DNA from: Phyllobates terribilis | Lineage: Eukaryota | DNA length: 64,000 bases | NCBI RefSeq assembly: GCF_046119375.1 | Contig: NW_027362763.1 | Span: 548,948,001-549,012,000, forward strand | Direction of reading: 5' to 3' | Shown here: in pieces, positions 1 through 64,000 of the stretch | Numbering within the stretch: position 1 is the first letter of the stretch | How the letters are laid out: every line of letters begins with the position of its first letter | The notes under the pieces: model-generated | What the model was told of the DNA's origin: nothing | Databases searched by the model: none | What the model saw: the letters and a program-made list of their open reading frames with translations, nothing else | Position numbers and translations under genes: made by a program

Positions 1-200
1 ACTTGGGTCTACGCCCTGCAGTCTCGGGCGTCTGCTGAATGTCCCTCACTGCCACCACCCCTCTGACATCTCCTCCTGCTAGTGGAGGAAGAAATGGTAA
101 GTGAGTGGGATTGGGGTATGGCCCGAGGGGTGACTAAAACTTGCTGCATGATTTGTCTCTCTTTCTGTTCTTCAATAGTTGGGAGGTATGAGTTTTCCCA
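1..200. repeat. Dispersed repeat fragment, homologous to ~22845-23035
   Basis: GGGTCT(A/G)CGCCCTGCA...AATGTCCCTCACTGCCAC...CTGACATCTCCT...GCTGCATGATTTGTC..TCTTTCTGTTCTTC is collinear in both places. Family not identified. Confidence 0.65.
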
Positions 201-369
201 CAAACAAAGTACATTTAATAAATAGATCTTGGAATAAAAACAAGATCTAAAATTGGATGTGTTAAAAAAAAATATTCCTGTGTTGAGATAAAATTTATAA
301 ATGTGCCCCTGCTACAGGTGCATCTCACTAAATTAGAATATCATCAAAAAGTGAATTTATTTCAGTTCT

Positions 370-761
370 GCTGCTGAGCCGCCGGGTGTCTGGTGGGGCC
401 AGGAGTCCTGCAGTCTCCTGCCCTCCGGATTTAGCTGCCAGGCCTTCAGTTCCCGCACAACCACGGACTCCGGTGTCCGATTCCCTTGCGCTTCTCTCTG
501 GGGCGAGCTTCTTCACAGCTCCCTTCCCCAGGTCCTTCCTCGTCACTCTCCTGTCTCCAACTCTCCTTCAATTAACTCTTTCTAACCCCGCCTCCACATT
601 TCCAGTTTGAAGGGGAGGAGCTCCCCTATCTGGTCTGGAGCCAGGAAAGTGTTGGATGCTTGTACACCTGATTAGGGGACCCCTCCTTGCTTCTAGGTAT
701 GGCATCACCCCCTGTGAGGGAGGCAATGCCACTGTGGCAATCGGACCCCTGGGGTGCCACA
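370..761 (-). mobile_element. Truncated LTR (same family as 762-2109, 10857-12125, 45966-47214)
   Basis: Ends ...GGCAATCGGACCCCTGGGGTGCCACA (761), homologous to ...GCAACCGAACCCTCGGGGCGCTACA (12125) and ...GACTGAACCCTCAGGGGCGCCACA (47214). The other end is lost. Confidence 0.7.
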
Positions 762-2109
762 ACTGCATCTCAGCCAGAGGTGTGGTACCCCACTCTCGGA
801 TAAAGAGGGAGCACTACCCGGGACCCATACACCCACATCCAACACCACATCACTCCAGTAAGGAAGGGCGAGATTTATCCTGAGGGAGAGCACAGTCCCT
901 GTCCCTGTCTGGAGAAGGGAACTAGGTAGAGGAGGTGGGTGGAGGAAGTAGTTTAGGGGAGCACACAAGGAAGGACTGAAGGCAGAGAGTGACAGTTAGT
1001 GATGTGGGTCGCATGACAGACAGTATAAAAAGACAGGGAGAAACATCTAGAAGTGACCAGTGAGTGAGGACCATTGAAGAGTAGGGTCCAGACAGAGTGA
1101 GGACCCATTCAGTGGGGCCCAGTGAGTGAGGACCGTTGAGGAGTAGGGTCCAGACAGAATGAGGGCCCAGTCAGAGGGGCCCAGTGAGTGAGGACAGTTG
1201 AAGAGTAGGGTCCAGACAGAGTGAGGGCCCAGTCAGACTGGCCCAGTAGGAGAGAGAACGAGAGGAGCGCGGGATTCAGAGAAGGGCTCCAGAGACAGAG
1301 AAGGGATCTTAGTGGCACAGGAAGTGCGGAGTCCACCCGTGTGCCCGAATTCACGCCGACCGAAGTCGGAAGAAGGGATCAGGTCACAGTAGGGGACCGG
1401 CCCCAGACTAGTGGAGGACTGCAAGACTCAGCTAGCAAACCAGAGGCTGCGGTGTCTCTAAGTTCCGTAGCCAAAACCACACACATTCACTGAAAAGGTG
1501 GCCATATAGGACCAAGGGCACAGAGAGGACGTCGCCCGACAAGGCCCGCGGCCACTGGCTCGGGACACTGTGTGTGAGGCGCAGGACAGGAGGGCGAGAG
1601 CCAGCGCAGAGAGAGACGACCCGGGAAAGGTACACAAGAAGGGGGTCCTGATCAAGTGCACCCAAGTTATCTGAGAGTTGGCTGGATCACTTCCCTGAAG
1701 GACACAGGACTTGGTGGGCTGTTATAACCTGCTGGCTGTTGTAACCTGGAACATCATAAGAACTGTGAGTAAAAACTTGAAGACTGCACCCCGCTGTGTC
1801 CTTGCATTAATTGCTGCGTCACCTGCCTTGCACTACACAAACAACAAAGCTACCTCTTTAACTGCCCTGGGGCCTAGCTGTTACCCGTGGAGAGCTGAAC
1901 CATCTCTGCTGCGGCACCAACGGCCCCAGTGGATCTGAACAGCAGCGGCGGCCACCTATAGCCGCATACCACGGGTGGCGTCACGAAACTTTATCCCCAA
2001 AACTTTATTCCCCTCTGTTATTGACAACCCGGGGCCACGCCACCGTGACTATCCTAAAAGAACCGACCGGCCAGGCGCTGAGTACTCCACGGCCCCAGGG
2101 GGCGCGTCA
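762..2109 (+). mobile_element. Solo LTR (~1.35 kb, first ~35 nt missing), Gypsy/ERV-type
   Basis: Starts ACTGCATCTCAGCCAGAGGTGTGG, matching the family sequence just inside its terminus. TATAAAA box near 1025, GTGAGTAAA polyA-like signal near 1765, ends GGGGCGCGTCA. Confidence 0.75.
1059..1245 (+). repeat. Three ~62-bp tandem repeats inside the LTR
   Basis: CAGTGAGTGAGGAC..TTGA.GAGTAGGGTCCAGACAGA.TGAGG.CCCA.TCAG..GG.CC repeated three times. Confidence 0.85.
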
Positions 2110-3169
2110 ATTATATAGAGTCATTACAAACAGAGTGATCTATTTCAAGTGTTTATTTCTGTTAATGTTGATGATTATGGCTTGCAGCCAATGAAAACAC
2201 AAAAGTCATTATCTCAGTAAATTAAAATAATTAACAAGAAACACCTGCAAAGGTTTCCTAAGCATTTAAAAAGGTCCCTTAGTCTGTTTCAGTAGGCTCC
2301 ACAATCATGGGGAAGACTGCTGACTTGACAGATGTCCAGAAGGCAGTCATTGGCACACTCCACAAGGTCCCAGAGTTCCAATTTTCATTTTGAAATCAAT
2401 GTCCCAGAGTCTGGAGGAAGAGTGGAGAGGCTACAATCCAAGCTGCTTGAGGTCTAGTGTGACGCTTCCACAATCAGTGATGGCTTGGGGAGACATGTCA
2501 TCTGCTGGTGTAGGTCCACTATGTTTTATCAAGACCAAAGTTAGCGCAGCCGTCTACAAGGAAATTTTAGAGCACTTCATGCTTTCCTCTGCCAACAATC
2601 TTTATGGAGATGGAAATTTCATTTTCCAGCAGGACTTGGCACCTGTCCACACTGCCAGCAGTGCCACAAGCTGATCGCCTCCATGCCACGCCGCATTGAT
2701 GTAATAATTAATGCAAAAGGAGCCCCAACCAAGTATTGAGTACATTTACTGAACATACATTTCAGTAGGCCAACATTTCAGATTTTAAAAACTATTTTCA
2801 AGCTGTTGTTATAAAGTATTCTAATTTACTGAGATAATGACTTTTGTGTTTTCATTGGCTGTAAGCCATAATCATCAACATTAACAGAAATAAACACTTG
2901 AAATGGATCACTCTGTTTGTAATGACTCTATATAATATATGAGTTTCACTTTTTGTATTGAAGAACTGAAATAAATTATGGTAGCTTTTTGATGATATTC
3001 TAATTTAGTAAGATGCACCTGTATGTGCTGGGTACTGGCTGTGTCTCACCATGTAGGAACATGGTCTGGTCATACCACAGCTCCTGGCCAGGAAAGGAAG
3101 AAAAAGAGAGTATATAGAGAACAGCATGGTTTCACTGCTGCTGCTTTCTGTGAGGTAAAACATGCTTAA

Positions 3170-3512
3170 AAACAAGTATGTGGCTGTAGACTTGTGAATC
3201 CTCACATCCTGGCACTGCATACTGTGAGGATACTCCTTTGCCGGCTCCAGGAGCAGGAGGTCATGTGACTACAAGTATGCGATATGCATAATTCTGACTA
3301 GACTGTTTCTGACCTTGCGCAATACATTTGCCCATCTAGTCAGAATGTGGCCGGTAATATGCATATCGCATACTTGCGGTCACATGACTTTCCATTCCCA
3401 GCGCGGGCAACGAAGAAACCTCAAAGTGAGAAGTACACGCAATGTGAGCATTCCCAAGTCTGTAGTCACGTAGGGTGACTGCAGATTTGCAGGTTAAGCC
3501 GGGACAACCCCT
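3170..3512. mobile_element. Kolobok/T2-type MITE remnant
   Basis: Right terminus GGGACAACCCCT|TTAA. Internal inverted arms TCATGTGAC..CAAGTATGCGATATGCATA / TATGCATATCGCATACTTG..GTCACATGA. Left end degenerate. Confidence 0.55.
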
Positions 3513-3727
3513 TTAATCTGAAGCTAGACATACCAATTTGCAATCGTGCAGACAGACTCTAATTCATACTGCTAGGACATTATTATAATGACATGTTCTC
3601 TTTAAATCCTTATTATATCCTCCTGCAAAATAAATAAAAGTTTACTAATTATTTATATTATAACCAAACATTTTAATATTCATGTTTTAAAGAGACATGA
3701 AAATCAGTCAGTGTATCAAGTTATATA

Positions 3728-5349
3728 CAGTACAGACCAAAAGTTTGGACACACCTTCACATTTAAAGATTTTTCTGTCTTTTCATGACTATGAAAATTG
3801 TACATTCACACTGAAGGCATCAAAACTATGAATTAACACATGTGGAATTATATACTTAACAAAAAAGTGTGAAACAACTGAAAATATGTCTTATATTCTA
3901 GGTTCTTCAAAGGAGCCACCTTTTGCTTTGATGACTGCTTTGCACACTCTTGGCATTATCTTGATGAGCTTCAAGAGGTAGTCACTGGAAATGGTCTTCC
4001 AACAATCTTGAAGGAGTTCCCAGAGCTGCTTAGCACTTGTTGGCCCTTTTGCCTTCACTCTGCGGTCCAGCTCACCACAAACCATCTCGATTGGGTTCAG
4101 GTCTGGTGACTGTGGAGGCCAGGTCATCTGGCATAGCACCCCATCACTCTCCCTCTTGGTCAAATAGCCCTTACACAGCCTGGAGGTGTGTTTGGGGTCA
4201 TTGTCCTGTTGAAAAATAAATGATGGTTCAACTAAACACAAACCGGATGGAATAGCATGCCGCTGAAAGATGCTGTGATAGCCATGCTGGTTCAGTATGC
4301 CTTCAATTTTGAATAAATCCCCAACAGTGTCACCAGCAAAGCACCCCCACACCATCACACCTCCTCCTCCATGCTTCACAGTGGGAACCAGGCATGTAGA
4401 ATCCATCCGTTCACCTTTTCTACGTCGCACAAACACATGGTGGTTGGAACCAAAGATCTCAAATTTGGACTCATCAGACCAAAGCACAGATTTCCACTGG
4501 TCTAATGTCCATTCCTTGTGTTCTTTAGCCCAAATAAGTCTCTTCTGTTGTTGCATGCTGTGGTTTCCTAGCAGCTATTTTACCATGAAGACCTGCTGCA
4601 CAAAGTCTCCTCTTAACAGTTGTTGTAGAGATGTGTCTGCTGCTAGAACTCTGTGTGCCATTGACCTGGTCTCTAATCTGAGCTGCTGTTAACCTGCGAT
4701 TTCTGAGGCTGGTGACTCGGATAAACTTATCCTCAGAAGCAGAGGTGACTCTTGGTCTTCCTTTTCTGGGGCGGTCCTCATGTGAGCCAGTTTCTCTGTA
4801 GCGCTTGATGGTTTTTGCAACTGCACTTGGGGACACTTTCAAAGTTTTCCCAATTTTTCGCACTGACTGACCTTCATTTCTTAAAGTAATGATGGCCACT
4901 CGTTTTTCTTTACTTAGCTGCTTTTTTCTTGCCATAATACAAATTCTAACAGTCGATTCAGTAGGACTATCAGCTGTGTATCCACCAGACTTCTGCACAA
5001 CACAACTGATGGTCCCAACCCCATTTATAAGGCAAGAAATCCCACTTATTAAACCTGACAGGGCACACCTGTGAAGTGAAAACCATTTCCGGTGACTACC
5101 TCTTGAAGCTCATCAGGAGAATGCCAAGAGTGTGCAAAGCAGTCATCAAAGCAAAAGGTGGCTACTTTGAAGAACCTAGAATATAAGACATATTTTCAGT
5201 TGTTTCACACTTTTTTGTTGAGTATATAATTCCACATGTGTTAATTCATAGTTTTGATGCCTTCAGTGTGAATGTACAATTTTCATAGTCATGAAAATGC
5301 AGAAAAATCTTTAAATGAGAAGGTGTGTCCAAACTTTTGGTCTGTACTG
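3728..5349 (-). mobile_element. Tc1-superfamily DD38E (Intruder-type) transposon, copy 1
   Basis: TA|CAGTACAGACCAAAAGTTTGGACACACC ... GGTGTGTCCAAACTTTTGGTCTGTACTG|TA. TIRs 3728-3996 and 5082-5349. Transposase on the minus strand. Confidence 0.95.
3891..4935 (-). pseudogene. DD38E transposase, frameshifted near 4550
   Basis: MARKKQLSKEKR...GRPR (paired-like DNA-binding domain). WSDESK, QQDN and SPDLNPIE motifs, with 38 residues between the second D and the E. A ~10-nt deletion after ARKP relative to copy 2 splits ORFs 4525..4998 and 3891..4556. Confidence 0.92.
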
Positions 5350-5882
5350 TATGTTTAAAACACAATGTGGGAACTGAGGAAAATGAAGCTAAAAGAAAAT
5401 TTTAATAGTTCCTAATATTGATTGTGTCACATTTCTTCATAACCCTTTATTAATATAACTCCATATTAGATCAGGTTTGTAGTTTTAAGGTAACTTACAT
5501 TAAATAGGATGATTACATATTTCTTTGTCTCCGTATCTGAAATAATAAAATCATTATTTCATTGAAATGAATTCAGTGTTATTACCTAAAGTGTTCTTTC
5601 AGCAAACCGGCTACCTGATACTTTAATGTTTAATACCTAGTCACCAAGATTAAAAAAAGGCATTTTGTGTCATAAAATAGGAATCTTTGGGGAAGGAATT
5701 ACAAAAGTACATACTGTTCTGTTAACTAGAATAACCCTGGGTGCAGTACACTTTCCATCATTTTATCTTATTCAAACTGCAGCTTAAAAATTAATATTTA
5801 CTTTTTAGGCATGCCAAATGCAATGTTTCAAGGGTCCTAGAGAATCTAGTCAGCAATCAAATGCTCTAAATATAACTTTTAA

Positions 5883-6316
5883 CCCCTTTACCACCTTGGG
5901 TTTTTCTGTTTTTGCGTTTTCGTTTTTTGCTCCCATTCTTCCCAGAGAAATAACTTTTTTATTTTTCCATCAATATGGCCATGTGAGGGCTTATTTTTTG
6001 CGGGATGAGTTGTACTTTGGAATGCCACCATTGCTTTTACCATATCTTGCATTGGAAAATGGGAAAAAAATTCCAAGTGCGGTGAAATTGTAAAAAAAGT
6101 GCAATTCCACAACTGTTTTTTGTTTTTTATCATGCTCACTAAATGCTAAAACTGACCTGCCATTATGATTTCCCAGGTCATTACGAGTTTGTAGATACCA
6201 AACATGTATAGGTTCTTTTTTATTTTTATTTTTTACTCCGAGACCAGTAACGTCTCCATTTATCGGGATCTGGGGCCGGATGAGGTCTTATTTTTTGCGT
6301 GCCGAGCTGACATTTC
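5883..6316 (+). mobile_element. piggyBac-like non-autonomous element, one-ended fragment
   Basis: TTAA|CCCCTTTACCACC terminus, followed by T-rich sequence resembling an arm of the 18311-22293 element read on the opposite strand. Confidence 0.55.
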
Positions 6317-6639
6317 TGAAGGCTCCAGACGTTGGTGGGGCAATGTCTTGGAGGTTTGGGGGTGAGGGGGCAGACATTCTTAATGTCTACCTGTTTGGGC
6401 AAGATTGCTCTTGTCATGAGCGAATTAAGGTTATCTTGTTATAAGTGAATGGTTGATATTTATTATTTATTTATTTATTAAAGAAAGTTTAATATATTTG
6501 GTATTCATATTTTAATGGAAATAAAATAACCCTTAATAAAGCTCCATGGCTATTTTGCTCCACTGACATCTGAGTGCATTATTTACTTAACATATAGAGT
6601 AAGTTGTTGGGTTCTATGTTGCCATGATGAGTCCACCAA

Positions 6640-7800
6640 CCCACCCCATTGCCTCCTACCCAGTATGATGCCACCACATGCCATACGAAAGCTCTCATGA
6701 ACCCCTCACACAGTATGAAGGCTCCTACATGGTATGATGGCCCTCACAGCCCCTCATACATTATGATGTCCCCACAGCCACCCACCTCACACACACAGTA
6801 TGATAACCCCACAGCCCCCCACAAAGTTTGATGCTCCCACAGGCCTGTCACAGTCTGATGGCTCTTTCACAAAATGATACTCCCACACGCTATGATGGGT
6901 CTCACAGACTCACACACAGTATGATATCATCATAGCCCCCCACACAATATGATGGCCCCACAACCCTCCTTACAGTATGATGGCCCCATAACCTCCACCC
7001 CCACACATAGTATGATTGGACCCACAACCTGCCCCACTGCCTCATACACAGAATGATGCCACCACAAACTACAACACAGTATGTTGGCCACCACTCACAA
7101 TATGAAGGCTCCCACAGCCCCTCACTCAGTATGATGGGCACCAGCCGTGTCACCAGACACCAGCTGTCCTGTGACAGTGGGCCTGGGAAAGGCTCTGTCA
7201 AAGTCCCACTTCCATTTACTGGGAGCTAGGTGAAAAGTATTCCCAGCCCTCAAGGGCTCGCCTAGCTGGGCAGCTTGTGACAAGTGCGTCTGTGGCTGCG
7301 CCTTTGCTGGTTTGGTGTCAGTCTTGGTGGGTCCCACTGCACAGCGCATAACACCCACACAGTATGATGGCTCCCCAACTATGATTGCCCCCACAGCTGC
7401 TCACACAGTTTGATGTTCCCATAGCCCCCCACACAGTATGATGCTCTCACAGGCCCCACCACTGTATAATGCCTCCACAGTACCCACAGAGTATGAAGGC
7501 TTTCCCACAGAATAATTCCCCAAACAGTATGATGGGTCTCAAAGCCTCACGCACAGTATGATATCACCATAGCCCCTCCACACAGTATGATGGCTCCACA
7601 GCTCCCCACCTCCACACAAAATTTGATTTAGACCCACAACCCACCCCACTGCCTCATGCACACACAATATGATGCCACCACAAACTACAACACAGTAAGA
7701 TGGCCTTCTAATTATGATAGCCCCCAGAGCTCTGAACACAGCATGATGACTCCCACACAGTATAACAGTCCCCATAGCACCGACACAGTATGCTGCTTCC
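6640..7800 (+). repeat. Degenerate ~20-26-bp minisatellite (CCCCACACAGTATGATG core)
   Basis: Dozens of imperfect CCCC(A)CACA(C)AGTATGATG units, interrupted by a unique segment at ~7143-7348. Confidence 0.8.
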
Positions 7801-8475
7801 ACAGGCCGCTAACGAATCCACGAGTTCCATAAAAGGATGCTGTTGCAATTGAGACACTGGATGAGAAGGAAGGCCCTGCGCTTTTCAGCACCAGACTCCC
7901 AATTCGGGAATCACACCTTTCACGTTGTCTGCTTCTATTAGTGTGCCACTGATCCCAGATCAGAAGAAGGAAGTCTCGCAAAGCTGTCAAAATAGTGATG
8001 ACAATCCCAGACTGGCCAAAGGGTCAGAGCTTTAATCACCAAATTATAGAGGGATTTAAATATACAGTACAGACCAAAAGTTTGGACACACCTCATTTAA
8101 AGATTTTTCTGTATTTTCATGACTATGAAAATTGTACATTCACACTGAAGGCATCAAAACTATGAATTAACACATGTGGAATTATATACTTAACAAAAAA
8201 GTGTGAAACAACTGAAAATATGTCTTATATTCTAGGTTCTTCAAAGTAGCCACCTTTTGTTTTGATGACTGCTTTGCACACTCTTGGCATTCTCTTTATG
8301 AGCTTCAAGAGGTAGTCACCAGAAATGGTTTTCACTTCACAGGTGTGCCCTGTCAGGTTTAATAAGTGGGATTTCTTGCCTTATAAATGGGGTTGGGACC
8401 ATCAGTGGTGTTGTGCAGAAGTCTGGTGGATACACAGCTGATAGTCGTACTGAATCGACTGTTAGAATTTGTATT

Positions 8476-10328
8476 ATGGCAAGAAAAAAGCAGCTAAGTA
8501 AAGAAAAACGAGTGGCCATCATTACTTTAAGAAATGAAGGTCAGTCAGTGCGAAAAATTGGGAAAACTTTGAAAGTGTCCCCAAGTGCAGTTGCAAAAAC
8601 CATCAAGCGCTACAAAGAAACTGGCTCACATGAGGACCGCCCCAGGAAAGGAAGACCAAGAGTCGCCTCTGCTTCTGAGGATAAGTTTATCCGAGTCACC
8701 AGCCTCAGAAATTGCGGGTTAACAGCAGCTCAGATTAGAGACCAGGTCAATGCCACACAGAGTTCTAGCAGCAGACACATCTCTTCAACAACTGTTAAGA
8801 GGAGACTTTGTGCAGCTGGCCTTCATGGTAAAATAGCTGCTAGGAAACCACTGCTAAGGACAGGCAACAAGCAGAAGAGACTTGTTTGGGCTAAAGAACA
8901 CAAGGAATGAACATTAGACCAGTGGAAATCTGTGCTTTGGTCTGATGAGTCCAAATTTGAGATCTTTGGTTCCAACCACCGTGTCTTTGTGCGATGCAGA
9001 AAAGGTGAACGGCTGGACTCTACATGCCTGGTTCCCACCGTGAAGCATGGAGGAGGAGGTGTGATGGTGTGGGGGTGCTTAGCTGGTGACACTGTTGGGG
9101 ATTTATTCAAAATTGAAGGCATACTGAAGCAGCATGGCTACCACAGTGTAGCATCGGCGTCTCTGCCCCCTGCCAGGCAGAGACACCGTCCCCCTTACCG
9201 TCGCGGTCCTGCTCCAGCGTCTTCCGGCCTCCATGCAGCTGCTGCTGGTGCACGCAGGTTCCCTGGCTCTGTACTTAGGGGCCACGCGCACCGTCGTAAA
9301 ACGTCCCCGGCCAATCACCGGAGGGCTTTCCCTATAAGAGGCACCTCCTCCAATATGGAGGTGCCTGTGCAAGGTTGTTGCTTTGTGATTCTTACTTTGC
9401 TTCAGCCCCCAGGTCCTCTGCAAGTCAGTCCTGTTCGCCAGTCTGATCTTCTGCTCAGTCCGCTAGCCTGACTTCTCTTCTGCCCGACAGTCTGTCTACC
9501 GTCCAGTTCAACAGTCTGTCTATGGACTCTGCCTGCCTGCTTACCTGGAAGCACCCACCTGTTACCTGCCGTGCCTGCCTGCCCATTTACCTGGAAGCAC
9601 CAGCCAGCTACCGGTTGTGCCGCCAGCTTGCCTACCCGGAACACTCGCCTGACTATCTGCCTAATCAGCCTGCTTGTCTACCTGGACCACCCGTCAGCCT
9701 TCCATCCGAAGCTCATCCGCTGTACCGGTCAGTTCCTGCCTTCTGACCCGTGGGAGTCACCTGCTCTCATACAAGGTTGGTCCCAGAGTGGCACCTGGTC
9801 CCTCTGCTCAGTTCCTCCCTGGTTCACGGAGTCGATTGAGCCGCCGTGTAACCTTGGTCGGACCGATTTGATACTTAGTCACGCCCCTCTGGCCTCTCCT
9901 TGCACCGCAGCACAGAGGTTCCACCACCCGGATCCGTAACACGCAGCATCTTGCAGCGGCATGCTATTCCATCCGGTTTGCGTTTAGTTGGACCATCATT
10001 TATTTTTCAACAGGACAATAACCCCAAACACACCTCCAGGCTGTGTAAGGGCTATTTGACCAAGAAGGAGAGTGATAGGGTGCTACGCCAGATGACCTGG
10101 CCTCCACATTCACCAGACCTGAACCCAATCGAGATGGTTTGGGGTGAGCTGTACCGCACAGTGAAGGCAAAAGGGCCAACAAGTGCTAAGCATCTCTGGG
10201 AACTCCTTCAAGATTGTTGGAAGACCATTTCCGGTGACTACCTCTTGAAGCTCATCAGGAGAATGCCAAGAGTGTGCAAAGCAGTCATCAAAGCAAAAGG
10301 TGGCTACTTTGAAGAACCTAGAATATAA
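8476..10328 (+). pseudogene. DD38E transposase with a nonsense codon (TGA 8908-8910, W in copy 1) and an LTR insertion at 9147-9941
   Basis: ORFs 8413..8910 and 8932.. are in the same frame. The C-terminus (QQDN-x-NPIE ... GYFEEPRI*) resumes after the insertion in ORF 9900..10328. Confidence 0.92.
9147..9941 (+). mobile_element. Solo LTR, 795 bp
   Basis: TGTAGC...GTAACA termini, 5-bp TSD CACAG/CGCAG. CCAAT then CCTATAAG promoter-like motifs near 9310-9340. Cleanly interrupts the transposase codons GYHS|ILQR. Confidence 0.9.
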
Positions 10329-10856
10329 GACACATTTTCAGTTGTTTCACACTTTTTTGTTAAGTATATAATTCCACATGTGTTAATTCATAGTTTTGAT
10401 GCCTTCAGTGTGAATGTACAATTTTCATAGTCATGAAAATACAGAAAAATCTTTAAATGAGAAGGTGTGTCCAAACTTTTGGTCTGTACTGTATACAACT
10501 GAGAAATATGTTTGTTTGGTCTCTTTACTTCAAGAAGTTGCCCAGTTTCTCATTATTTTTTGAGTTGTCTTTATTAAGGTTGTCAGTGATGCAACACTAA
10601 AATAAAAGTGACTGCTTTACTGGCCACCCCAGCTCCTAAGCTTTAAAATTCTGTCCAGTCTTAAAGGGGTCTTCCGAAACTAACATTGATTTTAATCCTA
10701 AATGTATGTCTATTTAACGTAATAATATAATAGCTTTTCTGACATACTTTATTGAAAAAGTCCCTATCGTTCCCTGTTAACTCTTTCTAACTGCTTAATT
10801 GTTTTTTTTCCTACTTCCAGATTGATGACATTTCGTTTGAGAATCCCTAGTGCTTG

Positions 10857-12125
10857 TGACTCACCTCCTGGGCCGTGGGGTACCCGGAACCGGGCCTTCT
10901 GGTGTACGGTGCTGATGGGGGTAGTAGTGGCAACCCGATCCCGTGGCTCAGGGTGGTCAGACCAAATGCTGGCAGTCTATTTATCAGTGTTATGAATGTC
11001 CGACTACGCCACCCGTGGATTGCGGTCAGGGATAACCGCCGCTGCAAGGCAAACCACTGAGGCTGGTGTTGGTGTGCAGCACAGGGTTAGGATAACGCCC
11101 CACGGGAAGAGTGTAGCCTCAGGGCAGTGTAGGTGGATGCTGGGGGTGATGGTGCAGGCGCAGCATAAATCACACAGAGTCCAATGGTGCAATCCAGGGT
11201 TTTTACTCACAGTTGTTATCCATGTCACTTCTGTCAGCAATGACTGCCCAAGCCGTGCTGCGTCCACCAGGTGAGGAGCTCAGTCAACCCCCAGGCAATT
11301 CAGGAGTATGGCACAGGACACCTTTCTGTCCTTTCTCTGGCCTCTCGTGCCCCACCAGTGACCAAACTTCTGTCCAGCTACCACGGACCGTGTCGGGCAA
11401 GCGTTGGCCTCCGCTTCCCGCTATCCTATATGGTGCCTTCCTAGCAGGTTTGGCGGTCGGTCACACCAATAAATGATCACGACCTCCGGTTCTTGGCTGA
11501 GGGATGATTTACCTCCACCAACTTGGGAATCCGGTACCCTTCCACAGCCTGACCCTTCACCCGATATAACTCGGGTTTGCAACGGTTGCTGTCCGTTCTG
11601 CTCTCTTAGGGTCCCTTCTGCCTTCCTGTTTCTGGAGCCTTTCTACTCCTCTGTCTCTCCTCTTTCCTTCCTTCTCTTCTCCTCTCTGGCCCCGGCCTTC
11701 TCTCTAGGCCTGCCTCGTGGAGCTGAGCTCAGGCTGAGCCTCGGCTCCCTGTCAGCTCTCACTGACTGTACTTCACTACTCTTCTTCTGAACTCCATGAC
11801 TAAGATGGCTCCCCTTTTATCTGCTTCTCTGTGTCTGAGCTCAGGTGACCTGCACCCAATGAGCTCCTTCCTATGCTCCAGAAACCGTCCCCTTCTGCTC
11901 CTACATCACTGGGTTCTCTCCCCCCTCCCCACTCCAGCCAGGGACATGGTCAGTTGTGCCTGCATAAATGGGAGCACTGTCGAGCTGTCCCCCGGAAATG
12001 GGGTGAGTGTGTGTATGCAGCTAACTGAGCCCTGGTCCACACTCCATCCTTACCTGGGAGTGGAATATCACACCTCTGGGTGAGGTGCAATACCCCTGTA
12101 GCAACCGAACCCTCGGGGCGCTACA
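10857..12125 (-). mobile_element. Solo LTR, 1269 bp (PBS-containing family)
   Basis: TGAC...CTACA termini on + (TG...CA), 4-bp TSD CTTG/TTTG. GATAAAAGG and GTGAGTAAA motifs on the minus strand. Confidence 0.85.
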
Positions 12126-13149
12126 TTTGCTGGGATACTCAAAGTAGACATCATCAGGGGGTAGAGGTTGCGGTCACTGCGAGTCTCTGCAATTGCTTCT
12201 GGTGTCTGGCATTGACTTTGGCACTAAGATCAAATTGAAAGCGCGGCAGCTAATCAGTTAGCTCAGCGGCTCTACCAGTGTAGATGGAATGCTCCCTTCA
12301 GAATTGCTGAGCTCAATGATTGACTACCAGGCTGTCGACATGACATCAGCGCTGCAGCCAGTGCCAGACACAGACAGCAGGGGTGGATTCAAGAAAGGTA
12401 ATTACAGCAAGGTTTTTTTTTTTTTTTTTTTACCAAACTGCTGCTGGGGCCAAACATTATCTGAAAGGGGGACAACCCCTTTAAATTTTTAAGGTTCTAA
12501 ATGCAGACCCATCTATAATATTGGGATTTATTTTTTCTCAGTAGCTTTACACATGCTACAGATGAAGATAAAAAAAATTCAAACAATGTTATTAATAAAA
12601 TAAGCATAGTAATATTTTACAGTTCTTAGACCACATTTTTTAAGTAATTTGTTTAAGTGTAAACTTACATTTTGAATACTATTAACTCTCTCATTAGGCT
12701 ATAAATCAATTCTAATATTGCAAAAATAAGTATGTATCAAGCTGGAAGAGTCTTCTAAGCCTTTGGAATTTATAACCACCTGACTAAATTATTTATACTT
12801 CACAGAAAACGATGGATGAGTGCAAACTGACTAAAATTCTGTCATGAGACTTCTGAAAAATAACAGACTTAACTTACAATAATACAGTGTAAAATTAAGT
12901 AGTACGAAAGAGTACAATCACATGTTCGAATGCTGTAGTTCCAAATGTCTATCAACAAGGTTAAGTATCAAAAGTATTAGATTTTGATTATTGCATGTGT
13001 TACTTAAACCAATGTAATAAGGCATGTTTGGATGTATGAAATTAAAAGTAGATTAGTAATGAGATGTCCATTATAGGATATGTCACAATGGACTGCTTTA
13101 AAAGAGCACCTGTCTTTAACGCATTTATCCATAGCTCCCAGCCTTCTCA

Positions 13150-15875
13150 GATTCAGCGGGACTGTTCCAATTTGAGTGGTCAGTCCAGCTATTCAGGCAG
13201 GTCAGGGCTTTGTCCCAATGTCCAGTCTCTCTTTTCTCTGTGCAACGTCTTCATTGCTCTGTAGCTCCTCGTCCTTGGGGGTGGGGCCAGTGTAAGGTGC
13301 CCCAGCGAGGTAGTCGTGGGTGAGCTGTAGCCCATACTCGCTCTGACGCCCTACAGGCAAAATGTGTCCTCCCTCTGATGTGTTGTGGTGTATGTGGTGC
13401 TTTCCACTTACTTCTGACCAGCCGGTCGCATCTGTCTACAGGCATTTCTCTTCTGGAACCAGGGCAGCAATAAATTCAGAGGACACAAGGTTCATAACCA
13501 TAACTAGGACTTTACTTGGGAAGTAGGAATATTTACAATATTTACAGGCAGATATAATGGATAAGGACCAACTGGTTGTCATCTTTCCCACAGGTACTTG
13601 ATACAACTTCAGCCCTGGTTCCCAATTTAGATGAAGCATCTCTGTTGCCTTGTTCTCTAGCCGTAGAGAATCTTCCTCACCAGTGACAGTGTAGTAGTGA
13701 GAAAGGAAGGAGCCTTCATTTGGCACTGAAAGGGTTAAAAGAGAATGTTCCTATAGTTAGATCTCTCTGAGCTGTCGTTAGGTCCAGTTAAGGGGTTAGC
13801 TGTGATGATCCAGCCAGTAGAGTAGAGGGGGAACTTAGTGCCATGATCAAGCATAAAGTGTGTATAAAGCTTGTCCCTGATATTTCCTTGTGGGGCTGTA
13901 GTACTTTTAATCGGCCACAAGATGCCACTGTCGGGCGCAGCTGTTAGTGAGAGCCTGCTACTAGAATGGCAGTGAGGAATTAACTGCCACAGGGGGTGGG
14001 GCATCCTAGGTAATGTCTGGAGAATTTTCCAGAAAGTGTCAGTTGGAGTCCTATCAGAGTTGTGACAGGAAGCCTTACCGAAGGACAGTCAGGGAAATTG
14101 GCTGCTATGGTAGACATGGGCTCCCTACCCTCAGACAGTGGATAAGCAGTGTAAATATCTCTTCAAGCAGGAGTCCCATTAGCCGGCCGGAGAAACTTAA
14201 CAGAGGTATTGAGGACCCCGAAGCACTTCTAGTCTGCAGGTAGCAGAGGAAGATAGGACTCCAGGCTAAGCCGTGAGGGAGATGTAGGATCTGGATACAC
14301 TGCCGCTGGTGAGGAAACTTTTCTTCAGCTAGAGAATAGAGTTAGAGAGATGCTTCACCTAAAGAGGGCACCAGGGCTAAAGATGTTTCTAGCACCTGTA
14401 TGGGAGATGAAAACCTGTTGGGCTTTATCAAATGTACCTGACTGTAAATACTGTATATACTCCTCTCCCCTAAGTAAAATCCCAGTTATGGTTAAGAACT
14501 CTGTGTCCTCTGAATTTATTGCTGCCCTGGTCCCAGAAGAGAAATGCCTGGAGACAGCCATGATCGGATGGTTTGAAGTAAGTGAAGAATGTCACATACC
14601 CAGCCACACATCAGAGGGAGGACACAAATTGTCTGTAGGGTGTCAAAGAAAGCAGGGGCTACAACTCACCCACGACTACCTCGCTGGGGCACCTTTCATC
14701 AATATATCCGGATCCTAGTTCTCCCCACATCCTAGACTTGAGTCTGTAAAAAAAATACTTCTTTCTGTATTTTTTTCTCTATTGAAGACTTCTCAAAGTA
14801 TCAATATCAAGATATTCTTATAAAAAAAATGTATCTATTTATTATTGAGTTATCCATTAAAAAGAATGATTGCAGAAGGTACATACAATGATTAGTCACA
14901 AAGTGATTGTCCATTAGTCCATAATTAGCTTAATTGTTGAGATTCACCCATCTTTCCCTGGGATCCTGGATGGTAGATTATCTATCTGTGTCCAGCACGT
15001 GTGTCAGGATGACACCATGTGTTCCTTGGGCCTACATCAGCAGTAGTTTACACACACACCCTCGTCCTGTGTCCTGTGGAATGGCAAGAGCCCCCCCCTG
15101 TCTCTAACATGGGCTTTTATAGGCCGGTCATATGGCACCTGTTCTTCTAATTATGGTGCTGAACCAAAAATACACAAATAGCGCATGTCATCTAAACACC
15201 CTAACACGATGGCTGATGCAATCTGTATGGTACAGAATTCAGAATTCAGAATAAAATGAATATCCATAATTAATATTTAACAGAGTTCTAACTTCTTCTT
15301 CAGCCTGCAGACAGAATGTGCCCCCAGGTCTTCAATGACTCTCTCGAGGTTCCCAGACCGGCTAAGGGGACCCTTGTGGAGGGACTCTTCTCTTTGGTGA
15401 TCCACTGTCTGAGATACAGAGCCCATGTTTACCCTAGCAGCCAGTATATGGAGCCTGTCTCTTCTCAAGCACTGTACACTAAACTGTTCACTTCCTGCTC
15501 CTGGAAAACTAACCAGAGATTTCCTAAAGTGCCCACCCTCTGTGGGCTGTCCTCACACACAGTTAACTCTCTCACTGCCCTAAATGCCTGCAATGCTACT
15601 GGCAAACTTCACCTGTCATCTGTATTCTAGACAGTGGCATCTTGTAACTGGTTACTAATACTACAGCCCACAAGGAAGCACATCAGGAACAAAGCATTTA
15701 TTCACATCCTGTGCTCAGCCATAGCACTGGGTTCCCTCTCTTTCTACTGGGCTGGATTATCACAGTTAACCCCTTAAATGGACCAAACTGCAGCCCAGAG
15801 AGATCTAACTGTTGGGAAAATACTTCTTAACCCTTTTAGTGCCAGAGGGAAGCTACTTCCTTCACCACTAATACA
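13150..15875. repeat. Three diverged copies of an unidentified repeat in alternating orientation (~13150-13692, ~13691-14720, ~15290-15875)
   Basis: 13280-13690 is the reverse complement of 14295-14695, and 15290-15870 is the reverse complement of 13695-14250. Near-identical blocks include TCTGAATTTATTGCTGCCCTGG and CTCACCCACGACTACCTCGCTGGGGCACCT. Confidence 0.85.
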
Positions 15876-16949
15876 TCAGCATCTCTCTGCACACACTTTC
15901 ATTAATTAAATAAACATTTTCTATTTTTCTTGTGATCGGGTCTCCCCAGAAATATAACACACAGCCTCTATCACTGCAGACAGTAGCTAAAGAAATGAAT
16001 GACAGCCTACACTGACAAGCATTGGAGGATTTTGTATCCTTAAAGGTATACATAAAGGTATACTATAATGTAAGGTATATATATCGCTTAAGGCGATTGC
16101 ATAATCAGAGATAAGTCCTATCAATTTACTCTATATATCTGGGTTTATTGTAATACTTTATTATACCTATGCCAGGAAAATCATTGTATTAGATTAAGCA
16201 GTCACCTTATTCTTCTGTAATAGCTCACTTACAGTATGTAGGGCATTACAGGGATAGTTAGGGACAGCCACCGTGGTGTGGGGGCGCCAAATTCATTTAT
16301 TAGGGTGCCAACCCCCACGATAGGCAGGATCTTTGAAGGGCTTATCAGGGTAATTTAAGTCCGTCCTTCATATTAATAATTCGATTATGGAATGTGTTAT
16401 ATAACATTTATGGTTAGCTCTATCTAATTTTTTAAAACACATGGGTTTTGGTGTTTTTTAAAAATCTAATAAAATTATTGGTTTTAAAGGATTTATATGT
16501 TCACTCAATAATTCTACTCCTTTGGGTCTATCACTTATGTTATTTCTAATACTTGAAGCTCTGAGCTAACAGACAGATTATACTGGCACATACAGATACA
16601 TCTGTACATAATAGTGTATTTATATGTATCTATGTTCTAGAGGTAAAGAGAAAGTCAGATTTTTTGTCCTTGAAAAATTACTGAAAAATTAATACAAAAC
16701 TGTCATTTTCTCTTCTTCAGATCTGGTCTTCCAAGGAATTGAAATCACAACCTACATCATTAACGCTTTTTGAATAGTACAGAAAAGATTTGATTCTGCA
16801 CTAGAAATGCAGCGTTTTTTATTTTACATGAATTTTTTTCAAGCTCCACATAAAAACCTATAGAGAAAAAAAAAAACAGAAATGCACAGTGCAACAGCGT
16901 CTTTATATATACCAAGGGCAGGAGTTTTTATGAAATTACAGGAAAAATA

Positions 16950-17310
16950 TATCTTTGTACCGTGTTAGCCAACAGATCGAAAAATATTACAATTGGAGAG
17001 TCCTCAGTGGTTGATATCTTTTAATGGCTAACTGAAAAGATGGTAATAAATAGCAAACTTTCGAGACTATGCAGGTCTCTTCATCAGGCATAATATAACA
17101 CAAAAATCTGAAGTCACATATTTATACACAACAGGACATAGAATAGTGCAGTAAAAAACACAAGTGAAGCAGAACTATCAATGTGGAGCAGGGAGAAACA
17201 GTTGTGGCAGTAAATATTGGACCAGTTCATATATAAGAACCATGAAAGTTTTATTGTCCCCTGATTGAGGTCTGCTCCAGGGTTGTAATGCCCCCACAAG
17301 GTCTGAAGAG
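16950..17310 (-). mobile_element. Penelope-like element pseudo-LTR remnant
   Basis: Minus strand GCCTGATGAAGAGACCTGCATAGTCTCGAAAG...CCATCTTTTCAGTTAGCCATTAAAAGATATCAACCACTGAGGAC, a hammerhead-type core in a PLE-like context. Confidence 0.55.
17052..17091 (-). ncRNA. Minimal hammerhead-ribozyme-like motif (degenerate stems I/III)
   Basis: CUGAUGA-A-[GAGAC-CUGCAUA-GUCUC]-GAAA-GUUU-GC: perfect core boxes and a 5-bp stem II. Confidence 0.6.
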
Positions 17311-17754
17311 CATATTCCTTAATTCAAGGGTGGGGAATCTTTTATATGCCATTTGGATATTTATAACATCATTCAGAGGCCGCACAAAATTGTCAATATA
17401 ATTTCTATACTTGATCAAACAATTAATTAATTAACTCCTAATTCGATGACCGAAACTGCTTCTCTTTGGTGAGGCTGTGATGTTAGGTGGTATTGATCAT
17501 GCTACTATTTGCAACTGCTTTTTCAGATTTGTGTTGGTCTGAAGCACAGTCAATGCTTTGTGATGATAAGTTTTCTAAAGCTTTGTAGAGTATATATTAC
17601 ACTGCAGGTCTCCTCAAAGTGGGAAATTTATCACTGCTCACTTTACATTTCTAGAACGCAAGCAGTGGGAGGTCTGCAGTATATACATCACAAAGGAGAA
17701 ACTGAGACAAAAACATTAAATAGGACACTCTGGGGTTGGAGTATATACAACAAG

Positions 17755-18058
17755 AGACAGTGGGGCTGGAGCATGTACATCACAGGAGACAATGGGGCTG
17801 GAGCATGTACATCACAGGAGACAGTGGGGCTGGAGCATGTACATCACAGGAGACAGTGGGGCTGGAGCATGTACATCACAGGAGACAGTGGGGCTGCAGC
17901 ATGTACATCACAGGAGACAATGGGGCTGGAGCATGTACATCACAGGAGACAGTGGGGCTGGAGCATGTACATCCCAGGAGACAGTGGGGCTGGAGCATGT
18001 ACATCACAGGAGACAAGGAGACATTGGGGCTGCAGCATGTACATCCCAGGAGACAAAA
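17755..18058 (+). repeat. 32-bp minisatellite, ~9 copies
   Basis: GACAGTGGGGCTGGAGCATGTACATCACAGGA units. Confidence 0.95.
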
Positions 18059-18310
18059 GGGCTGATGCTGCTGTCTTTTCTGTGGAGCTGGCCAGTGTTG
18101 GTATCTAATCCTTGAATGCATGTACTGCAGCCTTCAGTAGTGAACACTGAGTGTGCATGCTTGCAGTACAAGAAGTAATTAAAGGGCCGTAAAAACATGA
18201 CTGCCAACCTAAGCACCGCGGTCCCCAGGAATCTGCCCTGGGGGTCAGTGAAAATGTCATTGTGGGCTGCAAACAGCCCACAGGCTGCAGGTTCCCCACC
18301 CCTACCTTAA

Positions 18311-21300
18311 CCACTTCGCGACGGCCCACTGTAGATAAACGTCGGCGCTTGCTGGGCTCTGTGCAGCGCCGACGTTTAAAAACGGTGGGTGGTCTCACAG
18401 CGCTCAGGACCCCCAGGGTCCTGCAAGCGCTGCGATTCCGGTGCAGAGCGTTAGCTCTGACAGGGGACATCATCGGGACCTGATTGGATCAGGTCCCAAT
18501 GATGTTAACCCTTTGCTATGTTCTATATGCCGCGATCTATAGTGATCGCGGCATATAGAAGATAGACAGAGGAGAGGGGGTCGTCTTACTTACCCCTCCG
18601 ACGACCCCTGATACCTTCCAGGACCTGGCGTTGCTATGGCAGCTGGAGGTCACATGACCGCCCCCAGATCTGCCATATATGGTGTCCTGCCTGGCTCAGC
18701 CTGCAGCTGAAGCCTGGCAGGACACACTGACTGTGAAACAGTCAGCGAAGATCTCATGTAATGTAATACATGTCTATTACATTACATGAGATCAGTGATC
18801 AGAAAAATAAAAATTAATGTCCCATACAGGGACTAAGTAAAAATGTAAAAAAAAAGTTTTAAAAAAATGTTTTTAAACTGTTAAAAAAAATCACAAAATA
18901 AATAAAAATAAATAAATAAAATATTAAACCAATAAATCCGTATATTTATGCAAAACCAAAAAAAGTACACATATTTGGTATCGCCGTGTCCGAAACAACC
19001 TGATCTATAAAACTGTTACACTAATTAACTCCTTCTGTGCACACCGTAATAAAAATAAATAAAAAACGGAGAAAAAAAATATGCTTTTTCATCATATCGC
19101 CAAACAAAAAGTGGAAAAAAATGCGATCAAAAAGCAAAATGGAAATAAAAATGGTACCGCTGAAAACGTCATCTTGTTCTGCAAAAAAAAAGCCACCATA
19201 CAGCTCCATCAGCCGAAAAATTAAAAAGTTATAGCGCTCAGAATAAAGCAATGCAAAAAAAATATTTTTTCTATAAAATTGTTTTATTGTGTAAAAGCGC
19301 CAAAACATAAAAAAAATATACAGTAAGTGTAGTATCGCTGTAAACGTACTGACCCGAAGAATAACACTGCCTGATCACTTTTACCACACGCAGAACGGCA
19401 TAAAAAAAAACCTCAAAAAACAATTCCTGAATTGTTGGTTTTTGTTAATTTTACCTCCCAAAAAACGGAATAGAAAGCGATCAAAAAATGTCACATACCC
19501 AAAAGTGGTACCAATAAAAATGTCAACTCGTCCCGCAAAAAATAAACCATCACATGACTCTGTCAGCTGAAATATGGAAAAATTATAGCTCTCAAAATAT
19601 GGCGATGCAAAAACTAGATTTTGCAAAAAAAAGCGTCTCTTAGTGTGTGACAGCTGTCAGTCATAAAAACCCGATATAAATCTGGTATCTCTGTAATCGC
19701 ACCGACCCGAAGAATAAAGTAATCTAATCAGTTATATCACACGAGGAACGGCATAAAAAATAAATAAAACCAATTCTTCACCTGCTACTGATTTGTTTAT
19801 TATGTCTCCCAAAGATCGCAGTAAGGCTCTGCTCACATTTATCCTGCGCTCCGTGTAAATCTCTGAAATATGTGATTCAGCCAGAACCCATGACGGAAGA
19901 TTCCCTGTAATGAGGCAGATATAGGCCACTGTGGATGCCGTCTGGCCTGTGATCCCACGGTGTCAGTTTTTTTAGGCGTGCATAAAAGTGCGGTTGGCCA
20001 CAGTTTTGTGCACTTCTGAAAAAAAGGACACCGCTAAACAGAGGCCAGACGGAGTCCAGAGTAACTCTGCTGCCTCATTACAGTGAATGGATCCTGCAGG
20101 GGTTTCATCTGAATTACATCACTTGGAAATTTAGATAGAAACCCCGATGTAAGTGCTCAGCCTAGAGCGCCGGATAAATGTTACGTAAAATGTTCCCAAT
20201 AAAAGCTTCAACTCAGTCCTCAAAAAAAGCTAGTCCCCACTCAGGTCCGTCATCTGTTAAAAATATAAGGGACTTCCAAGTTACTGGTAGCAGAAAGGCT
20301 CTGGAAAAGCGAAATAGCCCTTGCCCCCGAAAAGAAATTCAGAAAATGTTGTGCTCCCAAATTCAAATGCCTATTCTACAATAATTTGTTCTCCAATTGT
20401 CAAATAGCGCTCCGTCCCCCCCAGATCTCGCCGTATGGCTGAGCGGTACAATACAGCCACATATGGGGTATTGAAACTTTTAGAAGAAATTGTGTGACAC
20501 ATTTCGGCACCATTTTTAACCCATTGCCCTGTGTGAAAATGTAAAATCTGAGGGTAAAACATTTTTTTGTGGTAAAAATATAATTATGCTTTTTTCACTG
20601 CCCAATGGTATAAATTTAAAAATTAATAAATACTCACTACTTCCCTAGATGAATTCCTTGAGAGGTGTAGTTTACAAAATGGGGTCACTTGTGGGGGTTT
20701 CTGCTGTTTCGGCATGTCAGCGACTCTTCAAATGTGACATGGTGTCTGCAACCTATCCCAGCCAAAATAGCGCTCCTTTCTTTTCCGAACCCTGCCGTAC
20801 ACCAAAGCAGTGGTTTTCCCCTACACATGCGGTATCGGCGTACTCAGGAGAAATTGCACAACAAATTTCATGGTGCAATTTATCCTGTTACCCTTATGAT
20901 AATGCGAAATTAGGGAATGAAAAACATTTTTTGTGGGAAAAATGTGAAACTTTTATTTTTACAGCTCATTATTATAAACTTCTGTGAAGCACCTTGGGGT
21001 TCAAGGTGCTCACCACACATCTAGATAAGTTCCCTAAGGGGTCTAGTTTCCAAAATGGTGTCACTTGTGGGGGGTTTCCACTGTTTAGGCACATCAGGGC
21101 TCCCCAAATGCAACATGGTGTCCGCTAATTATTCAAACAAATTTTACATTCAAAAAGTCAAATGGCGCTCCTTCCCTTTCAAACCCTGCCGTGTGCCCAA
21201 ACAGTGGTTTGCCTCCACATATGGGGTATCGGCGTGTTCAGGAGAAATTGCACAACAAACTTCATGGTGCAATTCATCCTATTACCCTTATGATAATGCA

Positions 21301-22293
21301 AAATTAAGGGATGAAAAACGTTTTTGTGGGAAAAATGTGAAAATTTTATTTTTACAGCTCATTATTATAAACTTCTGTGAAGCACCTTGGGGTTCAAGGT
21401 GCTCACCACACATCTAGATAAGTTCCCTAAGGTGTCTAGTTTCCAAAATGGTGTCACTTGTTGGGGGTTTCCACTGTTTAGGAACATCAGGGGCTCTCCA
21501 AACGCAACATGGCGTCTGCTAATTATTCAGACAGATTTTACATTCAAAAAGTCTAATGGCGCTCCTTCCCTTCCAAACCCTGCAGTGCGCCAAAACAGTG
21601 GTTTTCCCTCACATATGGGGTATCAATGCACTCAAGAGAAATTGCACAAAAAATTTGGGGTACATTTTTTCCTGTTACCCCTGTGAGAATAAAAAAAATT
21701 GGGTCTAAAGTAACAATTTTTGTGAAAAAAGTTAAATGTTAATTTTTTTCTTCCACATTCCAAAAAATCCTGTGAAGCACCTGAAGGGTTAATAAAGTTC
21801 TTGAATGTGATTTTGAGCACCTTGAGGGGTGCAGTTTTTAGAATGGTGTCACTTTTGGGTATTTTCTGTCATAAAGACCCTTCAAAGTGACTTCAAATAT
21901 GATGTGGTCCCTTTTAACCTTTATAGCTCCCTAACAAAAAAAAATTTTGGTTCCAAAATTGTGCTGATGTAAAGTAGACATGTGGGAAATGTTATTTATT
22001 AACTCTTTTGTGTGACATATCTCTCTGATTTAAGGGCATGAAAATTCAAAGTTTGAAAATTGCAAAATTTTCCAAATTTTTGCCAAATTTCCGATTTTTT
22101 CACAAATAAACGCAAATGATATCGAAGAAATTTTACCACTATCATGAAGTACAATATGTCACGAAAAAACAATTTTAGAATCAGGGGGATCCGTTGAAGC
22201 GTTCCAGAGTAATTACTTCATAAAGTGACAGTGGTCAGAATTGAAAAAATTGGCCCAGTCACGAAGGCAAAAACAGGCTCTGGTGCGAAGTGG
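18311..22293. mobile_element. Non-autonomous piggyBac-like transposon, 3983 bp
   Basis: TTAA|CCACTTCGC ... GCGAAGTGG|TTAA. No transposase ORF. Internal ~393-bp repeats and a MITE-like insert near 19825-20185. Confidence 0.85.
20600..21800 (+). repeat. ~393-bp internal tandem repeats of the piggyBac-like element
   Basis: GTGAAGCACC recurs at 20984, 21377 and 21772 with collinear flanks. Confidence 0.85.
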
Positions 22294-23129
22294 TTAATTG
22301 AGGTAGAAAGAAATAACTCCATGCGACACATTCATTCCTGCTCCAGGTTACATTTTTGAGTGCAGAATCAAAACTTTTATATACTATAAAAAATACTTAA
22401 AAATGTCGCTTCTCATCTGAACCAAAAATGCATAAAATGATGGGGAAAAGGCATAAAAAATGCAGCATAATCAAAGATTGTTATTGCATAGTTAGGTGCA
22501 GACTCCTGCAGGAAACCTGCACAGTATTATGCAATGTGTGAACATGGCCTTGCAGACACAATAACAGCCACATGTTGCAGAGTGAAGCTTACATAAAAAT
22601 GAGAAAGTTCTAGCTGCTTCAACTATGAATAAATGAAGAAAAAATTAATCTCAACTAGAGATGAGTATGACGCCCAGATCACGTTTACTCAACAGCCTCA
22701 CCGGGGACGCAGGAATTTAAGAGATTCTCAGGCCTCTCATCCAGCCGCCAAGTACCACTGACATGGACACTAGACTAGAGTCCTGTGAATTGATCTACTC
22801 ATCTCTAGTCCCAACCGTCCAGGATACAGTGTGAAAGTCCCAGATTTGGGTCTGCGCCCTGCAATCACGAGCATCTGCATAATGTCCCTCACTGCCACTG
22901 CCCCATCTGACATCTCCTGCCAGGTTAGAAAGAAATAGTAAATGGGTGTGACTTGGGGTGTGGCAAGGGCCACAGCGCTGTGCATGCTGCATGATTTGTC
23001 ACTCTTTCTGTTCTTCTAAAGTTGAGTGGTATGATTTATTGTTGAAAAAGAATTATCACAAGCAGGTGCAGAAGCACACCCACAAAATGTTATGTTTTCT
23101 AAACCTATTTAAATGTTTTTAATATAGTG

Positions 23130-23713
23130 TAAGTCAAAGCGTCAGAACGTGAGAAAGAGAGGAACCATCCAGCTTGTTATCAGCGAAAAGTTCAAAAGCC
23201 TGAAACTCTGATGGATGGTATGGGGTTGCGTTAGTACCTATAACATGGGCAGCTCACACATCGAAAGGCCCTATTAATGCTGAACATTATTTAGAGGTTT
23301 AAGTACAGTATATACTCCATCCAGATGTCTATTTCAGGAAAGACCTTGCATATTTCAGCAAAACAATGTGAAACAACATATTGCATCCATCACAACAACA
23401 TGGCTTCACAGAAGAAGAGTTTGGGGAATGAACTTGGCTGCCTGGAGTAAAGACCATTCACCAATAGAAAAAACAAAAGTAGATATGATCTAGTCCCAAC
23501 TTTTCTGAGATGTGTTCCTAACATCAATTTCTAAATGTGTTAATTTTTATTAATTGAAAAGAAAAAAATGTCTAACTTACAAATTTTCAAGTCGCGATAT
23601 GTGTTCCATGTTCTGTTGTGAAGCAAATATGGCTATACGAGATTTCCAAATCATTACATTCTTGTTTTCCTTACATCGTACACAGTGTCCCAACTTTTGG
23701 GGAATTGGGGTTG
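23130..23713 (+). mobile_element. Degenerate Tc1 remnant
   Basis: Relics of VWGC, IFQQ(D)N and WPA..PD motifs. Terminus ...CCCAACTTTTGGGGAATTGGGGTTG|TA. Confidence 0.6.
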
Positions 23714-23993
23714 TATTAAATGGCATACAGTCTAATCAGAACTAAGTAAGATGAGTTGTTTAACTACCATTTATGATAGTTTGTCATAATTACATAAGAT
23801 TATGTTTCCCTTCTTTACATGGATAACAGGAAAGTAATCGGTTTAAAAGGCGTAAGTGCTTTTATCTAATTTTTCTGCATACAATGGTATTAGCACATAA
23901 GCTTACATGTATGGCACTGACGCGTGAGTACATTCAAGTGTGCCCACATACATAGGTAATTTCTTCAACCTGCAGTTCGCTTCCAAAACTAGG

Positions 23994-24464
23994 TGTGACG
24001 CTGATTCGCTTCTCACGGACAAGCCCTGAGTCGGAATAATCGAGGAGTCCAAAGTCAATAGCTAGGAGGGTAGGAGACAGTCGTAGCCAGGTAACGGTCC
24101 AAGGTCAAAATACCAGGAGGATAGCAGATCAGAGCAAAGGGGTTAAACAAACTCAGGGTCAGAACAATGTCCAAGGTCAGATAGCGATACATCAAGAAGC
24201 AGAATACAAAGCACAGAGTAAACCAACCACAGTTAGCTGATGCTACGACTGACAGCTATCTGGGACTGCCAGCTCAGTTAAATAGCTGAAAAACCAAGGA
24301 AACCGGGAGAACTTAACTAGAGCTCAGTACCTCCCAGTGTCAGACTGGAAGGCTGAGCTGTCAATAAAAACAAAGACAGCTCAGCACACCCCTGCACCAG
24401 ACTGGACAGCTGAGCTGTCAATCACTGCACAGACAGCTCAGCACTGAGGGGTGGAATAGTAACA
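23994..24464. mobile_element. Solo LTR, 471 bp
   Basis: TGTGAC...GTAACA with a perfect 5-bp TSD CTAGG/CTAGG. Confidence 0.9.
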
Positions 24465-25453
24465 CTAGGTTGTCACTGACAGTGTCAGATAAAACATATT
24501 CACTGTGCACTGTAATAATACAGAATATGCAGTGCAGGGGGAAACGCTTCATTTCTGTTAAATAACCTTTCAAAAAGAAAAGACCCAGAGAGTCTTCCTA
24601 TTCAAAATTAATAATGTTTCAACTTGCATGCAACAAAGTTAAAGCTATATCCAATTCCACATTTTTAGTAACTATTTAAATCTACACAAGTAGATATAAG
24701 ATACATCCCAAGTACATTGTAACAGTTCTGTATTGCAAATTCACGAATAAAAGACAGCTGAAAGGGAGTCTAGAGAAAGTGAACTTGTGTCGAATAATGA
24801 GAAAAAAAACACATTAACTTTCAACAGCAGTAAAATTGTTAACAGAATTATTTTCATACATTAGTGGCCAGTTAGAAGTCAAATATTAAGAAATACAATA
24901 TTTTAAAAAAATACTTTTTACTTAGTAAGTTAAATATTAACTATGAATGTGTGCACATGAAGTATTGCTTGAAGTTGTCACATATATTTTATTGCCTCTA
25001 TTACAGAATACAGCCTGAAGCATTGCTGCACTGTGCATTTATTATGAAGAATAGAACTGAAGAAAAGGATCAAGTCCTATTTAATATCAAAGCAGCAATG
25101 TAATGAATGTATCTAGCACTGGTGCCCAGAAAATGGAAGCGCTAAAACCTCAAATAGCATCTGATTCTCTGCTACTTGGTACATGTTGGAGCAAGTACAG
25201 AGTACCACTGTAAGTAATATATGATGGAACAGAAAGAATAGAATTGTAAAGTGCTGCAAAATATAATGACACTACATAAATAAAATTATTATTATCATGA
25301 TTAATAATATAGACATAAAATGGTGCAGAGACTAAATATTATGGCAGAATTCAATCTCAGCTAATAGCTCTCAAGTTAGCAAAAGAAACAGCTCAACTCA
25401 GTGTAGCATAATAGCTACATATGTCAGAAATAACAGAAACTAGATGTACTCAC

Positions 25454-25573
25454 TTGGGTTTTGTTGTGTAAAATTCCATCATAGCTTCCTCTGCGCGCCT
25501 TGTTCCAAGGGTGTGGAAGGGACATGGCAATAGTGATCCAAGTGGGTAAAGAGCTTGCTTTACAAACACATGC
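25454..25573 (-). CDS. Candidate exon of an unidentified minus-strand gene or pseudogene
   Basis: GC-rich island in AT-rich DNA. Donor |GTGAGT, acceptor TTTCTGCTTAG|. Open as (W)HVFVKQALYPLGSLLPCPFHTLGTRRAEEAMMEFYTTKP. An alternative 264-nt frame (25454-25717) has a single stop. Confidence 0.3.
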
Positions 25574-28551
25574 CTAAGCAGAAACTGAATAGCCGAGCCA
25601 CTTGATTAACCATTCCAATCCTATATACAAACCCACATAGGAGGGGCTAAGTTCTGGTCTGATGGTCACAGCCTTCAACAGCTGAGACGTGTGATACATT
25701 CCTCTAATGCCCCTTGCCTGATAGTATATTTATTTCCTACATGTTAATTTTCACCTTATACGCTCTAATTTTCTGAATTCCATGTTTCCCACAGAATACA
25801 TCAGAATAACAGGCAGCTATAAGAACGTGTTCAATAACTAGCCTACTGTTCACTAGGATACATTTGTCAGTCAGAAATTCAGTTACTATATGTTGATTGT
25901 TAGACAATCAAAACATCACTCCATATAGATGGCAGCCGCAGGGCATCTCCAAATGAACTCATTGAAGACCAAAATATTATTGGCACCTAATGAGATAACA
26001 CGAGAAAATTTTCAATGGGGCTATATACTTCTTTCCCCTGTAACATACCAGTTTTACAATAATTAAATCACAGAAAAACTATTGAAATGCTTAATATTAA
26101 AATTAATTCTTTATTAAATAACATATTTTAAAATAATTAACTGCAAAAAAAGATTAAAAGGTGCCGCCATTCAAACAAACTGGGAAGCCAACAGAGAGAG
26201 AAAGACTTAATTAATAATATAATGAAATACTTATCTGAATTTGTACATGGTATTTTTTTTAAGAAGAAACCTCAAAATAAGTTTTTCTTCTGATATAAAT
26301 CAATGGTGTAGAAAGCTAACTGAGTCATGTATCAATATAATAAAATCAAATAATTCAAAATTCTAATGGAAATACAGTCTGACAGTATTGATATAATTAG
26401 ATCTAATTAGCATACAGCAAATATATAACTGTGAATAATCAAATTATGCGACTGTGAACCCTCAAAAGGGTATATTTATATAAATTCTCTATATATATTT
26501 GATTGACTCAAAGTTATCCAATATTTTTTGTTCCCAAACTCCTATTGAAAAAACGCAGTGCCATTAGTCTTAACATAGTGCTGCAAGAGAAACAAATAAG
26601 GCCACAATTGCCCACTGCATTCAACAAACTGGTAGCATAAATCAGTGAAATGGTTAATCAGGCAAATGCCTATAATGTAAGTCAATGCAGCTATACTGGC
26701 TCACTAAATCATCAAACCCGCCGCATACGCTACTAAAACAAATTGATAAGCCATATGCCTTTGTGTATATCATGCAGCTAACCTGGCTGTATACCCGAGA
26801 TGATGGATACAGAGAGGTGTTTACCTGTCTGATCAAACATAGACCGTGTGTGGATTCTCTGTGCTGCCTCCCCTCACTTCGACGCGCGTTTCGCTTTGCT
26901 TTCCCTTGTATGATGCTGACCAATCATAAGCAAGCAGCAACAATCAAAGGAAAGAAGAACCTGCCCCCATGATAGCTTAGATCAGGTTTCAGTGTGTAAG
27001 ATGAGTGAAATTGTGCATTGCAGTCTGTGCTTGGACTGAGATCTAGAGACATCTGCCTGAGCCCTTAATTGGAGACTAGTATTGTGTAGAGATAGAGATC
27101 ATGATTGCAGATATATGTCACTTACTGGGCTGTTTGTGATAGATTTGATAAAAAAAAAAAGTTATATCAGCATGACATTATCACTGGAGGACTAGAAAAC
27201 TTGCTGCCATGGAGTCCTCCATATTCATGAGCTCTTTTTAACTGTGCTCCCATCACTGATTAGCAGCTTTCTGTCTATGTGTATTGTACACAGAAAGCTG
27301 CCAATCAGTGGCGTGGAGGGTATACATAGAACTGAAAGCTCTAAAGCTGATAAATCAGTCATTTTATCAAAACTGCAGCAAGAGGCCCAATAAGTGACAC
27401 ATCTCTGGAATTAGTATCTCTGTCCCTACGTCATACTGATCACAGGTAGGATAGCAAAAACCTGTTGGCAGATTCCCTTTAAGTGTGCTCATAAAAAATG
27501 AAGTCCTGCAACTAATTGAGCAGTCCAGAAGTGCAGAACAGGAGATATAACTTTTAACTCAACTGTAAATTATATTGCCTTTTGTGTTTGTAAATTTCTG
27601 TTTGTTCCCTGACATGTTAATATTTGGTTATAGACATTTGTCCTTACTTTTTTTATCCCGATCTCGGATTTAGTATCTTACATAATGGAAGGAACCTGAT
27701 AACTGGTATTACTGCACTGAAAAGTCTTTTGGACCATTTGGTTATTCTTCAATATTTGCATCAGCATAATTTCTAAGTGCCAGGCATACCATACATGGAC
27801 AACATTGATTTTATTTGCACACTCAATGGAAACTTAACTAAAACTGAGTTTATCATCTACTAACAGCCAATAAATGTGTTACTTGGACCTCTTGATAATA
27901 CCATACGCAAAGAATTAGTGATCATTCCAAAGTGAAGAATTTCATTGATCGGACAAGTTCAAGTATGTTTGATCAATATTTCCCATGACAAACAAAGGGA
28001 GAATTGAAATTGATAGAAGTGTCTGTGCATTTCCTATCGTACAATAAAACTTCTGTGAGACCTTCATCTAGTCCTAATGCAGGGTTGGCAATCTCCTATA
28101 AATCCCTGGACAGTCTGTAAAAATAGAGGACATTTTTTTTTATGTCTTTGAAAAAAAACAACTTAATGCATCCATGAGGTATTTCAGCAGGTTATTGTGA
28201 TTGCAGTTCTCATTTTACATGTCCCAGTAAGTCCTGTTAATGAATTTATATAAACTACAGACATGGATTATTTTATCATTCATTGTGGTTTATATGATAA
28301 CAATATTTCTATTGCATGCACCCATAGTAAAAAAGAAAACATATTTATGGATATGACAGTCTTAAATGGATTCAAATTACAACCAAAAGATGCATTTCTA
28401 CAACACAAAGTTCATAATCATCACGTAATATAACAGTAAGTATTCTAAAACAGTTGTAAATGTACTATACACAGTGATAAATTCATCACTATGGTCAGGA
28501 TGGTATGGATAACTTAATGGTTCCATATATACATTTTTACCAGTCACTCAC

Positions 28552-28607
28552 CATGTTTCTTTACAAAGCGGTAGACCCTTAAATATATCGTTTTCCAGCT
28601 CTGCTAC
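28552..28607 (-). CDS. Candidate 56-nt exon
   Basis: CATTTTACACTAG|GTAGCAGAGCTGGAAAAC...GAAACATG|GTGAGT. Only one frame is open: VAELENDIFKGLPLCKET(W). Confidence 0.35.
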
Positions 28608-29149
28608 CTAGTGTAAAATGATATCCCTATTATGGTAGTCTAATCTCAGAAATGATGTTTCATTCATATAAGTGTACACCACTAAAAGAAAAGTATATTA
28701 TATGGAAAAGAAAGAGGGAATGTGAATGCAATATAGCTTGTATTTGTAATATATAAAATGAGAATTATTGTGCTTATAATTATTTATCATATATTCAATA
28801 TTTAGATTGAATATATAGTATATTGGATAACTGTTGCATGCTACAGTAATTCATTTATTATTTGCTATATAATTGAGCCACTAAGGCCCCAACATGCAGT
28901 TAACAGGGTATTATATAGGTTTAGGAAAACTCTAGCCAAGGTCCCTTATATCATAGAGGTAGGGGACCTTATTATTGATTGTCAGCTACAGTGATAAGCA
29001 AGGCAGTAATTGCTGCAGTGAATTGCATCCTTTATATAGCACTGCACATTATAATTATACATTGTAGTCAGCTCATTATATTATACTAGCTATTGAACCC
29101 GTTCTACGCCCAGGTGAACGTTGAGACGTGGATATATGACATTTTTGTG

Positions 29150-30545
29150 ATAAAAATGTAATTTTTGTATTTGCTGCAAACTTATCAGGTACACAAGGGT
29201 TAATAAGTGAAACTGGACCCCATAATTTATTGTGCAATTTCTCCTGAACGTGGTGATGCCCCATATGTCGTCAGAAATTACTATTAGGCCACACGTCAGG
29301 GCTGAGAAGGAAGGAGCATAGATTTTGGTACAATAGTTTGAGGGCAACATTTGCAGAGCCCCTAAGGTGCCAGAACAGCAGAAAAACACCAAAAGTGACC
29401 CCATTGTAGAAATTACACATTTCAATGAATTCATCTACGGCTGCAGTGACTATTATGTAACATCCACGCCAGTTTTTTTTCTGGAGAATTGCAAATATGC
29501 CAGCTTGTTGCCCATACATTGTGCCCCCATGCATATTGAAACACCCCCATATAAGCTTGTGCTTCTGCCGACAGACACCCCGTAAATTGTTAAGCACTCT
29601 CTCCCCACTAAAATAATGCCAAACATGTGGCCACGTACTGTGGTGTAGGCACAGTGGGGCTCAGAAGGAGAGGGGCATTTGGTTCTGGGAGAGCAGAATT
29701 CACTTGATCTTATTTGAGAGGGTGGGAGCCATGTTGTTTTTCCAAAGCCTTTGTTCTACCAGTAATGTGTGACCCCCTATTGTTCCAGTGACAGATGATG
29801 GACCTGAGTGGGAGCTGGTTTTGTGCAGGATAAATTAGGGTTTTTATTGGTAACATTTTGGGGTACATAATAATTTTGATCGCTTCCAGAATAAGGCTGA
29901 ATCACCTTCTTGTGTTCTACGCTGAACACTTACGTCGGGGTTTCTGTATAAATTTCACAAAAATGCAATTTAGACGAAACCCCCGATGGAACCACCCACC
30001 ACATTGAGGCAGATGGAGACTATTTGAAATTTGTTTGGTGTCTGCTCCGGTGGTGTTCATCTTTTTAGGTGTGCACAGATCTGTGGTCGACCAAACTTGT
30101 GCGCTAAAATAACACCTAAAATGATGGGACACCGCTGGAACACAGACCAGTCCAAAGTGACTCCAACTGCCTTCTAAGTGAGAGGTTACGTCCGGACTTT
30201 TCTCTGAATCGTGGTTTTGGGGAATTTACACGGTAAACCCGACGTTAGCGCTCAGCAGAGAGCGCATGATAAATGTGAGCCGAGACTTATTCCAATTTTT
30301 GGGAGGTAGAATGAACAAATAGACAGCAGTACCAGAATAATTCTTATTTTTATATTTCTGCAGTTCACCGTGCAGTATAGGTTATAAGACGGATTTATTC
30401 TTCGGGTCGGGTGCAATTACAGTGATACCAGATTTATATTGTTTTTTTTATGTTTTGCTGCTATAATACAGTAGAAATGTTTTTTTAATAAAAAGTCATT
30501 TTTTTCGTCGCCATATTCTGAGAGCTGTAACTTTTTTATTTTTTC
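29150..30545. mobile_element. Fragment of a piggyBac-like element related to 18311-22293, with a nested MITE
   Basis: Shares motifs such as TTGTGCAATTTCTCCTGA.., AAAAGTGACCCCATT.TAGAAA.TACAC and GCCATATT.TGAGAGCT.TAA in reverse orientation to the complete copy. No termini seen. Confidence 0.6.
29895..30286. mobile_element. Harbinger-type MITE
   Basis: TAA|GGCTGAATCAC...TTACGTCGGGGTTT / AAACCCGACGTTAG...AAATGTGAGCCGAGAC|TTA inverted arms. Confidence 0.6.
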
Positions 30546-31084
30546 AGGAAAAAAATCCAGCTTTGGAAATACCATGAAATGAAGACATTTATTTAAACAT
30601 GTTTAAAAAATATGATAGATATAAGCATAATTGTCATAGCCCCAGGTGGGGAGAGAACTGGGCAGACGCGTTTCAAACCGTCCGGTCCTTAATCATTGCT
30701 ATTTACAATGCCCACAGGTCGCTATTATATAGTGCTTCCTGTCAAGAACATCTGACAAGTTTATGCCAATCAAATCACAGGTAAGTACATCCAATAAAAA
30801 CACATGAAACACATATTTAAAAAGTCAGAAACGGGACACCCACACTAAAAAAAAGTACACACGTGATTATAATGTCCATTAATAAAGAAAAGACACATAG
30901 AATAACCCAGCTAACATTGAGTAGTTATACGTAGTGATATGTGAGGTCATGATTCACGTTCATACCAAGTGGTCTCTGTGTCTGGAGCAGGTAAATCCAC
31001 CAGGATTCCCGATAGAGGAGCTTTCTATGATGATCACCTCCTCTATGAGGTTTGTATACCTTCTCGTTTGTAATGAGGGTTACT

Positions 31085-31184
31085 GCAGGTTGTAGGCTTG
31101 TCAGAAGATGTAGGTCTTCAGGCTCCTTTTGAAGGTTTCCATGGTCGGCGAGAGTCTGATAAGTTGGGGTAGAGAGCTCCAGAG
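31085..31184 (-). mobile_element. L2 LINE 3' end remnant
   Basis: Translates LWSSLPQLIRLSPTMETFKRSLKTYIF*QAYN, typical of an L2 ORF2 C-terminus. Confidence 0.75.
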
Positions 31185-32346
31185 TAGTATATTACTTATC
31201 TTATAATTTACATTCCCTATAGCCATGCTGCACACTATGCCTACAATACTAACAATGCTTATCACACTCTATACATTACACATTACCATATCACATTAGG
31301 TATGCCTAAAACCACACTTCACATATCAAAATATATGTAAAACCACATGACACTATTCACATTGTAATACACAGTAAAGCGCAATTGGTGTCTTCAGGGG
31401 TGGTAAGATAATAGTACAGTGCACCACTTTTACACTATGATCAGATGAGACCAAAGGAGAACTTTGTGAGCTAGAGCTAGGTTGCAAAATAGAATGGGCA
31501 GAGATTTCAACCTCTAGATGTGCAAAGCTGGTAGAAACATACCTCAAAAGAGATACAGCACTAAATACAGCAAAAGGGGGTCCTACAAAGCACTAAATCA
31601 GGGAGCTGAATACAAATTCCTGTAATTTTAACCAAGACCAGGGGGGGGGGTATAAGCAGAGTTCTTCTCTGGAAGAAGTTACTTTTTTCTCTGCATGACA
31701 TTAATCAATCATAAGCAGGAGACATAATGTGGGGGAGGGGATGGAAGAATACAGTTCTTGCAAGTCTCATCTCATTGTAGTTAGTGTAGAGAGAGGTGAG
31801 TAGAGTAGAGCAGAGCTGTGTGTCATTGCAAACACTTATTACATTGGTGGGGCATTGAATTGGTTGGGCATTGTTTACTTTAACACATCACTAATTTAAT
31901 TAAACTGTACTAATATTAACATCAATTGTCATGAGAGGATATCAAGACATTATGGTTTAAACTTCAGTCACAAAAATAATTGGATTCACATCCTGTTTTC
32001 CTGCATTTTTTCACCAAAAACACTGTAAAAACTGCTAGCAGCATTTTTGCTGCATTTTTTAACTTACTCATTGCTTTCCATGGGTGAAAAAATGCTGCAA
32101 AAATGCTGAAAGAATTGACATGCTGCCGTTTTCAAGAAAGTAGCAATTTTCCAATTCATTCAGGAAAAAAAAACAAGCATGTGCATGAGAAAAATCTCAT
32201 AGCTTTTGATGGTACAGTAAAAAACAGCTTTTAATTTACATTAAAAAGCAAAAAACGTAGCAAAAATACAACATGTGAACATAGCCTATGAATATCGAAT
32301 TCCTACGTTTAATTTAGATATTCAGGGGTTAATGTCCTCAACTTAC

Positions 32347-32424
32347 ATCCAGCATATTTCCATTTTTCAAGATGTCAAACCGGTTCAGAAGTGTGTTTTC
32401 TTCTATTATTTTTGTTCGCTGTTT
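32347..32424 (-). CDS. Candidate exon end
   Basis: KQRTKIIEENTLLNRFDILKNGNMLD|GTAAGT (phase 0). The acceptor is poor, and the upstream sequence has stops and a frameshift. Confidence 0.2.
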
Positions 32425-32932
32425 CTATGTTGTTTTAGTTGACTCAAGGCTAGGTGGTTTCTTAAGGGTGGAGGTCCTTCTATATGTTATTCTTGTATAT
32501 TTCGAGACGGAGACATAATAAATTGTCCCCCTTCAGAATATGGCAATTATGGCTCAAAATGTTTTACGATTGTGTGAGCACTATTACAAGCAGTTATGAA
32601 GTTTATTTTTAAATCATTCATTTTAGGCATATCTTTCTTCATGTGAGTAAATCAATCATTTTAGGTATATCTTTCTTCATGTGAGTAAATCAATCGTTTT
32701 AGATAGAGCATTCTTTTTGGGAGGTGTTGAATAACTAGTCTATCAGATAAGTGCTTATTCAACACTATTGCATCTTTCTAACTATACCCTCTATTAAATC
32801 TCCTTCCTTTGACGCACAATCTGTTCGCATTTATTCTCCCTTTACTCTTCAAATGGATGTCATCTACTCACTACCAGTCGCTGTTGACATTTTAATATTT
32901 GACCGCTACACTTTCTCTCTTTAGACATTGCC

Positions 32933-33068
32933 ACCATCATCTTGGTTGACTTTAACATGCCAACTGACACGTGCTACTAAGCTGCCTCCAAATTCATTTC
33001 ACACTTTCTGCTTGGGTCTCATACAATGATTTTCCACACCAAACAGAAAGGTGAACATACACTTAGAG
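32933..33068 (+). mobile_element. L2/CR1-type endonuclease-domain remnant
   Basis: TIILVDFNMPTD (GDFN motif) and a G(E)HTL (GHTLD) relic. Confidence 0.6.
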
Positions 33069-33262
33069 GGCCATTTAGTGGATTTTTAATTTAAACTGGG
33101 TGTATACCACAGAACTTCTCTGTGGGTGTTTGCTTTTTCTCTTCTACGACACTGATCAATCAAAACATGACCACATCATAGAGGGGAAAAGCAAATACAG
33201 AGGAGGTCACAGTTGCAGCTTGATTCAGCGTGTTCTTACTCCGCAGTAACCAAGTCCCTTCC

Positions 33263-33500
33263 GTTTCGCCAGTACTTTTTCCAAGGGGCGTTGGAAAAAG
33301 GCCCCTTGAAAAAAAGCACTGGCGAAACAGCGTTGTCGGGGTCATCTCTCTACATATATATGGACTCCAACCAGCATTAAATAGTAAGTTTATTAGACCT
33401 TGGGCTATGCCATGGATCAGGAGGTATAAATATAAATGCCTCAGCAAAACCGTACTAAGCACTTTACATTGAGCGGCTTTCATTAGATCTATTTATGCCT
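33263..33500. mobile_element. Penelope-like remnant with inverted (head-to-head) duplicated terminal motif
   Basis: GTTTCGCCAGTACTTTTTCCAAGGGGC (33263-33289) pairs with GCCCCTTGAAAAAAAGCACTGGCGAAAC (33301-33328). Confidence 0.45.
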
Positions 33501-34734
33501 ACCTGGATATCAACCATATATTGGGTGGAGGTGGATCAAGGTGTATATACTTTATTTAACAATTGGAACTAAGGTTTACAAAAGCATTATGCACTTTATT
33601 TGGTTTACATTGACACTTTGTTTATTAAAATCAAGATTGCATATTTGATTTGAAATATACCTCTGCCATATTGCACCTTAGCCTAAATAGTACTGGGATA
33701 TTACCCATAGCCTATAACTACAATATTTTTGAATTGGTTTGCATGTGGTTTGTTGATACGGACTCTCCCTGCTATTTTATGTTTAATAATTGTTTTTAAA
33801 AAATTGTTTGAATAAAATGAATAATTTTAAGACATTTTTAGCATATATCACTTTGTTAACCCTTGGATCACCCGTATCTTGGGCTGTATTGTTATAATTA
33901 ATCTTAAAGGATTGCAGCATTTCAATGAGTGACATGCCCCTTTCATTGTTTTCAAGGCAAGTATTCTTCTAGTGAAAGACAATAAGTTGCAATACTGGGC
34001 ACTGCCACCTATAAAAGTAGAAACATGTATGCAATGTGTTACCCTAATATATTGCTATGAGGAGGTGCAAATATAAACGTTGATGATGCATTATAAATAA
34101 TAATACAGTTGAGATTTTCATTCTGCTTACTGGGGCTGGGTGCAGTGACATGTTAATCTGTCTACCAGTAAGGACAATTTAACCACATTTCAGTAGGGAT
34201 CTTGCTATGTCCTTAGTCATAGCAACCATAGTTACAACTATTATATATTTTGTCAGTTACATTGAGAGTTTTTATTGTTCATAAATGTATTAAGAATTCA
34301 TTTAATTGCTTCTACTTTACAATTAAACATCTTTAGATTCTAAAATAATATATTTAGGAGCTGTTGATTAAATATTTACATAACACATTATTTACTGTCC
34401 ATTATGTTCTTCTGTGTGTCCATGGCAAGGTGTAAAGCAGGAGACTTGGTTTAAGTTTCTATTTATAGCAATTTAATATTCAATTATTTGAATTCCATTT
34501 CAGTGGTAAGTCAACCATCCACTTTGATCAGTTAAAGATTATAAGCCAAAGTGTCCATCATAGACATTTCAAGCGGCAAATTCACCAAGCTTATATAATG
34601 TTCTTTTATTGTGTGTTGCTTTGGAGAGGCTGCAAGGGATAGACCTGACCTCCACTTAAACTTAGGTAGATGACATTTGCCATGGGTAAAGACAGAGTAA
34701 CTAAACATTACATTTTTTTTTTTCATAAATTATA

Positions 34735-34993
34735 GGCACTTTCCATGTCTGTAGATCTGTGGGGGTCCACTTTTTGTGATCACCTCCGATCGCTCAAAAT
34801 ATGGATGAAAAGTGTGCAGCTCATGAGTATAGATATAATAGAAAGTCATCTTTTTATTGCATCCATACTCCGCTCTGTGCACGCTGAAGCAGAGGCTGTG
34901 TGCCCCCGCTTCACAATTTTTATCGATTTTTTTACCTATCTGTGGAGGTCTTAGGACTTGGACTGGCACCGAACTGCAGACATGGAAAGTGCC
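34735..34993. mobile_element. Short-TIR MITE-like element, 259 bp
   Basis: TA|GGCACTTTCCATGTCTG ... CAGACATGGAAAGTGCC|TA. Non-palindromic interior. Confidence 0.7.
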
Positions 34994-35148
34994 TATAAAA
35001 TATAACACCTCATTAAAAGTTTAGTTATTCTATAAACTTTCACAATCAGCATCTGTTTTTGTTCCATAAGGGCATGCTCCCATTGGTTTTTTCAAAAAGA
35101 TTTTGTAGCAGAAAACATGCATTTTTACATACAAGATCCTAGCATTAA

Positions 35149-35652
35149 AGAGTAAACTTCATTTACATTTTTATTTCCTAAATCAATAGTACACATGAAA
35201 ATAAGCAACTTTGTAATATAGCATATGAGAGAAATCTGTTTCTTTCTCCTCCTGGATTGATCATTCATTTTCAAAATTCTCAATTCATGAGTAAATTCTG
35301 TATTCAGTGAAGACAGATTTTTACATCACTGAGATAGGAGATGATGGTTGCTATTATAAGATTCTATCTAGAGGGGAGGAGGTGAAGGGGGCAGAAGAGG
35401 GAGGGGCTAGAGTCAGGGCTCCTCCCCCTCCCATCCATATAAAATCTCATCAGTAGCAGCTGCCATCTCCTGTCTCAGTAATGGGAAAGCCTGCCTTCAC
35501 TGAATACAGATTTTACCCGTGAATTATGAATTTTGAAAATGACTGATCAGTCCTAAAAGAGAAAGAAGCAGAATTCTCTGATAAGATATAGTACAAAGTT
35601 GCTTTTTTTCATGTGTACTATTGATTTAGGAAATAAACATCACGGTTACTCT
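35149..35652. mobile_element. Kolobok/T2-type MITE, 504 bp
   Basis: TTAA|AGAGTAA ... TTACTCT|TTAA, with ~200-bp inverted arms (TTTCCTAAATCAATAGTACACATGAAAA / TTTTCATGTGTACTATTGATTTAGGAAA). Confidence 0.9.
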
Positions 35653-36294
35653 TTAAGTGCAAAACAAGTTGTTTTTCACAGATAGACCCGTACCCATTGT
35701 AGTCTATGGGGTTGTTCACATGTCCATGTTTTTGGGACCCTCAATGTAAGAAAAAAAATCAACCATATCCAGCTAGGATCTGAGGAAACAGTGACTGTGA
35801 AGCGAAAAGCGCACAATAGGGTAAACTCTAATAAAAGAGATAATAAAATCAATAGCTCTTCTCACTGTGGGTGGTTGTGTGAAGAAGACATATAAAGACC
35901 TATAAAGGTTCAAATAGCCAGTTGTCGCTGTCCCATGGGAGGGGGAACAATCCGCCAGATGCAAATTACCACAACAGGAAAAAAACACATTTAAAAATTG
36001 GCTGCACTGGTGGAAATAAGTTGCTTACTGCTGTATTCTTCGAAGGTTCTTTGTTATCCACTACGCGTTTCAATGCTGTACTGGCATCTTTATCAATTAT
36101 CAAAAACTGACAGGTTTTCCAGTTTTGATCTGAGTCATAGATCAATATGGCACATTCAAGTCTATGTGTCCGTGATCTGATTTGCCTCTTAACCTTGTCC
36201 GTTTTTCACTGACTGTTTGCCAGGAGAAGCCTGAAAAACCTCCAGCGGTTCTTTTGTATACAAGAAAAACTGATGAAACTCATAAAAACTGATG

Positions 36295-36700
36295 GAGCTG
36301 TGGGCCAATTATACAGTGTATGGAAGAGCTGTGGAGACATCACACTGTGTATAGGGGAGCTGTGGACCCTTCATACTGTGAATACGGAGCTGTGGGGACA
36401 TCATACTGTATAGGCAGGAGTTGTGGGCCCATCACATAGTGTATAAAGGAGCTTTGGGACCATCATACTGTCTGTAAGAAAGCTGTAGGGACACAGTACA
36501 GTGTATAGGGGAGCTGTGGGACCATTATATTGTGTATAGAGGAGCTGTCCGGGCATTAGACTGTGTAGAGTGCAGCTATGGGCACATTATACTGTGTATA
36601 GGATAGCTGTGAGTCCATTATACTGTGTATAGGGGAGCTGTAGGCCCATCATACTGTGTATAGAGGAACTGTGCATGGGGGGACTCAGGGGACATTATTA
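36295..36700 (+). repeat. Degenerate ~30-bp minisatellite
   Basis: GGGGAGCTGTGGGNCCATCATACTGTGTATA units. Confidence 0.75.
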
Positions 36701-37569
36701 CTGCAAATGGTGTGACACATAGGTCAATATTACTGTACATGGGGGACTCAGTAGACATTATTTAAAGTTAAATGGGTATTTAATATGCTTTATTGCTATA
36801 GGGGCATTGAGTTTATTGTGACCATCAAGGGTACATTACTACTTTCAAGGGGGCAAAATGTTGTTACTGTCTTCTAGAGCACTTGCACAGGGCATTGATA
36901 TTTTTTAGGCTACAATTTTACACATCTAAAGGGCACAGGTCCATTAACTGAAACAAATATGGCAGCAGCAGGCCTAGCATAGGAGTGGCAGCAGGGTGAG
37001 GTGTTTGTGCAGGTTGGGAATAGATGGAGACGGTACTGGAAATGTGAGCCAAATGTTTAAACTCTGCAGACAAGTCATTGCTGGAAGAAGTTGTCATGGC
37101 GGTCTTAGCCAGATGGAGAACATGGGAAAAGTGAAGAACTGCATCAAAAGGAACATCAGCTGTAAGTCACTATATATAACAGCACTGTAATTTGTTAAGA
37201 TGTTCTGCAGGACTGGTATCTACTACTATATTGTCACCATATGGGGGTTATATCGCCGATACAGTTACACTCTGGGGCAAAGCAGGGAGACCCGATGTCC
37301 CTGCACTGCCACCCGACTGCTATGTGGCCCTTGAGCAGGAGGGTAGGGGGCTCCCAGTGCCTGCACCGAGCCCCCAACCCGTCACCGCAAGTTCAATGAT
37401 GAAAGAGAGAGTGTGATGCTCCCTCTCCCATCAATCTGATATCACTAACGCAGACACTGTCAGCGTGAGCGATGACATCATCACTTGGCGCCCACTGTCC
37501 TGAGATGTGCTGGCACACGGAGCAGCGGGGGAACGAGGAGGAGAGGTGAGTATTGAATTTTTTTTATGG

Positions 37570-37722
37570 GGGTGCATTATACTATATAGAGTCTGCCTAT
37601 GGGGGTGCATTATACTATATAGAGTCTGCCTATGGGCAATGCATTATACTATATAGAGAATGCCTATGGGCAGTGCATTATACTATATAGAGTCTGCCTA
37701 TGGGCAGTGCATTACACTATAT
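37570..37722 (+). repeat. ~31-bp minisatellite, ~5 copies
   Basis: GCATTATACTATATAGAGTCTGCCTATGGG units. Confidence 0.85.
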
Positions 37723-37731
37723 ACAGTAGAG

Positions 37732-40667
37732 CAGGGGTCTCAAACTCAGCTAAGTATATGGGCCACACATAGAAAAATGTGAATTTAAAGGGCCGCATTC
37801 TTTGCAGGATGATATGAAATTTTTAATGATACCATATTGTTTTTCTTATACACCTTTGGGATCCTTGTTTGAACATTTGTGGCTTTTTTATTTCATTCTT
37901 TTAAATGCCATTCATTTTATGGGCTATGGTACAGTTTTATCGTTTTTAAAAGTTTACAGTATTACAGTTTTAAAATTTTTATTTCCTTTTTGTGTCCCCT
38001 AATTGGCCACAAACAGTGATTTTTTTCTTCAATTAGCACCATATAGTAATTCTGACCAACTTGTTATAGTAATGTCCCCATCTTGTAGTAATGTCTCCCA
38101 TCTTGGTGCCCATTTTGTAGTAATGTGCCCATCCCGGTCCCCATCTTGTAGTAATGTGCCCGTTCCTGTCTCCATCTTGTAGTAATGTGCCCATCCTGGG
38201 CCCCATCTTGTAGTAATGTGCCCATCCTGGTCCTCATCTTGTAGTAATGTCCCCATCTTGTAGTAATGTCCCCCATCTAGATCCCCATCTTGTAGTAATG
38301 TGCCCATCCTGGTCTCCATCTTGTACTAATGTGCCCATCCTGGTCCCCGTCTTGAAGTAATGTGCCCATCCTGGTTCCCATCTTGTAGTAAAGTGCCCAT
38401 CCTGGTCACCATCTTGTAGCAATGTGCCCATTCTGGTCCCTATCTTGTAGCAATGTACCCATCCTGGTCCCCATTTTGTAATAATGTGCCCATCCTGGTC
38501 CCCATCTTGTAGTAATGTTCCCATCCTGGTCCCCATCTTATAGTAATGTGCCCATCCTGGTCCCCATCTTGTACTAATGTCCCCCATCTTGGTCCCCATC
38601 ATGTAGTAATGTGCCCATCCCGGTCCCCATTTTGTAGTAATGTGCCCATCCCAGTCCCCATCTTCTAGTAATGTGCCCATCCCAGTCCCCATCTTGTAGT
38701 AATGTGCCCATCCCTGTCCCCATCTTGTAGTAATGTGCCCATCCTGGTCCCCATCTTGTAGTAATGTGCCCATCCTGTAGTAATGTGCCCATCTTGTAGT
38801 AATGTCACCCATCTTGGTCCCCATCTTGTAGTAATGTGCCCATCCTGGTCCCCATCTTATAGTAATGTGCCCATCCTGGTCCCCATCTTGAAGTAATGTG
38901 CCAATCCTGGTCCCCATCTTGTAGTAAAGTGCCCATCCTGGTCCCCATCTTGTAGTAATGTGCCCATCCTGGTCCCCATCTTGCAGTAATGTGCCCATCC
39001 TGATCCCCATGTTGTAGTAATGTGCCCATCCTGGTCCCCGTCTTGTAGTAATGTAGTAATGTTCCCATCCTGGTCCCCATCTTGTAGTAATGTGCCCATC
39101 CTGTGCCCATCTTGTAGTAATGTGCCCATCCTGGTCCCCATCTTGTAGTAATGTGCCCATCCTGGTCCCCATCTTGTAGTAATGTGCCCATCCTGATCCC
39201 CATGTTGTAGTAATGTGCCCATCCTGGTCCCCATCTTGTAGTAATGTAGTAATGTTCCCATCCTGGTCCCCATCTTGTAGTAATGTGCCCATCCTGATCC
39301 CCATGTTGTAGTAATGTGCCCATCCTGGTCCCCATCTTGTAGTAATGTGCCCATCCTGGTTCCCATCTTGTAGTAATGTGCCCATCCTGATCCCCATGTT
39401 GTAATAATGTGCCCATCCTGGTCACCATCTTGTAGTAATGTAGCAATGTTCCCGTCCTGGTCCCCATCTTGTAGTAATGTGCCCATCCTGATCCCCATGT
39501 TGTAGTAATGTGCCCATCCTGGTCCCCATCTTGTAGTAATGTAGTAATGTTCCTATCCTGGTCCCCATCTTGTAGTAATGTGCCCATCCTGGTGCCCATC
39601 TTGTAGTAATGTGCCCATCCTGGTCCCCATCTTGTAGTAATGTTCCCATTCTGGTCCCCATCTTATAGTAATGTGCCCATCCTGGTCCCCATCTTGTAGT
39701 AATGTGCCCATCCTGGTCCCCATCTAGTACGAATGTTCCCCATCTTGGTCCCCATCATGTAGTAATGTGCCCATCCCGGTCCCCATCTTGTAGTAACGTG
39801 CCCATCCCGGTCCCCATCTTGTAGTAATGTGCCCATCCCGGACCCCATCTTGTAGTAATGTACCCATCCTTGTGCCCTTCTTGTAGTAATGTGCCCATCC
39901 TGGTCCCCATCTTGTAGTAATGTGCCCATCCTGGTCCCCATCTTGTACTAATGATCCCCATCTTGGTCCCCATCATGTAGTAATGTGCCCATCCCGGTCC
40001 CCATCTTGTAGTAACGTGCCCATCCCGGTCCCCATCTTGTAGTAATGTGGCCATCCCGGTCCCCATCTTGTAGTAACGTGCCCATCCTGGTCCCCATCTT
40101 GTAGTAATGTGCCCATCCTGGTCCCCATCTTGTAGTAATGTACCCATCCTTGTGCCCATCTTGTAGTAATGTGCCCATCCTGGTCCCCATCTTGTACTAA
40201 TGATCCCCATCTTGCTCCCCATCATGTAGTAATGTGCCCATCCCGGTCCCCATCTTGTAGTAACGTGCCCATCCTAGTCCCCATCTTGTAGTAATGTGCC
40301 CATCCTGGTCCCCATCTTGTAGTAATGTGCCCCATCCTGGTCCCCATCTTGTAGTAATGTGCCCATCCTGGTCCCCATCTTGTAGTAATGTACCCATCCT
40401 TGTGCCCATCTTGTAGTAATGTGCCCATCCTGGTCCCCATCTTGTAGTAATGGCCCATCCTGGTCCCCATCTTGTAGTAATGTTCCAATCCTGTTCCCCA
40501 TCTTGTAGTAATGGCCCACCCTGGTCCCTAACTTGTAGAACATTCAACTGATAATAATCACTGACTTTGACGGCCCTCAGGACCAGGCTGCAATCATTAC
40601 GGGGGTTCCAATGCCTGCGGGCTCATGGGCACCATGCGGCCCTCGTGCCGCATGTTTGAGACCCCTA
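37732..40667. mobile_element. Non-autonomous hAT-type element carrying a 31-bp minisatellite
   Basis: CAGGGGTCTCAAAC ... GTTTGAGACCCCTA inverted termini. The 8-bp flanks (CAGTAGAG / TTCTAGGA) match only partly. A second right end lies at 42450. Confidence 0.7.
38060..40545 (+). repeat. 31-bp minisatellite, block 1
   Basis: CATCTTGTAGTAATGTGCCCATCCTGGTCCC units with deletion variants. Confidence 0.97.
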
Positions 40668-40973
40668 TTCTAGGACAAAAAATCCCCACTTAACATTTAA
40701 TAATCACCTGAGTGCCCCCTGTATAGGTCCCCTATATACAGTATGATGGGCCTGGTGGCTGGTGATTGGCTACAAAGTAAAATCGGTACATGATGGGTTA
40801 CTGCTGGACCTTTTGGGTACAAGTCTTTGTACAGATGTCATTTTAGTGCATTGTAAGAATATAGTGGGTTAATGCTGCAAGCTTTGTTCTCAGTCCTTTT
40901 ATTCGCCAGTTCCTACTCTCTCCTCATTATCTCATTTGGCCATGCATGCTGTCGTTTATTGTGTCCACAAATC

Positions 40974-42756
40974 CTGGTCCCCATCTTGTAGTAATGTGCC
41001 CATCCTGTAGTAATGTGCCCATCTTGTAGTAATGTCACCCATCTTGGTCCCCATCTTGTAGTAATGTGCCCATCCTGGTCCCCATCTTATGGTAATGTGC
41101 CCATCCTGGTCCCCATCTTGAAGTAATGTGCCAATCCTGGTCCCCATCTTGTAGTAAAGTGCCCATCCTGGTCCCCATCTTGTAGTAATGTGCCCATCCT
41201 GATCCCCATGTTGTAGTAATGTGCCCATCCTGGTCCCCGTCTTGTAGTAATGTAGTAATGTTCCCATCCTGGTCCCCATCTTGTAGTAATGTGCCCATCC
41301 TGTGCCCATCTTGTAGTAATGTGCCCATCCTGGTCCCTTGTAGTAATGTGCCCATCCTGGTCCCCATCTTGTAGTAATGTGCCCATCCTGATCCCCATGT
41401 TGTAGTAATGTGCCCATCCTGGTCCCCATCTTGTAGTAATGTAGTAATGTTCCCATCCTGGTCTCCATCTTGTAGTAATGTGCCCATCCTGATCCCCATG
41501 TTGTAGTAATGTGCCCATCCTGGTCCCCATCTTGTAGTAATGTAGTAATGTTCCCATCCTGGTCCCCATCTTGTAGTAATGTGCCCATCCTGGTGCCCAT
41601 CTTGTAGTAATGTGCCCATCCTGGTCCCCATCTTGTAGTAATGTTCCCATTCTGGTCCCCATCTTATAGTAATGTGCCCATCCTGGTCCCCATCTTGTAG
41701 TAATGTGCCCATCCTGGTCCCCATCTAGTACTAATGTTCCCCATCTTGGTCCCCATCATGTAGTAATGTGCCCATCCCGGTCCCCATCTTGTAGTAACGT
41801 GCCCATCCCGATCCCCATCTTGTAGTAATGTGCCCATCCCGGACCCCATCTTGTAGTAATGTACCCATCCTTGTGCCCTTCTTGTAGTAATGTGCCCATC
41901 CTGGTCCCCATCTTGTAGTAATGTGCCCATCCTGGTCCCCATCTTGTACTAATGATCCCCATCTTGGTCCCCATCATGTAGTAATGTGCCCATCCTGGTC
42001 CCCATCTTGTAGTAACGTGCCCATCCCGGTCCCCATCTTGTAGTAATGTGCCCATCCTGGTCCCCATCTTGTAGTAATGTGCCCATCCTGGTCCCCATCT
42101 TGTAGTAATGTGCCCCATCCTGGTCCCCATCTTGTAGTAATGTGCCCATCCTGGTCCCCATCTTGTAGTAATGTGCCCATCCTTGTGCCCATCTTGTAGT
42201 AATGTGCCCATCCTGGTCCCCATCTTGTAGTAATGGCCCATCCTGGTCCCCATCTTGTAGTAATGTTCCAATCCTGGTCCCCATCTTGTAGTAATGGCCC
42301 ACCCTGGTCCCTAACTTGTAGAACATTCAACTGATAATAATCACTGACTTTGACGGCCCTCAGGACCAGGCTGCAATCATTACGGGGGCTCCAATGCCTG
42401 CGGGCTCATGGGCACCATGCGGCCCTCGTGCCGCATGTTTGAGACCCCTATTCTAGGACAAAAAATCCCCACTTAACATTTAATAATCACCTGAGTGCCC
42501 CCTGTATAGGTCCCCTATATACAGTATGATGGGCCTGGTGGCTGGTGATTGGCTACAAAGTAAAATCGGTACATGATGGGTTACTGCTGGACCTTTTGGG
42601 TACAAGTCTTTGTACAGATGTCATTTTAGTGCATTGTAAGAATATAGTGGGTTAATGCTGCAAGCTTTGTTCTCAGTCCTTTTATTCGCCAGTTCCTACT
42701 CTCTCCTCATTATCTCATTTGGCCATGCATGCTGTCCTTTATTGTGTCCACAAATC
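40974..42756 (+). repeat. Tandem duplication: minisatellite block 2 (40974-42325) plus a second copy of the unique segment 40541-40973
   Basis: 40541-40973 recurs at 42324-42756 (offset 1783) with only a few substitutions. Confidence 0.95.
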
Positions 42757-43179
42757 TGGATGAATGTCTGCATGACAAACAATTCTGCTTTCTGATTTTT
42801 TTGGAGCAAGTGAGGACACGGTACAGGTTGCTATATCAGGATTCAATCATTTTCATGGTTACATTTCTCATATAAATGTAATCCTTTGCAGCCTTTTAGT
42901 TATGAGCTTGTCTGGTTAAGGAGATTCTCTAAGCCATAAATCAGGGTGAGCAGCACAGTCCAGAGCTAATAATGCTGAAAAGTTTTACTTCGCAAACGGC
43001 ACGTGCAGGGGCGTACATAGAAATCATGGGGCCCCATAGCAGAAGCTCGAATTGCCCCCCCCCCCCCAAAAAAAAATAAAAAAAAAAATATTTGTTTGTG
43101 TCACAGAGGAGCAGATCTCACTACTTTCCAGCCTTTACAGAGTAATTTTCCTCCTGCTGAAGTCCTAGATTCCTCTTTC

Positions 43180-43750
43180 ATTGCCCCATATAGTATGATG
43201 CCAATAAAAGTGCCCCCTAAACACAGTTTGATACCCCCATGGTGCATTCCTCCACATTAGCCCCCACATCCACAGTATAATGACCCTATTGTACCCCACT
43301 TCAACTCCCAAGGCAAAGTATGGTGACCCTAACACAGTATAATCCCCCAACTGTGACTCGCACACAGCCCTCCATACAGTATAATGGCCCGCACTAGCCC
43401 TCCAAACAGTATGATGGCCCCCAAACAAACCTTCACACTGTATTATTGCTTTCATACAGTATAATGGCCCCCAACATAGCCCTCAAAATATTATAATGGC
43501 CCCACATAGCCTTCCATATGGTATAATACGCCACCCATAATCCTCCATATAGTATAATGTGCCCCCCATAATCCTCCATATAGTATAATGCACCTTCCAT
43601 AATCCTCCATATATTATAATGAACTTCCCATGGTTTCCATAGAATATAATGCACTCCCCATAGTGCTCCATACATTATATTACACACCCCATAGGGTAAA
43701 ATGCAGCCCCCATATAGTATAATGCACCCCACAGTCCTGCAGTATTATGG
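43180..43750 (+). repeat. Degenerate ~22-bp minisatellite (CCCCAYAYAGTATAATG)
   Basis: Repeated AGTATAATG + CCCC units. Confidence 0.75.
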
Positions 43751-43924
43751 GCACCACATACTCACTGATTTAAACATACCGTATATTTTAAATAAGCCAA
43801 CCCAAGTATAAGCTGAGGCCCCTAATTTTACCACAGAAAAACTGGGAAAACGTATTGACTCGAGTATAAGCCTAGGGTGGGAAATGCAGCAGCTACTGGT
43901 ATATTTACCCATTTGGGCATGTAT

Positions 43925-44710
43925 GGTACCCCTCATCCACCAATCCTGGTACGTATGGCATCCCTCATCCCCCAATCCTGTTACGTATGGCCACATCATC
44001 CACCAATCCTGGTATATATGGCACCCCTCATCCCCCAATCCTGGTACGTATGGCACCTCTCATCCCCTAATCCTGGTACGCATGGCACCCCTCATCCCCA
44101 ATACTGGTATGCATGGCCCCCTCATCACACAATACTGGTACGCATGGCCCCCTCATCCCTAATCCTGGTATGCTTTGCCCCCTCTTCCCCCAATCCTGGT
44201 ATGCATGGCCTCCTCCTCCCCCAATCCTGGTATGCATGGCCCCCTCATCCCCCAATCCTGGTATGCATGGCCTCTTCATCCCACAATCCTGGTATGCATG
44301 GCCCCCTCATCCCAAATCCTGGTATGAATGGCCCCCTCAACCCCAATCCTGGTATGCATGTCCCCCTCAGCCCCCCAATCCTGGTATGCATGGCCTCCTC
44401 CTCCCCCAATCCTGGTATGCATGGCCCCCTCATCCCCCCAGTCCTGGTATGCATGGCCCCCTCATCCCCCCAATCCTGGTATGCATGGCCCCCTCATCTC
44501 CCAATCCTGGTATGTATGGCCTCCTCATCCCCCAATCCTGGTATGTGATGCCCCGTCATCCCCCAATCCTGGCATGCATGGCCCCTTCATCCCCAATCCT
44601 GGTATGTGTGGCCCCCCTCATTCCCCAATCCTGGTATGCATGGCCACCTCATCCCCCATTCCTGGTATGTGTGGCCTCCTCATCCCCCAATCTTGGTATG
44701 TGTGTCCCAA
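43925..44710 (+). repeat. ~30-bp minisatellite downstream of a Tc1/mariner-type MITE end (CCGTATAT...TCGAGTATAAGCC near 43779-43870)
   Basis: CCCCTCATCCCCCAATCCTGGTATGCATGG units. Confidence 0.9.
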
Positions 44711-45852
44711 TCACTTTACACATAAAAAAAAATAAACACTTATACTCACCCTCCTTCCTCACCTCTGCTCCAGCGCTGCTGTGTCCTGTCTGCCAGCTGC
44801 TCATGTCGGCATCTGAACAGCGTGCGCTCTCAGACGCCGAGGTGAGCTGCTGCTGCCGGCACATTCACTCTTCTCCACACAGGGACTATGGGTGTAGAGA
44901 AGCGTGAATATTCATTCTTTTTAGTAGCGGGCACTGACAGCAGGAGCTATTAAAGAGAATGAATATTCCCTCTTCTGTACGCCCATGGGAGAAGAGGAGA
45001 GGGAATATTCATGTTCCTTTAGCAGCGGGCACACGTGGCAGCTGCAGCAGCCGCTACTACGTGTGCCCCACTCCACTGCCGCAACCTCTCTCCCCCCAAT
45101 ACTCACCTATCCTCTTCCTGTCCTATCCTCCTTGTTCCCCCGCTGCTTCGGGGCCCCTCGGCTCACGGGCCCCATAGCAGTGGAGTGGCCTGCCGCCATT
45201 GGCGGTATGCCGCTGGGCACGTGGAACAGCAAGGACAAGTACAGATGGATATGCAGAACAGCAGGTGGATATGTGAAAAAAGGAGCACTAGATGCAGCAG
45301 AGCCAAATATGTGAGCTACCAAAGAACTGCAGTTGGAGATGCAACTACACTAGGATATCTGAGACAAGTTTATTATTAGGTAACTCGATACATGGGAAAT
45401 GAAAATGCTGCAGCACCAGAAATAGCTGCTAATCAGTTTGTTATCAGGTGCTTTGTTGCAACAGAGTTGAAGTTGTGAACAGAATCAAGAAGCAGAGATG
45501 AGTTTTTTATCAGGTACCTTGATAACAACTAAGTTAAAGGTGTGAACAGCACCAAGAATAGCTGGACTGAGCTTGGAAATAGAAGCTGGTTGCTGGAAAG
45601 CATTCTGGAGAAGCTAAACCGATCAGACACATGGCTTGAACAGAACCAAGTGGAATGTGTAGTTTGACTCTAGGAACACATATGATTTCAGAGTACAATA
45701 CTACTTCAATACTCAGGAGGCAGACACCTGCTTAAACTGGCCATAAAAGGCCTTGGTTAATGACATCAGAGATACTCGCCTGATTGCCATAGTAAGCCAG
45801 TGTGGACTTGCACAAAAGGAGGCAGACATAGGGGTATGGTGTAACACTTTTA

Positions 45853-47319
45853 GGCCATGGCCCCACTATCAGAATTTGGTCAGTATTCGGTCACTATTTT
45901 TTCTCAGGAGTGGGAGCCAAAACCAGGAGTGGGTGATCAATGCAGAATTGGTGACTTGTTTCTATTGACTCGCCCAGGGGGATATGGGGGACTCGGTATC
46001 CGGGCCTTTACCTTCTTTGTAGGATGTCACGGCAGTCGGCTCCCGGGCCCGTCCTCTGGGGTCACTCTTTAAAAGGGGGTTTGTTAACAGTTTTTGTCTC
46101 GTGACGCCACCTGTGGTTCCCGGTAATGAGTACCGGCGCTGCTGCAAACCTCCGTGGGTGATGGGATGGCAGCTCGGATGTTTCTGCTCCCCACAGGTGG
46201 AGCGAGCCCCCCCGGGGCAGTGTAGGTGCAGATGGTGATGCTGGGCGTTGCAGTGCAGGAGCGGTAGCATGGTGGAAATAACTGACAGAGACAGTGGAGT
46301 GCAGTCATCCGAGTTTACTCACAGTTCTTTAAAATTCCTTAGGTACACTGTCCAGGTGTCAGACTCCCGCGTCGCACTGCGTTTGCCAGGCAGGGGTTCA
46401 GCACTCCTTCAGGTATATTAGAAGCACTTAACAGAACCCCCTTTCTTTATGTTCCTTCCTTGACCGACTTCCCGTGCTGGGTCTTCTCCCTCCTGCCCTG
46501 CGCTCCCCCACACACAGTCCCGATCGGGTACTCTGAGATCCCTCTGGGCAACCTGGAGTTCTCGGATCTACTTGGTGCCCTTCACGGCGGCTAAGGTGAG
46601 GTTGTGGCAACTGCACCATGGAAGTGCAGAAGCCTCCGGTTTTTCCAGCCGAGACCTGGAGTAACACGGCTGGTCCAGGGACTGGTTCCCTTCTTGCGGC
46701 CTGATCCCTCTGACTCTTGGCAAATTCGGGCGTATGGGTGCCGTCCTGCACTCACCGTACCCCCTGGGATCCCTTCTGTTACCGGACCCTTCCTCCCTGA
46801 CTCCCCTCTGACTCCTGGACCTCTCTTACTAGGCCCCACTATGGAGCAGAGCTCCTGAAGAGACTCTGCTCCCCTCCTCTCCTCTCCTTACTACTCACTG
46901 ACTGAACTGAACTGAACTCCCTAACTAAGATGGCTTCCCTTTTTATATCTATTCTCTAAGTGCTCCCCTGTTCTACGTCCTCCACCCACCCCCACTACTG
47001 GTTCCCCCTCTCTTTGGTTCCCCCGACTCCAGCCAGGGACAGGGCAGCAGAAGAAGTGCATAATGCCCTTCCAGCCGGCCTGGAGTAGTGTAGTGTTGAG
47101 TGTAGGTGTTGGGGTCCCGGGGCAGTACTCCCTCCTTACCTGAGAGAAGGAGATGCCACACCTCTGGGTGAGGTGCAGTACCTCTGTGGTGACTGAACCC
47201 TCAGGGGCGCCACACTATTATACCTTTTCGCTGATTGTTCCTCACCTGGTTTTGGCTCCCACTCCTGAGAAAAAATACTGATCGAATACTGACCAGATAC
47301 TGATAGTGGGGCCATGGCC
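45853..47319. mobile_element. Harbinger-type MITE split by a solo LTR
   Basis: TTA|GGCCATGGCCCCACTATCAG...CTCAGGAGTGGGAGCCAAAACCAGG and its inverse ending ...GTGGGGCCATGGCC|TTA. TSD TTA. Confidence 0.85.
45966..47214 (-). mobile_element. Solo LTR, 1249 bp (PBS-containing family)
   Basis: TGAC...CCACA termini, perfect 4-bp TSD CTAT/CTAT. TATAAAAAG and GTGAGTAAA on the minus strand. Confidence 0.9.
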
Positions 47320-47337
47320 TTAGATTAACAATTTTAA

Positions 47338-47748
47338 AGGGAATCTGTCAGTATGTTTTGTATGTAATCTGACAGCACCATAAGGTAGGGACAGAGACCC
47401 TGATTCCAGCAATGTATCACTTAATTTACTGAGTGCAAAAGTTGTGATAGAATCACAGTTTTCTGTGCTGTAGATCTAGCAGAGCTTGAAATAATGAGCT
47501 GTGTATAACCCCAACCACACCACTGATTAGCAGTTTTCTCTGTACATTGTATAGTGCCAGAAAGTTAATTAGTGCTGAGGGTGTGGATGGACTACCAGGC
47601 ATGAGGCTGCTTCTCCTGTAGTAATAATCTCCTGCTGATTGTATTGAAACAGCAAAACACAGCCCAGTAAAATACACATAGCTGGAATCAGGGTCTCTAC
47701 CACTACATCATGGTGCTCTCAGATTACATAGCAAAAATCAAATTCCCT
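47338..47748. mobile_element. Kolobok/T2-type MITE, 411 bp
   Basis: TTAA|AGGGAATCTGTCAG ... AATTCCCT|TTAA, with inverted AGAGACCCTGATTCCAGC / GCTGGAATCAGGGTCTCT. Confidence 0.85.
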
Positions 47749-48142
47749 TTAAATAGAAGTCACTTGAATAAATTAAGGAGGAGTGATCATGAACACTAAC
47801 ATGAATCTCAATCTTTGTTGATATTATTACATACCAATTTAATCTATTGCAAATCAGATTCCTCTACTGTATTCTGATAAATCTACACATAGATCTAGAC
47901 GCAGTCTACATTTAAAAATATCCACTTTATATAAAATAGATACTTTGGGAAGCTAATACCAATATGCTTGGTGGAAATATTACTTTTGGATAGAAAGTTT
48001 ATATGCACAGGAAATACCACTGACAATATAAAGCTAAATACTTCAATTGTTTGCAGCCCAAAGAGCTACCATTAAAGGGCTTGTCCATGGCTTAGATATT
48101 GATGACCTATATTAAAGACAGTGGGTGCTCAGCTCCCATTAA

Positions 48143-48814
48143 AGGGAATCTATCAGTAGGATCAACGGTCCTAAGCCGTCTATATGAGCATGTAGGACAT
48201 AGGAAGCTGAATAAAATGATATTTTGATATCTGTAATCCGATGTTTTATTCCAGAGAAATCCATGTTTTTCTTATATGTAAATGAGCTGTTCAGTAATAT
48301 GGGCCGGACACTGATCTGCTTGAGAATCAGCCTCTAGAACTTATTATACACATAAGGTGGAGTTACCAGTGTGATGTGTAATGGTCGCTCTCTGCTCTCC
48401 TGATCTCACTGCAGAGCTGTGTGTGACTATACCTGACACATCTGCAGGTTCCTCTCAGGGATTCAGCTTCCATCTCACAGGCAGACAGGGTTGTAATAGG
48501 GCAGAGTTGTGAGAGCTGCAGCTGCTAACATGTTTGTTATGAAACAAAGTTCAGTTCCGCTGTTTTGTGTTAGTTGCATGTCTCACACTGGTAACTCCCC
48601 CTTTTATTAAAAATGATCTCTGGAGGCAGATTCTCATGGAGATCAGTGTCTGGCCCATATCCCTGAACAGCTCATTAACATATAAGAAAAACATGGATTT
48701 CTCTGGAATAAAACATCAGATCACAGATATCAAGGAATCATTTTATTCAGCTTCCTATGACCTGCATGTCCATATAGACAATTTAGGAGGGTTGATACTA
48801 CTGACAGATTCCCA
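48143..48814. mobile_element. Kolobok/T2-type MITE nested in an older MITE (~48075-48995)
   Basis: TTAA|AGGGAATCTATCAGTAGGATCAAC...CATAGGAAGCTGAATAAAATGAT and its inverse ATCATTTTATTCAGCTTCCTATG...GTTGATACTACTGACAGATTCCC. Confidence 0.8.
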
Positions 48815-49658
48815 CTAAGGTAAAATTTCCCAAGAACAGTTACTACACAAATGTATGGAGATGTGCGGTTTACTTCCAGCTGCTGTGAGACCAGAAAACA
48901 GCTGATTGCGGGGGTGCCGGGTTTTAGACCCATAATGATTTGATATTTATGAGCTATCCCGAAAATAGGTCAGCAGTATATGACAACCGATTTATATCTA
49001 CGCTGTAACCAGGTTCGTTTTTCATTCTGTAGTCTTGTAATGTCAAGTTAAAACCCATACGGCTGCTTTGTAGTCATTGCTTGTTCCTCACACATTTTTC
49101 CCCACCTACTTGTGTACAGACAATTCAAGACAGGTAATTTTCCTCAGATAATGACTAGGCACCATTTGGCACTTTTTTTTTGTAGATGTGAGTTTGATCT
49201 CTATATAGTATTCTTCTCATTAAGTTATTTAAATAGTTGTGTCTTTTTTGATGAACATACATTTTTAAATGATGTGTTTATATTAATATTTTATATTTTT
49301 TAGATATCAGGAGAAAATGTAAAAATGTAAATGAGCATCTACTGAGGATACTACTTGCTCTGGCCATTATATGACTTTTATTCTGCACTTTCAGCAGTTT
49401 TTTGCAGGCTCTATCTCTTAGGTCTCTTTCACACGTCCTGATATTTCTGGTACTGGAAAAAGCAGTATCGGAGATACCTGTGTCCACGTGTCCGTGTGTT
49501 TCATATGTGTAGCAACTGTGTGCCGCATCAGTATGACACAGTTCGTTGCAATTTACTCTGAGTTGGTGGGAGAAAACTACCTAATATGATTTCTCCCATA
49601 CACAGAAAAGCACACAGAGAGGGATCCTGCTCTCCATTACTTAGTTAGCACACAGAAA

Positions 49659-49943
49659 TAGTGTTGAGTGAACATGCTCGACACTGCTCAGTACTCGCCC
49701 GAGCATCACGCTACTCGGGATGTTCGGCGAGCACCGAGCATTTCCGGGTTACTTGGGAGGGAGCTCGGGTCTACGCCCTGCATGTTTGGCGCTCTTTACA
49801 GAGCCAATGAACATGCAGGGATTGCCAGCCAGTCACTGTAATGCCGCAGCCATGTTGTTTGTGGGCATTACAGTGATTGGCTGGCCGCACAGCGTCACCT
49901 CGAGTATTTAAAACGGGCCCCGCCATCTTGGACACATTCGCTC
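49659..49943 (+). mobile_element. Left arm of a hAT-like element (TAGTGTTGAGTGAAC.. terminus) leading into the satellite
   Basis: TAG.G.TGAG terminus with repeated GCTCG/CGAGCA subterminal motifs. The right end is outside the window. Confidence 0.6.
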
Positions 49944-52900
49944 CCTGATTTTTCAGACACAAATATATCTGTTGAAAATAGTCTGGTGTAGGCCAGATTA
50001 CTAGAACTGTGGTTTTGCAGTTCCACGGGTCAAATCTCTGTATTATCCTTCTTTTGGCATTTTTTGCCGTAAAGAAAAACAGTAGTGTCTCCTGATTGTT
50101 CAGACACAAATATATCTGTTGAAAATAGTCTGGTGTAGGCCCGAGAAATACAAGTGTGGTTTTGCAGTTCCACGGGTCAAATCTCTGTATTATCCTGCTT
50201 TTTTGCATATTTGCTGTAAAGAAAAACAGTAGTGTCTCCTGATTGCTCAGACACAAATATATCTGTTGGAAATAGTCTGGTGTAGGCCCGAGAAATACAA
50301 GTGTGGTTTTGCAGTTCCACGGGTCAAATCTCTGTATTATCCTGCTTTTTTGCATATTTGCTGTAAAGAAAAACAGTAGTGTCTCCTGATTGTTCAGACA
50401 CAAATATATCTGTTGGAAATAGTCTGGTGTAGGCCCGAGAAATACAAGTGTGGTTTTGCAGTTCCACGGGTCAAATCTCTGTATTATCCTGCTTTTTTGC
50501 ATTTTTTGCCATAAAGAAAAACAGTAGTGTCTCCTGATTGTTCAGACACAAATATATCTGTTGAAAATAGTCTGGTGTAGGCCCGAGAAATACAAGTGTG
50601 GTTTTGCAGTTCCACGGGTCAAATCTCTGTATTATCCTGCTTTTTTGCATTTTTTGCCGTAAAGAAAAACAGTAGTGTCTCCTGATTGTTCAGACACAAA
50701 TATATCTGTTGAAAATAGTCTGGTGTAGACCCGAGAAATACAAGTGTGGTTTTACAGTTCCACGGGTCAAATCTCTGTATTATCCTTCTTTTGGCATTTT
50801 TTGCCGTAAAGAAAAACAGTAGTGTCTCCTGATTGTTCAGACACAAATATATCTCTTGAAAATAGTCTGGTGTAGGCCCGAGAAATACAAGTGTGGTTTT
50901 GCAGTTCCACGGGTCAAATCTCTGTATTATCCTGCTTTTTTGCATTTTTTGCCATAAAGAAAAACAGTAGTGTCTCCTGATTGTTCAGACACAAATATAT
51001 CTGTTGAAAATAGTCTGGTGTAGGCCCGAGAAATACAAGTGTGGTTTTGCAGTTCCACGGGTCAAATCTCTGTATTATCCTGCTTTTTTGCATTTTTTGC
51101 TGTAAAGAAAAACAGTAGCGTCTCCTGATTGTTTAGACGCAAATATATCTGTTGAAAATGGTCTGGTGTAGGCCCGAGAGATACAAGTGTGGTTTTGCAG
51201 TTCCACGGGTCAAATCTCTGTATTATCCTGCTTTTTTGTATTTTTTGCCATAAAGAAAAACAGTAGTGTCTCCTGATTGTTCAGACACAAATATATCTGT
51301 TGAAAATAGTCTGGTGTAGGCCCGAGAAATACAAGTGTGGTTTTGCAGTTCCACGGGTCAAATCTCTGCATTATCCTGCTTTTTTGCACTTTTTGCCGTA
51401 AATGAAAACAGTAGTATCTCTTGATTGTTCAGACACAAATATATCTGTTGAAAATAGTCTGGTATAGACCCGAGAAATACAAGTGTGGTTTTGCAGTTCC
51501 ACTGGTCAAATCTCTGTATTATCCTTCTTTTGGCATTTTTTGCCGTAAAGAAAAACAGCAGTGTCTCCTGATTATTCAGACAGAAATATATCTGTTGAAA
51601 ATAGTCTGGTGTAGACGCGAGAAATACAAGTGTGATTTGAAGTTCCGCGGGTCAAATCTCTGTATTATCCTGCTTTTTTGCATTTTTTGCTGTAAAGAAA
51701 AACAGTAGTGTCTCCTGATTGTTCAGACACAAATATATCTGTTGAAAATAGTCTGGTGTAGGCCCGAGAAATACAAGTGTAGTTTTGCAGTTCCACGGGT
51801 CAAATCTCTGTATTATCCTGCTTTTTTGCATTTTTTGCCGTAAATGAAAACAGTAGTATCTCTTGATTGTTCAGACACAAATATATCTGTTGAAAATAGT
51901 CTGGTGTAGGCCCGAGAAATGCAAGTGTGGTTTTGCAGTTCCACTGGTCAAATCTCTGTATCATCCTTCTTTTGGCATTTTTTGCCATAAAGAAAAACAG
52001 TAGTGTCTCCTGATTGTTCAGACAGAAATATATCTGTTGAAAATAGTCTGGTGTAGGCCCGAGAAATACAAGTGTGATTTGAAGTTCCGCGGGTCAAATC
52101 TCTGTATTATCCTGCTTTTTTGCATTTTTTGCTGTAAAGAAAAACAGTAGTGTCTCCTGATTGTTTAGACGCAAATATATCTGTTGAAAATGGACTGGTG
52201 TAGGCCCGAGAGATACAAGTGTGGTTTTGCAGTTCCATGGGTCAAATCTCTGTATTATCCTGCTTTTTTGTATTTTTTGCCGTAAAGAAAAACAGTAGTG
52301 TCTCCTGATTGTTCAGACACAAATATATCTGTTGAAAATAGTCTGGTGTAGGCCCGAGAAACATAAGTGTGGTTTTGCAGTTCCACGGGTCAAATCTCTG
52401 TATTATCCTGCTTTTTTGCATTTTTTGCTGTAAAGAAAAACAGTAGTGTCTCCTGATTGTTCAGACACAAATATATCTGTTGAAAATAGTCTGGTGTAGG
52501 CCCGAGAAATACAAGTGTGATTTTGCAGTTCCACGGGTCAAATCTCTGTATTATCCTTCTTTTGGCATTTTTTGCCGTAAAGAAAAACAGTAGTGTCTCC
52601 TGATTGTTCAGACACAAATATATCTGTTGAAAATAGTCTGGTGTAGGCCCGAGAAATTCAAGTGTGGTTTTGCAGTTCCACGGGTCAAATCTCTGTATTA
52701 TCCTGCTTTTTTGCATATTTGCTGTAAAGAAAAACAGTAGTGTCTCCTGATTGCTCAGACACAAATATATCTGTTGGAAATAGTCTGGTGTAGGCCCGAG
52801 AAATACAAGTGTGGTTTTGCAGTTCCACGGGTCAAATCTCTGTATTATCCTGCTTTTTTGCATATTTGCTGTAAAGAAAAACAGTAGTGTCTCCTGATTG

Positions 52901-55900
52901 TTCAGACACAAATATATCTGTTGGAAATAGTCTGGTGTAGGCCCGAGAAATACAAGTGTGGTTTTGCAGTTCCACGGGTCAAATCTCTGTATTATCCTGC
53001 TTTTTTGCATTTTTTGCCATAAATAAAAACAGTAGTGTCTCCTGATTGTTCAGACACAAATATATCTGTTGAAAATAGTCTGGTGTAGGCCCGAGAAATA
53101 CAAGTGTGGTTTTGCAGTTCCACGGGTCAAATCTCTGTATTATCCTGCTTTTTTGCATTTTTTGCCGTAAAGAAAAACAGTAGTGTCTCCTGATTGTTCA
53201 GACACAAATATATCTGTTGAAAATAGTCTGGTGTAGACCCGAGAAATACAAGTGTGGTTTTACAGTTCCACGGGTCAAATCTCTGTATTATCCTTCTTTT
53301 TGCATTTTTTGCCGTAAAGAAAAACAGTAGTGTCTCCTGATTGTTCAGACACAAATATATCTGTTGAAAATAGTCTGGTGTAGGCCCGAGAAATACAAGT
53401 GTGGTTTTGCAGTTCCACGGGTCAAATCTCTGTATTATCCTGCTTTTTTGCATTTTTTGCCATAAAGAAAAACAGTAGTGTCTCCTGATTGTTCAGACAC
53501 AAATATATCTGTTGAAAATAGTCTGGTGTAGGCCCGAGAAATACAAGTGTGGTTTTGCAGTTCCACGGGTCAAATCTCTGTATTATCCTGCTTTTTTGCA
53601 TTTTTTGCTGTAAAGAAAAACAGTAGTGTCTCCTGATTGTTTAGACGCAAATATATCTGTTGAAAATGGTCTGGTGTAGGCCCGAGAGATACAAGTGTGG
53701 TTTTGCAGTTCCATGGGTCAAATCTCTGTATTATCCTGCTTTTTTGTATTTTTTGCCATAAAGAAAAACAGTAGTGTCTCCTGATTGTTCAGACACAAAT
53801 ATATCTGTTGAAAATAGTCTGGTGTAGGCCCGAGAAATACAAGTGTGGTTTTGCAGTTCCACGGGTCAAATCTCTGCATTATCCTGCTTTTTTGCACTTT
53901 TTGCCGTAAATGAAAACAGTAGTATCTCTTGATTGTTCAGACACAAATATATCTGTTGAAAATAGTCTGGTATAGACCCGAGAAATACAAGTGTGGTTTT
54001 GCAGTTCCACTGGTCAAATCTCTGTATTATCCTTCTTTTGGCATTTTTTGCCGTAAAGAAAAACAGTAGTGTCTCCTGATTATTCAGACAGAAATATATC
54101 TGTTGAAAATAGTCTGGTGTAGAAGCGAGAAATACAAGTGTGATTTGAAGTTCCGCGGGTCAAATCTCTGTATTATCCTGCTTTTTTGCATTTTTTGCTG
54201 TAAAGAAAAACAGTAGTGTCTCCTGATTGTTCAGACATAAATATATCTGTTGAAAATAGTCTGGTGTAGGCCCGAGAAATACAAGTGTGGTTTTGCAGTT
54301 CCACGGGTCAAATCTCTGTATTATCCTGCTTTTTTGCATTTTTTGCCGTAAATGAAAACAGTAGTATCTCTTGATTGTTCAGACACAAATATATCTGTTG
54401 AAAATAGTCTGGTGTAGGCCCGAGAAATGCAAGTGTGGTTTTGCAGTTCCACTGGTCAAATCTCTGTATTATCCTTCTTTTGGCATTTTTTGCCATATAG
54501 AAAAACAGTAGTGTCTCCTGATTGTTCAGACAGAAATATATCTGTTGAAAATAGTCTGGTGTAGGCCCGAGAAATACAAGTGTGATTTGAAGTTCCGCGG
54601 GTCAAATCTCTGTATTATCCTGCTTTTTTGCATTTTTTGCTGTAAAGAAAAACAGTAGTGTCTCCTGATTGTTTAGACGCAAATATATCTGTTGAAAATG
54701 GACTGGTGTAGGCCCGAGAGATACAAGTGTGGTTTTGCAGTTCCATGGGTCAAATCTCTGTATTATCCTGCTTTTTTGTATTTTTTGCCGTAAAGAAAAA
54801 CAGTAGTGTCTCCTGATTGTTCAGACACAAATATATCTGTTGAAAATAGTCTGGTGTAGGCCCGAGAAACATAAGTGTGGTTTTGCAGTTCCACGGGTCA
54901 AATCTCTGTATTATCCTGCTTTTTTGCATTTTTTGCTGTAAAGAAAAACAGTAGTGTCTCTTGATTGTTCAGACACAAATATATCTGTTGAAAATAGTCT
55001 GGTGTAGGCCCGAGAAATACAAGTGTGGTTTTGCAGTTCCACGGGTCAAATCTCTGCATTATCCTGCTTTTTTGCACTTTTTGCCGTAAATGAAAACAGT
55101 AGTATCTCTTGATTGTTCAGACACAAATATATCTGTTGAAAATAGTCTGGTGTAGACCCGAGAAATACAAGTGTGGTTTTGCAGTTCCACTGGTCAAATC
55201 TCTGTATTATCCTTCTTTTGGCATTTTTTGCCGTAATGAAAACAGTAGTGTCTCGTGATTATTCAGACAGAAATATATCTGTTGAAAATAGTCTGGTGTA
55301 GACGCGAGAAATACAAGTGTGATTTGAAGTTCCGCGGGTCAAATCTCTGTATTATCCTGCTTTTTTGCATTTTTTGCTGTAAAGAAAAACAGTAGTGTCT
55401 CCTGATTGTTTAGACGCAAATATATCTGTTGAAAATGGTCTGGTGTAGGCCCGAGAGATACAAGTGTGGTTTTGCAGTTCCATGGGTCAAATCTCTGTAT
55501 TATCCTGCTTTTTTGCATTATTTGCCGTAAAGAAAAAGAGTAGTGTCTCCTGATTGTTCAGACACAAATATATCTGTTGAAAATAGTCTAGTGTAGGTCC
55601 GAGAAATATAAGTGTGGTTTTGTAGTTCCACGGGTCAAATCGCTGTATTATCCTGCTTTTTTGCATTTTTTGTCGTAAAGAAAAACAGTAGTGTCTCCTG
55701 ATTCTTCAGACACAAATATATCTGTTGAAAATAGTCTGGTGTAGGACCGAGAAATACAAGTGTGGTTCTGCAGTTCCACGGGTCAAATCTCTGTATTATC
55801 CTGCTTTTCTGCATTTTTTGTCGTAAAGAAAAACAGTAGTGTCTCCTGATTGTTCAGACACAAATATATCTGTTGAAAATAGTCTGGTGTAGGCCAGATT

Positions 55901-58900
55901 GCTAGAACTGTGGTTTTGCAGTTCCATGGGTCAAATCTTTGTATTATCCTTCTTTTGGCAATTTTTGCCGTAAAGAAAAACAGTAGTGTCTCCTGATTGT
56001 TCAGACACAAATATATCTGTTGAAAATAGTCTGGTGTAGGCCCGAGAAATACAAGTGTGGTTTTGCAGTTCCACGGGTCAAATCTCTGTATTATCCTGCT
56101 TTTTTGCATTTTTTGCCATAAAGAAAAACAGTAGTGTCTCCTGATTGTTCAGACACAAATATATCTGTTGAAAATAGTCTGGTGTAGACCCGAGAAATAC
56201 AAGTGTGGTTTTGCAGTTCCACGGGTCAAATCTCTGCATTATCCTGCTTTTTTGCATTTTTTGCCGTAAATGAAAACAGTAGTATCTTTTGATTGTACAG
56301 ACACAAATATATCTGTTGAAAATAGTCTGGTGTAGGCCCGAGAAATACAAGTGTGATTTTGCAGTTCCACGGGTCAAATCTCTGTATTATCCTGCTTTTT
56401 TGCATTTTTTGCCGTAAAGAAAAACAGTAGTGTCTCCTGATTGTTCAGACACAAATATATCTGTTGAAAATAGTCTGGTGTAGACCCGAGAAATACAAGT
56501 GTGGTTTTACAGTTCCACTGGTCAAATCTCTGTATTATCCTTCTTTTGGCATTTTTTGCCGTAAAGAAAAACAGTAGTGTCTCCTGATTGTTCAGACACA
56601 AATATATCTGTTGAAAATAGTCTGGTGTAGGCCCGAGAAATACAAGTGTGGTTTTGCAGTTCCACGGGTCAAATCTCTGTATTATCCTGCTTTTTTGCAT
56701 ATTTGCTGTAAAGAAAAACAGTAGTGTCTCCTGATTGTTCAGACACAAATATATCTGTTGAAAATAGTCTGGTGTAGGCCCGAGAAATACAAGTGTGGTT
56801 TTGCAGTTCCACGGGTCAAATCTCTGTATTATCCTGCTTTTTTGCATTTTTTGCCATAAAGAAAAACAGTAGTGTCTCCTGATTGTTCAGACACAAATAT
56901 ATCTGTTGAAAATAGTCAGGTGTAGGCCCGAGAAATACAAGTGTGGTTTTGCAGTTCCACGGGTCAAATCTCTGTATTATCCTGCTTTTTTGCATTTTTT
57001 GCCGTAAATGAAAACAGTAGTATCTCTTGATTATTCAGACACAAATATATCTGTTGAAAATAGTCTGGTGTAGGCCCGAGAAATACAAGTGTGGTTTTGC
57101 AGTTCCACTGGTCAAATCTCTGTATTATCCTTCTTTTGGCATTTTTTGCCGTAAAGAAAAACAGTAGTGTCTCCTGATTGTTCAGACAGAAATATATCTG
57201 TTGAAAATAGTGTGGTGTAGGTCCGAGAAATACAAGTGTGATTTGAAGTTCCGCGGGTCAAATCTCTGTATTATCCTGCTTTTTTGCATTTTTTGCCGTA
57301 AAGAAAAACAGTAGTGTCTCCTGATTGTTTCGACGCAAATATATCTGTTGAAAATGGTCTGGTGTAGGCCCGAGAGATACAAGTGTGGTTTTGCAGTTCC
57401 ATGGGTCAAATCTCTGTATTATCCTGCTTTTTTGTATATTTTGCCGTAAAGAAAAAGAGTAGTGTCTCCTGATTGTTCAGATACAAATATATCTGTTGAA
57501 AATAGTCTGGTGTAGGCCCGAGAAATATAAGTGTGGTTTTGCAGTTCCACGGGTCAAATCTCTGTATTTTCCTGCTTTTTTGCACTTTTTGCTGTAAAGA
57601 AAGACAGTAGTGTCTCCTGATTGTTCAGACACAAATATATCTGTTGAAAATAGTCTGGTGTATACCAGATTACTAGAACTGTGGTTTTGCAGTTCCACAG
57701 GTCAAATCTCTGTATTATCCTTCTTTTGGCATTTTTTGCCGTAAAGAAAAACAGTAGTGTCTCCTGATTGTTCAGACACAAATATATCTGTTGAAAATAG
57801 TCTGGTGTAGGCCCGAGAAATACAAGTGAGGTTTTGCAGTTCCACGGGTCAAATCTCTGCATTATCCTGCTTTTTTGCATTTTTTTCTGTAAAGAAAACA
57901 GTAGTGTCTCCTGATTGTTCAGACACAAATATATCTGTTGAAAATAGTCTGGTGTAGGCGAGATTACTAGAACTGTGGTTTTGCAGTTCCACGGGTCAAA
58001 TCTCTGTATTATCCTTCTTTTGGCATTTTTTGCCGTTAAGAAAAACAGTAGTGTCTCCTGATTTTTCAGACACAAATATATCTGTTGAAAATAGTCTGGT
58101 GTAGGCCCGAGAAATACAAGTGTGATTTGAAGTTCCACGGGTCAAATCTTTGTATTATCCTGCTTTTTTGCATTTTTTGCTGTAAAGAAAAACAGTAGTG
58201 TCTCCTGATTGTTTAGACACAAATATATCTGTTGAAAATAGTCTGGTGTAGGCCCGAGAGATACAAGTGTGGTTTTGCAGTTCCACGGGTCAAATCTCTA
58301 TATTATCCTGCTTTTTTGTATTTTTTGCTGTAAAGAAAAACAGTAGAGTCTCCTCATTGTTCAGACACGAATATATCTGTTGAAAATAGTCTGGTGTAGG
58401 CCCGAGAAATATAAGTGTGGTTTTGCAGTTCCAAGGGTCAAATCCCTGTATTATCCTGCTTTTTTGATTTTTTTGTCGTAAAGAAAAACAGTAGTGTCTC
58501 CTGTTTGTTCAGACACAAATATATCTGTTGAAAATAGTCTGGTGTAGGCTCCAGAAATACAAGTGTGGTTTTGCAGTTCCATGGGTCAAATCTCTGTATT
58601 ATCCTGCTTTTTTGCATTTTTGCCGTAAAGAAAAACCGTAGTGTCTCATGATTGTTCAGACACAAATATATCTGTTGAAAATAGTCTGGTGTAGGCCAGA
58701 TTACTAGAACTGTGGTTTTGCAGTTCCACGGGTCAAATCTTTGTATTTTCCTTCTTTTGGCAATTTTTGCCGTAAAGAAAAACAGTAGGGTCTCCTGATT
58801 GTTCAGACACAAATATATCTGTTGAAAATAGTCTGGTGTATGCCAGATTACTAGAACTGTGGTTTTGCAGTTCCACGGGTCAAATCTCTGTATTATCCTT

Positions 58901-61900
58901 CTTTTGGCATTTTTTGCCGTAAAGAAAAACAGTAGTGTCTCCTGATTGTTCAGACACAAATATATCTGTTGAAAATAGTCTGGTGTAGGCCCGAGAAATA
59001 CAAGTGTGGTTTTGCAGTTCCACGGGTCAAATCTCTGTATTATCCTTCTTTTGGCATTTTTTGCCGTAAAGAAAAACAGTAGTGTCTCCTGATTGTTCAG
59101 ACACAAATATATCTGTTGAAAATAGTCTGGTGTAGGCCTGAGAAATACAAGTGTGGTTTTGCAGTTCCACGGGTCAAATCTCTGTATTATCCTGCTTTTT
59201 TGCATATTTGCTGTAAAGAAAAACAGTAGTGTCTCCTGATTGTTCAGACACAAATATATCTGTTGAAAATAGTCTGGTGTAGGCCCGAGAAATACAAGTG
59301 TGGTTTTGCAGTTCCACGGGTCAAATCTCTGTATTATCCTGCTTTTTTGCATTTTTTGCCATAAAGAAAAACAGTAGTGTCTCCTGATTGTTCAGACACA
59401 AATATATCTGTTGAAAATAGTCTGGTGTAGGCCCGAGAAATACAAGTGTGGTTTTGCAGTTCCACGGGTCAAATCTCTGTATTATCCTGCTTTTTTGCAT
59501 TTTTTGCCGTAAATGAAAACAGTAGTATCTCTTGATTATTCAGACACAAATATATCTGTTGAAAATAGTCTGGTGTAGGCCGAGAAATACAAGTGTGGTT
59601 TTGCAGTTCCACTGGTCAAATCTCTGTATTATCCTGCTTTTTTGCATTTTTTGCCGTAAAGAAAAACAGTAGTGTCTCCTGATTGTTCAGACACAAATAT
59701 ATCTGTTGAAAATAGTCTGGTGTAGGCCCGAGAAATACAAGTGTGGTTTTGCAGTTCCACGGGTCAAATCTCTGTATTATCCTTCTTTTGGCATTTTTTG
59801 CCGTAAAGAAAAACAGTAGTGTCTCCTGATTGTTCAGACAGAAATATATCTGTTGAAAATAGTGTGGTGTACTTCCGAGAAATACAAGTGTGATTTGAAG
59901 TTCCGCAGGTCAAATCTCTGTATTATCCTGCTTTTTTGCATTTTTTGCCGTAAAGAAAAACAGTAGTGTCTCCTGATTGTTTAGACGCAAATATATCTGT
60001 TGAAAATGGTATGGTGTAGGCCCGAGAGATACAAGTGTGGTTTTGCAGTTCCATGCGTCAAATCTCTGTATTATCCTGCTTTTTTGTATTTTTTGCCGTA
60101 AATGAAAACAGTAGTATCTCTTGATTATTCAGACACAAATATATCTGTTGAAAATAGTCTGGTGTAGGCCCGAGAAATACAAGTGTGGTTTTGCAGTTCC
60201 ACGGGTCAAATCTCTGTATTATCCTTCTTTTGGCATTTTTTGCCGTAAGGAAAAACAGTAGTGTCTCCTGATTGTTCAGACACAAATATATCTGTTGAAA
60301 ATAGTCTGGTGTAGGCCCGAGAAATACAAGTGTGATTTGAAGTTCCGCCGGTCAAATCTCTGTATTATCCTCCTTTTTTGCTTTTTTTGCTGTAAAGAAA
60401 AACAGTAGTGTCTCCTGATTGTTTAGACTCAAATATATCTGTTGAAAATAGTCTGGTGTAGGCCAGAGAGATACAAGTGTTGTTTTGCAGTTCCACGGGT
60501 CAAATCTCTGTATTATCCTGCTTTTTTGTATTTTTAGCCGTAAAGAAAAACAGTAGTGTCTCCTGATTTTTCAGACACAAATATATCTGTTGAAAATAGT
60601 CTGGTGTAGGCCCGAGAAATATAAGTGTGGTTTTGCAGTTCCACGGGTCAAATCTCTGTATTATCCTGCTTTTTTGCATTTTTTGTCGGAAAGAAAACAG
60701 TAGTGTCTCCTGATTGTTCAGACACAAATATATCTGTTGAAAATAGTATGGTGTAGGCCCGAGAAATACAAGTGTGGTTATGCAGTTCCACGGGTCAAAT
60801 CCCTGTATTATCCTGCTTTTTTGCATTTTTTGCCGAAAAGAAAAACAGTAGTGTCTCCTGATTGTTCAGACACAAATATATCTGTTGAAAATAGTCTCGT
60901 GTAGGCCAGATTACTAGAACTGTGGTTTTGCAGTTCCATGGGTGAAATCTTTGTATTATCCTTCTTTTGGCAATTTTTGCCGTAAAGTAAAACAGTAGTG
61001 TCTCCTGATTGTTCAGACACAAATATATCTGTTGAAAATAGTCCTCTGTATGCCAGATTAATAGAACTGTGGTTTTGCAGTTCCACGGGTCAAATCTCTG
61101 TATTATCCTTCTTTTGGCATTTTTTGCCGTAAAGAAAAACAGTAGTGTCTCCTGATTGTTCAGACACAAATATATCTGTTGAAAATAGTCTGGTGTAGGC
61201 CCGAGAATTACAAGTGTGGTTTTGCAGTTCCACGGGTCAAATCTCTGTATTATCCTGCTTTTTTGCATTTTTTCCTATAAAGAAAAACAGTAGTGTCTCC
61301 TGATTGTTCAGACACAAATATATCTGTTGAAAATAGTCTGGTGTAGGCCCGAGAAATACAAGTGTGGTTTTGCAGTTCCACGGGTCAAATCTCTGTGTTA
61401 TCCTGCTTTTTTGCATTTTTTGCCGTAAAGAAAAACAGTAGTGTCTCCTGATTGTTCAGACACAAATATATCTCTTGAAAATAGTCTGGTGTAGGCCCGA
61501 GAAATACAAGTGTGGTTTTGCAGTTCCACGGGTCAAATCTCTGTATTATCCTGCTTTTTTGTATTTTTTACTGTAAAGAAAAACAGTAGTGTCTCCTGAT
61601 TGTTCAGACACAAATATATCTGTTGAAAATAGTCTGGTGTAGGCCCGAGAAATACAAGTGTGGTTTTGCAGTTCCACGGGTCAAATCTCTGTATTATCCT
61701 TCTTTTGGCATTTTTTGCTGTAAAGAAAAACAGTAGTGTCTCCTGATTGTTCAGACACAAATATATCTGTTGAAAATATTCTGGTGTAGACGAGATTTCT
61801 AGAACTCTGATTTTGCAGTTCCACGGGTCCAATCTCTGTATTATCCTTCTATTGGCATTTTTTGCCGTAAAGAAAAACAGTAGTGTCTCCTGATTTTTCA

Positions 61901-64000
61901 GACACAAATATATCTGTTGAAAATAGTCTGGTGTATGCCAGAGTACTAGAACTGTGGTTTTGCAGTTCCACGGGTCAAATCTCTGTATTATCCTGCTTTT
62001 TTGCAGTTTTTGCCGTAAAGAAAAACAGTAGTGTCTCCTGATTGTTCAGACACAAATATATCTGTTGAAAATAGTCTGGTGTAGGCCCGAGAAATAAAAG
62101 TGTGGTTTTGCAGTTCCACTGGTCAATTCTCTATATTATCCTTCTTTTGGCATTTTTTGCCGTAAAGAAAAACAGTAGTGTCTCCTGATTGTTCAGACAC
62201 AAATATATCTGTTGAAAATAGTCTGTTGTAGGCGAGATTACTAGAACTGTGGTTTTGCCGTTCCACGTGTCAAATCTCTCTATTATCCTTCTTTTGGCAT
62301 TTTTTGCCGTAAAGAAAAACAGTAGTGTCTCCTGATTGTTCAGACACAAATATATCTGTTGAAAATAGTCTGGTGTAGGCCCGAGAGATACAAGTGTGGT
62401 TTTGCAGTTCCACGGGTCAAATCTCTGTATTATCCTGCTTTTTTGTATTTTTTGCCGTAAAGAAAAACAGTAGTGTCTCCTGATTTTTCAGACACAAATA
62501 TATCTGTTGAAAATAGTCTGGTGTAGGCCCGAAAAATATAAGTGTGGTTTTGCAGTTCCACGGGTCAAATCTCTGTATTATCCTGCTTTTTTGCATTTTT
62601 TGTCGGAAAGATAAACAGTAGTGTCTCCTGATTGTTCAGACACAAATATATCTGTTGAAAATAGTCTGGTGTAGGCCCGAGAAATACAAGTGTGGTTCGG
62701 CAGTTCCACGGGTCAAATCTCTGTATTATCCTGCTTTTTTGCATTTTTTGTCGAAAAGAAAAACAGTAGTGTCTCCTGATTGTTCAGACACAAATATATC
62801 TGTTGAAAATAGTCTGGTGTAGGCCAGATTACTAGAACTGTGGTTTTGCAGTTCCATGGGTGAAATCTTTGTATTATCCTTCTTTTGGCAATTTTTGCCG
62901 TAAAGAAAAACAGTAGTGTCTCCTGATTGTTCAGACACAAATATATCTGTTGAAAATAGTCTGGTGTATGCCAGATTAATAGAACTGTGCTTTTGCAGTT
63001 CCACGTGTCAAATCTCTGTATTATCCTTCTTTTGGCATTTTTTGCTGTAAAGAAAAACAGTAGTGTCTCCTGATTGTTCAGACACAAATATATCTGTTGA
63101 AAATAGTCTGGTGTAGGCGAGATTACTAAAACTGTGGTTTTGCAGTTCCACGGGTCAAATCTCTGTATTATCCTTCTTTTGGCATTTTTTGCAGTAAAGA
63201 AAAACAGTACTGTCTCCTGATTGTTCAGACACAAATATATCTGTTGAAAATAGTCTGGTGTAGGCGAGATTACTAGAACTGTGGTTTTGCAGTTCCACGG
63301 GTCAAATCTCTCTATTATCCTTCTTTTGGCATTTTTTGCCATAAAGAAAAACAGTAGTGTCTCCTGATTGTTCAGACACAAATATATCTGTTGAAAATAG
63401 TCTGGTGTAGGCCCGAGAAATACAAGTGTGGTTTTGCAGTTCCACGGGTCAAATCTCTGTATTATCCTGCTTTTTTGCACTTTTTGCCGTAAAGAAAAAC
63501 AGTTGTGTCTCCTGATTGCTCAGACACAAATATATCTGTTGAAAATACTCTGGTGTAGGCGAGATTACTAGAACTGTGGTTTTACAGTTCCACGGGTCAA
63601 ATCTCTGTATTATCCTTCTGTTGGCATTTTTTGCCGTAAGGAAAAACAGTAGTGTCTCCTGATTGTTCAGACACAAATATATCTGTTGAAAATAGTCTGG
63701 TGTAGGCGAGATTACTAGAACTGTGGTTTTGCAGTTCCACGGGTCAAATCTCTCTATTATCCTTCTTTTGGCATTTTTTGCCGTAAAGAAAAACAGTAGT
63801 GTCTCCTGATTGTTCAGACACAAATATATCTGTTGAAAATAGTCTGGTGTAGGCCTGAGAAATATAAGTGTGATTTGAAGTTCGACGGGTCAAATCTCTG
63901 TATTATCCTGCTTTTTTGTTTTTTTGCTGTAAAGAAAAACAGTAGTGTCTCCTGATTGTTTAGACTCAAATATATCTGTTGAAAATAGTCTGGTGTAGGC
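49944..64000 (+). repeat. 147/148-bp satellite array, ~95 monomers, runs past the window end
   Basis: CAGACACAAATATATCTGTTGAAAATAGTCTGGTGTAGGCCCGAGAAATACAAGTGTGGTTTTGCAGTTCCACGGGTCAAATCTCTG... recurs at 49954, 50101, 50248, 50395, 50543 etc. Confidence 0.99.

Follow-up and report, generated by a model that had tools for sequence, protein, structure and literature searches.

Putative capture and opening of primer tRNA-Ser by two complementary sites within the LTRs of Ty3/Gypsy elements of Phyllobates terribilis

The opening of a primer tRNA and its placement on the primer-binding site (PBS) are usually ascribed to nucleocapsid protein together with short auxiliary contacts. The nearest precedent for part of the arrangement described below is FIV, where Miller et al. 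are said to have found in 2001 that the 5' end of tRNA(Lys3) pairs with a loop of U5; the FIV arrangement is not said to include a second site for the tRNA 3' end, unlike that of the present elements.

The remaining close systems are summarized as far as the available portions of the cited texts describe them. In HIV-1 a U5 element, the PAS, pairs with the T arm of the primer and must change along with the PBS for the primer to be switched (PMC11181671). Ty1 has an extended PBS and Ty3 a bipartite PBS (PMC3592414, PMC5371799), and Drosophila Gypsy has, near the 3' end of its RNA, a second site for another region of the tRNA that is dispensable for cDNA synthesis (PMC1635307). Gmr1-like elements place integrase (IN) upstream of reverse transcriptase (RT) (PMC3587641) and have a fused gag-pol (PMC11117352). 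The PNMA-ancestor metavirus combines a PNMA-type Gag with a dUTPase (PMC11011659) and is filed under Barthez (PMC3670739).

The window analysed here is a stretch of 64,000 nt of Phyllobates terribilis (NW_027362763.1, positions 548,948,001-549,012,000), and the genome searched for relatives of its LTRs spans 10.6 Gb; the evidence for the three-site arrangement comes from this one genome. We use "inner site" for the complement to the tRNA 3' end that lies inside the LTR, "third site" for the complement to the tRNA 5' end nearer the LTR terminus, and "outer PBS" for the canonical PBS beyond the 5' LTR.

LTR copies in the window and the elements they represent

The window holds three solo LTRs, with these features (window positions, strand):

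762..2109, plus: LTR copy 1, solo, Ser-CGA type, 5'-truncated and without a target-site duplication (TSD)
1768..1773, plus: putative poly(A) signal AGTAAA of copy 1, conserved (A(A/G)TAAA in full elements)
1948..1965, plus: small hairpin upstream of the inner site, copy 1 (two-sided changes in 5/6 pairs, 36 sequences)
1976..1987, plus: inner site of copy 1, complementary to the last 12 nt of tRNA-Ser(CGA), by host tRNA genes
2039..2049, plus: third site of copy 1, exact 11-nt complement of tRNA-Ser(CGA) nt 1-11 (-23.8 kcal/mol, shuffle p 0.005)
10857..12125, minus: LTR copy 2, solo, Ser-AGA/UGA type, TSD match 3/4 (CAAA/CAAG)
10921..10931, minus: third site of copy 2, 10/11 complement of tRNA-Ser(AGA/UGA) nt 1-11 (-15.1 kcal/mol; p 0.12, alone not significant)
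11000..11011, minus: inner site of copy 2, complementary to the last 12 nt of tRNA-Ser(AGA/UGA), by host tRNA genes
11022..11039, minus: upstream hairpin of copy 2, by covariation and folding
45966..47214, minus: LTR copy 3, solo, Ser-CGA type, perfect 4-bp TSD ATAG
46026..46035, minus: third site of copy 3, seven Watson-Crick matches to tRNA-Ser(CGA) nt 1-7, G-U-extendable, by duplex computation
46099..46109, minus: inner site of copy 3, complementary to the last 11 nt of tRNA-Ser(CGA), by tRNA-Ser match
46120..46136, minus: upstream hairpin of copy 3, by covariation and folding

The first-pass annotation had placed the inner motif after CCAC(G/A)GG at 1976-1987, 11011-11000 and 46109-46099, and this is borne out together with its distances to the terminal TCA: the motifs end 122, 143 and 133 nt before it in copies 1-3, and a 16-nt context pattern of the inner site has three matches in the window, where 100 shuffles give a mean of 0.00. 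The 4-bp TSDs that it assigned to the two complete copies need one correction, copy 3 being perfect and copy 2 agreeing at only three of four positions. Copy 1 has lost ~35 nt at its 5' end, and its distal block is 12 nt shorter than that of its family, which puts the inner site at 134 nt from the end instead of 146.

LTR copy 1 contains a 62-bp tandem repeat in three copies (1057-1247) and lies inside one of two stretches of long inverted repeats (313-3023 and 3719-10500), which resemble nested Tc1-type DNA transposons. Several minisatellite arrays of 31-34 bp occupy 36294-44700 (the largest 38074-42321), and 95 copies of a 148-bp satellite with a higher-order period of 442 bp run from 49944 to 64000 and continue past the window end.

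A tRNA gene search of the 64-kb window found none. Host tRNA genes were sought in the genome with a pattern built from the PBS, which gave 60 matches; the 30 inspected yielded six genes, called by ARAGORN as Ser(CGA) (L168), Ser(AGA) (L176, L181, L190) and Ser(TGA) (L177, L178). The inner motifs complement the 3' ends of these genes' products after CCA addition, so that the proposed complementarity to tRNA-Ser holds for host genes of all three anticodons.

We took the best 30 loci for each of the three window families (90 loci). Seven of these are 5' LTRs followed by an 18-nt PBS and 11 are 3' LTRs preceded by a polypurine tract (PPT). All three families have the canonical 18-nt PBS, 3-9 nt after the 5' LTR; in the seven 5' LTRs the spacer measures 3, 4-5 or 8 nt and the PBS is of the same isoacceptor type as the inner site. 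The first-pass annotation had proposed non-canonical replication with the PBS inside the LTR, and had itself named a canonical PBS outside the LTR as the observation that would speak against it; the proposal falls on that observation. Genome-wide, exact matches to TCA-N2-9-PBS number 65,797 for the AGA/UGA type and 6,689 for the CGA type (72,486 together), with none for the reversed control. The spacer from the LTR CA to the PBS is pyrimidine-rich, 3-9 nt long (the pattern permitted 2-9) and 8 nt in several CGA families (L102-L161). It compares with 2 nt at the PPT end, so that integrase would have to trim the two ends asymmetrically.

Sixty stretches were fetched, of which 59 could be anchored and 49 had both LTRs. 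The inner site is present in both LTRs of all 49, as had been supposed from the solo copies, and mapping of TSDs across copies found a perfect 4-bp TSD in 38 of the 41 elements with fixable ends. Insertion sites often have TG or TA before the 4-bp TSD and CA or TA after it (full elements L192-L291; an uncounted impression), suggesting a palindromic target preference.

The TG...CA LTRs, the PBS after the 5' LTR, the PPT before the 3' LTR and the short TSD are those of Ty3/Gypsy elements (Metaviridae), as is the Pol order PR-RT-RH-IN seen in L199, L194 and L209 (in L194 Pol, RT 392-551, RH 622-753, IN 892-1060). Autonomous copies carry gag and pol in ~5.9 kb between the LTRs, as separate overlapping ORFs in L192, L198, L199 and L209; gag encodes 335-378 aa and pol 1366-1389 aa, and with LTRs of ~1 kb the total is ~7.9 kb. 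We reject membership in Gmr1, to which the first-pass annotation had likened the arrangement, because RT precedes IN and gag and pol are unfused.

The PNMA domain PF14893 scores just over the cut-off in both Gag proteins scanned, and L209 Gag has a CCHC match. Between PR and RT, L209 has a match to dUTPase PF00692 (E 2.6e-4, under the cut-off), and the domain scan saw no dUTPase domain in L199 or L194 Pol. A PNMA-type Gag, together with a possible dUTPase, fits the PNMA-ancestor metavirus. Placed by domain content and sizes against published descriptions, the elements look like PNMA-progenitor (Barthez-like) Ty3/Gypsy elements, likely the lineage that was the source of the mammalian PNMA genes. 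The closest named Pol homologues are from frogs (80-81% identity over half of the query). A search of viral contigs for homologues gave no matches, and 77 metagenome loci were distant (30-43% identity), with a loose PBS-like match in one.

All 41 full elements have an A(A/G)TAAA at 324-392 nt from the LTR end, a position that suggests that the inner site is in U5. The antisense tRNA sites occur both in autonomous ~8-kb and in non-autonomous 3.5-5.5-kb elements. There are abundant, young non-autonomous members with ~2-2.6 kb between the LTRs, which are without pol and have a long ORF with a cold-shock domain at its end; the domain passes the Pfam cut-off in six of nine such ORFs scanned. Elements with the cold-shock ORF are:

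L091, 4382-6517
L096, 2046-3485
L099, 1679-3487
L101
L195
L197

Joint switching of the three sites

The inner site repeats the PBS over 10-13 nt and lies ~145-180 nt from the outer PBS. It stands behind a covarying hairpin, ~10 nt upstream, of 6 bp with two-sided changes in five of the six pairs (36 sequences). The match is high over nt 1-10 in the AGA/UGA type (93-100%) and over nt 1-12 in the CGA type (86-100%, save for 66% at the CpG at nt 10); it collapses by nt 14-15, about the end of the acceptor strand, and drops to 0-7% at nt 15-16. The TGG matching the added CCA is retained, and the site is conserved where the adjoining linker is unalignable. We considered and rejected two other roles. 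Against a DNA-level factor site, the CRE-like CGTCA found in the CGA type is missing from the AGA/UGA type, which suggests that the switch follows the tRNA; a decoy for 3' tRNA fragments is disfavored, since the inner site would leave the fragment seed unmatched.

The third site, ~60-85 nt before the LTR end, complements the tRNA 5' end (nt 1-12). By duplex energies, nt 1-12 are the best-binding of all tRNA windows for both types, and over them the cognate tRNA is preferred to the other in 54 of 60 sequences; the site beats its shuffles (p < 0.05) in only 34 of 60. Median energies are -21.3 (CGA) and -16.2 (AGA/UGA) kcal/mol. The complement is exact over tRNA nt 1-11 in copy 1 and in 16 of 30 family-1 loci. 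Some CGA families have a mismatch, and in the main AGA/UGA families the site is split by a 2-5-nt bulge or mismatch (median p 0.07). A divergent AGA/UGA lineage (L165, L170, L182, L219) has 12 contiguous nt paired, with variation that is G-U-compatible.

The linker from the inner site to a predicted stem is mostly 30-55 nt long, with 8.6% G. Minimum-energy folds pair the last bases of the LTR with the 5' arm in most copies, and a long U5 stem set by hand has 75-90% of its cells paired, with register shifts between families. RNAalifold did not predict this stem-loop, and its stability is unremarkable, with median z of -0.33 and -0.21 (1.68, 0.34 and -0.10 for the window copies). A long U5 stem-loop ending at the LTR end is thus a prediction only.

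All three sites switch together between Ser(CGA) and Ser(AGA/UGA). Among 60 loci picked by their outer PBS alone, 58 keep the inner site (L103 and L158 have lost it through deletions), and in 58 of 58 it matches the outer type. Genome-wide, with decayed variants included, there are 66,927 pairs of inner and outer sites, and only 2 + 3 = 5 are discordant; in these five (L220-L222, L218-L219) the leader is that of a further, divergent family, and they look recombinant. A three-site tally of 150 records, in which the 90 family loci take their outer type from the family and the third site is typed by its diagnostic half, gave 130 concordant, 20 without a third-site call and none discordant. Matches to an inner site with a CGA-type third site number 22,438; among the first 100 listed, 96 have CGA-type inner sites, and the other four have GCCAC-TGT-GACTRC, a CGA-type third site extended to fit the AGA/UGA tRNA, which suggests a path of adaptation. 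In L221 and L222 the switch lies inside the PBS, at microhomology with the LTR end of the divergent family.

On a tree of the 420 nt upstream of the inner site (62 rows; L103, L158 and one duplicate left out), the AGA/UGA type needs two changes (bootstrap 2-3), so the large concordance count goes back to few independent switches. With all three sites inside 200 nt, recombination could transfer them jointly. The first-pass annotation had read the isoacceptor swap as selection for priming. Its first half is upheld to the extent that the switching of the inner motif suggests selection; its second is not, the traces of priming being at the outer site.

Traces of priming and the role of the inner site

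Priming is at the outer PBS, as seen from read-through traces. Of 30 loci inspected (L162-L191), 24 are element junctions in which the tRNA was copied beyond nt 18, for ~25-53 nt (the pattern itself requires 25 nt of tRNA copy); 20 of these junctions follow an LTR end, four are unclassified, and the inner context accounts for none. Only three loci have all 18 nt of the tRNA copied in the inner context, against ~72,000 outer ones. Across 49 LTR pairs, non-CpG divergence is 45/7,840 (0.57%) distal to the inner site and 299/43,943 (0.68%) proximal to it. With no distal excess, ordinary LTR regeneration accounts for the products, and the case for a non-canonical replication scheme lapses here too. 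On the strength of the same pairs we reject a heteroduplex model, by which a different template would routinely supply the distal block of the 5' LTR. A loose PBS-like 6-mer follows the 3' LTR in one of 49 elements. L182 reads from an LTR end into a tRNA copy and then an LTR start.

The reading we lean towards is that these are LTRs of standard-order Ty3/Gypsy elements in which the outer PBS primes and the two in-LTR sites capture and open the primer tRNA. Both sites, if in U5, would be present only at the RNA 5' end. The inner site would pair with the 3' acceptor strand of the tRNA plus NCCA (~11 nt) and the third site with the 5' acceptor strand (nt 1-12); the two pairings, which could form ~22 bp with the two acceptor-stem strands, would replace the 7-bp acceptor stem while the T arm stays closed. 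The G-poor linker of 30-55 nt and the predicted long stem-loop could bring the two sites together, after which the tRNA 3' end would move on to the outer PBS, which is longer and is where synthesis starts. Computed energies are -34 to -36 kcal/mol for the outer PBS, ~-21 for the inner site, -16 to -21 for the third site and ~-8.5 for the acceptor stem.

A fuller version we put forward tentatively, giving it rather less than an even chance: a relay in which a decoy PBS in U5 and a clamp on the tRNA 5' end open the acceptor stem and pass the tRNA to the true PBS, and in which, on the second packaged RNA, the tRNA may stay at the inner site or prime from it. If true, it would amount to a three-site device for loading the primer, and tens of thousands of genomic copies would record its co-evolution.

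A class of rearrangements bears on what the inner site costs and on whether it primes. A pattern of two full PBSs 110-175 nt apart is matched at 91 loci, ~0.13% of outer PBSs; we inspected 30 (L223-L252) and fetched 12 whole (L374-L385). Among the 30, the duplication begins at the LTR end by pattern in 26 and at a visibly mutated LTR end in three more; the sequence picks up exactly at inner position 19-20 in 16 and in the linker of another subfamily in several others, and L224 is a different rearrangement. In most, a second template has contributed a 5'-side duplicate of the distal LTR block. Seven of the 12 fetched elements have a matching 3' LTR, two have a downstream LTR nearer the extra block, and three are unassessable. 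In all seven assessable elements the 5' and 3' LTR blocks differ at 0-1 positions and the extra block at 2-29, which implies two templates in these events. Two duplication elements have a true PBS after the 3' LTR and look like tandem arrays. By the standard scheme, plus-strand strong-stop DNA would mis-land when its 18-nt tRNA copy pairs with the inner-site complement. Judged by the 91 loci that match this mis-landing pattern, the inner site appears costly, yet it is retained; the products would form a genomic record of reverse transcription across two different templates.

A possible objection is that the inner site is a true second primer site, where a tRNA is extended on one RNA of the packaged pair or else on the same RNA. 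We consider this unlikely, though it is the best of the alternatives. The seven duplication elements lend it some support, since extra blocks from a different template mean that minus strands do sometimes run through U5 to the inner site on the partner RNA. So do the three loci with a full copy in the inner context: in L215 the inner site carries the 18-nt tRNA copy in the 5' LTR and not in the 3' LTR, and in L216 and L217, which are without a 3' LTR within the 8.4 kb fetched, the inner context is joined to the leader via the 18-nt copy. DNA primed at the inner site would moreover lack the att end and rarely integrate, so that rarity in the genome does not equal frequency. Against this, all three loci are explicable by template switching between 11-12-nt repeats, LTR pairs are no more diverged distally than proximally, and the 60 loci selected by outer PBS do not conserve a CA ahead of the inner site, which also led us to reject an alternative att end there. 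Extension on the same RNA would shorten the long R-U5 copy, and the integrating right end would always be outer-primed.

Slightly less probable again is a fold switch without tRNA binding, in which the inner site pairs intramolecularly with half of the third site and so governs whether the true PBS is exposed or hidden. Self-complementarity of the tRNA acceptor stem does allow each third-site half (GCCAC; GACTAC or GTGAC) to pair with a portion of the inner or outer site, and in many families a C before GCCAC adds a pair with the inner site. However, the halves are ordered as the tRNA 5' end requires, the wrong order for one helix with a PBS copy, and the divergent lineage pairs 12 contiguous nt with the tRNA. 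The inner site, for its part, keeps its TGG and stops matching about where the acceptor strand ends.

We regard as improbable that the inner site is a functionless relic of an old LTR end or PBS that the tRNA copy occasionally overwrites and so keeps alike. These elements do have routes by which overwriting and LTR extension can occur, but what precedes the inner site is a covarying hairpin and not an LTR end, its length stays at 10-13 nt and not 18, and it is conserved beside an unalignable linker; the third site switches as well, which overwriting cannot bring about. Finally, the presence of the inner site in both LTRs is all that speaks for an in-LTR PBS as the sole PBS of Gmr1-like elements with non-canonical replication, a reading to which the canonical PBS, PPT and TSDs, RT before IN and read-through at the outer site leave next to no probability.

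Comparison with known systems

Our literature search, which had Repbase, the original Gmr1 and Barthez papers and supplements outside its scope, found no account of a three-site arrangement. A second site for the same tRNA 3' end together with a 5'-end complement is absent from the literature compared, so far as the available portions of those texts extend.

In the available text of the sources, Gmr1-like elements share with ours the Ty3/Gypsy superfamily and occurrence in frogs (PMC4131045), and differ in IN before RT and the fused gag-pol, both absent here. The likeness to Barthez is in the PNMA-type Gag and the separate gag and pol, with sizes that fit Barthez1/2 as given in the accessible part of PMC11117352; a dUTPase between PR and RT is no more than suggested, by the match in L209. 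The Barthez descriptions compared make no mention of tRNA sites in the LTR. The Helenus TRIM, as described in the available portion of PMC10886601, also has a tRNA-related sequence in its LTR and a PBS outside; there, however, it is a tRNA-derived promoter in an element of <1 kb, whereas we find short antisense sites in elements of 3.5-8 kb. A PBS-like motif in solo LTRs can mislead the annotation of LTR boundaries and of the PBS.

Ty1, Ty3 and Gypsy, as far as their accessible descriptions go, resemble the present elements in having more than one tRNA-binding segment and acceptor-strand sites of 10-11 nt. In them the additional segments are for other arms of the tRNA (and sit at the RNA 3' end in Ty3 and Gypsy), whereas the inner and outer sites here compete for the same tRNA 3' end. 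Nor do we find a bipartite PBS in the sense of another tRNA region bound at the RNA 3' end, the extra sites being downstream of the putative poly(A) signal and so apparently in U5. The RNA of these elements appears to carry a matching site for each of the two acceptor-stem strands, as well as a second site for the tRNA 3' end.

The likeness to the PAS of HIV-1 is a U5 element, upstream of the PBS, whose pairing lies outside the last 18 nt of the primer and which switches with the PBS; co-adaptation of such an element with the PBS is what we observe, given the apparent placement in U5. The PAS uses the T arm, whereas the elements described here use tRNA nt 1-12 plus a second copy of the PBS. 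Their natural primer switches, which involve all three sites, are a natural counterpart of the HIV experiment in which PBS and PAS are switched together.
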